From Gekko japonicus (taxonomy: Eukaryota), in contig NW_015175367.1 in the NCBI RefSeq assembly GCF_001447785.1, positions 901,369 to 965,368 of the forward strand: a stretch of DNA of 64,000 nt, read 5' to 3'. Position numbers and translations under genes: made by a program. Positions 1 through 64,000 of this stretch are shown here, in pieces. Below the pieces are notes generated by a model, which saw nothing but the letters and a program-made list of their open reading frames with translations, had not been told where the DNA came from and ran no database searches. How positions within the stretch are numbered: position 1 is the first letter of the stretch; each line of letters begins with the position of its first letter.

Positions 1-206
1 ACCACTGCTTTGGCCCTGTCTCTCTTCAACAGAATTCACAATCATTTACATTTAAGTTTACAATATTAGTCAAAGTCTTTATGAGTTTATTTAGTGAATT
101 CTATATTTATTTATTCAGTTTATACCCCACTCTCCCTGCCATGCCAGGCTCATATATGTGTAATTAAACCTTTAATTGAGTCAAAAATACAAACTGCTAA
201 TCATAC

Positions 207-1757
207 CTGAGGAGACAATTTCCTTGGGTGTGAGAACAGTCAGGTATGAAACATTTACCAGCAAGTAAAATGCAGTCACTGAAGGAAGTGCAGTCATCAC
301 AGTCCTGGGAATATTTTTGCTTGGGTTTTTCATCTCCTCTGGAATATAAAATTTAGAAGGCACTATCACACAAATACTGTCTATATACCTTATAGAGGAG
401 CAGATGTCAGCTTCATGCAGAGACCTGATACAAACAGGGACTACGGCAGATTCTCTAGTCTCCAACACAGCCTTTTTGAGGACCTTTTTCTGGAACTGAA
501 AATAATGTGGTACGAGGATATCTGCTACAGAAAACTGGTATGTGAGCGTTGAAACTGTGGATCATGGCCATGACTGAAAGAAGGTACATAACTACAGGTA
601 TGTATCTTAGGTCTTGAATCTTACAGTACACTTGGATCAGACATCAAGAAAACATGCTTCTACTTGGATTTCTGATAGTGCTAACATGGAAAAAAAAGGC
701 TTGGTTACAAAATTTATCTGTCAATGAAATGAATACAGTTTAAGCTCTGGAATTATTAGAAATAGCTCTTCAGCACAATGAATAACAGACACATTCTCCC
801 ATGCAAAAGATAAAATATCTTACAAAACATATAAATGTACAGCTTGTAAAAAACTACAAGAATAGTTTCTCGTGGCCTAAACTCACCCTGAATTGGCCTA
901 ACATGGACTACTCTGCACAATTATTAAGTCTGTGGTGAAGGCAGGCATTTAGCCAGCACCTGGCAGGTAGCTCTATTTCAGTAGGGTTTAGATAAATAAA
1001 TGTGGTTGCCCCTAAGCAGAAAGAAAAGGAGAGTTATACCTGCCATATAATTGAGAGACCACCAGCCACCATATGCATACAGTCCTTGGAAAAAGGCTTC
1101 TGCGATCTGACCAGCATCTGGAATCTCTCCACTGAAAGCATTTTCAAATCTTGCTACATTCTCTTTCCTCCCTCGTATCAGTAGGACAATCCCGCTAATT
1201 GCAATTACAGACAAAGCCATCATTTTCAGTATGGTAAAAATAGTCTGCACCCAAGCAGCCATCTTGACACTTCGGCCGTTGAGGATCCCAAGAAACCAGA
1301 GAACAGCCAGAGCTAAACCTTTCTTCAGCAGTTCTGGAGCCTGGCACTCACCGAAGAAAGGCTGGATTGCGTACTCAGCGAACAGCAAGGCCCGAGCGGC
1401 ATTCGATGCCGGTTTATTGAACAGAGCTGTCCACATAAAAATAAAAGCAAGAGGAGAGCCAAGGGCTCTCTTTATGTGGCTGTATTCTCCTCCTGACAAT
1501 GGTAAAGCAGTGCCTAGCTCTGCATAACAGAGAGCACCCATCAGAGATATCACACCACAGATCATCCAGATGATCAAGGCAACACCAACGTTGAGTAAAG
1601 AGTACTGCAGTACCCCTGTAGGGGATACAAAGATCCCTGCTCCTACAATCGTACCCATTATAAAGCTAACCCCTTCAAAATATCCAATGGTTTTTTTGAG
1701 CCGCATCTCACTGTCTTCATTTCCTCCTTTGGCTGGATCACAAAGGTTCTTCCCCAT
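207..1757 (-). CDS. SLC7-family heteromeric amino-acid transporter light chain, SLC7A12(Asc-2)/SLC7A13(AGT1)-like; first two coding exons, gene continues beyond the left edge
   Basis: Exon 1 is 1757-1040 (MGKNL...GTIVGAGIFVSPTGVL...ALCYAELG...GGEY...PFFGEC...GLYAYGGW, donor G|GTATAA). Exon 2 is 338-207 (EEMKNPSKNIPR...YLTVLTPKEIVSS, acceptor ttccag, donor G|GTATGA). Phases 1/1 agree. APC/LAT motifs and the extracellular Cys after TM3 used for heavy-chain linkage are present. The very large first exon fits the SLC7A13/Slc7a12 clade; exact ortholog not resolved. Confidence 0.88.
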
Positions 1758-1905
1758 GTTTCCTTCTCCTGCTGTTTTTCAGACGAGAACAGTTAAAAAC
1801 CTGACGATTATTATTTGTTGCCTCCTTACTTCAGTGCAGGGAATTTTTGCAAGGTCATTACAAACAGATTATCCTTTTACCTTTAACAAGCAAGGTTCTC
1901 AAAGT

Positions 1906-1918
1906 GCTAATGATTAAC
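1906..1918 (-). promoter_or_regulatory. HNF1 binding site in the putative proximal promoter of the SLC7 gene
   Basis: GTTAATCATTAGC on the minus strand has one mismatch to the HNF1 consensus GTTAATNATTAAC and lies ~150 bp upstream of the ATG. A CAAGGTCA nuclear-receptor half-site lies at ~1850. Confidence 0.55.
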
Positions 1919-3456
1919 TATATGTCTCCTTAAAAGTAATTTGCCTGTCTTTGAAAATGACAATTTGATCAGCATTCTCAAAGTGTTTCTGTTGAGAAAA
2001 TATAAAATGGAGCACTCTGTTTAGGTTGTACAGAAGACAGAAATCCAACAGTACTCCAGGCAGATGATTACAGACCATAATGATGATGATTAATCACCAT
2101 TATTTATGTAGCGCTTTTCACATGAAAAAGAATTTAGATTGTCTTTATTCTGTTTGTGTTCACAGTTCCTCTGACTGATGCAGTTGTGCCAACATGCTCC
2201 TCGTTTTTAGAGGAAGTTGCTTCCAGTTTACCTTATTGATTTTAATAGGCTTAAACTGAAGTCACTCTGCATAGGATTGCCCTGTGTTATTTCCAGATAG
2301 TTAAAGAGACCATCTGCAACAAAGCAGAAAGTGAACTAGGCACTTCTGTCATTTCTAAGACATGTGGCATTCCAGTCTCATTGTTCAGTCCTGGCTATAC
2401 AACTGCCACAAAACCCAACTGGTTTATGAATCAAGGCCAGAACTTTTAAATTCTCAAGGCAAAGATCAGCTATATTCTTCAACAATGAAAAAAAAATTCA
2501 GTTCCAACAAGGCATACAATTAGATATATAAGAAAATAAAAGCAACATAAAATGCCATTTCACTCACACAATGCCAAGGTTAGATTATGAATACTACAAC
2601 ATGGAAAAATAAATACATTACTTAATTACAGTATCATTGATCTGCATCCCATGAAGGACAGGCTAGAGTCTCCAACCTCTCTCATCATCCATTATAAATA
2701 ACAATCTGTTCCAGCCTCTTTTCACAGAGAATCACACCTGGAAAATTTATGATGGGATTCACACCAAGCCTCTCTCTGCCCAACTCCCCACTTTCCCCCT
2801 CTCCTCCTGTAATTTTCTTTATAAGTATGTGGAAAATGGTTTCCTCTTGACAGCATCTGAAGAAGTAACCTCTGACACAAAAAAGATTATGCTGAAATAA
2901 ACACTGTTAGTCATAAAGGTGGCACTGGAATCAACATACTTTCCACAAGCAGAATCTATTCCATCTACATTACAAGGCTGAATCTTTCCGCGTACACTTT
3001 CTGTCAGTAGAAACTTAACTTTTGCTAGAAAACTCTTTTTCCAATTACAAATTGTTGTCAAAATGTCTGATGTAAGAGGAGGCAGACTGGCAAACAAGTT
3101 TATACAATCAGTCCTGTCTCCAAAAATATATGCATACCTTGGGATGGGAAGACAAGTGCTAAACTGAGTGTTAAATAAATAGTTTGAACCCACAGTAATG
3201 TCATAATTGAACTGGTGCTATTCATGCTTTCCCAGTACAGGATCGATGTTCCAATGAATAGACACCTATTACATATGCCCAGCATATCAGTTCTATATCA
3301 AATAATAGCCATGGGAAGCACAATTATTAAAACAAAGAGATATTACCTTATTTTACCCATGAGTGCATTAATCCCCCCAAAAGCCCCCCCCTATCAGGAC
3401 ACAATAAAACCTAAAATACAGAAGCCTATAAAACTGAAGAAGAAAATATCCTTCTA

Positions 3457-4958
3457 CTAGCCTGATACCCGTGCTTCGCTACGGTATTTAAGTTCCATAA
3501 ATCCAGTTATAATACTGATGATGTAAAGTTTGAAATGTAACATTTGTTGTAGGAATACTAATGGAGAAGACTGTAGTGTAAAAAATGAAGTGAGACATAT
3601 GTACTTTTTCTCTCTCTACTGAAGGACCTCTCTGTAGACCGCTGGGGCGGGCTCACTCATGGCTTTAAGCACCCTGCAACCGCTGCTGCACCTGACAGAT
3701 AACCACCTGTTAGGTGTAGGAGGTGGGGTAGTGTGTTGGAAGCCATCAGAGAGGTTGGGCCAGCAACATCGCTAAGGTGACCCTGCTGGGGCGGTGTCCT
3801 TGATGAATTAAAGTACCCTGGTCCTGCTCCTACACCTAACAGACACCCGCCTGTCTGGTGTTGGGGGGATTATGTTTAAAGGCATCAGGGAGACTGGGCC
3901 AGCAGCAGGGCTAAGGCAATCTTGCTGAGCAAACCTTCCAGCGGCTATAAGCATCACACCTCCTCTCCTACATCTTACAGGCAGCTGCCTGTCCAGTGTA
4001 GGAGGGGGGAGGAGTATTAGAAGTCACTGTGGAGGCAGGGCTGACAGGATCACTAAGGCATTACTGCTGGGGTGGGCTCCCTCGTGGCCTTAAGCACCCT
4101 GCAACCGCTGCTGCACCTGACAACCACCTGTTAGGTGTAGGAGGTGGGGGGAGTATGTTGGAAGCCATCAGAGAGGTTGGGCCAGCAACATCGCTAAGGT
4201 GACCCTGCTGGGGCGGTGTCCTTGATGAATTAAAGTACCCTGGTCCTGCTCCTACACCTGACAGATACCCGCCTGTCTGGTGTTGGGGGGGATTATGTTT
4301 AAAGGCATCAGGGAGGCTGGGCCAGCAGCAGGGCTAAGGCAGTCTTGCTGAGCAAACCTCCCCAGTGGCTCTAAGCATCTTATCTCCTCTCCTACACCTG
4401 ACAGGCCTGTCCAGTGTAGGAGGGGGAGGAGTATTAGAAGCCACTGTGGAGGTAGGGCTGGCAGGATCACTAAGGTGTTACTGCTAGCGCAGGCTCCCTC
4501 ATGTCTTTAAGCACCCTGCAACTGCTGCTGTGCCTGACAGACAACTGCCTGTCAGGTGTAGGAGGGGGGGAAGCATGTTTGAAGCCATAGGGAGGCTGGG
4601 CCAGCAGTTTTACTTCACCTCACAGGCGGCCGGCCACTCCTGATTTCCCCAACTGTCATTAGCTCTCTGTAGTCCCCTGTAACTGTTTTTTTTTTTTAAC
4701 CTCAGAACACTGAGCTCTGCAGCTGACCAGAGAGTGGGAGGTACAAGGAGGCAGCAACCTAGCAACTGCATAGGAATCAATGGGGGGAGCACATTTTACC
4801 CCATTTGACCCCCTTAGGGGTCGAATTTCTAAAAATCCTTCTTTGTGAGCACCTACGTCACAGTAGGAGCTTTCTCCCCGAGTTTGGTGTTTCCAGGTCC
4901 AGTGGTTTGGCCTGGGCATTGATTTTATGGTGAGGGGACTTACTTTTATATATACAGA
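3457..4958 (-). mobile_element. Non-autonomous Helitron (1.5 kb) containing a tandem hairpin array
   Basis: The minus strand starts A|TCTGTATATATAAAAG at 4958 and ends ACCGTAGCGAAGCACGGGT (hairpin)-ATCAGG-CTAG|T at 3457. These are the canonical 5' TC, 3' hairpin plus CTAG, A|T insertion site and no TSD. Confidence 0.85.
3640..4607. repeat. Tandem array of ~7 x ~140 bp monomers with trimeric (~420 bp) higher-order repeat
   Basis: The anchor CTAAGG recurs at 3772, 3911, 4053, 4194, 4334 and 4470. Monomers three apart are near-identical, e.g. 3771-3910 versus 4193-4333. Confidence 0.9.
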
Positions 4959-5980
4959 TGAATAAGGTCTTTGTCAGTGATTGTCAGCCATGCAAAGAAA
5001 TTTTGGTTGATTAATTGTATATATAAATTGGTTAACTAATTAATTACATAAGCACAATTGCACGTTATATATATAAAATCTGCAATTGTGCTTAGGTAAA
5101 AAACAATAGATTTTGATCTTAAAAATATTTCTTTGGTTTGTAGCATGTGTATATATCATAACAGACACTATACTAGAAGGGGCATTCCCTATGTGAGATG
5201 TCACTGGCAATGTGCAGTTTTTGTAAGTGCTAATATTGAACATAATTAACTTTAAAAAAATAGATTGCCTTATCAGGAATTCCTTTGGGGATGCTAAAAA
5301 CCTTTCATGAGCTTTTTAATTGATTAATTTCCCAAAAGCTTAGGCCCCAGTCAGTGCATTGTCATTTCTTTTTTGTCCTCTGTTTTATGGCAGTGTTGCT
5401 CTGTGAAAAGGCCCAGACTTGTGTGGATGAGATGCTTGAAGTAAGCACAAAGGAAGTTAAACTCATGGAAAGTCCATGGGTACAAACTCTTGACAGTATT
5501 CTGTGAGTTCCTAGACATTACAACGCTGGATAGAAAAAATAAAATGTCAAGGTGTCCAATTATAAGTCATCTTTTGACATCAAGACACCTGGGTTTCCTA
5601 TAAATACCAATGAAATTATATTTGGTTTAAGTAACTCAGAACAAATATGGATTCAGCAGGTATACTGGGTATCAAGAAATAAAGCAAAGCATGCCAGCAA
5701 ACAATATATATTGGATTACTCATATTGACATTCTTTGGTTCCTCTCTTCAGACAATTTATTTAACCAGACATATTGTTGTAATATTTACTGTCTGCTTTA
5801 TTGATTTAGAAAGTGGCCTCTTCTTGGAATCTCAACAAGGATTTCCATCTGTCTCATTGTAAAGAGCTACAAATACCATCTGCTACATTATGCTCCTTCC
5901 TGAACTGTTTTTCTTGGAAGATGGTGTACACTACAGGCTAAGGCTTTATTTCTTTTTTACTACTGTTAAACTCCAAGTTG

Positions 5981-6212
5981 TAGGGTTGCCAACCTCCAGG
6001 TAGAAAATTACAATTTATCTCCAGATTGCATACATCACATTTATTTATTATTTAAAACGTTTATTCCACTTTTCCTGGAGAAAAGGGCTGATTTGGAAGG
6101 TGGGCTGCATGGCATTATATCCTACCGAAGTCCCTCCCCTCCCTAAACCCCACTTGCCATGCTCCATCCTCAAATCTCCAGGTATTTCAAAAATGCAGAG
6201 TTGGCAACCTTA
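5981..6212. mobile_element. Degenerate MITE with TAGGGTTGCCA termini; a related partial copy lies at ~6970-7122
   Basis: Left end TAGGGTTGCCAAC and right end GTTGGCAACCTTA are inverted repeats. Internal sequence is shared with the 6970-7122 copy. Confidence 0.55.
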
Positions 6213-8979
6213 CCAAGACGTATTTATATAGGCGTAAACATGGCATTTTAAAAAATCCCTCAGTCCCTACACACTTAGCAATTTTAACTGTTAGCCAGGA
6301 GTATTTTTCCAAAACTTCCATCAGCAAGCTATATATATATATCTACACACACACAATGGAATGTGAAGGCTTGAGGGTTCAAATGAACGACATGACACAC
6401 AGATCTGCAGAAGCTCTCTGATCCAGACTGGCTCAGCAGCACTTTATTAAGGCTTTTTTCCTTTCTCCTCCCCCTTGCCCTGTATATGAAAAAGCTACAA
6501 GCAGAAGACTCTAAACTAGGATCACAGGATGTTCTTAACAGAATGTTCTTTGCCCACAGCTCACCGTCTTATCTTTTACCCGACTTCTAGCCAAGTTACT
6601 GCGCACTACTGCCCAATCTCCCTGTGGGAACATAAAATTCCGGGCATGCCTCCAGAGGTTCGCCGTCCACACAGGAATGCAGCCTGGGGCCAGTCTGTTT
6701 GCCTCTACTAAATTTCTAAGTTCCATTTTCTAATCTAGTGTAGAAGCATCTTTTGAGTAACAATGGAGCCAAGCAATCTAGGAAGGCTGGACTGCAAAAT
6801 AAGGCAGAAAACTGGATGTCTTGATAGGCAAAAATCTTTATAACTCTTTGTATCACATAACAAAACCATTGAGTGATATAGCAAAATGACAACAGTAGTT
6901 CCATGTAGTAAAAGATAGTACCATGCTAGTACCACACTGGGCTTAACACACATCTGCTGACACACAGGTCATTTGGAGGGTGGACTTTATGGCATTGTAC
7001 CCAACTGAGGTTCCTGTCCTCCCCAGGCTCCATCCCCAAATTTCCAGTTTCCCAGCCTGGAACTGGCAACCCTATCCCCCCCTCCCAATCCCCTGCAGGT
7101 GGCCAGGGGACCTGGTAACCCTAAAAGGAGGAGGCTTAGAAACCACTACCTTTCAGCAAAATGTTGGTATTTTAAAGGTGTGGGGTTTTTTGATGGGGAG
7201 GAGAAATTGGGATCTTGTTATCTAGGGATATGAGTGCTACTGGAATGGCTACTTTGACTGATGTTATTTGTGCCAGCGTGACTGACCTAGGCTACAGAGA
7301 GACTAACACAGATGTACTGTTTAGAATCTAGAAAACTTATGTTGCAGTGCTTTGGGAGGTCTTCACAATTCATTTAGCGGTTGAAATACTTTCACTAGTC
7401 ACTTTGCCCAAAGCAAATCTGATACCTTCAGTTCAATTCTGAGGGGAAACAGTCCTATAATGCAAATTTTACACATTAATGTAGTAAACTAGTTTTCATT
7501 TCAGCATAATTTACTGTAAAACCATAACTGCATAATCCTCAAAGGTATAATTACTGTCCATTCTGCAGAAGTAATATGCATTTATGGTGGTTTTAATCTG
7601 TAAGCATAGTGCATGTATTTACAGAATCTGTTTAATTAGAGTTTTAATTGTTTTGGTGAATATGCACAAAATGCTTGTTTTCATATGCTAAGTAATGAAT
7701 TCTGCTGTGGCAATCAATGCCTGAAGTGTGTGTCTCTTAAAGCTGTAATACTTGTGGAGTTCAAAAGTTACTTCCCTCTCAAAACCGGCTTGTTTCTCAT
7801 ATCTTACTTTATATGTAATATGTGTTTCAGAATCCCAACTACTTCTAAATAACATACCTTATCCTGAATCAGATCCATCCAAGCCCTCTGACCCCAAGCA
7901 AACCAGCATCGGATAACAGAAACAGAAAACCAGACTGAGCTTCCCGTCCTACCGCTTTTTAAAACTCTGAACTACTGGTTTTGGAACAGGATCATGCCTC
8001 CCTGTCTGTGGCCCAATAAAACTGGGGCAAGCCAGCACTGACATCATGTAGCACAGCACAGCAGGGTAAATATATTTCTGCAGGGTATTGTGGAATGCCA
8101 TTCTTTCTGTTCTCTCACCCACGCTCTTCAGTATCTATGAGGTCACTGAATGAGATCACCTGGCACTTCTGGGTGGGGGTCATGAATATGCAGGGGACAC
8201 TCAGCTCTATATTTCATCCTCCAAGCCTCCAGATGTGTCCATGGTGGTTCTGAAGCCATGCTTTAAGGCTGCCGTCAGGTGGCTAAAACAGAACAAGTGG
8301 AAACTGAATACAGAGAATAGAGTTATAGTGGTTGCAAAGGCTGATGTTTTAGAGGGACAATCCATTTGCCATTTGCCATGGATGAAGCAGGGCTGGCATT
8401 TGCACAGCAGGTTAAGAGAATGGGGGTGCACTCACAGACCCAGCCTCGCCATTTGGTGTAATGGACAGAAATGCCTTCTATCAGCAGCATTTAGTCCACT
8501 AAATCTATCCTCTCTTAGACTCATCTGATCTGGCCATAATAATCCATGTTTCTGTAACTTCAGAGGTGAATTACTGTAACAGCATCCAGACCTGGCACCC
8601 CCTGAAGTCAGCACAGCCATTTCACTTGTAACAAAGAGACTTCAAGTGCACCACTGCCTAGAAGATGCCGCAGCTCCACCCTTACTATTTTCCAGCCTGA
8701 TGAAGAGTTCTGAGGAACCTGAAAACTTGCACACTGCATTGTGCTACGATGGTCTGAAAAAGTAAACTAACGTAACAAAAACACTGCGACGTGGCAGCTC
8801 ATGACAAAACATTGCAGGAAGGACTGCCTTTTATGTGCTCCCGGACTTTCCCCTCCAAACAAAACTCCCAGAATGATAAAAAATAAACAAAGATAGGAGT
8901 CAGGAGGGTGGGTGGGGGAGTAATATTATATCTCCAAGGAACCCCCAAGACTCCTCTCCGTTTTCAAGAGAAACCCTCA

Positions 8980-9420
8980 ACAATTACGCACAGCTATTTC
9001 CGCTTTCTATTTGAACGCAGAGACAGCATATCCTGCACACTTGGGAGGAGGAGCCGTTCTGCCTCCCCACCCGTCTTCACGGTGTGTTGTTTTGTTGTCT
9101 CTCCGCTCAACCGGGCGCTGGGGCTATCATGCGGACGGCTCTGTCGGACCCCAAGCGCTTCTCGCGCACGCCCCGACGATGCTTTCACGACGGCCATCTC
9201 TCTGACTGGCAGTGATTGTCCCGGCCCAAAGAAACCGTAAAGCTTTCTCCCGTCATGCCCGTCGACGCCGCTTACCCCGCCGCAGGGAGGAGGGATTTAA
9301 AGTGAATGGCGGCATATTCCGCGGCTAAAGCTGGAAGGCAGATAGTAGAGGTATGGCAGAGCCTGGAGTAGGAGCGGGGGAGCTCAGCCTCATGGATCGG
9401 GGCATCAAGAGGTGAGTGCC
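8980..9420 (+). promoter_or_regulatory. CpG-island promoter and 5' UTR of LRRCC1
   Basis: Sharp CpG enrichment directly upstream of coding exon 1. YY1-like AATGGCGGC at 9305; ZNF143-like AACTCCCAGAATG at ~8862. Confidence 0.7.
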
Positions 9421-12400
9421 TGAAAGGGGTGTTGATAGGGCGAAGTCCTGTCCTGGAGTCTGGGGAGAGCTTACACGCAGCATCTGCCTGCCTCTCTCAT
9501 CGTCTCGCATTCATTTTTATCCCACTTTTCCTCCAAAGGATTCGGGGTGGTGTTGGTGGTTTTTTCCCCTTCCTCATATGAGATGCCCAGCCTCAGCGTT
9601 TGACATGATGGTCAACTGAGCATGTCCAGAATGCGCCTTTCTTCCATTCCTTGTTTATTAGCGTGAAATGTCAGTGTCTTAATTGGAGGGACAGGCCTTT
9701 GTTTTTGTTCAGCACCCAGGAATATGTGACTCAATGGTAAAGGAAACTCTGATCATTTGCAGAATGATCTGTGTCATATTTGTAATTGTATCTTTGCCAT
9801 ACTGTACTAAAATTCAAAGTACCTTAGATGAGTTTCCTCTTGAAACATTTCTTTTTAAATTGATTCCCCCCCCCCCCAGACTCTGAGTAATCAAAATACT
9901 AGTTTGGGTTGGGGTACAGAGTATTGTATGCAGAGCTGCGGTGGCTCAAGTGGTTAAGACGCTGAACTGCAGACTGTGGAAGGTCAGTAGTTCAGCAGTT
10001 CGAGACCTGAGTTGCCGCATGACGGAGTGAGCTCCTGTCTCTAGTTCTAGCTCCTGCCAACCTAACAGTTCGAAGGCAAGAAATTGCAAGTAGATAAATA
10101 GGTACCACTTTGGTGGGAAGGTAACAGCGTTCCATGCACCTTGGTGTTTAGTCATGCTGGTCACATGACCACAGAAACGTCTTCGGACAGCGCTGGCTCT
10201 TCAGCTTGGAAACGGAGATGAGCACCGCAACCCTAGAGTCGGATTCGACTGGCTTTTGGGCATGGGAACCTTTACAGAGTATTATAATGATGTATGTGCG
10301 CTGTGAAAACCTGGAACGTGGTAAGTATTGTTTAGTATGCTGTGATTCCTGAGTTTCTGAAATAACTGATGTCTTAATGCCCCATATCCTTCATTTGTAG
10401 TTTGGTGGAAATACCTTTAAGTTCAGAACTCCACACGCTCAACTTGCACAGCAACCAGATCTCAAGGATTGAAAGACTTGACCACATGTTGAATTTACAA
10501 CACCTAGATTTATCATCTAATTGCATACATCGAATTGAAGGACTGAGTTCTTTAGCTAACTTGCGGACTTTAAACTTGTCTTGTAACTTGATAACAAAAG
10601 TTGAAGGTTAGTTTGTGGTGGGATTGTGACTGTCTTTGTTGTGAATGTTGCAATGAATGGCTCGCAAACATCTAAACACTCTGTTCAAGAAAGCTCATCA
10701 AACTTGTGCTTTTCAATTTTATTTTATGTTTTATTATTCACATTACTAAGGAAAGCTACATAAAGCTTGATGTTGTGGTCATCAGATTTTGAACATCAGT
10801 GATAATTTTCTGTGCTTCTTCTAAAACCTTGATTTTTTTGGCAGTATTATTTCTATGTCCATTCCCCACTGTCTGTGTAGTGGGGTGTGCATAAAGTGCC
10901 ATCAAATCGCAGCTGACTTGTGGTGACCCCAGCAAGGGGCTTTCAAGGCAAGTGAGAAGCAGAGGTGGTTTGCCATTACCTTCTTCTGCAGAGTCTCCCT
11001 TAGTGGTCTGCAGTGTTCCCTCTAAGCTGAGTTAGTGTGAGCTAGCTCACAGTTTTTTAGCCTCTGGCTCACAGATTTTTGTCTTAGCTCAGGAAGGATG
11101 GCTCCAGAGCCAACTAATTTATGCAGTGGCCAAATTGCTTGCTCACAACTTTAATGCCAGCAGCTCACAAAGTAGAATTTCTGCTCACAAGACTCCACAG
11201 CTTAGAGGGAACATTGGTGGTCTGCCTTCCAAGTAGCAACCCTGCTTAACTTCCAAGATCTGATGATATTGGGCTATACCATACTGATCCCTTCCCATCT
11301 ATGTAGTTACTTCCTGCAGACTTAACTACACATCTGCCTCAGTGAAGCTTATGAGTGCTTTTCATAATAATTTTTCTAAACTTTATGACCCAGTACTCTG
11401 TTATTTTGACTGCAGTAGACTAACTGCTACCACCCTGGAACAGGTAGCTAATAAGTCTTTACTTTTTCTTCTTTCTTTTGTTCAGGACTGGAAAAGCTAT
11501 TCAGCTTAACTAGATTGAATTTATCTTATAACCACATACATGATCTTACAGGTAAGGTAAATTAGTATAAACGTCTAACATGCTTGATGAAGAAACAGAG
11601 TGAGCTGGGAACTTAAATCCTGCTTGCTACCTACTGCAAAGAAACTATTTAGTTGTGTTTATACTTTTCATGAGAATAATGATGGTATGACTCTCTAAAG
11701 CTGCAATCCTAAACACATCCTAGGGAGGAAGTCCCAGTTAACTCAGTAGGATTTACTTAGGAGTATACATGTTCAGGGTTGTGTAAGAGCTATATTTATG
11801 CAATCCAGGTCAAAACTGATTCATGGTCAGTTAAAATAAATGCATTCAGTCTCATCTGAGATCTTTGAGTCTGAATAAACAGTGTCTCTAAAGCTAATAA
11901 TTTTACCTGCAGTGGAAAACCCAAAGCACCCCTGTGGTGGTAAAAAAAGAAAGAAACAACATAACTAACACTTGCTGCCATTTAATAGTGTATCAAACTT
12001 TGCTGCTTCTGCCTTTTTCAGCCTAATCCATCGATTGGTACTGCTGTGTAGTTACACTCAGTGCTCTGCAAATAAAACACCTATGGAGTTTTTTACACGA
12101 AAGACTTCATCCTACATTAAATCTAGTTGAAGAAGGATCCGTTTTTGAATTATGATGTTTTTCCTTGAAAGTGTTTAACAATTATTGTCTAATTATTTTT
12201 CCCAGGGCTGTTATCTCTTCGTGGAACCAATTACAAAATTAGTCATCTTGAGCTTCACGGCAACTGTATAAATAATATTAACCACTTTCTCCAGTGCTTG
12301 ACTGGATTACAGTACCTGACCCACCTTACTTTAGAGAAGAATGGTAAAAGTAATCCACTGTGTGCCAGATCAGGTAAGAACTGTGTTTACAAGCTGCTTA

Positions 12401-15400
12401 GCACACTTCTATTTCCCTGAAGTTATGCTAGATTGTCATTAGCTATTCAGGAGAAAGTAGTGTTTTTAAAGTTATGTTATATTGAAATGAACTTTCAGTG
12501 ATCTATGGTATCTTTCTGTAGATTATTTAAGAATAAACACATTATCTGTTTTTAAGATTACAGAGAGATCCTCCTCCAGGCTTTACCCCAGCTGACTACT
12601 CTAGATGGCAAGAATATATTTGGTGAACCAGTAAACACTGTGGAAGCAAATCCATCAGATCTGATGAGCTTTGAAGGCCTTTTGGATTGTTTGGCTTCAT
12701 CCCACTCCCCCACAGATGAAGAGGAGGTATTGTGACCAGTGTTCCCTCTAAGCTGAGTTAGTGTGAGCTAGCTCACACTAACTCAGCTTAGAGGGAACTT
12801 TGATTGTGACTATTACTTGTTATGTCTAAAACATAAAAGTAGGATGTATGCTTCCGTATGCTATTTATGTTTTTTTTGTCCTTTTTAAATAGACGTGTGC
12901 TCATTTACCTGTGATAACGCCCCGTATTGACCAGGTGTTAGCTCATTTTCGCCAGCGTACAAGTATGCCATCTTGGCCCACAACGAGTGTTTCCACTGAG
13001 CTGGTATCCTCTTCAGAGACAGAAACGATGAAACTTGCCAATGACTTATACAATGACACAAGGATAAAAAAATTAGAGGATCAAATATCGCATCTATTGG
13101 AAAAGGTAATAGGTTTAAGGAGAGGTGTGCCCTCTAATCAAACTTGGTAAAAAAAATATATGTATTTACAAGTCTGATGCACTTGGCCAAATTAAACATA
13201 ACCAACATTTGATTTATTAAATTTTTACCCCGCCCTCCTGGCCAGGGCCGGCTCAGGGCGGCTTATAAAAGCAGCGTAAAATTACAGTAAAATTGCAATA
13301 AGGTACATTAACAACAATATTAATAATAAACAATTCTGACTATTCATATTAAAACATATTAAAATGATAGTATCGGTATCAATAATTCACAGTGGTTGTT
13401 ATTACACGAGCTCTTTATTTTCAGTCGGCTCTTGTTCTTTTAGATCAACTTAGACGGCTATCTCAGGCTATGAGTTGAATCCCAGGAGAACAGGGCTCTC
13501 CCACTTTAAGCCATCAGCTGTTAATAATTAGTGGTTAGTGGTGGCGGCGGCTCCAAAGGTCTGGTGGAAGAGCTCCATTTTACAGGCCCTGCGGAACTGT
13601 AAAAGGTCCCACAAGCCCCTGGTCTCTTCTCATTCCACCAGAGTGGAGCTGCCACCGAAAAAGCCCTGGCCCTGGTTATTGATAGCCTGACCTCCTAGAG
13701 TGTGCCCCGATATGCGGGTGGTATTTGCAGACTCTTGAGAATTCTTTGGCAGACAAGTTGATTGGGAGCAGGGGAGCCCTGATCTTAGAATTCTAGTTGT
13801 CTGACCAAAAAGAACCCAAAAAAACCCCACCAAAAACACATGCAAATAGATCTGGGAATGTTATTTTTGTTCCAGCGAACTGACCGAGAGGGAAAGGCAA
13901 TGATGTTGTTAGTCCTACATAGTCCATGTCGTTCATCTTGCAATCTCTGGATGATGTTTCTGCTAGTATGCTGCTTTAATTTGTACCAGTCTACAATTAA
14001 TTTAAACAGGAGAGGACAGCTCAGCTTACTGTACCATATTTGTCATGATTCATGTGGTTAGCAAGCACATATCAAAACTGAAAGACATTGTCTATTTTTA
14101 TTTAAGAGATTTCAAAGCTATCTTTCCACCTAACAAGGTTCTCAGTGGCTAACAAGAAAAAAATGCAGAAGTAGCATATAAAACACACAACATTAAACTG
14201 TAGTGGTAGAATCCACAACATTTCAGAGCCTTGACAACAGCAATACTGTACCCAATATATAAACCAGACTGGGTGGTCTATAGGGATGATGCTAATCTCT
14301 CTTTATGGGGAATTCCACAGATTGGGGTTGACAACCAAAAAGGCCCTCCCTTGGGTTCTGGTCAACCTTCTCCTAAAGGGGTTGATGATATGGTCACAGT
14401 GATCCATGCTCTGATTACACCTGGATTAAGCTTGCTGTAATGGGCTCTGTGTGGGCTGCCTTTGAAAACTGTCTGGAAATTTCAGCTAGTCCAAAATGTG
14501 GTAGCCAGGCTACTTTCAGGGGATGGATACAGGGATCGTATCACTCCTGCACTAAAAGATCTGCACTGACTGCCCGTTTGTGTTGGGCACAACTGCACTG
14601 CCTGCCTGTTTGTGTTGGGCACAATTCAAACTGCTGGTTCTTTCTGTCAAGGTCCCAAAGAAGTTCTTGAAGTACTGCCTCCTCCTGTATTGTCCAGTCC
14701 ACCAGCTAAGATCATCCTGGCTGTGTCCCCACCCACAGATGTGAGGCAGGTGGTGACCAAAGATGGACCATTTTCAGTGGTGGCACCTTGCCTGTGGGAT
14801 GCCCCCCTTCTTGTGGTTCCCCTGATGCTCATGCTACTCTCTTTCAAGTGCCAGGCCAAAAATGTTTCTTTTTATCCTGGCTTTTAGTTAATGGGTTGAT
14901 TTTAATGCCACTTTATAGCTAGCTTTTTAGTCTGAAAACAGTTTAAAATCCATTTTAGCCTGCTTAGTATGCTCTGGCAGATTTGTTAATGCTGAGTTTC
15001 AGTTAACTTTTCTGGTGTGTTACATTTTATTTTGTAAGCTACCTTGGACAGGTTCCCTGGAGAGGCAGCATAGAAATGCACTAAATAAAAACAAATAAAT
15101 AATAGTTGTAGGAATGCACACTGTATGGCTCTTGAAGCCCAGGTATATTAGCACAGGAAGAGGAAGTCTTTCAAATAGTCTGGACCTAAGCTAATTAGGC
15201 CTTTAGAGGTCAGAACCGGCACCTTGAATTAAATAAATAGATTGGGAACCAGTGTACCCATACTGACTGAGCCAGTAATGCTGCAATCATTATGGCATGT
15301 TTCTGTAAGAACTCTTGCAGCTGTATTTTTGAGCCAACTGCAGTTTCCCCCAACTGTCTTCAAAGGTCAGCCTCATATAGAACATGCTATAGTAGGCTAA

Positions 15401-18400
15401 TCCTGGGCCCCGGTCACACGGAGCATTTGCCACGTTAAAGAGACGGATGATAGGCGGATTTTCCGGGCACGGTCACACCGCAACATCTGGGAGGCGTAGT
15501 GCTCCCGTGGCTAACCCGTGACTTCCCGCCGAAGATGCGGCTTAAAAAACTAGTACCTGCGAGGTACTAGTTTCCGAACAACGTGGGGCAAGGGTGGGCA
15601 TCTGATCGTGTCCCGTCCTAGTCCCGTCGCAAACCGGTTACTTCCCCCCCCCCCAGTCTGCACAGGATGCGCACAGATGATCATGCGCATGCGCACCTGG
15701 TGAAAAAAAATATTTCCAATTGCCACGGAAGCAACGCCTAGCGATTGTTGGTGTGATTGCACCGCGCTGCTTCTTTGCCGCGCTGCAGATTGGTCATGTG
15801 ATTGGCACCTTCCCCCTAACCACGGGACCTCCACGGGATGTCTGATCGGGCAGCCGCGTGTTACTTTGCTCCGGGGCAAACAGCCACTTCCCCCCCGCAT
15901 TTTCCGGCCGGTGTGACCGGGGCCCTGGATGTTAACAGCTGGGTTTGGCTTGCTCCATTTGTTGTTTGTGTGTGATTTGAAAGCTTATCATGACCTTACC
16001 ATAAAAGTATAAATCTACCGCAGTTTTTCCCACTTGGTTGCCTCTGTACTTAACTCTGAAAGAGTTACTGTTTGAATAATCTCATCAGTGACTTTTGTTC
16101 TGATAGTGCTGCCTAGAGTCAACCTGAAACAGCATAATCTCTCTTAATAGAAATAACTAGTCTTTAGGTTGCAGTGCAAATGACATACTTGTAAGTCTAT
16201 TTCAAAAGCACTGAAGCTCACAAAAGGTTGAGAAGCATAAGCTTGAGAACCAGAAGTACTGCATTTTTTCTGTTGCTTGGCTTTAAAAGAGATTTTAGAG
16301 CTACTACAGTTGCACAGATGATTCAGTTCGAAATGGCTTCCAATATAAAGTTACCACTTTTACTCTATAGACCTTTATGTCTAAAACTGACGGATCTGAC
16401 ACTCAATTAGGACAAGAAGTACTGTGGATTCTGAATCCGTTCTCTTATTTTTAGGTGATATACTCTTCTGCAAAAAGTAGCAGTGATGTGAATGTTCTTA
16501 AGGCAAAAAAAGACACAGATCTCACTTCAGGGAGTGATGGTGAAAAAGAAAACAGCAGAAAGGTGGCAAAAAGAAGCAAAATCCCTAATTATCGCAAAGC
16601 AACTTTATCTACCAAACACCGTTTTCAGAGGGGCAAAGTCTCGGACAGGTACCTTCTGCTACAACCCCCCCCCCCAACATGGGGAGGGGAGACTTGGGTG
16701 TGTCTTGATAAAATGAAGCTAAATGTTCTTCTGTGAGAAGTTTGAAACTTATTACATCTTGTCCCACAATACTAATAGTAACATTGCTAACTTGGCAATC
16801 TTGCACACACGGTACGGGGGGGATGAGTAATTGTGGGGATGGGGATAATTGGAAGATCCCTCTTGCCTTATAGTGCTAGATGCCTGAGCTCTGGGGCTAG
16901 GGGAGTACTGTCGTGCCTAGCTGTAAACCTGCAATCCAGGGCAACTGCCCTGTAATGCTGACTGTGAAGGGTTTGTGGGTCAAAGTTGCTTGTGGTGCCC
17001 CATATCAGGAAGGTACAATGCTTGAAGAGGGGATTCTTCTCTTTCCTTGGTTTTGTTGTACAAGGGTCTGCGCACACACCCCAGTCTCCGTTTGTTCCCA
17101 TTCATATAGTTAATTCTCTTTGTGCAAAGAATATCTGTATTCCAGTGTTATCATAAACCTCTGTGTCATTTTAGTGGAGAAGAGCGGGTTTCTATAAAAT
17201 CAAAAAAATTAGGTGCTCAAGTCAAAGAGGAAGAAGATTCCAGTTTACTTTCTGATGTACCAAGTTTGGAAGTAGTGGGGAAATCACCCAAGAAACTGAT
17301 GGCTGGGCAGAAGAGCCCAGTGAAAAAACTAAAAAGTTTAGATTCAAGTATTCCAGAGGAGTCAACTTACAGGGTACTTCTGGTTTCTTGTTTTGAGAGA
17401 ATGACTACTTAGTTTTCAGATCTGCTTTCCTTTTATTTATAAGCTTCATTGACCAAAGGTCTTAAGCCAGACATACAGACAAACAACTACAAAACACATT
17501 ACATATCACTGCAAGATAATTTAGACCAAAATATTTTAGAAATAGAAAGCAAATAATCATACTCATAAGCAAAATTAATAGGCAGCAATTTATAAAATTC
17601 CATAAAATGCCATGGTATTATAAAATTTAGCTTTAAAATTATTATACGTAAAGCTACATAGATCATTTCAAAGGCGTTTTAAAAATAACACTATTGATAG
17701 ATATTTTGCCACCAAGCGAGTTGTTTCAGGGTTCTCATCTGCTAACAATAAAGTTATCACCCAAGATTCTACTGGTAGGTGATATCTATACAAAATAGGA
17801 GTAATCCAACAGGCTCTGGGGCCAATCCACTGGCGGCAAAATAGCATGTTTTCAGATCTGCAGTAAATCTAGCATTAGTGAACAAAAGAAGTTTAGAACA
17901 ATTTCGGAGTGCAAATGTCTTTACAGTGTTAGGGGTTGATATCTTTGTAATCCAATAGAAATATTAAGGTTTCTAAGAGCTTCATAGATTAAGATGCAGA
18001 AAGAGAATTTAGGAATGATGCTATAGTTCTGTACCCTTTTTTGAGAGCCAGCGTAGTGTTGAGAGCCAATGTGGTGTGGTGTACTCTAATCTGGAGAGCT
18101 GGGTTTGATTCCCCCCTCCTCCACATGAAGCCAGATGGGTAACCTTGGGGTAGTCACAGTTCTCTCAGAACTCTATCAGCCCGACCTACCTCACAAGGTG
18201 CCTGTTATGGGAAAGGAAGGAAATTTGTAAGCTGCTTTGAGACTCCTTCAGGTAGAGAGAAGCAGGGTATAAAAACCTACTCTTCTTCTTTGTCTACCAC
18301 CACACCTGCTTGTTTAAGGTCCTGATTTGTCTTTTACTTTTAGCTATTAACTAGTTCTGGAGCATTTTTCCTTTTTTTACGGGTAACACAACCAGACCTG

Positions 18401-21400
18401 TGATTCTGGAAAACCAACGTATAAAACACTTATCATACACCTCATCCTATAGCATCACTTGAAGCCTCACCTTTTTATGACTTTTACAATTTGGGTTCCA
18501 TTTTCACCAAGATCATATACTTATAGCAAATGGGAAGTTTGCATGATTAAATGATGCAAAACACTTAATCATTGTGACTGTTCTGTATTCTTAGTGGTAG
18601 AATGTGATAGTTTTCCTTCTTATTCAGGCACTGATTCAGGAACTGGATCAAGAGCGTGAGAGGAGGTGGAAAGCTGAACAAGCTGAAAAGAAACTGAGAG
18701 AAGATATCAAAGAGCTGCAGAGCCATGCAAAAGAAGGAAAGGATATTCAAAGCATGGCTGTGTACACTACGGACAGGTTAGGAACCAGCATGTTAAAAAG
18801 ACTGTAAAAAAGTTATTTAGTTTCACCAGCTATAAAATAGAACACCTTGTAGCCAGTATTCCCTCTAAGCTGAGTTAGTGTGAGCTGGCTCACAGTTTTT
18901 TAGCCTCCAGCTCACAGATTTTTGTTTTAGCTCAGGAAGGATGGCTCCAGAGCAAACTAATTTATGCAGTAGCCACATTGCTCACTCACAACTTTAATGC
19001 CAGTAGCTCACAAAGTAGAATTTTTGCTCACAAGACTCCACAGCTTAGAGGGAGCATTGCTTGTAGTTGTAACATATAATCAGTTCCAGTAGGTAAATCA
19101 GTAAATCCTCAAAATAGGGATGTAGCTCTTCTGATGGGCAGTTTTGGATAAATCTGTGTGCACCTGTTGGAGTGTGTGTGTGTACCACATACTTTGAATC
19201 TGACAACAGATAATGGCAGAGAGGATGTTTAATGGAAAACCTGATAACTTTCGAGTAAGTATGCTGTATAATATCTGATCTTTTTTTCTCACATAACATT
19301 AAATGTATATTGGAAATAAGTACAAAAGCTAATAACTTTTTGAAATTCCACAAAAACTTAAATGCCTAGCTTTTAATGACTGTAAAAGCAATATTTACTA
19401 TATTGTTTTAATAGTGTCCATTGTAAAACTCAGAACAAGAAGATTCTTTATTTCACCCTCTTTTTATAAAGTTTTGTCCATCCAGATCAGTGGGACTTGG
19501 GGAGTAATGCTAAGCACATGAAACTGCCTTATACTGAATCAGACCCTTGGTCCATCAAAGTCAATATTGTCTAATCAGACTGGCAGCAGCTTTCCTGGGT
19601 CTCAGGAAGAGGTCTTCCACATCACCTACTGCCAGGTCCTTTTAACTGGAAATGATGGGGATTAAACCTGGGACCTTCTGCATTCCAAGCAGATGCAATA
19701 CCACTGAGCCACAGCAGCTCTATTTGGAAATAATTCCTAAGTTTTTCAGTGGGACCTCCTCCCAGGAAAGTGTCTTTAGGATTGCAACCATAGCCCTTAG
19801 ACTCACTTTATGTACACTTAAGGCACTTTACCGTTTATGAGATGAATGGTACACTTTTACTATTAATGATGGCCAGAAACTTGTTTTCTTCTTTAAAGAA
19901 AAAGAAAACAGGCTTGCTGAATTTTGTGACCACTATCAAATGTTTTATTGTCTGTGCTTGTGTGAAATCATGGAATAAGCATGGTCATAATATTGGATAA
20001 TTTAAAAGTAGCTCAGAACTAAATAATTTCTCTACAATCTGATTACAGCAGTGCAGAAGGTGAACAGATGCCAGAGTTATGGCAGTATGGGGTTTCTGTA
20101 CATAAAAGGCTGTGTTTGCTTCAAAACACAGATTAATGATCTGCCAAATTAAATTATTTACAGCCCCATCTCCTGAACTTTGAACATTTTCCTGTTGCCT
20201 TCTAACTAGCTCAAGTTTTAGTCCTACTACACTGTTGTGAATAAAATTAATTACTAGCAATGGGCAGATGACAAATGCTGTCACTTTTTAACATTGGATT
20301 TTCTGTCTTCCCCTGAGTGTCCAAAATTACTAAATATTTGTTTTTGGAATACACAACTGTACCTTTCCCAAAAACGATCTCTGCTTAGGCTGTTGCTCTA
20401 AATAATTTAAAACAAACTAAAAGAAAGATTGTGATGCACTAGCTTTGTGTACTACTTTATCAGGCTAAAAGAGCTGGTTTTGAGAGAGAGAAATGCCAAG
20501 ACAAAACTACAGGTTGACATTCAGCAACTGAAAGAGGAAATGGAAAGCCTCCGTAAGGAGCTAAGTCAGTCTAAACAGAAAGAGGCGGATCAACAAAAGG
20601 CACGGCAGACATTAGAAGAAACCTTGTCCAAAATGGAGACACAAAGGGTGCAACAGCAAGCTTCAGAGGTATAGGCTATAATTCTAAGCACTGAAGAGTT
20701 GAGGCTATTGGTGCTCTGGTATAAGTGTCTATCATTGAAATGGCATATTGGTAGATACGGCTCGTGACACAGTTGTGATAAGAGATGCATTTGACCAAAT
20801 TAGTTCCTCCTTTCCAGACAGCCCTAATATCCCTTCCATATTTACTAGTTTTCTAGAGTGCAATTTGGGACAGAACCCGTTAGTATGTGAATCGCCTGTA
20901 AATAAAGGTGAATCACCTTTGTATCTTCTGAGTGGTTGATATTAGCATAGACTAGTAGTACACGTGTGGGCATGGTGGTGCCACATTTGCAGCTATATCC
21001 TAGTACATCCCCATTTACTGTGAAATTCCTCCACATGACTGCAAGAACATGTGGCTGCTTCAGCATAGTCCCTGGACTATGAACCAGCCTTAACACTGAA
21101 CAGCTGCTGAGTGGTACTGGTTAAATGTTTCTAAGCCAACCAATGAAAGAAGTGTTTTGCCAAGCAGGAGCGGAGAAATGGAATACCTTACACAAAGAAG
21201 AAACAGCATTATGTATGGCGTTGATACTTTATTTTTATGCAGGAATTACAGTTTCGTACTGTATTTAACTGGCTTTTCTGAAATCAGAGAGTAGTAAAAT
21301 GAACATAACTATATGTATCCCCTGATGTTTGGTAAAAACTAAAAAAGCAGCTTGTAGTGCTCTCCAGAATGATAACCTTTTTGGTTTTTCCGTGGCATTA

Positions 21401-24400
21401 GGCCTAATAAATCACGAAAGAAGCAATTACAGCAGAATTTGTTTTTTGTTTGTTTGTTTTTTGGCCCCCCGAAGGGGAATTTTTTATTTGCATTTCTATA
21501 AAACTACAACAAAAATTGGGGAGGGAGAGTCTACGATCGATAGGAGAAAGTAAAAAGAACCTAACTAAAAACCCAAGAATGGAGGTTTTACAATGCTTAA
21601 AACATAGTTGTTACTCTTATACAGTTACTTTCAAACATGAAGAGTGCCCGCCAATCATCGCTTCTGCTGACAAAACCAGCTTATCTGACTGAACAGAGAG
21701 TAATTCCAAAGCTATAACACACATAATCACAGCCCTTAAGAAAAAATTAGCATCTCCACGCTGTACTCCCCCCCCCCCCAAGGCAAGATCTTTAAAACCA
21801 ATGTTCCCTCAGTAAGAACATTACAACACGTTTTTCTTCTTCAGTATTCCTTATCTTCACTTCCTTAAACGTCTTAGATCAAAAGAGTCTTTCCTTTTGT
21901 TGCAGTAACAACACTCTCATTGGAGATTCCAACCTTTCTCTTAGCAAGCAGATCTTATAAAATTGGGGTAGCGAGCCCTTTACTCCAGAAAACCGCTTTT
22001 CGATCAGCTTGCCAATCCAGCCACAAAGAACTAAACTTTAGAGTCTCCTTACCATTCATACGTCTCTATGATCAACGTACTGTCCCTTTAAAAGTGTAGC
22101 TGCTTTTAGTACAGATCCAGGTTGCTTCTCACTTTAGCCACCAGAGGGCCCACGATTCACTTTAAAGACAGAGTCTATGGTTAGGTCACGTGACCTAATT
22201 TTCCACTGTCCTCCTTCCTGAAGAAAGCATTGATCCTGCCTCCCTCTTCGCCTCTCATCACCATCTTTTTGGGATGTTTACATCAGCCGAGAGAGAATGC
22301 CAAAGTCTCTAAGGTCTGTTTAAACGCTCAGCTTTCTTTTAGAAAAACTTTCCGCTACAGTCCATCGCCACAATTTGATCAGTTTCTCCATCCTTGCTTT
22401 CGCATTTGCTTAAAACGTCGGGAGATAGGGCGTTCCCCTCCCCCCCTCCGTTTATACGCTTATAGTAGAGGGACTTCACTTCTAGGTTTTAGTGTCTCAT
22501 TTCAATGGCAACTCACTCATCAATCCTTGAATCGATCCCCCTGGTCCTAAGACGGCCCCTGGGATCACGCCAGGCAGAGAAAATCGCTAAACCTCCAAAT
22601 GCTTGTCCCGGTGGTAACTTCTAATCCAGTACTGGGAATCAGGGCAGGACCTTCAGGGCAGAGAGTAGCCCCCCTGTACCGGCTGCCGGCCGGAGGTAGG
22701 GCTCTCCAAAGCCCCCTGGCTAGAAGCCCATTGTCTATGGGCTTCATGGGGGAGTGTGCACAATCACGCTCCCTCCTAATCCCCGATTCATGGCACACGT
22801 CTCTCGGAGGAACCAAGAGACACCGCCATCGTTTAAAGCGCCAAAACCGGAACTCTACAGCAGAATTTGTTGTTATTGTTCCAGAGGTGGCAAGTCTGTT
22901 GCAGGCAATATATAGATGGGAGTCTTGTGGCGATTGAAAGACTAATAGAATTTTATTAGTGTATTAGTGGTATGACCATGTTTCTGTTGTTTTGACTTAA
23001 AATGTGGCACAGATGAAACAAATTCAAGCTGCAGAACTTAAAGCTTCAGCAGCTGAGAGAGAAGTTCAGTTACTTCGAGTATCTCTTCGGCAACAAAAAG
23101 AGAAGATGGAACAAGTCCACGAAGTTCTTACATTAAGAGAGCAGGAGCACAGGTATGTGCTTTATCTAGTTTGTTAGTTTAAAATATTTATATATCTAGC
23201 TTTCTCCCAGGCATCCTAGGACTCAAGGTGGATCATAAATTGCACATTTGAAACTATGGTTAGATAAAAATAGGCAAGTTTATCTTCTTCCCAAACCAAA
23301 TTCCATTGCTGAAAGATTAAACTTTTTGAGCATGACAGAGGAAAGCTAGTATTTCTGTTTGAAGATGTACCGGTGGACTACAGAAGCAGCTCTTCTATCT
23401 GTACTGTAGGAGCCATTTCGCATGAACCAACAAGTCAACATAACCCCTGTTCTCTGCAAGCTAATCCACTGTCATTTGCAGACACTCTTTTTTTTCTTTT
23501 AAGGTAGAGTTCCTTGTTGAATAATGCTACAGAAGAAGGTTGCAGTCTTCATTTTTCTTAGTGTTTAATTTCTTGTTTGTCTTGTAATCTTAGAAAGGAA
23601 CTGGAAGCCAGAGTTAGTTTAAATGGCTCAGAATTCCAAGCTGCTCTGGCAAAAGAAGTGGCTAAAGAGCAACAGAGACATGAACACCATATTAAAGAAC
23701 TAGAGGGTAAAATTAATCTCTTACGCAAGAATTATAAAGATCTAGAAGATGAATTTCGGATTGCGTTAACGATTGAAGCCAAAAGGTTTGCAGAGGTAAG
23801 CAATGGGAGGGGGAAGAAATACTTCGGAATTGCGAGTGCTGTTAAAAGCAGGTTTTTTTATTCCTTTCTTTTTTTGTAGGAATAAAACTGCAGTGATAAT
23901 TTTTCCAGCTGTTGAGGTTAAAACACGTACTTCTATTGAATTGAGATTAAGTGTCTCACATCCATAGGTTAGGTTCTGTGGGTCTGTTCTACAACGGGTG
24001 ATTATCTCCTCTGGTGTAAGGAGCCTTCCCTGACACACGCTGTGCAGCAGGCAACCCAATATTCCTAAAAAACAAAATTAATACTTAATTTTCTACGCAG
24101 TGTGTTCTCTAATACTTATTTTGCTCCTGTTTACTAGGCTTGCTACACTACATTTTATTCCAGAAATTAAGGTACATGAAGATAACCTTAATAAACAGTA
24201 TTTTTTCCTAAAATAGGTTAAAGAGGCCTTTGATAATGTTGCTGCTGAGTTGGCCGAACACAAGCATGCTCTTGTTCAGTCTCGACAAAAAGAAAAGCAG
24301 TCGGCCACTCTGATCCAAGAGCTGACATCCATAGTGAAAGAACAAAAAATTAAGATCACGGAGCTGGTCAAATCGAAACAAGAAACAACGTTGAATTGGA

Positions 24401-27400
24401 AAGTATGAATCTGCAGGGTTTTTAAAGTAATTGCATGTTTTCTGTATTACGTTCTGTCTTACATTAACATCTACTGAGAAGATAAGTAATAATATTAGGA
24501 AATAAATGTTAACCTGTAATAATCACAGTCTTATGCTCCACGTGACTACAAAATGTGCCGCCACCAGGCTAGCTTGAAGAGAGTGTGTGTGTGTGTTTCC
24601 AGATTCCTCTTTTGCTACCTCTTCTCCCCTTCTTTATGGATCACTTCTGATAGTCTTAAGTTCTTCTTTTTTCCTTGGCTCATTGCTTGACCTTTCTCAA
24701 CTGCTCTATTCATATGATATGAACAACTCAGCCTATAGCAGCAAGAAACCCTTCTCCCTGCCTGTAATTGACTTCTTTGGTCAGTTACTAACAAAGGCTT
24801 TGCTATTACCAACATACATTCCCTTAGTAAGTTATAGATGTTATGGAGTAACATCTTAAAGAGAGACTCATTAAAGTTTTCTTTTTTCTTTGTAGAGTCG
24901 AATCCAAGCACTTGAATATATGGTGGAGGAAGATAAACAAAAGACTATTCAACTTGAGCTTCTTAAACAAGAAAAATCCAAACTTATTTCACAGATAACA
25001 GCCCAGGAATCTGTAATTGATGGATTAAAAACTGAAAGAAAAATATGGGGACAAGAGCTGGCGCAACAGGGTAAATTAGTAGTAGAGTTCATTGCAAATG
25101 GCTAAAGGCAGTTATGATCTTAGACTGGAAAGTAATACATAAAATAAGCAGTGTGCCTTGTTTTTAGTTCTGATAGGATATAAATGAAGAATGAACTTGA
25201 AATATGTTAGTTACATTTGTAAGAATGCACAGACTGGTTTGTAATGAGTGAGACAATGGTAGCAAACCTTGTACCCTTTATGTCAGTGGATGCCAACTTA
25301 GGTTTCCTTTCAGTTTGTCCATACAGGGTAGGAGCTGTTGCATAAAAACCTGTTTTGTCAGGGTTGGTCCATCTCTTAGGTGCATCTAGGCACCAACCAA
25401 TCTGTCAGTGTTCAGCCCATGGTGTTGGGCTGTGCTGCATCAAGCGGCAGCCCCAGGCGATACACCTGGCCTTAGTGGGTCTGAGTCTGTTCCTTTCCTC
25501 CCTCTGCTGAGGGGCTGGGACCAAGGGTGGGCCCTTTTTCCAGGGCTATATTGCTGGAGGTAGGAAGCAAAGTAATTCGCCTAGGCGGCTGAGAGTCCTC
25601 GGGCTGACCCTGTGTTCTGTTGATGTCTGAGTGCATCCAAATGCTCATTCATTACCACTGATTTTTAGAAGCACTAACTATAGTTCCAAAACACTAACTA
25701 TACTAGATGTCTTACTGTATGCTTTTTCCTTTTTTTAAAAAAACCCACAACAGTTGATCAGTTAATAATCCTCAAGTGAGAGCCAGTTTGGTGTAGTGGT
25801 TAGGAGCGCGGACTCTAATCTGGGAGAACCAGGTTTGATTCCCCACTTCTTCATATGCAACTGCTGGTGTGACCTTGGGTCAGTTACAAGTTCTTTCAGA
25901 GCTGTTCTTTCATGAGCAGTTCTCAAAAGAGCTCTCTCAGCCCCACCTACCCCACAGGGTGTCTGTTGTGGGGAGGGGAAGGGAAAGGAGATTGTAAGCT
26001 GCTTTGAGACTCCTTCGGGTAGTAAAGGGCGGGGTATAAATCCAATCTCTTCTCTTCTTCAAATTGAAGAAAATTGAAATTGAAAGAAAATTGAAGAAAG
26101 AAAATTATTAATACAGCGCCTGTGTGGAGAGATGTTGTAGAAGGCCTGTCACTTTCAGGGAGCGCTACTCTCCTCCACAGAAAGTGAGGAGGAGAGTTGC
26201 AAGCTAGGTTAGGTGCCTGTTGGATCTGTGGAAAAGAGCTCCAGTTAAAGCTTTATGTTGGGATTCAAAGCAACCAAAGGGGACTAAGCAGTTATACTGT
26301 TTTGAGTATCTTGTTGTGAGATGAAAATAGAATTTATGAAAATAAATGTCCAGTGGCAAACAAGCTTATTCAAGAAAATAGTCTTTCTCTCTGCAAGTTT
26401 GAATCTCCAGTTCTGAAAGTTTTACCATGGTCCCCATGGTTTGAGGTACTGCAGATAGTGAAGTAAGATCGTGGAAAGAAAAATGATTATTTCTAGCCTT
26501 TGTGTTACTTGGTAATACCCAGAAGAGAATTCTGCATTTGCATTATTCTAATATGATGTACTTGATACATTCCCCAGATGCAGAAGATGAGAACTGATTC
26601 CAAGCAGGTTTCAAATACTTTGCATTTGACTTTAAATATGGGATAAAACAAACATGTCTAGAACCTAATAAAAGCTGAAATGGTCAGAATAAAGTGTTTC
26701 TCTGCTGGCAGCCATCCTATGAAAATGAATGCCCTTCTCCCAGGAAAGACCCCCCCCCCGAAGTTGCAGTCCAAAGCAAAAGGTAACAAACAAAATCACA
26801 GGGTAAGGGAAATCAAAAGATTTAGAGCAGAGTACTGTGGAGGATAAGTGTGTTTGATAAGAGAGTGGAGGATCAGATCTTTGCTGCCTTCTATGAGCAG
26901 TGCCCTGTGCTCTTAAAAAAATACTCCTGAGGGCAGAGGAACCCTCCAGCCGTGTAAGACCTGCAACAAGAAGAAGCAGTTGGCAAAAATTGCCCCCCTT
27001 CCACTTTTGTACTACCCAAACAAAAGGTTGTACAAGAACAGGATCCTAATGTCTGCTGATTCTTCCTTGTTCCCCACCATGCTGAGCCTAAGGATCCCTC
27101 AACTGTCAGGATTTTTGGATGGTTATGGGGGTATCTATGAGAAAGGTGACAAAGATCATTTCCTTACTTCCCAAAAATGTTTTTAGAATAAACACTTGGA
27201 AGTCTGATAAAAGTGCCACTAGCTGCCTGAAATAGCCATTTACATAGTAGCTGTGAAGTGCAGTTGCTTGCGAATAGAGAAGCAAATATCATTCTTGATT
27301 AAGCAAGCTGTGGAGGCCTGCAAGAGTTTTCAGCATCAGGACATGCAACTGTTGTATGTCCTATCTTCTTCTTAAACCTGTTTGCAGAGAAGATGTCAGA

Positions 27401-30400
27401 AAAATATGTAGAAAGCTTTTAAGCAATTGGGAAGGTCAAAGATAATAAAATTTAAAACCCAGGCTGGTAACAAAGTCATGCATTCCCTTCCTTTTGGCAT
27501 GGATGTAGAGGGCAGTTTAAAGTACCAGCTCTGTGGGTATTGTATACAGATACAAGACCTAAGACCAAATGCCCCAATGAAATACTAGGCTGGGAGGTGG
27601 GTAGGGGAGAATAATCTTATGGGAAATATAATTCAGCCTGGGAGCCTACCACTGTATTGTTCCTGACATATGCTGGCAAGCCCTTCTGTACAATAACTTC
27701 AAGGAACAAAATAATATGGAGGGGGGAGCTGGGAAGCTTATTTTGATTTGTTTGTGTTTTTTTTCTTTTGTCAGTCCCATGATGCTTAAGTATTCATTCA
27801 GAAACTGAGTCTCAATAGATAAACTTGATAGGCTAGTATTCACAGAGATGTTTATTGGTATGGGCACAATATAAATAAAGCCTGGTTCCTAACTTCCTCA
27901 AATGGAAGGTTTGAACAGCTGGATTTGCCCCACATTCTTTCCTCCAGTTGTTTCATGTGTTGTCCTGAAAAGCTATTGCTGAGAGTTGTGGTGGTGGTTG
28001 GGGGCTCCTGAAAAAGATCCCATGTGGTATACAGGCGGGTGCAAAAAGTAGGGGACATCAGGTGAAATTGCCTCCTTCCGTCTTGCACAAGTGAAGCAAG
28101 CTCATTTTCTAAAGATCAGATGATGGAAGAGAATTTTTTTTGACAAGTTGACATTAGCAACAACAACAAAAAACCAGACTACAGACTAAATTTCACAGCA
28201 GTTTCCCATAAAGTACATCAGAGACTGCCAAGTGAGTTCATGAATAAGTGACTTAGGTAATATAGATATTTGACTTTTTCTCTCTCTCTGTCACATACAG
28301 AAAAAAAATGAGCAAGAATATACTTACATAGAGAGAGAAGTTCTAGAAAAGATTCACAAAGGATAGCTGTGGTTATAATGGAAGTATGGTGGCACTTTGA
28401 AAGGTGAACAGTTTTTTAAAATAATTCATAAGCTTTCCAAAAGTTTTATGCTAGAATAAAAGCTTTAAGGTGCTACAAGACTCCTGTTCACTTTCTTAAG
28501 GCAATGTCACTGTAAGAAAAGGATGTTTTCTCAGGTAGGAAGTTGAGAACTGAAAGGAAAGATGATGCTCTAGTAGTTGGCTCAACAAAATTTAGAGTTG
28601 GAAGTAATTAGGGGTCTCTGAGCAACAATGTACATTTTTGAGCAGTCTAATAGTGTCACTTGCTCAGCATTATTTTAATGTTATAGTCATATTTATAGCC
28701 AGCTTTCAGTATGTCTTGTCAAAAATGCAGTTAGCTCAAGAAGTATAAAATATGCTAGTGTGTCAAAGCAGGCAGATTGAAGGAATCTTGCTGTTTTGTT
28801 TTTACTTCTCCCGCTAGTCTCAGGGTGCTGAAATTTCTTCCCTGGGAAGAGCCAACATGCATTGGAATAGAAGGAATATTTTTGTCATATGTGTTTTGTC
28901 AGCCTGGATTATATAAGGATCCATATGCAAAAGAACCTCCTCAGGAAAGCTCCTCCATTAGCATGTCACAGCCTGGGGAACGCCTACAAGATAATGACTC
29001 AGCCCTACCCCACCTTCCTGAGTAGATATAAATTACCTGCCTACCATTTTTCTTCTCACCTTGATACAGAGAGTACTCCATCTTTCTGTGTTATACCTCT
29101 GAGGATGCCAGTCACAGCTGCTGGTGAAACGTCAGGTCCTACAATGCCAAGACCACGGCCATACAGCACGGAAAATCTACAACTAATGAACGCCGGCCGT
29201 GAAAGCCTTCGACAATATAAGGGGTTTTGTTTGGGGTTTTTTTACCGTCAAGTTTATTTATTATTTATTTATTTTATTAGATTTATACCCTTCCCTCCCC
29301 ACTGAGGCAGGCTCAGGGCAGCTTACATTAAAAGTTAAAAACAGGTTAAAATAATAAAACATGTATAAGGTGCTATATATAGATACTACATATGATGGTG
29401 AAAACATAATTTTTTAATATTAACCATAACAGGTATCCAATCTGTAGTGGTTGCAAGATTGCTGTCCAGGCACGGCACAATTAGCCAATGATAGTCCAGG
29501 TATTAAATACAGGCACGGCACAATTAGCCAATGATAGTCCAGGTATTAAATACAGGCACGGCACAATTAGCCAATGATAGATTCCAGGGCAAGGCTCTTA
29601 GATCTATGTTAAATTATTAAATGTGGCTCCTCCGTCAAATGCCTGGTGGAAGAGCTCCGTCTTGCAGGCCCTGCGGAATTGAAATAAAGTTGCAGCCGGC
29701 TTATGGCGATGACTTGGGATTTTCAAGGCAAGAGATGTTCAGAGGTGGTTTGCCATTGCCTGCCTCTGCTTAGGGATCCTGATATTCCTTGGTGGTCTCC
29801 CATCCAAATACACACCAGGGCTGGTCCTGCTTAGCATCTGAGGTCTGATGAAATCAGGCTATCCTGGTCAGAACCATAACTTTTGTACTTCCTAAAATAT
29901 TTGAGAAATGGAACAGAAGGTGGTGAGTTTGCTTGCAAGATGTAGTTTAATCTTATGTAGCTTAAATATCTACAGTACTGAAAATGCCAAACCTGTTTTG
30001 GTGTCTTCCCCTCTCCCCAGGAGTTTCTCTTGCTCAAGATAGAGGAAAATTGGAAGCCAAAATAGAAGTCCTAACTAGTGAGATAAATGCTCAGAAGAAA
30101 GAAAATGAACATAACCAAGATACATTGAAGATAAAGTCTAAAATAGTGGAAGATCAAACAGAAACCATTAGAAAATTAAAAGTAGTGAGTGTCCCTTATT
30201 GAATATTGTAATGATATGAGAAAATGGGTAGATGGGCATAAGGACTGTAAAAGTTTATTTGTTTAATAAATTGGTATGCTGCTTTCCTGTTGAAGTGGTT
30301 TCTAGCACAAATGATGACATAAACAAGATGTCAAAAACATTTTTAATGAGGAATTTCAGAAAATTAGCCATGTGCTCTTAAGGTCTGTTTTGCGTGCTTT

Positions 30401-33400
30401 CCTAAAGAGTAGCAAAGATATCATGGCCCCAGCTTCACTGGGCAGCCTGATCTGTAGGAGCAGGGTTGCCCCAGGTCTCAGCCCTTCTTTGGAGAAGATG
30501 ACCAGTAAGCCCTCTTGGGAGAAGCAGAGCACTCTAGTGGGCTCACAAGGAGAGGGGCAGCCCAGTAAGTTAGGCGAGTCCCAGGCAATACAGGGCTTAC
30601 TTTAGAATACCTTGTTCATTATCATGTCCTTATTTCCAGAAATGGCCTTGTGCTTAAACAGCTACATGAAAGGCTGAAATACAGTAGGTGAAGTCTTCTC
30701 TGTCCCTGCATGTTCATAGGGAAAGTTGTACCTACTGAGTTTCTGCACATCATGTAACTGTCTGTATGTGGACCCTCTCAGAGTTTTAGTTAGGCAGAGA
30801 AATTGACAATAACCTGACAGAAAACTTGCAGATTCTATTGCTTCTCTCTGCTGAAGTAAAATATATCGGTGTCCGTAAGAATGATTTGATGGTGGAAGTT
30901 TCACTTAGTTGACCCTAGATCTGGTAGATCTGAGAAGTGTCTGAAAGATTCAAAGTGTTTGCCATTTCCTTTGCTTGACTTTTAAAAAAAATATATATGT
31001 AAAAACCTAGTGTTTCTCAGTTTGTCTCGTGAATCTCTTCTTTCTACAAACTGATAAGCCTTACTGTGTATGTGGAGGTCTTTTTTTTTTGTTTTTACGT
31101 TTAATCATACAATAATATTATGATTCCAAATATCCTAGGCCCTAATACTTGATTCCATTTGATGTGGGGGGTGGCCTTTAGGAACAAATGGCTATTAGAT
31201 TTTCAGAGTTGACTTTATGACCTTGAATCTGAAGCTTAGTTTTGTTTTCTCATTTTTACGTTAATGTACAAATCCCCCTGCTTTGAAGTTTTTTTTCCTT
31301 TTAATAAGATATAGCCTACATCTAGTTTGACTATGCATATATCGTTATATAGCTTTGCTTTACTACAACAATATTCTGTGTTTATGTAATGACTAATACA
31401 ATCCAGCAAAAGGTAGTTGCAACCAAGTCCAAGCAATAAAAAATAATGTAGACCTAAGTTTACAGCAGATGAGGTGGTCCAGGCACCAAGTCAGGTTACA
31501 GGAGAGGTCTCCTATAATTTAACAGTGCTTTAAAAAAAGCGCACATAGAACCCTAGCAGGCCAGGCTAGAGCCCTCCCTGATGTATTGTTTCTTTGCACA
31601 AGGAGATTGTTCTTAATGGAGGGTTTATTGATTTATTTGCTGTCCCTGAGGTCTATGCTTCAGCTTGTGCTCAGTGTTTCTTAACACTGATTGAAATAAG
31701 ACAGTATTTTATTTTTCAGTCACTTTTAATCTCTTCCCCTTATGACAGACTCAGTGTGACAAACAGTAGCTGCCAAACCTCTTAATTGTTCAATCCCGAT
31801 ATTTTTATGGAATTATGAGAAATAGTGAAGTAAAGGAATCTTTTTGAAAACTAATTCTTATAAAGCCACTGAGCTGTTTGACACCCCAGTAAGAAAAACA
31901 TATTCACTGATGAATACAGACTGATGGAAATGTTTGTTTTTAAGGCCTTACAGGAACGAGATGAGCAAATAAGAAAGCATCGTGAAGACCGTATGGAACT
32001 GGAGAAAAGACTTCAGGTACAACTAGAAGAAAGAGAGGTGCACTTGGAAGAGCTAACAGAAAAGTTAGAAAGGCAAAATGAGAGGAAAGAAGAACTAAAA
32101 CAACAGTTGCAACAAAAGGACACAGAGCTTGAAGATATCAAGAAAGCTTACAGGTGCTCACTTAGTCATATGCACATGTTGGTATGTCACAGACTATATT
32201 GAGATATGCTGGGAAACATGGTTATAATCTCACATGCGCAAGCCCTTCTAATGCTTGAAAAGTAGGACAAATATTTTCTTTGCACCAGTGTGAATAGTTT
32301 CTGAAGCCATTCTCATCATGCCTATTTGTTTTCAGTGCTATGAATAAGAAATGGCAAGATAAAGGAGGATTATTAAGCAAGCTGGAAGCACAGGTTAAAC
32401 AAATGAAAGAAAATTTTGACATAAAGGAGAAGCGCCTGATTGAAGAAAGAGACAAAAGTCTTCAAGCTCAGAAGTAAATAGAGAATGTTTTATGTGTGTG
32501 CCTTTTTGTCTATGACCTAACTTGGGGTATATTACCTGAGGAAAACCTTGGAGCTGGTGATGAGGCCCTGCCTCAGGAAAACAGCGGGACTGCTCCAACT
32601 CTGGAGGCTTATCCAATTTGCAGGATCAAGAATAAACTGGGCATGTATTAGGGAATAGGGGTTAGTAAAAAGTGCTAGCAGTTGTCAAGACAGTTGGCTT
32701 GTTAATGTTTATGTGCTAGGCAGAAAATTTAAAAGGACCACTTTTTACCCTTATGAGGCTGGATTCTTTCACGCTGTTTCGCACATTATGAATTTCCAGT
32801 ATTGTTAATTTTCTCTGTTGGAATTCAGTACATTTCTGGTATTGTTTCCCCACTGCCTTTGGAAAAGTAGGCAGGTTCAGGAACCTTATGGTCCAGCAGC
32901 ATCTAGATCATAGTGTCAAATGCATAATTCCTGCAGCAAGAAAATCTGATGTTTTTGTAAATTTTTCTTTAGATGACTGTGATAAAAATTCAGGTTTTTG
33001 AAATGGGACTGCTTCATAAAGTTGGCTGCATCCATAAACATTATTAAGAATAATGTCTGATGCATAGACCAGTTAGAAGTGTCTGATGCATAGACCAGTT
33101 CCTGTAGCAAGAAAATCTGATGTTTTTGTAAATTTTTCTTTAGATGACTGTGATAAAAATTCAGGTTTTTGAAATGGGACTGCTTCATAAAGTTGGCTGC
33201 ATCCATAAACATTATTAAGAATAATGTCTGATGCATAGACCAGTTACTATAATGCACCTGCAGAAAAGGAGTATTATTGAATGTAATTTATGGTGTGTGT
33301 TTGTCCCATTAGTATTGATACAGTATTGCAGTGCTATTGAAGAGATTTAAAGGTTGCTCTTGTATTTAGGGCTACAATGGAAAAGCTTCATTCTATTGAT

Positions 33401-34399
33401 GATGCTTTCAGAAGGCAACTTGAATCAACGTTAGCAAGTCATCAAGCAGAACTGCTACAGTTAGCAAATGAAAAACAACAACAAATTGTAGCAGCAAATG
33501 AAAAGGTGATGGATAATTTATATTTTATTTATAATTTATTATTTTATTTATAATGCTGAAGGTGTTCAGTTCTGCAGTTCATCTTGTCATCCCTCAGCCA
33601 AATAAGACACATGTCTGTTCGGATTTTTGTTGACTGGTAAATTGTAGTTGACTTAAGTGTCACTCAGTTGCTGAGGCTGTCTCAGATATATACTTGCTCC
33701 AAATGCTGAAGTTATGACCTTGAAGTTGTGGGATTTGTTTCCAACAGAGGGAGGCAGTTTTACAGATATTTTGAAACCCCTGAAAAACATGATTAATTAG
33801 GAAAGTGTTGGGAGGTTACAGTAAATTAGTGCTGTACCGAATGTGTTAGAATTCGGTGTTTAATTTTAAGGGAGCGGTTATTTTGTTACATTATCCTTAT
33901 AGTTAACTCTGCTCTTTAAATTTACATTTAACTAACAGAATGAGCCTTTTAATGTAATAATAGACTTTAAACAGACATGGTATTGTCATGGATAGGCTTT
34001 TCACATGTAGTTAGAGGAGAAAACTGCCACTTTTCATGCCTTTAGGCAGTTACCCTCCTCAATTGATGTCAAAACTTTGCCTTCCTTTCTATAACACTTG
34101 TGGGGGATGTATTCTATAAATTCACACTATCAGGGAAAAGCTAGCAAGATAAACTTCCACTAATACTGAAATAGTATGCAATTGACATGTCCTTTCTCAA
34201 AACAGCTGTATTGAGTGTAATGATACATCAAAATTCAAAATAAGGCTATTTATAGCATCTTTAAATTTACTTTCAGGTTTACCAAGTTGAAGAAGAAATG
34301 AGACAGTTACTTCAGGAAACGGCAAACAATAAAAAGGCCATGGAAGAGAAAATAAAACGACTTACAGTTGCCCTGGGTGACATTCAGCAAGTGCTCTGA
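9353..34399 (+). CDS. LRRCC1: Leucine-rich repeat and coiled-coil centrosomal protein 1 (CLERC), 19 coding exons, 1033 aa
   Basis: Exons: 9353-9411, 10401-10606, 11486-11551, 12206-12373, 12557-12726, 12893-13105, 16455-16648, 17175-17373, 18628-18776, 20464-20668, 23013-23152, 23594-23795, 24217-24402, 24896-25070, 30021-30184, 31945-32153, 32336-32473, 33370-33505, 34277-34399 (TGA). All introns are GT-AG, phases agree, total 3102 nt. N-terminal SDS22-type LRRs (LNLHSNQISRIE, LDLSSNCIHRIEGL, LNLSCNLITKVEG), an LRR cap (NPLC...YREILLQALPQLTTLDG), then a long coiled coil. Lies upstream of E2F5 as in other vertebrates. Confidence 0.95.
9933..10275 (+). mobile_element. Sauria SINE, full length
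   Basis: tRNA-like head (GGTGGCTCAAGTGGTTAAGAC...GTTCGAGAC), core GCTCCTGCCAACCTAACAGTTCGAA...GTAGATAAATAGGTACCAC, tail ACCTTTAC. Flanked by an imperfect TACAGAGTATT duplication. Confidence 0.85.
10890..11290 (-). mobile_element. 5S rRNA-derived SINE with RTE/Bov-B-type tail, interrupted by a hAT MITE
   Basis: The minus strand reads AGCCCAATATCATCAGATCTTGGAAGTTAAGCAGGG, like 5S rRNA GCCCGATCTCGTCTGATCTCGGAAGCTAAGCAGGG, followed by AATGGCAAACCACCTCTG. Confidence 0.7.
11011..11216 (+). mobile_element. 206 bp hAT-type MITE, copy 1
   Basis: TIRs CAGTGTTCCCTCTAAGCTG / CAGCTTAGAGGGAACATTG; perfect 8 bp TSD GTGGTCTG. Confidence 0.9.
12737..12802. mobile_element. 66 bp palindromic derivative of the same hAT MITE
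   Basis: The left 33 bp are folded back on themselves with 2 mismatches; 8 bp TSD ATTGTGAC at 12729-12736 and 12803-12810. Confidence 0.9.
13205..13700 (-). mobile_element. L2/CR1-group LINE 3' fragment
   Basis: Reverse-complement similarity to the 3' part of the LINE at 41060-42070 (CAGGGCTTTTTCGGTGGCAGCTCC..., GCCGCCCTGAGCC...GGGCGGGG tail). Confidence 0.6.
14385..15100 (+). mobile_element. Degenerate L2-type LINE 3' fragment
   Basis: Decayed RT C-terminal coding (VIHALIT..., FSVVAPCLWD) and an AATAAA-rich tail. Confidence 0.55.
15406..15924. mobile_element. Non-autonomous PIF/Harbinger MITE (519 bp)
   Basis: Perfect 14 bp TIRs GGCCCCGGTCACAC / GTGTGACCGGGGCC; 3 bp TSD CTG within CCWGG; CpG-rich interior; splits an older minus-strand L2 remnant. 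Confidence 0.8.
18043..18290 (+). mobile_element. tRNA-derived SINE (Squam3-like)
   Basis: GAGAGCCA...GGGTTTGATTCCCC head and (TCT)n tail; homologous to 25778-26020. Confidence 0.7.
18854..19059 (+). mobile_element. 206 bp hAT-type MITE, copy 2
   Basis: Same TIRs and interior as 11011-11216; TSD CTTGTAGC/CTTGTAGT. Confidence 0.9.
19515..19720 (-). mobile_element. tRNA-derived SINE (same family as 54714-54924)
   Basis: Reverse complement of the 54714 element (GCTGTGGCTCAGTGG head, TGATTCAGTATAAGGCAG tail). Confidence 0.7.
21444..22855 (-). mobile_element. 1.4 kb TSD-flanked, polyadenylated non-coding retroposed element (L1-type mobilisation)
   Basis: Perfect 16 bp TSD TACAGCAGAATTTGTT at 21428-21443 and 22856-22871. 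The minus-strand 5' end is GAGTTCCGGTTTTGGCGC...GATGGCGG and CpG-rich. AATAAA at 21488-21483 precedes an A/(AAAC)n tail. No long ORF. Confidence 0.75.
25359..25612. mobile_element. hAT-type MITE
   Basis: Imperfect TIRs CAGGGTTGGTCC / GGGCTGACCCTG; 8 bp TSD TGTTTTGT/TGTTCTGT. Confidence 0.6.
25778..26020 (+). mobile_element. tRNA-derived SINE (Squam3-like), full length
   Basis: GAGAGCCAGTTTGGTGTAGTGGTTAGG...GGTTTGATTCCCC (A and B boxes); TCTTCTCTTCTTC tail. Confidence 0.8.
29070..29220 (+). mobile_element. Penelope-like element pLTR fragment
   Basis: Sequence resembles PLE termini (CCTCTGAGGATGCC...GAAACGTCAGG...GACCACGGCCATACAGC...GGCCGTGAAAGCCTTCGAC) and contains a hammerhead motif. Confidence 0.65.
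29095..29137 (+). ncRNA. Minimal type I hammerhead ribozyme motif
   Basis: ACCT-CTGAGGA-T-GCCAG(tcacagctg)CTGGT-GAAA-C-GTC-AGGT: stem I, CUGANGA box, stem II, GAAA box, GUC cleavage triplet. Confidence 0.65.
29467..29580. repeat. 43 bp tandem repeat x2.6 inside an L2 3' fragment (~29250-29680, minus)
   Basis: CAGGCACGGCACAATTAGCCAATGATAG starts at 29467, 29510 and 29553. Confidence 0.85.
29685..29872 (-). mobile_element. 5S rRNA-derived SINE with RTE-type tail, copy 2
   Basis: The minus strand reads AGCCTGATTTCATCAGACCTCAGATGCTAAGCAGGACCAGCCCTGGTGTGTATTTGGATGGGAGACCACCAAGGAATATC, matching 5S rRNA, then GGCAATGGCAAACCACCTCTG. Confidence 0.75.
32928..33246. repeat. 171 bp-period tandem duplication in LRRCC1 intron 17
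   Basis: Copies begin at 32928 and 33099, nearly identical, with a re-duplicated ~21 bp piece at the junction. Confidence 0.9.
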
Positions 34400-34612
34400 A
34401 ATATAGACCCTGACAAGCTTATATTGGTTTATCAAAACCAGTAAAATAACTGGCAGTGTTCTTGACAGATGCAGTCATGATGTTAGTTCCTTTTTGTAAA
34501 GAGACATTTTATTAGGAAAATGCTGCATTAGCATGACTTTTCTTTGCCCATAAAGATGTACATTATTTTCAAAATAAATAATATTGTTAAACTGGTTTAC
34601 TGATGTTTTGTT

Positions 34613-34618
34613 AATAAA
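34613..34618 (+). terminator. Candidate LRRCC1 polyadenylation signal
   Basis: AATAAA 214 nt after the stop codon; another lies at ~34573. Confidence 0.5.
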
Positions 34619-35080
34619 ATCACTTTGCATGGAAGTCACTTTGAAAAAAGAGGGAACGGTGACAGAGAGGTTACAAAAGAGAGCAAGGATTGATTCTATT
34701 AGCCTTGCATTGGTTTTAGAATTGGACATTTTCATTCACATAGGACTAGGGCACTGAACACAATGGGGGGTGGGGGTGGATTTGATCGAGTACATGATCA
34801 GAGCTCATCCCCCAGTGGATCTTTATAGTATTCTCCCAATACTACAGCTATCTGTACTCCTTGAAAAATCACTCCCGAAGGTCAGAAGACCTCCAGGAAC
34901 AGAGCAGTTGGAAATGTAGGGGGCTTCGATACAGGTTTTAATTTAACCCATTATTTCATATATACAAACTATATATTAGAAACATTTCCATTTTATTGAT
35001 ACTTAGAGGGGGGATTGCTAGTCAGTGTTAAATGCTGCAGCCTTTATAGGTGAAGGGCATATGCATTCATGTGCGACACA

Positions 35081-35310
35081 TGAGCCATAGTGGTTAAAGG
35101 TGGCAGACTCTTAATCTGGAGGCCTGGGTTTTATTCTCCCTTCCTCCACATGAAGCCTGCTGGATGACCTTGGGCCAGTCACAGTTCTCTCTGAGCTCTC
35201 TCGGCCCCACTTGCCTCACAAGGTGCCTGTTGTGGGGAGAGGAAGGGATGGTGATTGTAAGCTGTTCTGAGACTCCTGGGAGAGAAAATCTGCATATAAA
35301 AACTATTCTT
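35081..35310 (+). mobile_element. tRNA-derived SINE (Squam3-like)
   Basis: Homologous to the copies at 18043 and 25778. Confidence 0.65.
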
Positions 35311-35469
35311 ATCCTGACTCAAAAGAGGAGTTGTGCTCCTCACCTTGTTCATTCTGTTGAACACTAAAGGGCACTTGTCCATTCCTTCCTCGCATGCTTA
35401 GTTTGTACTGAGGGGGCACACACAACAACCAAATTGTTCTGTCTTCCTTACACAAAACTTTGTCTCCCA

Positions 35470-35634
35470 GCAACTGCGCGGGCAGCGTCACTTCCTCTCC
35501 CCCCTCAGGCCAGCCGTTCGGGAAAGAGGTCTGGAGACGGCTCTAGTCTCCGGGCCCCGGCTGCTTTCTTACGGCCGGCTGGAGGGCCGCCGCCACCGCC
35601 GGGGAATCCCAGCTCGCCGGGCTGGGGATGCGGC
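35470..35634 (+). promoter_or_regulatory. E2F5 CpG-island promoter and 5' UTR
   Basis: Very GC/CpG-rich segment directly upstream of the E2F5 ATG; ETS-like CACTTCC and E2F-like TTCGGGAAA. Confidence 0.65.
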
Positions 35635-38600
35635 ATGGCCGCGGCGCTGGCCGAGTCGGTTTCCAGCAGCAGTTGTAGCGTGGAAGGCGCAGCTGCGGGC
35701 GCCGGCGGCGGAGGAGGAAGCAGCAGCAGCAGCCGGCACGAGAAGAGCTTGGGGCTCCTCACCACGAAGTTCGTGTCCCTCCTGCAGGAGGCCAAGGACG
35801 GCGTGCTCGACCTGAAAGCGGTGCGGAGGGGAGGGCGGGAGCTCAGCGGGAGGCCTGGACGGGCGGGGGGAAGAAACCCAGAAACCAGGTGGTGGGATCC
35901 AGTGGGAGAATCTCTGGAATGGGATCTCGGGGAGGANNNNNNNNNNNNNNNNNNNNNNNNNNNNNNNNNNNNNNNNNNNNNNTTCGCATAGGACTAGGGC
36001 ACTGAACACAATGGGGGGTGGGGGTGGATTTGATAGAGTACATGATCAGATCTCATCCCCCAGTGGATCTTTATAGTATCCTCCCAATACTACAGCTATC
36101 TGTACTCCTTGAAAAATCACTCCTGAAGGTCAGTTGGAAATGTAGGGGGCTTCAATACAGGTTTTAATTTAACCCAATAGTTATTTCATATATACAAACT
36201 GTATATTAGAAACATTTCCATTTTATTGATACTTAGAGGGGGGATTGCTAGTCAGTGTTAAATGCTGCAGCCTTTATAGGTGAAGGGGAAGCAGTGGGAG
36301 AATCTCTGGAATGGGATCTCGGGGAGGAAAAGGCGATGCGGGGGGCGGGGACTAAACGCGAGATCTGCTTCTGTGAGCATCTTTCACTTGACTCGTTCGG
36401 GCCACGGGTAACTTCTTGTGCCTTTAGCTTTAGAGTTCTTTCGGCGTCTCTGTGCTAGAATCAGTGGGGTTTTAAAGCTTTTTAGTTGGGGGAAGCAATA
36501 GGTGTAGCTTTGTGGGAGAGGCCTGGCTCGTACAGCCCACGGGCCACACAGAAAGCCTTTACCTGTGCGAGCTTTACAGGTGCACTCAACAGTTGTGCCG
36601 TGTAAACGTGTGTGGGGTGCTTCTTGTGCACTAAGGTGATTTATATTGTAGGTCGTCTTAATGTGACTGGGGGCATATGGAAAACTTACCCAGGATGGGG
36701 CATGATCTGAGGGTCTAATTAATGGTTTAAGCAAGTTATGTGAGCAGGTGTGGGAATGAGTGATACCAGACCTTTTAATCTATAGTAGTAGAAAACAGCA
36801 AGAGTCCAATAGCATCTTAAAGACTAACAAAATTTGTGGAAGGGTATGAGCTTTCCTGAGTCACTGAAGAAGTGAGCAGTGACTCACAAAAGCTCATAAC
36901 CTGCCACAAATTTTGCTAGTCTGTAAGTGCTACTGGACTCTTGCCCTTGTCTGCGGCTACGGACAGACTAACACGGCTACCCCTCTTGATCGGTCTTTTA
37001 ATCTATAGTCTGTTTAGTTTTCTATAGTACTTCACATTTCAGTGGCTGCTTTTTCCTCTTACTGAACAGAGAGCTCAGAGTGGTTTGCCCAAGGCCACAG
37101 TGTGACTCCATTGCAGAAGTGAGACTTGAATCCAGATCTCTTAAGGTCCAAGTTTCACTGCTTGTTCGTTGGACAACAGTTGGTTCCAGTCCACAGTGAA
37201 AGCTTACCACTTTATCACAATCACTTTAATACCCCCAAGTAATTTTTTTCTCCCTGAATAATCTAAATGGGAGGGAGCTGAGATGAAGTGTGAGCTGCTA
37301 CAGACAGAGTTAACACAGCTACCCTTCTTGATCTTTCAATCTATGGCACTTGAATCAGGTTTGGGTTCAAATCTTTACTTGATTGAGAATCGGAGGGAGA
37401 GGCGCTTTCCCGAAGGCGCCTTTCCTCTATGGCCGTATAGCAACCAAGGTGCCAGTCCACTCAGAGCCCTCTCTGTGGGCACTTGTGCCATCACCCCAGC
37501 CAGGCCCAGACCATCATTAAAGTGTCGAATTCTCTGCCAAATAATTTTAAGTAAATGAAAGCATTTGGGATTGCTTTCCTCACTTTGGATCACCTTAAGA
37601 ATGTATGAGTTGTTTTTTCTAAAGTAAAACCTCAGTATTCAGGTTAAATTGCTGTGTTGGCACTTTGCGATAAATAAGTGGGTTTTGGGTCACAGTGGAA
37701 TGGGATCTCGGGGAGGAAAAGGCGATGCGGGGGGCGGGGACTAAACGCGAGATCTGCTTCTGTGAGCATCTTTCACTTGACTCGTTCGGGCCACGGGTAA
37801 CTTCTTGTGCCTTTAGCTTTAGAGTTCTTTCGGCGTCTCTGTGTTAGAATCAGTGGGGTTTTAAAGCTTTTTAGTTGGGGGAAGCAATAGGTGTAGCTTT
37901 GTGGGAGAGGCCTGGCTCGTACAGCCCACGGGCCACACAGAAAGCCTTTACCTGTGCGAGCTTTACAGGTGCACTCAACAGTTGTGCCGTGTAAACGTGT
38001 GTGGGGTGCTTCTTGTGCACTAAGGTGATTTATATTGTAGGTCGTCTTAATGTGACTGGGGGCATATGGAAAACTTACCCAGGATGGGGCATGATCTGAG
38101 GGTCTAATTAATGGTTTAAGCAAGTTATGTGAGCAGGTGTGGGAATGAGTGATACCAGACCTTTTAATCTATAGTAGTAGAAAACAGCAAGAGTCCAATA
38201 GCATCTTAAAGACTAACAAAAGTTGTGGAAGGGTATGAGCTTTCCTGAGTCACTGAAGAAGTGAGCAGTGACTCACAAAAGCTCATAACCTGCCACAAAT
38301 TTTGCTAGTCTGTAAGTGCTACTGGACTCTTGCCCTTGTCTGCGGCTACGGACAGACTAACACGGCTACCCCTCTTGATCGGTCTTTTAATCTATAGTCT
38401 GTTTAGTTTTCTATAGTACTTCACATTTCAGTGGCTGCTTTTTCCTCTTACTGAACAGAGAGCTCAGAGTGGTTTGCCCAAGGCCATAGTGTGACTCCAT
38501 TGCAGAAGTGAGACTTGAATCCAGATCTCTTAAGGTCCAAGTTTCACTGCTTGTTCGTTGGACAACAGTTGGTTCCAGTCCACAGTGAAAGCTTACCACT

Positions 38601-41600
38601 TTATCACAATCACTTTAATACCCCCAAGTAATTTTTTTCTCCCTGAATAATCTAAATGGGAGGGAGCTGAGATGAAGTGTGAGCTGCTACAGACAGAGTT
38701 AACACAGCTACCCTTCTTGATCTTTCAATCTATGGCACCTGAATCAGGTTTGGGTTCAAATCTTTACTTGATTGACCAGTGGTGGCGAACCTATGGCACG
38801 GGTGTCAGAGGTGGCACTCAGAGCCCTCTCTGTGGGCACTTGTGCCATCACCCCAGCCAGGCCCAGACCATCATTAAAGTGTCGAATTCTCTGCCAAATA
38901 ATTTTAAGTAAATGAAAGCATTTGGGATTGCTTTCCTCACTTTGGATCACCTTAAGAATGTATGAGTTGTTTTTTCTAAAGTAAAACCTCAGTATTCAGG
39001 TTAAATTGCTGTGTTGGCACTTTGCGATAAATAAGTGGGTTTTGGGTCACAGTTTGGGCACTCAGTCTCTAAAAGGTTCGCCATCACTGGCCTAGGGCAA
39101 GCTGCTATCTTTAAGTAAAATAAGACCAATTTCCTGAAGTTTTCCTGAATTTCCTGAAAGCTGTTATGCAGATATACAAGGTAAAGATTGCAAAATGCTT
39201 AAGTGCTATTCATTATCTTTCCTTGGGTAACCTGAAGAGTGAGCCTGCAATTGGAAAAACAGTACTAATGAGCCTTGTATTTACCTAAGGGAAAAATCCT
39301 GTCGATTTCAGCAGGGCTTACTGCACAATAGGAACTAAGAACATTTATTTCAAGGGTAATTTCAACACTCATTCAGCTGGCTTCTATGATCAGTTGGGCA
39401 TAATAAACTTAATTCTTTGGCTACATTCTGTGGGCTTATTCAGACTTTCACTGGGATGATCCTCATTGGGTGGTAGTGGAGTGGGAATACACTCATTCTC
39501 TATTGCATGCATGAAAATTCTTCATGCAGGGTCAATTCACACGTGTCTTTGCCTCTTCAGAAACAGGGATGGGAAGATCATGTTTATGTTCCTACATGTG
39601 GGGGAGCTGCATTACATTACTGTTTATGCAAGGTGGATGGAGTTGTGTGTGCTCATTTCCCTCGCAAGAGATGTCTTTTGCTTGTTTATTATTTGTTAAC
39701 ATCATTTATACCCTGCCTTTCTCCCCAGTGGGACCCAGTGTTTTTCTCTCCTCCGTTTCACCCTAACAACAACCCTGTGAGGAAGGTTAGGCACAGAGTA
39801 TGTGACTGGCCCAATTTTCCATGGCAGAGTGGGGTATTTGAACCTGGGTTATTTGAACCTGGGTCTCCTAGATTCTAGTCCAACATTCTAAACTCTACAC
39901 TACACTGGTCCATCTTTTCAGAAAGTTTGGTTGGTCCTAATAAAAAGATACTGCACAGCTGTTGTGGTTTGAGGGTCATTTTTTGATGTACTTATTTTTT
40001 GATGTACTGATGTGATTTGTCTATTTCAATAGTAAAACCCATATTTCTAGAGCAACACTCTGATTTTGTCATTAGACTGAAGGCAGGTATCAATTCTAAC
40101 AGCAGGACGTAGCTTCTAGGCCTGGATCTGTTATCTTATTGCATTAATAATCATATCATGACATGCCTTAGAAAGTGCTTTTTTTTTTTTTGCATTGTTT
40201 TCCAGTTCTGTAATCCTAGTCCTACCACATAGTTTATTGGGTATCTTTGCTGTCTGATTTTTAAAAAATGATTTGTACCCTATCTTGAATCTCAGCAATA
40301 AAGGACAGTTATAAACGAAGTAAATAAAATAGTTTAGTAGGCATCACCTATGTTTGTTGATATGGCTGAGTGACTTAGTTCAGGGATTCCCAAAGCTTTA
40401 GTCTCCTGCTTAGAAACCATTTAGGAGTGTACTTGATTAAATGCACTGTCCACATTACTGTTTCAGCTGGGTATAATTCATATATATTATTGATGATTTT
40501 GGCCTGTACACTGTTGTGATTGCATGTTGCATTGTGTTTTAATCACATGCCGAACTTCATGTGAATTGTCTGTAATATTTACAGTTTTTACAATTTTAAC
40601 ATAAAATGTTACATGATTTTTACGATTTTAACAGCAACTGGCCTATTAGCTGCTTTCTCCCCCCCCCCCCATGTTAATGAAAATTGGGGGGGGGAAATTT
40701 TGCCCTATGGCACTACGTANNNNNNNNNNNNNNNNNNNNNNNNNNNNNNNNNNNNNNNNNNNNNNNNNNNNNNNNNNNNNNNNNNNNNNNNNNNNNNNNN
40801 NNNNNNNNNNNNNNNNNNNNNNNNNNNNNNNNNNNNNNNNNNNNNNNNNNNNNNNNNNNNNNNNNNNNNNNNNNNNNNNNNNNNNNNNNNNNNNNNNNNN
40901 NNNNNNNNNNNNNNNNNNNNNNNNNNNNNNNNNNNNNNNNNNNNNNNNNNNNNNNNNNNNNNNNNNNNNNNNNNNNNNNNNNNNNNNNNNNNNNNNNNNN
41001 NNNNNNNNNNNNNNNNNNNNNNNNNNNNNNNNNNNNNNNNNNNTATATAAAGTATATAAAGGGGGGGAGGTTAGGGTCCCAGCCTTCGGCGGGGTGCCGT
41101 TGGTGCCTGCACGGGAGGTTAGGAGTTTGGGGGTGCTCCTGGACCCCTCGTTAACGATGGAGGCCCAGGTGGCAACCACTGCCAAGGCAGCCTTTTACCA
41201 TCTGCAGCTGGCTCGGCAGTTGGTCCCCTACCTTGACCATGATGACCTGGCCACTGTGATCCATGTGACGGTTACCTCGAGGCTGGACTACTGTAACGCT
41301 CTTTACTAAGGGCTGCCTCTGTCGCAAATCTGGAAGCTGCAGCTAGTGCAGAATGCTGCGGCCAGGCTGCTGATGGGCCTCTCTAGGCGAGACCACATCC
41401 GGCCTGTGCTGCAAGTGCTGCACTGGCTGCCGATAGCATACCAGATTCGCTTCAAAGTGCTGGTTCTCACCTTCAAAGCCCTGAATGGCTGGTGTCCAGC
41501 TTACCTAAAGGACCACCTCTCCCCATATGTTCCCCCAAGAGCACTAAGATCAGGGAGTCTCCACCTCTTGGAAGTTTCAGGCCCCTGAGATGTGAAGTTT

Positions 41601-44600
41601 GCCCCTACTAGGGCCAGAGCATTTTCAGTGGCGGCTCCTACCTGGTGGAACGAGCTCCCAGAGGAGATCTGGGCCCTGCGGGACCTTGTGCAGTTCCACA
41701 GGGCCTGTAAGACTGAGCTCTTCCGCCAAGCTTTTGAGTAGGAGCCGCCGCCGCCACTATTCCACCAGTGTGGCATTGTCCTACTGTTGTTTCCATCATA
41801 TAGGGCAACTATCGCCTGGCAGAATGTGCGTAGAACAGTGCTACTGGAGACCGCGCTAGAGACAGTTGGCCGCCGCACTGGGTTCACTGTTCTCGTCTTG
41901 GGTGATTTATATGTAGGAAGACTAGAGCACTTTAAATATTGTATGGTTTTTTTGTGTGTTTTAATGTGGCTTTGTTTTATTGTATTTTATCTATTTAATG
42001 TGGCTTTTGCCGTATGTTAGCTGCCCTGAGCCGTTGGAAGGGCGGGATATAAATCTAAAAATAAATAATTTTTTAAAAAATAAATAAAAAGTATTAAAAG
42101 TGAACATTTCTTGATAGTCTGCTGCTTCCTTGACTGCTCAGTTCCCACACTACATTGTGGGAATGTATGTATTTATGTGACTCCACAGTGTAATTTGGAA
42201 GGGGGAGCTGTATCTGCACTATACAGGAACTGGTTTCCTTAAGCAGTCTATCCGTAGCCTTGTTTGCAATATTATGTGCTTCATTTTCTTTGAACAGCCA
42301 GGAGTCTCATTTTAGCTGTCCCAAAAATCCAGAGATTGTGTCCAAATAGAAAGTGGAAAATAATTGCTAATCAGCATGAGACTCTGCAAATGCATAAAAC
42401 TTATGGGACAAAAGTTAATTTGTAGGAATTTTTAATATGGTATCAAGAAACATAGCTTTCACAGTGTAGATAAGTTTATTAGCCTTTTCCCTAGTTTTTT
42501 TAGTAGCTGGAGCTGTGCTGGAATTGAACTGATGAATTCTGTGATTCTGTGAACTGATTGATTCTGTGATTAGGAATGTGGTAATGGGGTATATAGAAGA
42601 GGAAGCCTTGCATTTTTTGTTTTTGCTGTTACCTGCCCTGAGTGTATGCATATAAACTGGATCAAAATAACTCCAAATGTGGCTTATGGTCCAGCAACAG
42701 GGGACACTTGAGAACTAATCTGCCCTGAGTCTATGCATATAAACTATGCATATAAACTAATCTGCCCTGAGTCTATGAATATAAACTGGATCAAAATAAC
42801 TCCAAATGTGGCTTATGGTCCAGCAACAAGGTACACTTGAGAACTGATTTGGAACTGAGAATCTACCTCTGAAAATTGTATTTTTTAATGTTGCTAGAAA
42901 ATGTGTTTCTCAAGTTCAAGAATAATCAAAGCTGCTATCCCTTTGTTTAGGGTTGAATAAACAAAAGGTGTTTTCAGTATTACTTTATGATCCAGTGTGA
43001 AAATGACAAAACAAATGGTCAAGGCAGCCTGCTTGGTTGCCAAGAGTCCTGGGCCCATGCCAACAGAAAAGTTTGAGGCTTGGGGCTTAGGCTGCTAATC
43101 ACGTTGTCAGTTAGTTGCATGTTGAACTCTTCTGCTGTTGGCTTTCAGCCCCATTAAGTGTGCAGTAAGACAAATTGAGAGCGCAACTCTTCCGTTTTTC
43201 ATTTCAACTTTTCTATTCCTTGTCTTCAGCACTCAGGAAGCCCATGGTTACCCCTCACAGGTGGTGCCATCTATTGAAGTCCTGTCTGAATCATCTCCCT
43301 TTGTATTGTGGTGCTATGGCAAGCCTGGTTTATTTCAGACTAGCCCACAATGAAGGTCCACTTTCATACAATGGAAGTAAACCCACAAAGGGCTTTTTTT
43401 GTTCTTGTTGAGGATACTCATTAGCACTGAGTAGAAGTACCTTTTTTCAGGGATCTCCCAAACCATGATCCTTGTGCGCTGCCCTCCCCACACAGCCAGA
43501 GAAAGAGAGTGGACCCTCACGAACAGCATAATGTAGATCTGCAGAGGGAGAGGGAATTGGTGGAAATTGGTGCAACCTTATAGATGAGTACTAGCACCAT
43601 TTTTTTAAATGAAAAAGCGCTGGGCTTATCTTCATTACACTGTTGTTGTCACCCCTCCAAGTGACCTTTCTGAAGTCATATATTTTTAGAGAATAATGTG
43701 CCGTTTTGTTTCCAGCCTTGCTCATGAAAAGCATGCCAGCCTTTTCCCCGTGCCACTGCATGTCTTGTTCTGTCTCCCCTTCTCACATGCTGACTCATGC
43801 ATGGCTAACTCCGAAAGAACTTATTCCCTTGTTGTGGGCAGCTGGGGAATTCTCTGGGTGAGCTTTGAAAAGGTCATTCTTGATAGATGGTTTGTTTGAA
43901 GGTGACTGTCCTCGTCTCACTCCAGAGAAATAGAGGGTGGTCCAAGACCTCTAATTGCACATCTGTGCCAGTGGCAAGTGGAAGATTTCCCTTTTAGATT
44001 AGTGATTAATATTCTCTAGGAACGTTGTGTAGCTTCAATGGAGCTGTTTAAGGATTCTCCCCTTTTGCCCTTCATCTGCATTTATTGTTCTTTATCTCTG
44101 TTCTGTTACCAGGCTGCTGATACTCTTGCCGTAAGACAAAAAAGGAGGATCTATGATATCACCAATGTGCTGGAAGGGATAGATCTAATTGAAAAAAAGT
44201 CAAAAAACAGCATCCAGTGGAAGTAAGATAATGTTCCGATTTTAACAGTCAGAAAATTAGTTAGACCTGTTTCTTTCAAGCTGGATGATTTTTATAACTG
44301 TTAGACATTTTGGTATTGTGAAAAGATATATGTCAATGATGGCAGATTTCTGTATCTTGGGTACCACTGTTCTTGGTTTCTTGTGTGTTTTCGGTTTAGG
44401 ACTATAACCCAAGGACTGGAAATATTCTTGCCACGGACAGAGTCCTTCCTTGGAGGTCGGGCTGTATAGTAATTATAATAAGGGACTCACAGTTACGTGG
44501 CACATTCCTTCAGTGTACCCAAACCCTCCCATAAAAAACCTGAACTGCAGTAATGTGAGTTTTCTTGGAAAATTTGAATAGTGAAAACTTCTGGAATATT

Positions 44601-47600
44601 TTTGTGATTCAAATTCAACTAATTAGTTTAGCAAAAGAAGACAAAACACACAGGGCACAAGCCTGGACCATGTACAGGAACTGGGGTTTGTCCATAACTT
44701 CATATCCTGCATTTCGCCCATCTAATATGACTGCTCTGCAGCACAACAGCCCTGACAACTACAAATAGACTGTATTTATATATCCAAAGATCAAACTTTT
44801 CCATGGAAAAAATACAGCATCAGAAAATTTTGTGTTTACAGAAGGGAAAGATCTAATTGAAAATTTTTGTGACCTGGGTCACTGAAGAGATATGACAATA
44901 GAGTGTAGATTACCTTCATCTCTTGTAATTTTGAAAACACTGGTTTTGTTGTCGTTGCAAGAGAAACTGTCAGCAGACTTCTGATCATATCTTGATTAAC
45001 ATGTGTCAGGATTGACAGATACATTTGCAATAGAGTGTAGATTACCTTCATCTCTTGCAATTTTGAAAACAGTGGTTTTGTTGTTGTTGCAAGAGAAACT
45101 GTCAGCAGACTTCTTACCATATCTTGATTAACATGTGTCAGGACTGACAGATACATTTGCCTTAGAGGGCAAGGCTACCCTATGGGCTGTCAGTGGGCCA
45201 TCTCGAATATATGTTGTTTAATTTCAGTCCAATATCCTAACCTTCAATTATCTTTAGTACACATGAATACATGAAACTGCCTTATACTGAATCATACCAT
45301 TGGTTCATGATGGTCAGTATCAACTACTCAGTACCTCTCCAAGGTTTTAGGTAGAGATCTTTTGCATCACTTACTGCCTGACCATTTTAACTGGAGATGT
45401 CAGGGACTGAACGTGAGACCTTCTGCATGCCAAGCAGAGTTTCTACCCTTGAGCCATGGCCCATCCCCTAGTACTTGCAAAATCTATTTAATCATGGGAA
45501 ATGAAGCACTAGAAACTTTCAGCATGAAGTGTGAGTGTGGCGGGTCACAAAAAGGGGAATATTGGGGCCATTGACCTTCCACTTGACCTTTTATGCATGT
45601 GGGAAACCTGAAGCACAGAGGAGTTGACTGGGCGTTACAGGTAATTTCCCATTTAGTCAGATTTGGCGGACCATAAGGAGAATCATGTGAGGGAGCTAGT
45701 GGGCTGCTTGGAGGACCACAAATGGATGTACAATTAAATGTTGGTGCTGCAACATGGAAAGCTTTTATTACTGTTATTTTTATAGCACTGTTGATTGGTT
45801 ATTCCACCCTGTGAAATGTAAGGATTTGCTCTGTGTAATCCACCTTGAGCCCCAGTGAGAAAGACGGACTCTAAATAAATACCTAGGGTTGTAATTCCAA
45901 TTGGTGAGTTTTATAGTTACCTATCTCATTTGCCTCTTTGACACTAGTTACTTTCCAGCTCCACATTATTGTTAGCTATCAAGGTAAACAAATAACTGTG
46001 TACAAGTTTAAGTAACACATAGAGGAACAGTAGTTGAAGCATGAAGAGAACTGTCTTTTCTAAAATGCTGTTACTGTTAAATAAGATGAGGCTGGAGCTG
46101 TGAAAGTTAGTGCCTCTCTGGTATTCTATCAAAGTGGTAGAAACAAGGAGCTAATAGACATTGTTCCAGTTAGTAGCTTTCCATTTAGAATCAAAATGTC
46201 ATTGTACTTTGACTCAGGGCATACTTTGTAGTTTTCAAGCCTAATGCTTCACCCTCACTTTGATAATGTTCCTTTTTTAAAAGGAAAAAGTATTGCCTTG
46301 GCTCTTGCATAAATGCTGTAGGAAATTAATGGGTTGGATCTTATGCACTGGTCAAAGTGATTTTTTTCCACATTATCCTTTCTGCAGCAGCCCCCTGTGA
46401 TCCCCTGGATCCCCCCCCCCCCACATAATGGTAGGGGCTGGGGAATCCATGTGGAAAATAAACCCTATAGTACAGGTGAAGAGAGAGACGTGGCAAAATT
46501 GCTTTCCCTGTCTCTTTGTTGGTAATGTTTCTGCTAGTGCTAAATTCTCCTGCTGTGAAATGCAGAGAGGGTCACTTACACCAATTGCACCTCCTCACTG
46601 CAGTTTCCCATGTTATGTGACGGTTTGTCCATATGAGTTACCCAGCCGACTGGCATTATGTTTTGGGGCTGATAGGGGAAGGCAGGAAGAAGACTACCCT
46701 TCTGGAGCCTTCTGCTGGAGGTTTGTAAGAGTCAGCCCATAGCCTTCTTACTATGCTATTTTAACCCTTTTGAATCCACATTGCTCATTTATAATAGTAT
46801 TACATTTTATGTTTCTTTCAAAGAGGTGTAGGTGCTGGCTGCAATACAAAGGAAATCGTAGATCGATTAAGGTATCTCGAAGCAGAAATTGAAGATCTGG
46901 AACTAAAAGAAAAGGAGCTGGATCAGCAGAAATTGTGGTTACAGCAAAGCATTAAAAATGTTAAAGAAGACTCCACAAATAAAAGATATCCTTTAAACAT
47001 ATGCTGTGTAATTCTTAGAAATGGCATTATGAGGAACAACCCTTTAGTAAAACTAAACACACAGAAAAAGGAAGCTGGATTACTTGAGATAATGTGATGT
47101 TTCTTAACTGGTAGTTTGAGATTTTTTTGCCAGCATCTCATAGAAGTTTTTAGGTTGACTGCCAGGCTGCTGATTTGTCCAGTAGAATATAAGGAAAATA
47201 CACTACAAGTTACAGCGAGAACAAAGGAATAGACATCTTTAAGGGGGATTCATGGAGGATAGATCTATCAGTGGCTACTAGCCATGGTGACTGAGGGAAA
47301 CCTCCATGTTCTGAGGAAGAAGAAGAAGAAGAGATTGGATTTATACCCCGCCCTTCACTTGGAGTCTCAGAGCGGCTTACAAACTCCTTTCCCTTCCCCT
47401 CCCCACAACAGACACCCTGTGAGGTGGGTGGGGCTGAGAGAACTCTGACACAAACTGCTCTTTTTCAAGGACAGCTGTGCCAGAGCTTGTGACTGACCCA
47501 AGGTCACATCAGCAGGTGCAAGTGGAGGAGCGGGGAATCAAACCTGGTTCTCCCAGATTAGAGTCCGCACACTTAACCACTACACCAAACTGGCACAGAG

Positions 47601-50600
47601 GAAGTCAGCCTCTGTGCCAGGAGGCAACATTGGGAGAAGGACTCAGCCTCTATGCCCTGTTGTTGAGAGGAACTGGTTGGCCACTGTGTGAGGACCACTG
47701 GTCTCATCCAGCAGGGCTCTTCTTATGTTCTTAAAGGTCATTGATAGATCATCATTGGCCTAAGGAGTCTCTTGTCACAACCAGATATAGAGGAGTTATG
47801 TTTGTTCCCTTCACTGCCCAGTAATGGAAAGGGAGATTTTTTTGGAGCAGCCAATCAGTGCAATCCTAGGCAGAGCTACTCCATTCCAAGCTTCCTAACT
47901 TCAGTGAGCTTAGACTAGAGTAACTCTGCATGAGGTTGCACTGTAAGATGTGCAAGTATTTAAACCATGCTATTTCATGCACTGGTTCAGGCCATGCCAG
48001 GAAAAATACCGGTAACTGAACAACTCTGCTCTCACAGACTTTTAAGGAACACACTAAAGTCCCACTCTAGGATCACTGATTATATGGTGTAATTGTTTAT
48101 TTTGAAAATCATTAACTTCATTCGTAGCCCTCCTTTCTCATTGAGACTCAAGATGGATTACAAAGTATGAAAAGTAATTTAATCAGACAGCAAAGACCTC
48201 CAATAAACAGTGCAGTAAGTGTAGGAGTACAGACTGAAAAACTGTAAATAAAAGGTGCCTAGGGCAACAAAAACTGTCTAAGGCATGGCATTCGAAAAGG
48301 GAGGTAGGGGACGTTGCAATAAAGGAAGAGAGGTGATACATACAATAAACACTGCAACACTCTGCAGTGTTAACCTTATAGATGCAACCTCCTGAGCTGT
48401 TCCATTGTATTACTTTTCTAATCCCTTTGTAAAAAATGCTCCTGAAGATTTCCATTTTGCCCTTGACACAGGCCACTTTTTCATATATCACTCACGAAGA
48501 TATTTGTGACTGCTTCAATGGTAAGTTATTGAAAAACTTGGTGTATTCTAAATGTTATTTGGGAAAAGCCAGTTGTGCTTGCTGCTAGGACACCATAGCT
48601 ATGTGGTTATTAGCAGTATTCTAATCACTCAGCTGGTGATTGAAACAGAATCTGAGCAATTTGTCTCTCAAAATTGATTTTCAGAGATGGGAGGACCCCT
48701 GCCTTGCCATAAACGATCTTCAGAAACTCTTTAGCGGAGGACCAGTTTCTTCTACTCAGACGCATCATGCTCTACTTTGTTTTAAATCAGACCACCCCTT
48801 TGAACAGAAGAGCTAGATATGGTGGCCAGACCACTGCTCTGTGAGAAAGCATAGACAAGAAGATGGCAACTCTGGCTTGGGGGTGGTAAATCACAGACAT
48901 GAAATGCCAGAATTAAGATCACATAGGAGTTATCTTTGTAAAAGTATACATTGTATTTATGGGCAACATTGACTAGACACTGTCCATGTTTTTGTTTTGT
49001 TGTGTGATAGAACTTTTCTGACAAAGGAAAATGAATGGGAATTCAGTCTCATGATATGAGGCTATGTAGATATTATGTTCTGGCACATCTTACATGGTTA
49101 AATGCATGCAACTAAAATGTTACAATTGCTCCATAATCAGGGGATACACTTCTAGCAATTCAGGCACCTTCCGGCACACAATTAGAAGTACCTGTACCTC
49201 ATCTGGTATGTATAAGAAGCTGTTTTAATCTTGTTCATGTAATAAAAAATGGGTTGTGTCCTGTATATCCATTCAGCTGGCCAGGAGCACCTTGTGTCAG
49301 GGAAAGGTTCCTTTTACTGAAGGAAAACACCTCTGCTAGTGGAGTGCAGCTGTAGGATCTGGCCTGTGATGTTGATGCCAAGCAGTGTCTGGGTTTTGAT
49401 TTCTGAGCTGTTTAATTACTAGGGCTTACAATAATGTGAAAGAATATGTGTAGTTCTTTTTATATTCTAAGGTAGTCTTTTCATGTTTATCTGGGATTGA
49501 AGACATTTCATTACTGAATGAAATAATGAATTTCATTGCTGAAGTTTCCATTAAATTATTAATAATAAACTAAATATTTGCTGATGATGACTGCTCCATC
49601 AAATTCCATTTGATCATAACACGCTTCACTGGCAACATTTGGAAAGAATAAGAGGATTTGGTTTTATTTAATCTAAAATACTTATATGCAGCCTTTCTTC
49701 CTTACAGAGCTCAAGGCAGTATACAATATTAATAAAATGCATACAATTTTATTACAGATAATATAGATAGGACTTGAACCACCATAACATGGTGCCCCCC
49801 AGCTCCAGTGCTGAGAGGCGGCTTAGTAGGATACAATGGCTGGTAGTATCAAAGGCCACTGAGAGATCCAGCAGAACTAGCAGGATCACATTCCCCCTGT
49901 CTAGTTTTTGGTAGAAGTCATCAGCTAAGGTGACCAAAACAGTCTTTTCTAACAGGCTTTGGAGCTGAGAAGCAACTACCCACTCAGGCACCTTGCCCAA
50001 GAATGGTCGATTGGAGACTGGCCAGAAGTTCTCCAACAAGCTTTATGGGGTTTTTCCAGAACAGGCCTAATCACTGCCTCCTTGAGCACGGGTGGTTCAA
50101 CTGCCACCCTCAAGGAAGCATTTACCCTTTACCCATTCAGCTGGCCCCCCTCTGGTAGCTTTTATCAGCCAGGAAGGGCCAGAGTCAAGAACACAGGTGG
50201 TAGGACTCATATGTCCAAAGATCTTGTCCACATCCTTGGCCTCCACAAGCTGAAAAGTATCCATACAAATCACACAAACAGGGACCAAAGGTACATTGTC
50301 TGAACATGCATCTACACCTGCATCTAACCCGGAGCAGATCTGGGTGATTTTTGTCTGCTGGATAAGTAGTAAAATTATCACAGCAGGCTGGCGTTGTGGT
50401 CAGAATCCGGTTCCCTGGGGCTGTGATGTAAAAGCCCCTGAACCATATGAAACAACCCAGCTGGACAATTACATACAGATGCAGCGGTGGTGGAGAAATA
50501 TTGCCTTTTCACTGTCATCACTGCCACAGAATAGGCTCTAATATGGGCTCTATGCCATGTTCGCTGGTAACCCAGGGAGATTGCTTGGCTCTGTCCAGAT

Positions 50601-53600
50601 GAGGTGAGAGCTTAGAGGCTATTGTGTCAACAGCCCAGGCCATCTTCCAATTGCAGAGAGTGATCAGGACCTTGACAGACTCATCAGCAGCTGTGGTGGG
50701 GAAATCCCCAAGCGCTGATATGAAACCATTGGGATCAATCAGGTGCCTGGGGTGGATTATCTTAATGGGTCTACCATCCCTACGGGTGTGAATTCAGTGG
50801 ACACAACTATTTTCACAGCATTTCCTCTCTTTAATGCCCTGTAACAATGCTGAATTTCTTAGTTTGCATGCTAAATGAATGGAACAGAGGAGAAAACTTA
50901 ACACACTTTTGGGCTAGATCTAAATAACAAATTGGACACAAAATAGTAGCTAGATGCTGTTCTGCACTCCTTAAAAGTATATGTTGTAGTATAATAGAAA
51001 GATTCATGCTTCTGCAAGCTGTTTAGTTTCATGCTTTATGTATTTAACTAGGAATAAGGCCCATTGTGGGGGGGAAAGGCTCTACAAAGAGGGTGGGGTC
51101 AATGATTTTGTATCTTGAGCGAGGCCTGAGCGCCTCCCAGCCACCGAGTCCGCCGATCTCCCCCTCTCCGGGCACCGGCGGTAAGGCCTGAGCACCTCCC
51201 AACTGCAGGGCCTGGCAATCCCCCCCCGGGCACCGGCAGCGAAGCCTGAGTGCCTCCCAGCCGCTAGGCCTGCCGCAGAGTTCCCAGAGCGTTCTCTGTG
51301 CATGTGCAGAGAATGCTTTTTACTTTTGGGGGGATTTAAACATCCTCCGTACAGTTTTTAAAACATTTTAGATTTTTCTGCACACCCGGGGACTGCCCCA
51401 AGTGTGCAGGAAAATCTCTCTGCCGCCCAAGTGCTCCTGATGTGTGGATTTAGATATCCACATGAAGGGGGCAACTTGGCTATTAGATATATAGATATAA
51501 GATTTTTATGCTTCTAGCACAGTGCTTTAGTATGAAACTTGCTACCAGATTCTTTAGGGATGTCATTTTGCCTGCATTGCTGTTTGGCTTAATATCTACT
51601 TCTGTTTCCATAAAGGATTGTACTTTTACTTTTCAATGTCTTTTCTTCCTCAAGGGCCAGAAAAAATACCAGATCAATTTAAACAGTCACTCAGGGCCTA
51701 TCCATGTGTTGCTCATCAATAAAGAATCCAGTTCCTCTAAGCCAGTGGTTTTTCCAGTTCCTCCACCAGATGACCTCATTCAACCTCTTTCTCAAGCTGT
51801 GGTTCCATTGACTTCTCCTAAACTGAACTCTCCTCAGAATTTACTAGAGGATAAAGAAACTAGTCAGGGTCAATCCCTTCCACAGACACCAGTCACAGAT
51901 ATGCCTGCAGGTAGGTGTACAGACTTTCCCATTGCAAATATAAGCTGGAAAAGTAGAGTACAGCAGTGACTTAGATCTTAAGGGGCACTTCCATGGATGC
52001 AATGATTTCCACCTAAGGAGTGCAGTTTTACTCAAAATGTGTCATGTGAATTTTTTTTTCTAAGACAGTCCGCAGCATTAGATAAATACCTGTGTATACA
52101 GTAGACATCAATATATTTCCAAGAATGTGTCTTGTTTAAAAGTAAATAATTTGGGCAATAACTGATATGCTATAATGTGTTTAATGGCAAAACTTTATTA
52201 AAGATTTCATCAGTTTTTTTTTAATGTTTTATTGATTTTCCAAAACTTATTCCAACATGCAAATATTCCACAAAATCAAAACAGATTGAGCATACAGCCT
52301 CCATTCCTTCTAAACTTTTTACACAGAATTACATTCCTAACCCATCACGCTCAGTTTCCAATTATAGAATTTACTCCAATTTCCTTCAAAAAAGGATTCA
52401 TCTTTCCCTTTTAATCTACATGACATCTTATCCATTTCGGCAACTTCAAATAATTTTGTATAACCTCTATCCTATCTGGTATTTTTTCCATCTTCCAGTA
52501 CTTAGCAAATAATATTCTGGCTGCTGTTATACAATGTAATATCAAGTTTTTCTCATCTTTTCCATATATCTCTGGAACCATATTAAGTAAAAATAGTTCT
52601 GGTTTTAAAGGTATTGAAACCCCCATAATTTCCTTTAACATTTTACCTATCATCTTCCAATACTCCTTTCCTTTGCTACATGCCCACCACATATGGAAGT
52701 AGGTGCCTACATTCTGTCTGCATTTCCAGCATATACCCTGTTTCCCCGAAAATAAGACCTACCCCAAAAATAAGCCCTAGCAGGATTTCTATGCATTTGT
52801 GGTATAAGCCCGTGTGTCTTCTTGAGAAAAAATAAATATAAGACAGTGTCTTATTTTCGGGAAAACACTGTATTAGATGTTGTCTTAGAATATTTTGCTA
52901 ATCTAGCTGGGTATAAGTACCATCTGAGTGCCACTTTGTAGATATTTTCTTTAAAGGAGGTAGACCTTGTAATTTTCATATTAGTATCCCATATCCTCAT
53001 CCATTTGTCTAACTCTATATTATACCCTAAGTCTTTATTCCATGCTATCATACTCAACCTCACAACTTCTTCCTGCGTTTTGGCATCTAGCAGGTATTTA
53101 TATAAATTTTTAATAGTTCGTTCTCCCAACATAATCCATATTTTATCAAAAAGATTTCATCAGTTTTAATGTTACATGGTTTAACATGATATACAGGTAT
53201 GCTGGTATTCCTCTTTCTGGTCAAATAATGTAACTAATAATTTGTGTGTGGGGGGTTACCTTCAACTTTTGCCTTCCATACCCCTTAGATAGCAAAAGTT
53301 AACTTACATTTGCTAAGGTAGCACAGGGTGCAGCCATTTACAACTTTCTCAAGTATTGGCTATATATATTTTTTTAACAGAAAAGCAAGATATTTATACT
53401 TTAATTCCATAAATTTGACATAGTATAATTTTATATACTAAGTTGCAATATAATGAATATTTTAAAATCAACATTTTAAGTTATTAAATCAGTAAAGTAA
53501 GTTTAGGCTTGACAGGAAACTAAGTACTGCATACATTTCAGTTTCCTCCTAACCCCCTCCTCCCAAACTGGTTTTCTGCGGCTTCAAAATTTCCAGTTTT

Positions 53601-56600
53601 TTTATATCTTTCTCACTTCTGTCTCTTTGATAAATACTGATATGCCCTGTATCACAAAAGCTATAGTAATGAATTGCTCTGTATCAAAATTGTCTGGTAA
53701 TGAATTGCCCTGTATCAAAAAAGGTATGGCAAAATGTCTGTGGTTTAGGGATACCATGTCTGTTTTCTAATATTAACTATCTATTGTTATAGATAGAAGT
53801 TCTCAAGAGAATGCAGCTCCTGAAACTCTTTATGCCAGCATTCCAGATTCTGAGCTGTATGACAGTCTTGTAACAGAAACCACGCCGAGCTCAAATACCT
53901 GTCAGCCCTTCCTTCCGCTGGATGTCAATAGTATCCTCAAGCCCAACTCATTTGATATAGCAAAGATAGATGAGCCTGGAGGTGAACTAGACTGTTCTTT
54001 TTATGGGGATTTGTGGGATGGGGAGAAGAGAGGGGGGTGGGTTAATAGTGTCCTGAAGTGCTGAGCATCACTGGAAAGCAGTATCTAATTTGACATTTTT
54101 ATGAAAAGTGATAATTTGCTTTTGTGCTTGTAGGCATAATTAACAGTGATATCATTGATGAACTGATGTCCTCTGATGGTAAGTTTCTCATATTTCCATT
54201 CCTAATAAGTGCAATGACTCAGGCTCACCTTACAAAATACAGTAGTCCAACAGTAACTTCATGCTACTTTCCAGCTCCCCCTGGTGTTTGAATGAGGATT
54301 CACTGAAGTGGCCAGATATTACCTTTTTTCTCCTCCATATCTCCTATCCTTCCCTCAGCAACAAAATGGTATCTGAATGCTTCCAGTCTGTCCTCACTGC
54401 AAACGCTGATGGGGTGCCACTGACTAGAATGGACCAGGAAGTGTGTGATCAAAAACACACACACTTTTTTTTGTTCTTTCGTCAGTAGCTGTTGCACACC
54501 CATCACTATGGCCCAAGCTCTGGATCTCCTTGCTGCACGAATCAGTAAGCAGGAATAGTGGCATACTGAAGCAGAATCAAGTCCTAATTTAGTTGTGTTT
54601 TTTTAAAATGGAAGAGGAAACAGTCGCTAGATTGTAAGATAGCCCACTGGAAAATACCCATAGCATTCTTCTTGAAATACCAGTTCCAAGTTTAGAAAGA
54701 CACAGCAGAAGGTGAAGGGCTGTGGCTCAGTAGTAGAGCATCTACTTAGCATGCAGAGGGTCCCAGGTTCAATCCCTGGCATCCCCAGTTAAAAGGACCT
54801 GGCAGAAGGTGATGTGGAAGACCTCTGCCTGAGAGCCTGGAGAGCCACTGCCAGTCTGAGTGGACAGTACTGACTTTGATGGACCAAGGGTCTGATTCAG
54901 TATAAGGCAGCTTCATGTGTGTTCAATTACTAACAGGTAAATGGAGAGTTTCTGTAGCAGTAAATGAACAATTTCTCCCATTGTACTAGCCAGAGCAAGT
55001 GCTTCTTTCATCCTGAATATTATCTATATAACTGACAAAGCCTTTCAACCTTGTCAATTATGCTGTGTTTGAAGTATTACAACACAGAATTATTTATCAC
55101 ATTTGTCCATTTCCCTTCCTCAGGATCGCAGCTTGAGGCTCCCAGAGCAAAACTAAGACTGGATTATCTGATGTTTTTTTTTATTTGAAAGAAGTTGCAA
55201 AGGGCATCGAGTTTTATTGGCAAAATGGTGCCAGAGCAACCCTGACCCTTTCCCCTGAACACAGAAATAGTATATTTCCCATAGTAGGAGAGGGAGAAAG
55301 AGCTCTTCAGGGATATTTCCCATAGTAGGAGAGGGAGAAAGAGTTCTTGTTTTATAAAAAGGTAAAGGTTTCCTTGCTCGAAAGCCAGTCGAATCCGACT
55401 CTAGGGTTGCGGTGCTCATCTCCGTTTCAAAGCCGAAGAGCCAGCGCTGTCCGAAGACATTTCCGTGGTCATGTGGCCGGCATGACTAAACACCAAGGTG
55501 CACGGAACGCTGTTACCTTCCCACCGAAGTGGTACCTATTTATCTACTTGCAATTTCTTGCTTTCGAACTGCTAGGTTGGCAGGGATAGGTGGGCATAAA
55601 TGGGGGTTTAAATAAGATTGGAGGGAAGCAATACAGGTAGAGGGTAAAAGATTGTTACCCTTGCAGATCTGCTGCATGACGTGTTGTTTGACCCTTGTCC
55701 TTGTAGCATCTCTGTGATAAGATTACACTAAGAAGTTTCTTGCTCAAGGCTACCCAATGAAGTTCATAAGTAACCAGTGATTCTTAACTTGAATCCTAGA
55801 ACACTAACAATCACAGTGGCTGCATTCAAGGCAAGCCACTTATCTAATTGATTTCACTGGTTCATTTTGACAGTTAGTTTACATGTCTCCCCCGTTCATG
55901 CTCCTGCAGGAAGACTACTTGCCTTGATACTTCATTTAAAGTTTGTCTTTGTTGTAGGTTGTTTTCTTTTTTAAAAAACAATGCATACCTAAACTGTCAT
56001 CTCATTAGGACAACAAAAAAGTCATACCATGATCAATACCCCCTTTAAAGAAAAAATAGGTAACTGTTTTGAACAAAGTCGCTATGATCCCTAGCTTCCA
56101 TCTGTTGCATACAGCAGGATAGATCTTCCACAAACTAACATCCTCATGCACCTTCAGAAATATGGCTGAGGTAACAGTAGAATAGTTTAGAGCATTCAAA
56201 TCGATACAGTCTGTGGAAGTGGCTGGCACTTGAAGGTAAAGTTTTCCCTTGCTTGAAAGCCAGTTGAATCCGACTCTAGGGTGTGGTGCTCATCTCAGTT
56301 TCCAAGCCGAAGAGCCAGCGCTGTCCAAAGACATTTCCGTGGTCATGTGGCCGGCATGACTAGACCCTGATGCACACGGAACGTTGTTACCTTCCCACCG
56401 AAGCGGTACCTATTTATCTACTTGCAATTTCTTGCTTTCAAACTGCTAGGTTGGCAGGAGCTGGGGCCAGAGACGGGAGCTCACTCCGTCATGCGGCACT
56501 CAGATCTCGAACTGCTGAACTACCGACCTTCCAGTCTGCAGTTCAGCGTCTTAACCACTGAGCCACTTGAAGGTACAGGAGCCCAATTACACTTTGAATT

Positions 56601-56732
56601 AAGATACTTTTTTGTTCCATAGTGTTTCCACTGTTGCGACTCTCCCCTACTCCTGGCGATGACTACAGCTTCAACTTGGATGACAGTGAAGGAGTCTGTG
56701 ATCTCTTTGATGTGCAGATACTGAACTATTAG
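35635..56732 (+). CDS. E2F5: E2F transcription factor 5, 9 coding exons, 388 aa
   Basis: Exons: 35635-35820, 44113-44222, 46824-46985, 48477-48520, 49141-49205, 51655-51910, 53793-53981, 54134-54178, 56623-56732 (TAG). Total 1167 nt, phases agree. Motifs: [43 protein letters not shown], the marked box, and C-terminal pocket-binding [23 protein letters not shown]. Confidence 0.96.
35937..35982. other. Assembly gap (46 N)
   Basis: Run of N. Confidence 1.
35983..36287 (+). repeat. Diverged duplicate of 34735-35057 (E2F5 upstream flank)
   Basis: Colinear match with several substitutions, one ~22 bp deletion and one 4 bp insertion. Confidence 0.92.
36308..39053 (+). repeat. 1389 bp-period tandem duplication in E2F5 intron 1 (36308-37696 and 37697-39053)
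   Basis: Near-identical copies; the duplicate ORFs in the ORF track are offset by exactly 1389 nt. Confidence 0.95.
36787..36994 (+). mobile_element. Penelope-like inverted (hairpin) pLTR element; second copy at 38176-38383
   Basis: ~67 bp inverted arms (36799-36943), 15 bp TSD CTTTTAATCTATAGT, and a decayed hammerhead motif at the apex. Confidence 0.7.
38777..39089 (+). mobile_element. hAT-type non-autonomous DNA transposon (313 bp); truncated copy at 37458-37696
   Basis: TIRs CAGTGGTGGCGAACCT / AGGTTCGCCATCACTG (1 mismatch). No TSD recognisable. Confidence 0.7.
39690..39908 (-). mobile_element. tRNA-derived SINE, degenerate (Squam3-related)
   Basis: Reverse complement resembles the SINE at 58970-59170. 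Confidence 0.55.
40720..41043. other. Assembly gap (324 N)
   Basis: Run of N. Confidence 1.
41060..42070 (+). mobile_element. L2/CR1-group LINE, 3' portion with disrupted RT C-terminus
   Basis: Translations [34 protein letters not shown] and [17 protein letters not shown] with in-frame stops; AAAT-rich tail. Confidence 0.85.
42632..42846. repeat. Complex local tandem duplication (~85 bp copies with partial repeats between them)
   Basis: CTGCCCTGAGT(G/C)TATG at 42632, 42720 and 42762; long match between 42632-42716 and 42762-42846. Confidence 0.8.
44896..45160. repeat. 132 bp tandem duplication in E2F5 intron 2
   Basis: CAATAGAGTGTAGATTACCTTC at 44896 and 45028; the copies differ by a few substitutions. 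Confidence 0.9.
45259..45470 (-). mobile_element. tRNA-derived SINE (family of 54714-54924)
   Basis: Reverse-complement homology to the 54714 element. Confidence 0.65.
46986..48476 (+). other. E2F5: U12-type (minor spliceosome) AT-AC intron 3 of E2F5
   Basis: 5' splice site ATATCCTTT, branch site CCCTTGAC at 48460-48467, 3' splice site CAC. This splice restores the frame ([13 protein letters not shown]). Confidence 0.92.
47316..47594 (-). mobile_element. Squam3-like SINE inserted into a CR1-like 3' fragment (~47235-47730)
   Basis: Reverse complement of the 25778 family with a (TCT)n tail. Confidence 0.75.
49760..50790 (-). mobile_element. Degenerate L2-type LINE ORF2 fragment
   Basis: Peptides [14 protein letters not shown] and [12 protein letters not shown] (RT domain) and [14 protein letters not shown], with frameshifts. 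Confidence 0.8.
51048..51495 (-). mobile_element. Second non-autonomous Helitron (448 bp) with an internal ~60 bp minisatellite
   Basis: The minus strand runs A|TCTATATATCTAATAG...GGGCCTTATTCCTAG|T with a degraded subterminal hairpin. Repeats GCCTGAG(C/T)(G/A)CCTCCCA at ~51124, 51186 and 51244. Confidence 0.65.
52218..53149 (-). mobile_element. 5'-truncated L1 LINE (ORF2 C-terminus)
   Basis: Zinc-knuckle region (CWKC...YFHMWWAC), WYLYPARL, poly-A tail; 18 bp TSD AAAGATTTCATCAGTTTT at 52200-52217 and 53150-53167. Confidence 0.85.
52736..52870. mobile_element. Tc1/mariner (pogo/Tigger-like) MITE nested in the L1
   Basis: TIRs CCCTGTTTCCCCGAAAATAAGAC / GTCTTATTTTCGGGAAAACACTG; TA TSD. Confidence 0.8.
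54714..54924 (+). mobile_element. tRNA-derived SINE, full length
   Basis: GGGCTGTGGCTCAGTAGTAGAGCA...CCCAGGTTCAATCCCTGGCA tRNA-like head with A and B boxes. Confidence 0.8.
55358..55585 (-). mobile_element. Sauria SINE, 5'-truncated
   Basis: Reverse complement of the 3' two-thirds of 9933-10275. Confidence 0.85.
56233..56563 (-). mobile_element. Sauria SINE, near full length
   Basis: Reverse complement of 9933-10275; TSD CACTTGAAGGTA on both sides. Confidence 0.85.
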
Positions 56733-57350
56733 ATTTCAATGCAGCCAGAGTGCCTCATCTACCTCCTAACTATGTAAGATTGTAGACTGTTTCATAACAC
56801 ACGCTTACAATAATGAATGTAAGATTTTGATAACTCACCAACACCATTTCCCTCTTAAATTGTTATGCTAAGAAAATTCTAAAGTCAATAAAATACAAGT
56901 GGCTTTTTGCACATGCATCACAGCAGTGCAGGTAAACTGAAAATTGCTAGTAAAATAATCTAGACAGTACTGCATTTTATTCATACCTTGCCATTTGGAA
57001 ACCCTCTGCAGTCATTCTAAAATTTTGGCCCGTTTTGTTTTATTTGATTTTTCACTGCCAATTGTAAAATGAAGGGCATTAGCTAGGTAATGCTGCATTG
57101 GTCCACTGAATGCATTTTGTGGGGTGCCTTTTTATTAGCACTTTAAATTTGTCCTTCTCCCTCCCTACCTCCCCTTTTTAAAAAAGACTGACATTCCATA
57201 TTCCTAGATTTAGGGAAACCGTTTGTAGGTTGTATTGAAGAGTGCCAATGCCTGTATATAAACAAGATTTTTTTAAAAAATAAAAGGTATACAAAAATGT
57301 TGTTTGCTGATGTATCAGGAAATGGGGTACTAGAGTCCAGACATTTAATA

Positions 57351-58554
57351 CTACAACTGAGACAGTAAGTTGGTAGCAGCATCCACATTAGTTGCTTCTC
57401 TTTCCGGGGACTTTGGAATCTAAATTTAAAGCGGGGGGGGGGGGGGGGGAAGAGCGGGGGGGGGGGGGGGGGGAGACAGAAGCATTTTAAAAACAAAAAG
57501 ACAAAAATCATAGATTTTTTAAAAAATAATACAAGTTAATGAAGTTACCAGATGCCTTTTGGGGGGATCTGATGAAACGGGTTTGGATAACTGCTTGACT
57601 TCTTTCTGTACTTCTGTAAATATCTTATTTACCATCGTAACCTTTTCATCATTCACTATATTGATCTTTGGGAAAAGAAAAGACATAAAACGTTTATACA
57701 TGAACATGAAAACAACTATAAGAGACTCTAAATAGGAAACATATTTAATGTGACCTTTCCTAACAGACTTGTCAATGGATGGGTAAGGAGTTTAAGAGAA
57801 TAAAAATGCAGGTCACCAAGAGAGGCAGTTCTATAGCATGGCTGTGCTCATTACTTACTCTGAGAAAGGGTCACTCCTCACAAAACATGCAAAATTAGCA
57901 TAACTTTACATAATTTGTTCCATTCTGAAAAGCCATTTTTCTCCATTTGTGACTAGCCATTGAAAGAGATGCAAACAAAAGATTTCTCCCTAAGAGATCC
58001 ATTTCATTATGCATACAAAACATACAAAATCCCATATTTAGGTTCAAGCGTGCACATAATTTTCCTGTGCCACACCTGTACTGCTTAACAGCTGATTAAC
58101 TGATAATGTCAGGTACTTTTTTAGAGAGGGAAGATAAGAGCTGATCCAGGTAAGAATAGCAGCATACATTTTCACTCCCATAGAGGAAATTTTAAGAGAG
58201 AGATTATTATTTTAAAATTCGATTTTGAGTATCTCTCCCAATTCCAGCATCATGGAAAGAATCAAGATTAGCTGGGGGGAGGGGGAGTTCATTGGTACTT
58301 TACCACTTTGCCTACCGGTATATGTATGTAATAGGGTAGATTCCATTAAACAAGCATAGCACTGACCAAGTAAGATTCCAGTGACCTCCATGAAGAATAC
58401 AAAGGAATACAAAGATGTTCACTAATATTGCAGTATTAACCTTTTTCAAACTGGTTGTCACTGCCTTTGCTTTACTTTTTGCCTTTGTGATGTTTTTGTT
58501 GGCCACGTGGAATACATTCTTCTGCTTCTGTCCTTTTCCTTTGTTCTTGCCCAT
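57351..58554 (-). CDS. RBIS: Ribosomal biogenesis factor (C8orf59), 3 coding exons, 99 aa
   Basis: Exons 58554-58441 (MGKNKGKGQKQKNVFHVA...TTSLKK), 57665-57549 (INIVNDEKV...PKRHL) and 57419-57351 (IPKSPEREATNVDAATNLLSQL*). GT-AG introns, 300 nt, tail-to-tail with E2F5. Confidence 0.93.
57431..57474 (+). repeat. Twin poly-G tracts in the last RBIS intron
   Basis: Two G runs of ~17-18 nt separated by AAGAGC. Confidence 0.8.
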
Positions 58555-58969
58555 TGCCTAAAATGTTAAGAGTAAATTTCATTTTTTTGTTTACTGCTGC
58601 TCAGCCATTCAGGACCATGTTCCTTATTGTAGCAACAAATATATTTAAGAGTGCCTTGAATTGTTTGTGCAACTAAGGCCACAGGTGTATGGACACATTC
58701 TTGGAGTAAGCCCAGTTAAACCAAATGGTACTTATCAACAAGCATGCACAAAATTAAGTCTCCAAGCTGTTACTTAGGTAAAGAGCAGACATGAAAACAA
58801 TGGGTATAAGTGTGGAAATGTTAATTTGGTTGACCATTAAATAAAAGCAGTCATTTGAAATCTCCTAGAAAAGTCTGTCATAATAGGGCAAAAAACATGA
58901 TGTGGCAAAAAATCCACTCCCATAGGTTCTAGTCACTGGGAGTCAGAGCAAAAGATGCATTCACTAATC

Positions 58970-59170
58970 ATAGTGTGGTGTTAGTGGTGAGGGTGTTGGA
59001 CTAGGATCTGAGAATCCCTAGTCTGCCATGGAAGCTTGTTGGGTGGCCTTGGGAAAGTCACCTACTCTGTGCCAAATCTACTTCATAGGGTTGTGAGGAT
59101 AAAATGGAGAATGATGTAAGCTGCTTTGGGTTCCCACTGGGGAGAAAGGCAGGTATGAATGATGTTAAAT
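58970..59170 (+). mobile_element. tRNA-derived SINE, degenerate
   Basis: GTGTGGTGTTAGTGGTGAG...GGACTAGGATCTG head; similarity to the Squam3-like copies. Confidence 0.55.
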
Positions 59171-59919
59171 ATATAAACAGCAATAGTCTTTACAAACTAC
59201 CCCATAAGGTTGGACAGCATTAGTCTCAAACTGATGGGGAGAGGTGAAATAGTGGTTTGCCTAATCCAATCCTTGGGATTGAGACGAGAATCTACAAGTC
59301 ACAGAACTTCTAAAAATCTAAACATTGTAAATGATAAAGTAATCACTGTCATTACAACACAGATTTTTTTAAGTCACAGGATCCAGATAGGCCTTTAGGG
59401 GGCAAGTCATTACACAGTGGAAGCACTCTGGAAGTCCTGTGCTTTTGTGGTACTGGCTTCTTTTGAAACAGAGAAGATGCAAAGAAGGGGTTAGGAACCC
59501 GGATGGGAGAAGGGAGTTCCTAAAACAGACGATCCCTAGATCTTTATTCGAACCAGCTGTGGCACATTTCTGCTTCATAGCTAGGTTGTGCATTTGTTTC
59601 CCCATCACATCGTGTATTTAGCCTTAACATCTGGAGATCCTGAACGATATGTACACGTTAAAATCACGTTCATAAAGGCCATGTCAAACAATTCGGCAGT
59701 ACAAAGAACAAGGATTGCTCTACATATTCAATCCAAAACCCTTTGGGGAAAGTTCTTAATGCAGTTCACAAGGTCTGTAGGGCTAAGTCCGCCTTATTCA
59801 GCATACCTAAGAAGTTAAGGCACCCTACTGGGTCAGCCCACAGCAAGGAAGGCAACAGCCCTCCTTCCACTGTTTGCCCTTAGCATCTTGTTTGCAGAAG
59901 CACACTGCCTCTGTACACG

Positions 59920-60980
59920 GAGGCGCCATTTACTTATCATGGCTAATGGCCGTCGATGGAAAATATCGGAGCAGCTAAGGACGCTGGGATTCCAGAGAAG
60001 AAATAATAATCCCCACAACCCAATATACTAAACTACAGTTTAGAGCGACGTCTTTCGTCCTCCATTTCACTGTCAGGCCCGTCCTCCCTACGGCCACACT
60101 TTCATTCCCCGACTCCAAACTCACCCGACCGGCAAACTCTCCTATTGCTCCACGTGCGACTGCGCAGCGACTCTTCGTCATCTGATTGCGTCTTCGAACC
60201 CAGAAGGTGGGAAGTCCCCCTCTAAGAAGCTCCGCCCCTTTGGGCGTTTCGGCGTTGTCAAGAGCCGGGGTGACCGGCTGTGTGTTGGGGGGGGGGGGTG
60301 CTGTCACGCAGCGTTCTGTGTTACTCCTGCGTAAACCCATTAAAAATAATGCGAAACCAAAACGGCTGCGCTTCCATGGGGGGAACACTAGCTGCTGCTG
60401 TCAGAGGCCGGTGGCTTTTACCAGGGCCGCCCCGCGCAAGACGAGGCCTGCCTCGTGGGGTGAGGGAACCCCTCGCCTTGCTAAGGAATAAGTCTGGGGC
60501 GGGACACACAGCCCGTCTGCGCACTTGGGAAGCGAGCATTTTGCGCCCAGCTAGATTGGGACTGAAAGCAAACCAGTTCGCGCCGGTGATGCTTGGTTGT
60601 CGCGTCCCTTCCGCTGGTGGGTTGGATGGCACCCGCTCCTTTTTGGTCAGACGGCGCATTAAGGTCTGCAGCAGCCCGTTCCGCAGGAACTGAAATTATT
60701 CGCGATTTGGCATTTCTAGCGGGGCGAACGGGGTACCGAAAAGCTAAAAGAGTATTTGATTGGCTCTGGCAGAGGCCAGTGATGACTTTGGGATGGCCGG
60801 GCTGAGACCGACAAAGTGTCAAAAAGTCGGGGCTTCATTGAGACAGGGCCAACCAGGTTGCCTCAGCGCAGTAGGCCAGGACGTCGGGCTTTCCTTGTCA
60901 TTCCCGCTGAGCCCTCGGGAGAAGAGAAAGAGACAAAGCTGCAGGACACTCTCTCGGGCCAGCCTGGATGCGGGCGAGGC
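59920..60980. promoter_or_regulatory. CpG island with the RBIS promoter and putative non-coding first exon (~60190-60125, minus)
   Basis: High CpG density. Minus-strand donor GG|GTGAGT at 60125/60124. The acceptor for the ATG exon is at 58558-58559. GC boxes at ~60232 and ~60496. Confidence 0.7.
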
Positions 60981-61427
60981 AAAAATCAGTCTTCTGTGGG
61001 ACTTGGCCGCCTTCTCACAATGTCTTAACTGGGGTGCTAACTGTGCAAAGCAGCTGCATGGCAGATACACGACTATACAGTTCTGTGCCTAGTACTCCAG
61101 AGCGTTAGAAACTTCAGTAGCTAACAGTTGGTTCTGAACAAAGTCTGAGTCCAGTGGCACCTTTAAGACCAACAAAGTTTTATTCAAGGTATAAACTTTT
61201 GTGTGCATGCACACTTCTCCAGATACAGTGACGCACAATTTTCTCAGCCATTACATATGGCGGGGGGGGGGGGGGGGTGGTTCCACGGACTCCAGAGAGT
61301 GAAGCACAATTTCCTCAGCCATTACATATAGCTGGGGGGGAGGTTAGTTGCCAGGAAGGGCCAATTTGAGTCAAGACAAGAGACCGAAACAAAAATGGAA
61401 ATTACCAATACTGTACATACACATAGG

Positions 61428-61633
61428 CAGTGTTCCCTCTAAGCTGAGTTAGTGTGAGCTAGCTCACAATTTTCTACCCTCCGGCTCACACATTTTTGTC
61501 TCTGCTCAGGAAGGAGGGCTCCAGAGCAAACTAATGTATGCAGCAGCCAAACTGCTGGCTCACCACTTTAATGCCAGTAGCTCACAAGGTACAATTCTTG
61601 CTCACAAGACTCCACAGCTTAGAGGGAACATTG
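61428..61633 (+). mobile_element. 206 bp hAT-type MITE, copy 3
   Basis: Same TIRs; perfect 8 bp TSD CACATAGG. Confidence 0.9.
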
Positions 61634-64000
61634 CACATAGGTAGAGAGGGTGAGCAGTAAATTATCATACAACATAATGAAGATATTCTGAAAGTGCTGA
61701 AGGGTCACTTGTAGGAACCTGATTGCTGAGGTGGTCGCGGAAGGTCTTGCTCTGGGTGCCCTTGCCTCCAGAGAGTAGGGGACTGGCCACGAAGTGCGGG
61801 GCCTTTCCGGGAGGTGGGCTTGGGTCTGATTATGGAAGTCCCTTCTGAGAAGCATTTGGCTAGGTGCCTACTCTGATTATTTTTAGGTGCTGGGTAAATT
61901 TGTTTGCAAGAGCTGTTGATGTGAAATAACAGGGACTTTGGTTTCATCATTTTATAGCTGCTGTTTCTTGTTTTAATTTGCTTTGTTTTGATTTTTTAAA
62001 GTTGTGTATCAGCTGTCTTGGTGATTAATTGGTGGAAAGGCAGGCTTGAACCCTTTAAAAAAAGTATTAAAAGTCAAGGCAAAATTGCTGTTTAAGGACC
62101 ATGCTGTAGGTGGCAGTGTGCACATACATTTGTTTTACTTGGAATCCTGTGGTTGCTTCTGGGGCTTCTTTCTCTAGGAGACGATTCTGCAATGGTGCAT
62201 CCACACAGCTGTTTCCCCCACACTTTCCACACCTCAGCCACTGCAGCGCCCCCCCCCCCTCCATACACAATCTAGAGGAATTTTCTCAGGCTTTCTTTAC
62301 AAAATTAGGAATTTTAGGTTGTAAAGTTACAATGATCTACTGCCATGATCCACTAGTTTCCATCATTCATTTTTTTAAGTAGCCCCTTTTGTTGTGGAGT
62401 TATACCTTTCCCCTTATAATTTCACACTGAAAAGAGCTAGAGATGTCTTTTTTTAAAAAAAGAAAAGAAATCTGGGAATGAGTGCCCTGTTGTAACAGAC
62501 TGTTTTAAATAAAGTTATCATGCTAAAGCAATATGTCAGTTATCAATATTTTTAAAGCCATAAAAGGGGAGGTGGAGGTGGCAGTTACAGGACAGAGGTA
62601 AGGAAAATTGCACCAAATGTGGCCATGACTTGCAAACTGTGGACAGGTCCTTCATGGCCGTATGGCATCCAAAGTTGCCTTGACTGCAGTCTTTCCAAAC
62701 AGGTCATAGTAAGCCATGTTTGGGAATGGTGCAGCAAAGCAGAAGAAAACATAAGCAGGATGAACAGAGGATGACATCTTTTATTGAATTAGAAAATATG
62801 TATCCTCATTCTCCAGACGTGTTTGAGGCAGCTCACAACTACAACAGTAAAACAAAACCAATCAAAACAACAAGGTCAATAAAAGCAAATAACACCAATA
62901 AAAACAAGCCAATGAAAACTCATTAAAACATGTCATTAAAAACTGCAGTCTAAAATGGCATTGATAAACAGTCCTCAGGTGAGCAGCAGAGTAAAGTAAC
63001 TGAAAAAGATGGAACCCCATAGTTAAACACCTGGGTAAAGAGAAATTAATTGTCCTGACCACCTTGGTCTGCCTAGTCATCTTGTTAGCGCATGAGACAC
63101 CTGCATGATCATATTTAATAGTTATATACATGGCATTTATATATATTATCTCAGTTCTGGCCAGTATGATTCTATGTAGCAGATAGAAGCAGACTGAGGA
63201 GGAAGAACCTTCCTGGGTCATAATTCACTTTCTTAACTGCATTGTCATGATAGCTCATTTTTCTGAAGCACATTATTACCAAGTCACATTAGAAAAGCAC
63301 GAAGCCTTAGTCAAAGAAAGTAATTCTTTTCTAACCTAAGAAACTAATTTCTTAACAGAAGCAGGAGCACTAAAATATGTCAGTGCTGCAGTTTTTTTGG
63401 TACCTAACACAAATCAGAGAGCTGTAGGGCCCCAGAACAAAACAGAGCCCCTCACCATAGAATCTAGTACTGGCTGAAAGTAATAATTGTGGAAGAGCTT
63501 AAGGTCTGTGTGATGTGCTTCAAGGATCACACATTGTTACCACAGCACCGAACACCCAGTATTGTGGTATTCCAATGGTCCTTGGCTTAGTACTGCTTTA
63601 CCACCGTGGCAGACTTGTGAATGAGTTTTGCAGTCTATGGGCGTATGATTTCTTATCTTTCTGGCCAGGATTTCCCAATGGTCACATTCTTCTTATGTCT
63701 CTTTTGTGCTCACCGTTCTGGGTATTCTCAACAATCGTATCTTTCTTGCTGTTTTGGAACTGTGAAGCAGATAAAATTGGAGCCAGCACTTGACTGCTTT
63801 GTGCATACACAATGCCAGAGCCTTTTTTGCTGGCCTGAGCACCTGCGGCTCTCTGGGAAATACTGTGGTCTAAACTGCACAGGTTGATGGGGCAGGGGGG
63901 AAGACTGTGGGATAGATTGTTTTGCCAAGGAACAGGACAGGATGGTCTTTCTGTGATTCTACTGAATCTCCCCCCCCCCCTGCCAATTCTAGGAATATAG

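What the first reader, a model, noticed from the sequence alone, without database searches (positions are those of the whole stretch)
3640..4607. Helitron-borne array of ~7 fold-back hairpins with a trimeric higher-order repeat
Seen: each ~140 bp monomer is an imperfect palindrome over almost its whole length. Outer arms are GCTGG...CCAGC, then TGGCTTT...GGAAGCCA, with an inner stem CCTACACCTGACAG-loop-CTGTCAGGTGTAGG. Three diverged monomer types repeat as an ABC unit of ~420 bp, and the array sits fully inside Helitron termini. Inference: a rolling-circle element is dispersing a structured satellite. A transcript from either strand would form tandem pre-miRNA/endo-siRNA-like stems, and the monomer length is close to a nucleosome core. 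It may be a mobile small-RNA cassette or a satellite seed. I know of no description of this element.
Basis: partly seen in the sequence, partly recalled or inferred. Interest (0 to 1): 0.8.

Follow-up and report, generated by a model that had tools for sequence, protein, structure and literature searches.

The report
Lizard Helitron carrying a hairpin-monomer tandem array
A 1.5-kb non-coding rolling-circle transposon (Helitron), present in thousands of copies in this lizard and its relatives, carries seven ~140-bp repeats that each fold back on themselves; this is a real and tidy example of a known way for transposons to spread satellite-like DNA, and nothing yet shows that it makes small RNAs.

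Summary
Positions 3641-4607 contain seven head-to-tail ~140-bp monomers in the order A B C A B C A. Same-type monomers are 90-97% identical and different types 69-80%, giving a ~422-bp higher-order unit. Each monomer is a long, imperfect palindrome.

The array lies inside a canonical non-autonomous Helitron on the minus strand (3457-4958). It has a 5' TC, a 3' hairpin followed by CTAG, and sits between a host A and T. Contigs from two related species show the exact empty site.

Summed contig depth rises about 10^3-10^4-fold exactly at the element's borders in three species, array included. Array length varies between copies. So the Helitron does disperse this array.

RNA-seq reads are sparse, come from both strands and mostly from other copies. 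No small-RNA data could be examined.

As RNA the hairpins are stable only on the window + strand, which is antisense to the Helitron. As single-stranded DNA on the transposed strand they fold about as well as shuffled sequence. Compensatory changes occur in clusters, as replication template switching would produce.

Most likely this is a passenger tandem array, as already described for oyster Helitrons. The scan had earlier flagged another array-bearing Helitron in this genome. Interest is moderate to low.

The parts
3457..4958 (-). Non-autonomous canonical Helitron, 1,502 bp, inserted between host A (3456) and T (4959)
   Evidence: Termini read on the minus strand. Summed contig depth jumps from 56-69, 17.6 and 9.5 in the flanks to 10^4-10^6 exactly within these borders in X1, X3 and X6. 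Empty site: X3 record 9 joins 3455 directly to 4958, and X6 record 16 does the same with 44 unaligned bases between. No ORF over 86 aa.
4934..4958 (-). Helitron 5' terminus, starting with TC and preceded by host A
   Evidence: single match in the window; depth falls off in bin 4944-5024.
3457..3484 (-). Helitron 3' terminus: 16-nt GC-rich hairpin, 8-nt spacer, CTAG, followed by host T
   Evidence: Hundreds of contigs in each of three species break off at 3455/3456 into unlike A/T-rich flanks that end in A (table 7).
3641..4607 (.). Tandem array of seven ~140-bp quasi-palindromic monomers, order A B C A B C A, higher-order unit ~422 bp. GC 57% against 34-36% in the flanks, G>C skew +0.12, CpG observed/expected 0.16
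3641..3784 (+). Monomer A1 (hairpin 3641-3766 plus ~18-nt linker)
   Evidence: RNA fold -69.9 kcal/mol, z -6.45.
3785..3923 (+). Monomer B1
   Evidence: RNA fold z -3.30.
3924..4065 (+). Monomer C1
   Evidence: RNA fold z -3.68.
4066..4206 (+). Monomer A2
   Evidence: RNA fold z -2.43; 96% identical to A1.
4207..4346 (+). Monomer B2
   Evidence: RNA fold z -4.55; 97% identical to B1.
4347..4482 (+). Monomer C2, the only monomer that folds well on both strands
   Evidence: RNA z -6.10 on + and -4.28 on -; 90% identical to C1.
4483..4607 (+). Monomer A3, last of the array, without the linker
   Evidence: RNA fold z -5.08; 84-85% identical to A1/A2.

Best explanation
The array is the internal tandem-repeat region of an abundant non-autonomous canonical Helitron in a lizard genome, probably an anole or close kin. 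The element encodes nothing and is moved in trans by an autonomous Helitron's Rep/helicase, so every rolling-circle transposition copies the array to a new A|T site (inferred from the established Helitron mechanism).

The array itself grows and shrinks by ordinary tandem-repeat processes such as slippage and unequal exchange, in steps that include one ABC trimer. The fold-back shape of each monomer was most likely inherited from a palindromic founder monomer. It has probably been partly maintained by DNA-level template switching between the arms (quasi-palindrome correction) rather than by selection for an RNA.

Transcripts that contain it appear to be passive read-through from host genes. This particular copy is a recent, species-specific and now decaying insertion.

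Shown: the anatomy, the Helitron membership, the copy-number jump, the empty sites and the array-length variants. Inferred: trans-mobilisation, the mode of array expansion and neutrality.
For: Helitron hallmarks and a precise empty site.

Summed contig depth is 10^3-10^4 times the flank depth, exactly within 3457-4958 and across the array, in three species. In total 24,766, 15,508 and 9,556 contig pieces were laid.

Joints that skip 413 or 421 bp (one ABC unit), that skip 214 or 636 bp, or that go back 342 or 772 bp show that array length and order vary between copies (table 5).

Array depth is not above that of the termini, so the array lives mainly inside the element.

There is no ORF over 86 aa.

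RNA reads are equal on both strands. Only 23 of 2,575 are 99% or more alike, 45% run on into unlike sequence, and the flanks have zero depth.

ssDNA folds of the transposed (window -) strand are no better than shuffles for 6 of 7 monomers.

Sister monomers differ by pair-breaking as often as pair-keeping changes, with no double compensation.

Compensatory pairs sit in blocks at columns 10-11, 17-19 and 35-39. This is the pattern template switching produces (PMC8794818, PMC5453318).

The same architecture is known in oyster Helitrons.
Against: 87% of cells pair across three monomer types that have diverged 20-30%. Nine pairs show double changes against 1-5 in the slid controls, and 16 compensated cells against 7.8 +/- 2.2 in shuffles. 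This is more than simple decay of one old palindrome predicts.

RNA folding is clearly better on one strand, with G:T facing pairs outnumbering A:C 42 to 22. That could reflect selection on a + strand RNA.

The origin of the founder monomer was not found: it has no similarity to the rest of the element. Other genomic copies could not be retrieved as sequences, so family-level covariation is untested.
Confidence: 0.65

Rival explanations
1. Mobile small-RNA cassette. Transcripts reading the window + strand (antisense to the Helitron) fold into tandem ~50-bp stems that Dicer or Drosha process into siRNA- or miRNA-like RNAs. These would silence the Helitron family or regulate host genes.
For: The + strand RNA hairpins are far more stable than shuffles (z to -6.5), and markedly more so than on the - strand. 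Pairing is kept across the diverged monomer types with some double changes. The family is transcribed at a low level.
Against: No small-RNA data were available. No Rfam miRNA family matches (best E 0.2, at 23 bits against a 79-bit threshold). Reads are sparse, from both strands and from other copies. There is no excess of A>G over other transitions in RNA relative to DNA that would suggest editing of dsRNA (table 1). The stems are 34% mismatched at the DNA level, and sister monomers lose 10-12 kcal/mol without compensation. The strand asymmetry may simply follow from the G>C skew of the array.
Confidence: 0.12
2. Cis-acting transposition aid. The hairpins form in the single-stranded Helitron intermediate and help its stability, circularisation, second-strand priming or Rep/helicase pausing. 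That would explain why array-bearing copies amplified.
For: The array-bearing subfamily is very abundant. Helitron termination is known to depend on a 3' hairpin (PMC4778049, abstract listed).
Against: On the strand that the established model peels off (Helitron sense, window -), the ssDNA folds have z from +1.8 to -1.6 for six of seven monomers. The 3' part of the element is 2-5 times deeper than the array, and a loose end at 3640 shows related elements without this array, so the array is dispensable for mobility. The monomers do not resemble the 3' terminal hairpin.
Confidence: 0.08
3. Captured foldback or MITE. Each monomer is a former miniature inverted-repeat or foldback element that was captured by the Helitron and then tandemly amplified, so the palindromy is a relic of terminal inverted repeats.
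For: The palindrome spans nearly the whole monomer and a ~18-20-nt non-palindromic linker separates the units. The monomers are unrelated to the rest of the Helitron. This genome is rich in MITEs. Helitrons in this genome carry captured MITE and SINE cargo according to earlier, unchecked scan notes.
Against: There is no solo copy of the monomer elsewhere in the 64-kb window. Array depth is not above that of the Helitron ends, so there is no sign of an independent dispersed monomer family. No target-site duplications are visible around the monomers.
Confidence: 0.15

Closest known systems
Central tandem repeats of non-autonomous Helitrons/Helentrons in the Pacific oyster (Cg170/CgiSat arrays; PMC8268682, PMC5139131, PMC7492417)
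   Same: Short arrays (about six monomers) of roughly nucleosome-sized monomers sit in the centre of non-autonomous rolling-circle elements. They are scattered genome-wide by transposition, and monomer number varies between copies.
   Different: Here the host is a vertebrate. The element has canonical Helitron ends (TC...CTAG at an A|T site), whereas the oyster literature describes its carriers as Helitrons/Helentrons. The monomers are long quasi-palindromes arranged as a trimeric higher-order unit, and no free-standing arrays are evident.
DINE-1 / DINE-TR1 Helentron-derived elements of Drosophila with internal tandem repeats
   Same: A very abundant non-autonomous rolling-circle element whose central tandem repeats expand and can seed satellite DNA.
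   Different: DINE-1 elements are Helentron derivatives with subterminal inverted repeats. Their repeats are not full-length hairpins. This element meets the canonical Helitron criteria instead.
Non-autonomous Helitron families of Anolis carolinensis (Helitron-1N1_AC to Helitron-2N5_AC; Novick et al., PMC3014272)
   Same: Lizard host, 0.5-2 kb non-coding Helitrons, TA target, high copy number and recent activity. A Tc1/mariner MITE end published for the anole occurs exactly in this window.
   Different: That paper mentions no tandem or hairpin arrays. It describes all the families as internal deletions of autonomous elements with about 2% divergence. Most copies here are only 85-95% like this one. 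Whether this family has a Repbase or Dfam entry could not be checked.
Transposon-derived hairpin small-RNA genes (MITE-derived miRNAs; Helitron-derived miRNAs reported in vespertilionid bats; from my own knowledge)
   Same: A DNA transposon supplies ready-made inverted repeats that fold into stems once transcribed.
   Different: Here there is no evidence of processing and no matching RNA family. The stems, about 50 bp with many mismatches, are longer and looser than typical pre-miRNAs.

Membership tests
Canonical Helitron (non-autonomous) | 5' end TC and 3' end CTRR | tested here: met
   On the minus strand the element starts with TC at 4958 and ends with CTAG at 3457.
Canonical Helitron (non-autonomous) | GC-rich hairpin about 10 nt upstream of the 3' end | tested here: met
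   A 16-nt stem-loop lies 8 nt before the CTAG.
Canonical Helitron (non-autonomous) | Insertion between host A and T without target-site duplication | tested here: met
   Host A at 3456 and T at 4959. The X3 contig (record 9) joins 3455 to 4958 with nothing between, removing exactly 1,502 bp. The X6 contig (record 16) also lacks the element.
Canonical Helitron (non-autonomous) | No terminal inverted repeats | tested here: met
   No inverted pair links the two termini in the repeat scan of 3300-5100.
Canonical Helitron (non-autonomous) | Multicopy family sharing the same termini; no Rep/helicase ORF | tested here: met
   Hundreds of contigs per species end at 3455/3456 with unrelated A/T-rich flanks, and depth is 10^3-10^4 times the flank depth. 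The longest ORF is 86 aa.
Helentron / HINE (DINE-1-like) | Subterminal inverted repeats and Helentron-type termini and targets | tested here: not met
   No subterminal inverted repeats were found. The ends and target site are of the canonical Helitron type.
Satellite DNA with higher-order repeat | Head-to-tail monomers in which equivalent monomers of successive units are much more alike than neighbouring monomers | tested here: met
   90-97% identity within a type against 69-80% between types; period about 422 bp.
Satellite DNA with higher-order repeat | Long free-standing arrays (satellite blocks) | tested here: inconclusive
   Array depth does not exceed that of the Helitron ends in three species, so no large blocks are indicated. 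Summed contig depth is a poor measure, however, and assemblies collapse satellites.
miRNA / hairpin-siRNA precursor cluster | Thermodynamically stable hairpins | tested here: met
   + strand RNA z from -2.4 to -6.5. The - strand is weak.
miRNA / hairpin-siRNA precursor cluster | Discrete small RNAs from the arms | not testable with these tools
   No small-RNA run was offered, and the single reads call went to DNA contigs and one poly-A-type RNA-seq run.
miRNA / hairpin-siRNA precursor cluster | Match to a described RNA family | tested here: not met
   Nothing reached the Rfam gathering thresholds. The best relaxed hit scored 23 bits against a 79-bit threshold.
miRNA / hairpin-siRNA precursor cluster | Covariation that supports a selected structure | tested here: inconclusive
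   Nine pairs show double changes and the slid controls score lower. There are only about four independent lineages, the changes come in blocks, and sister monomers show none.

The most novel reading that the evidence does not exclude
The Helitron family spreads a ready-made cluster of hairpin RNA genes. Wherever a copy lands antisense in a transcribed region, the array would be cut into small RNAs, giving this lizard lineage thousands of dispersed sources of siRNA- or miRNA-like molecules. These would act on the Helitron itself or on host transcripts that contain copies. The one-strand bias in RNA stability and the retained pairing between diverged monomer types would then be marks of selection.
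Probability: 0.1. Interest if true: 0.75.

Novelty: new member of a known kind. Interest (0 to 1): 0.3.

Why it matters
This is a clean vertebrate example of a rolling-circle transposon carrying and scattering a satellite-like array, with a precise empty site in sister species and visible array-length variation. It could therefore serve as a model for how tandem repeats are seeded across a genome. The fold-back monomers add thousands of dispersed quasi-palindromes. These are potential sites of replication stalling, of double-stranded RNA inside introns, and of cryptic splice sites. If small RNAs were shown to come from them, interest would rise sharply. Without that, the finding fits what is already known from oysters and flies.

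Tried and rejected
1. A first palindromy test based on percent identity with free end gaps was uninformative, because the shuffles scored as high as the real sequence. It was replaced by a global score test.

2. A pattern scan for the inner stem in the metagenome collection gave two hits. Both are GC-rich bacterial contigs with an unrelated terminator- or REP-like palindrome, so they are chance matches. Scans of viral contigs for the stem and for both Helitron termini gave nothing.

3. Rfam at gathering and at relaxed thresholds gave no credible family.

4. I looked for the origin of the monomer in the rest of the Helitron. No alignment scored above the shuffles. There are no other copies of the monomer or the termini in the window.

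5. Full-text search for the core sequence words returned no paper.

6. The scan's own notes, searched by sequence and by words, held nothing further on this array.

7. G:T versus A:C asymmetry as evidence of RNA selection: 42 against 22 cells (p = 0.017), but the monomers are not independent and the array has a G>C skew, so I do not rely on it.

8. The organism names are coded, and the species could not be named. Only an anole-type MITE end supports 'anole or kin'.

Full report
WHAT IS THERE

Positions 3641-4607 hold seven head-to-tail repeats of 123-144 bp. With every monomer started at its GCTGG/GCTGA/GCTAG motif, the starts are 3641, 3785, 3924, 4066, 4207, 4347 and 4483. Pairwise identities are 96% for A1/A2, 97% for B1/B2 and 90% for C1/C2, against 69-80% between types. 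The last unit, A3, is 84-85% like A1/A2.

Each monomer is a hairpin of about 120 nt followed by a ~18-20-nt linker that contains CTAAGG.

HOW PALINDROMIC ARE THE MONOMERS

I aligned each hairpin to its own reverse complement with scoring that treats all mismatches alike. The scores lie 2.6-6.4 standard deviations above dinucleotide shuffles.

The palindromes are loose. Of 413 facing positions, 273 are Watson-Crick, 42 G:T, 22 A:C and 76 transversion mismatches.

- As RNA, the window + strand folds into one long stem per monomer, at -54 to -70 kcal/mol and z from -2.4 to -6.5.
- On the - strand only C2 is convincing (z -4.3); the others range from +0.4 to -2.3.
- With DNA parameters, the + strand reaches z of about -2 to -4 (A2 is +0.9). 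The - strand is indistinguishable from shuffles, again except for C2.
- In the folded 1-kb array, several monomers form their own hairpins and others pair with neighbouring monomers.

The strand difference goes with the array's composition: GC 57%, G>C skew +0.12 and CpG observed/expected 0.16.

THE CARRIER

Read on the minus strand, the element begins after a host A with TC at 4958 and ends at 3457 with a 16-nt GC-rich stem-loop, an 8-nt spacer and CTAG, followed by a host T. Both termini are unique in the window. There are no terminal inverted repeats and no ORF above 86 aa.

These are the defining features of a canonical, non-autonomous Helitron of 1,502 bp. The array occupies its middle, flanked by 184 bp of 3' sequence and 351 bp of 5' sequence. 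The monomers have no detectable similarity to those flanks.

EVIDENCE FROM PUBLIC RUNS (runs chosen)

I laid contigs from three DNA runs with three different organism labels, plus raw reads from one RNA-seq run, on 3000-5400.

(a) Depth. Summed contig depth is 56-69, 17.6 and 9.5 in the flanks. It jumps to 10^4-10^6 exactly between the bins containing 3457 and 4958, and stays there across the array. The tool warns that this is not a copy number. Even so, a 10^3-10^4-fold step with 9,556-24,766 contig pieces laid means a very abundant family in all three species.

(b) Insertion sites. In each species, hundreds of contigs break off at 3455/3456 into unrelated A/T-rich sequence ending in A. These are independent insertion sites that share this exact 3' terminus.

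(c) Empty site. A 923-nt contig from organism B (record 9) aligns to 3041-3455 and then continues without a gap at 4958-5346. This is the empty site, lacking exactly 1,502 bp. A 3,788-nt contig from organism C (record 16) also lacks the element. A contig from organism A (record 8) runs from inside the Helitron 5' end (4931) into the right flank, so the site is occupied there. The flanks of B and C differ from the window by about 6-8%. The insertion is therefore younger than those species splits, while the family itself is shared.

(d) Array variants. Joints inside the array include skips of 413 and 421 bp (one ABC unit), skips of 214 and 636-638 bp, and returns of 334-342 and 772 bp, each seen in several contigs and species. 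Copies differ in monomer number and order.

(e) No excess over the array. Depth over the array is no higher than over the termini, and the 3' part is 2-5 times deeper. A well-supported loose end at 3640 leads into a different sequence. Relatives without this array therefore exist, and there is no sign of large free satellite blocks.

(f) RNA. 2,575 reads were laid, from about 3% of the run. They split equally between the two mate orientations. Only 23 are 99% or more alike, 45% run on into unlike sequence, and the flanks have zero depth. This is family-level background transcription from other copies, not a dedicated transcript at this locus. Transition types in RNA show no A>G excess over the DNA runs.

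IS THE HAIRPIN UNDER SELECTION

On the seven-monomer alignment, the consensus structure has 48 pairs and 87% of cells are paired. Nine pairs show changes on both sides, against 1-5 when the partners are slid. There are 16 compensated cells against 7.8 +/- 2.2 in column shuffles. That exceeds what decay of a single old palindrome predicts.

The weight of this evidence is limited:
- There are only about four independent lineages (A, B, C, A3).
- The compensated pairs fall in three blocks: columns 10-11, 17-19 and 35-39. Most separate type C from types A and B.
- Between the young sister monomers there are 20 differences in paired columns and 17 in unpaired ones. Pair-breaking is as common as pair-keeping, and there is no double compensation.
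- Sister monomers differ by 6-12 kcal/mol.

Replication template switching between the arms of a quasi-palindrome produces exactly such block-wise 'compensatory' changes, and it can create and maintain hairpins without selection (PMC8794818, PMC5453318).

The excess of G:T over A:C facing pairs (42 to 22, p = 0.017 if cells are treated as independent, which they are not) goes with the G>C skew, and I do not count it as evidence for an RNA.

MOST LIKELY MECHANISM

This is a non-autonomous Helitron, mobilised in trans, that carries a short tandem array as cargo. Each transposition copies the array to a new A|T site.

The array changes length by slippage or unequal exchange, partly in trimer steps. 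The palindromic shape comes from the founder monomer and is partly refreshed by template switching. Transcripts are passive. I put this at 0.65.

Rivals:
- A small-RNA cassette (0.12). It is favoured by the strong one-strand RNA stability and retained pairing, but is otherwise unsupported.
- A cis-acting role in the single-stranded transposition intermediate (0.08). The strand that the established model displaces does not fold better than chance, and array-less relatives are abundant.
- A captured MITE or foldback as the origin of the monomer (0.15). This is compatible with the main reading.

COMPARISON WITH WHAT IS KNOWN

Short arrays of about six monomers of 160-180 bp in the centre of non-autonomous Helitrons/Helentrons, scattered genome-wide and varying in monomer number, are documented in the Pacific oyster (PMC8268682, PMC5139131). 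From my own knowledge the same holds for Drosophila DINE-1/DINE-TR1.

The published catalogue of anole DNA transposons lists eight Helitron families and mentions no tandem or hairpin arrays (PMC3014272). One of its Tc1/mariner MITE ends occurs exactly at 52736 with an inverted partner at 52851-52870, which suggests an anole or a close relative. No searchable paper contains the core sequence words. I could not consult Repbase or Dfam, so the family may already have a consensus entry.

The scan had already flagged another array-bearing Helitron elsewhere in this genome (note s1-830839). Another reader marked the same Helitron borders (s1-828291), and I confirm those borders.

VERDICT

This is a new member of a known kind: the first example I can point to in a lizard with full-length hairpin monomers and a trimeric higher-order unit. 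Functional claims remain open. Interest is 0.3.

No stretch of N was touched.

Noticed in passing
window 4234-4236 (monomer B2): 44 RNA-seq reads with 95% agreement carry an unrelated 30-nt sequence that ends exactly before 4236, which follows an AG (TTAAAG|TACCCTGG). A B-type monomer in some copy seems to serve as a cryptic splice acceptor, so the array may be exonised in a host transcript.
   Followed up: no
window 3640: 67 RNA reads, and many contigs, leave the element at the array's left border for a different sequence. The 3' part (3486-3566) is also 2-5 times deeper than the array. Related Helitron subfamilies apparently share this 3' end but carry other cargo.
   Followed up: partly
window 3640, 3781, 4203: At these three sites nearly all other copies in all three species have T where this copy has C. 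3781 and 4203 are the same linker position in A1 and A2, so the two trimer units of this copy share a private state. That points to a sub-lineage or to conversion between units.
   Followed up: no
window 3628-3644 and 4663-4679: A 17-nt direct repeat (88% identity) brackets the array and the first ~55 nt to its right. It may be a microhomology footprint of how the array-bearing segment entered the Helitron, or it may be chance.
   Followed up: no
window 52736-52870: A ~135-bp MITE whose ends match the terminal inverted repeat published for anole TcMar-N3_AC/N5_AC (exact on one side, 2 mismatches on the other). It is a clue that the genome is an anole or close kin.
   Followed up: partly
window 5044-5099: A loop-less 56-bp palindrome (two 28-nt arms, 86% complementary) lies 85 bp to the right of the Helitron. 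It is unique in the window and also lies within the contigs of the two other species, so it is older than the Helitron insertion.
   Followed up: partly
window 54716-54787 (+): tRNA-Ala (AGC), called by both Rfam (49 bits) and ARAGORN. It could be a gene or the tRNA-like head of a SINE.
   Followed up: no
L001 12866-12905 and L002 2487-2527: Two bacterial metagenome contigs from one sample carry a perfect palindrome with the same 14-nt stem as the lizard monomer's inner stem. It is an intergenic REP- or terminator-like hairpin, and the match is a coincidence.
   Followed up: yes
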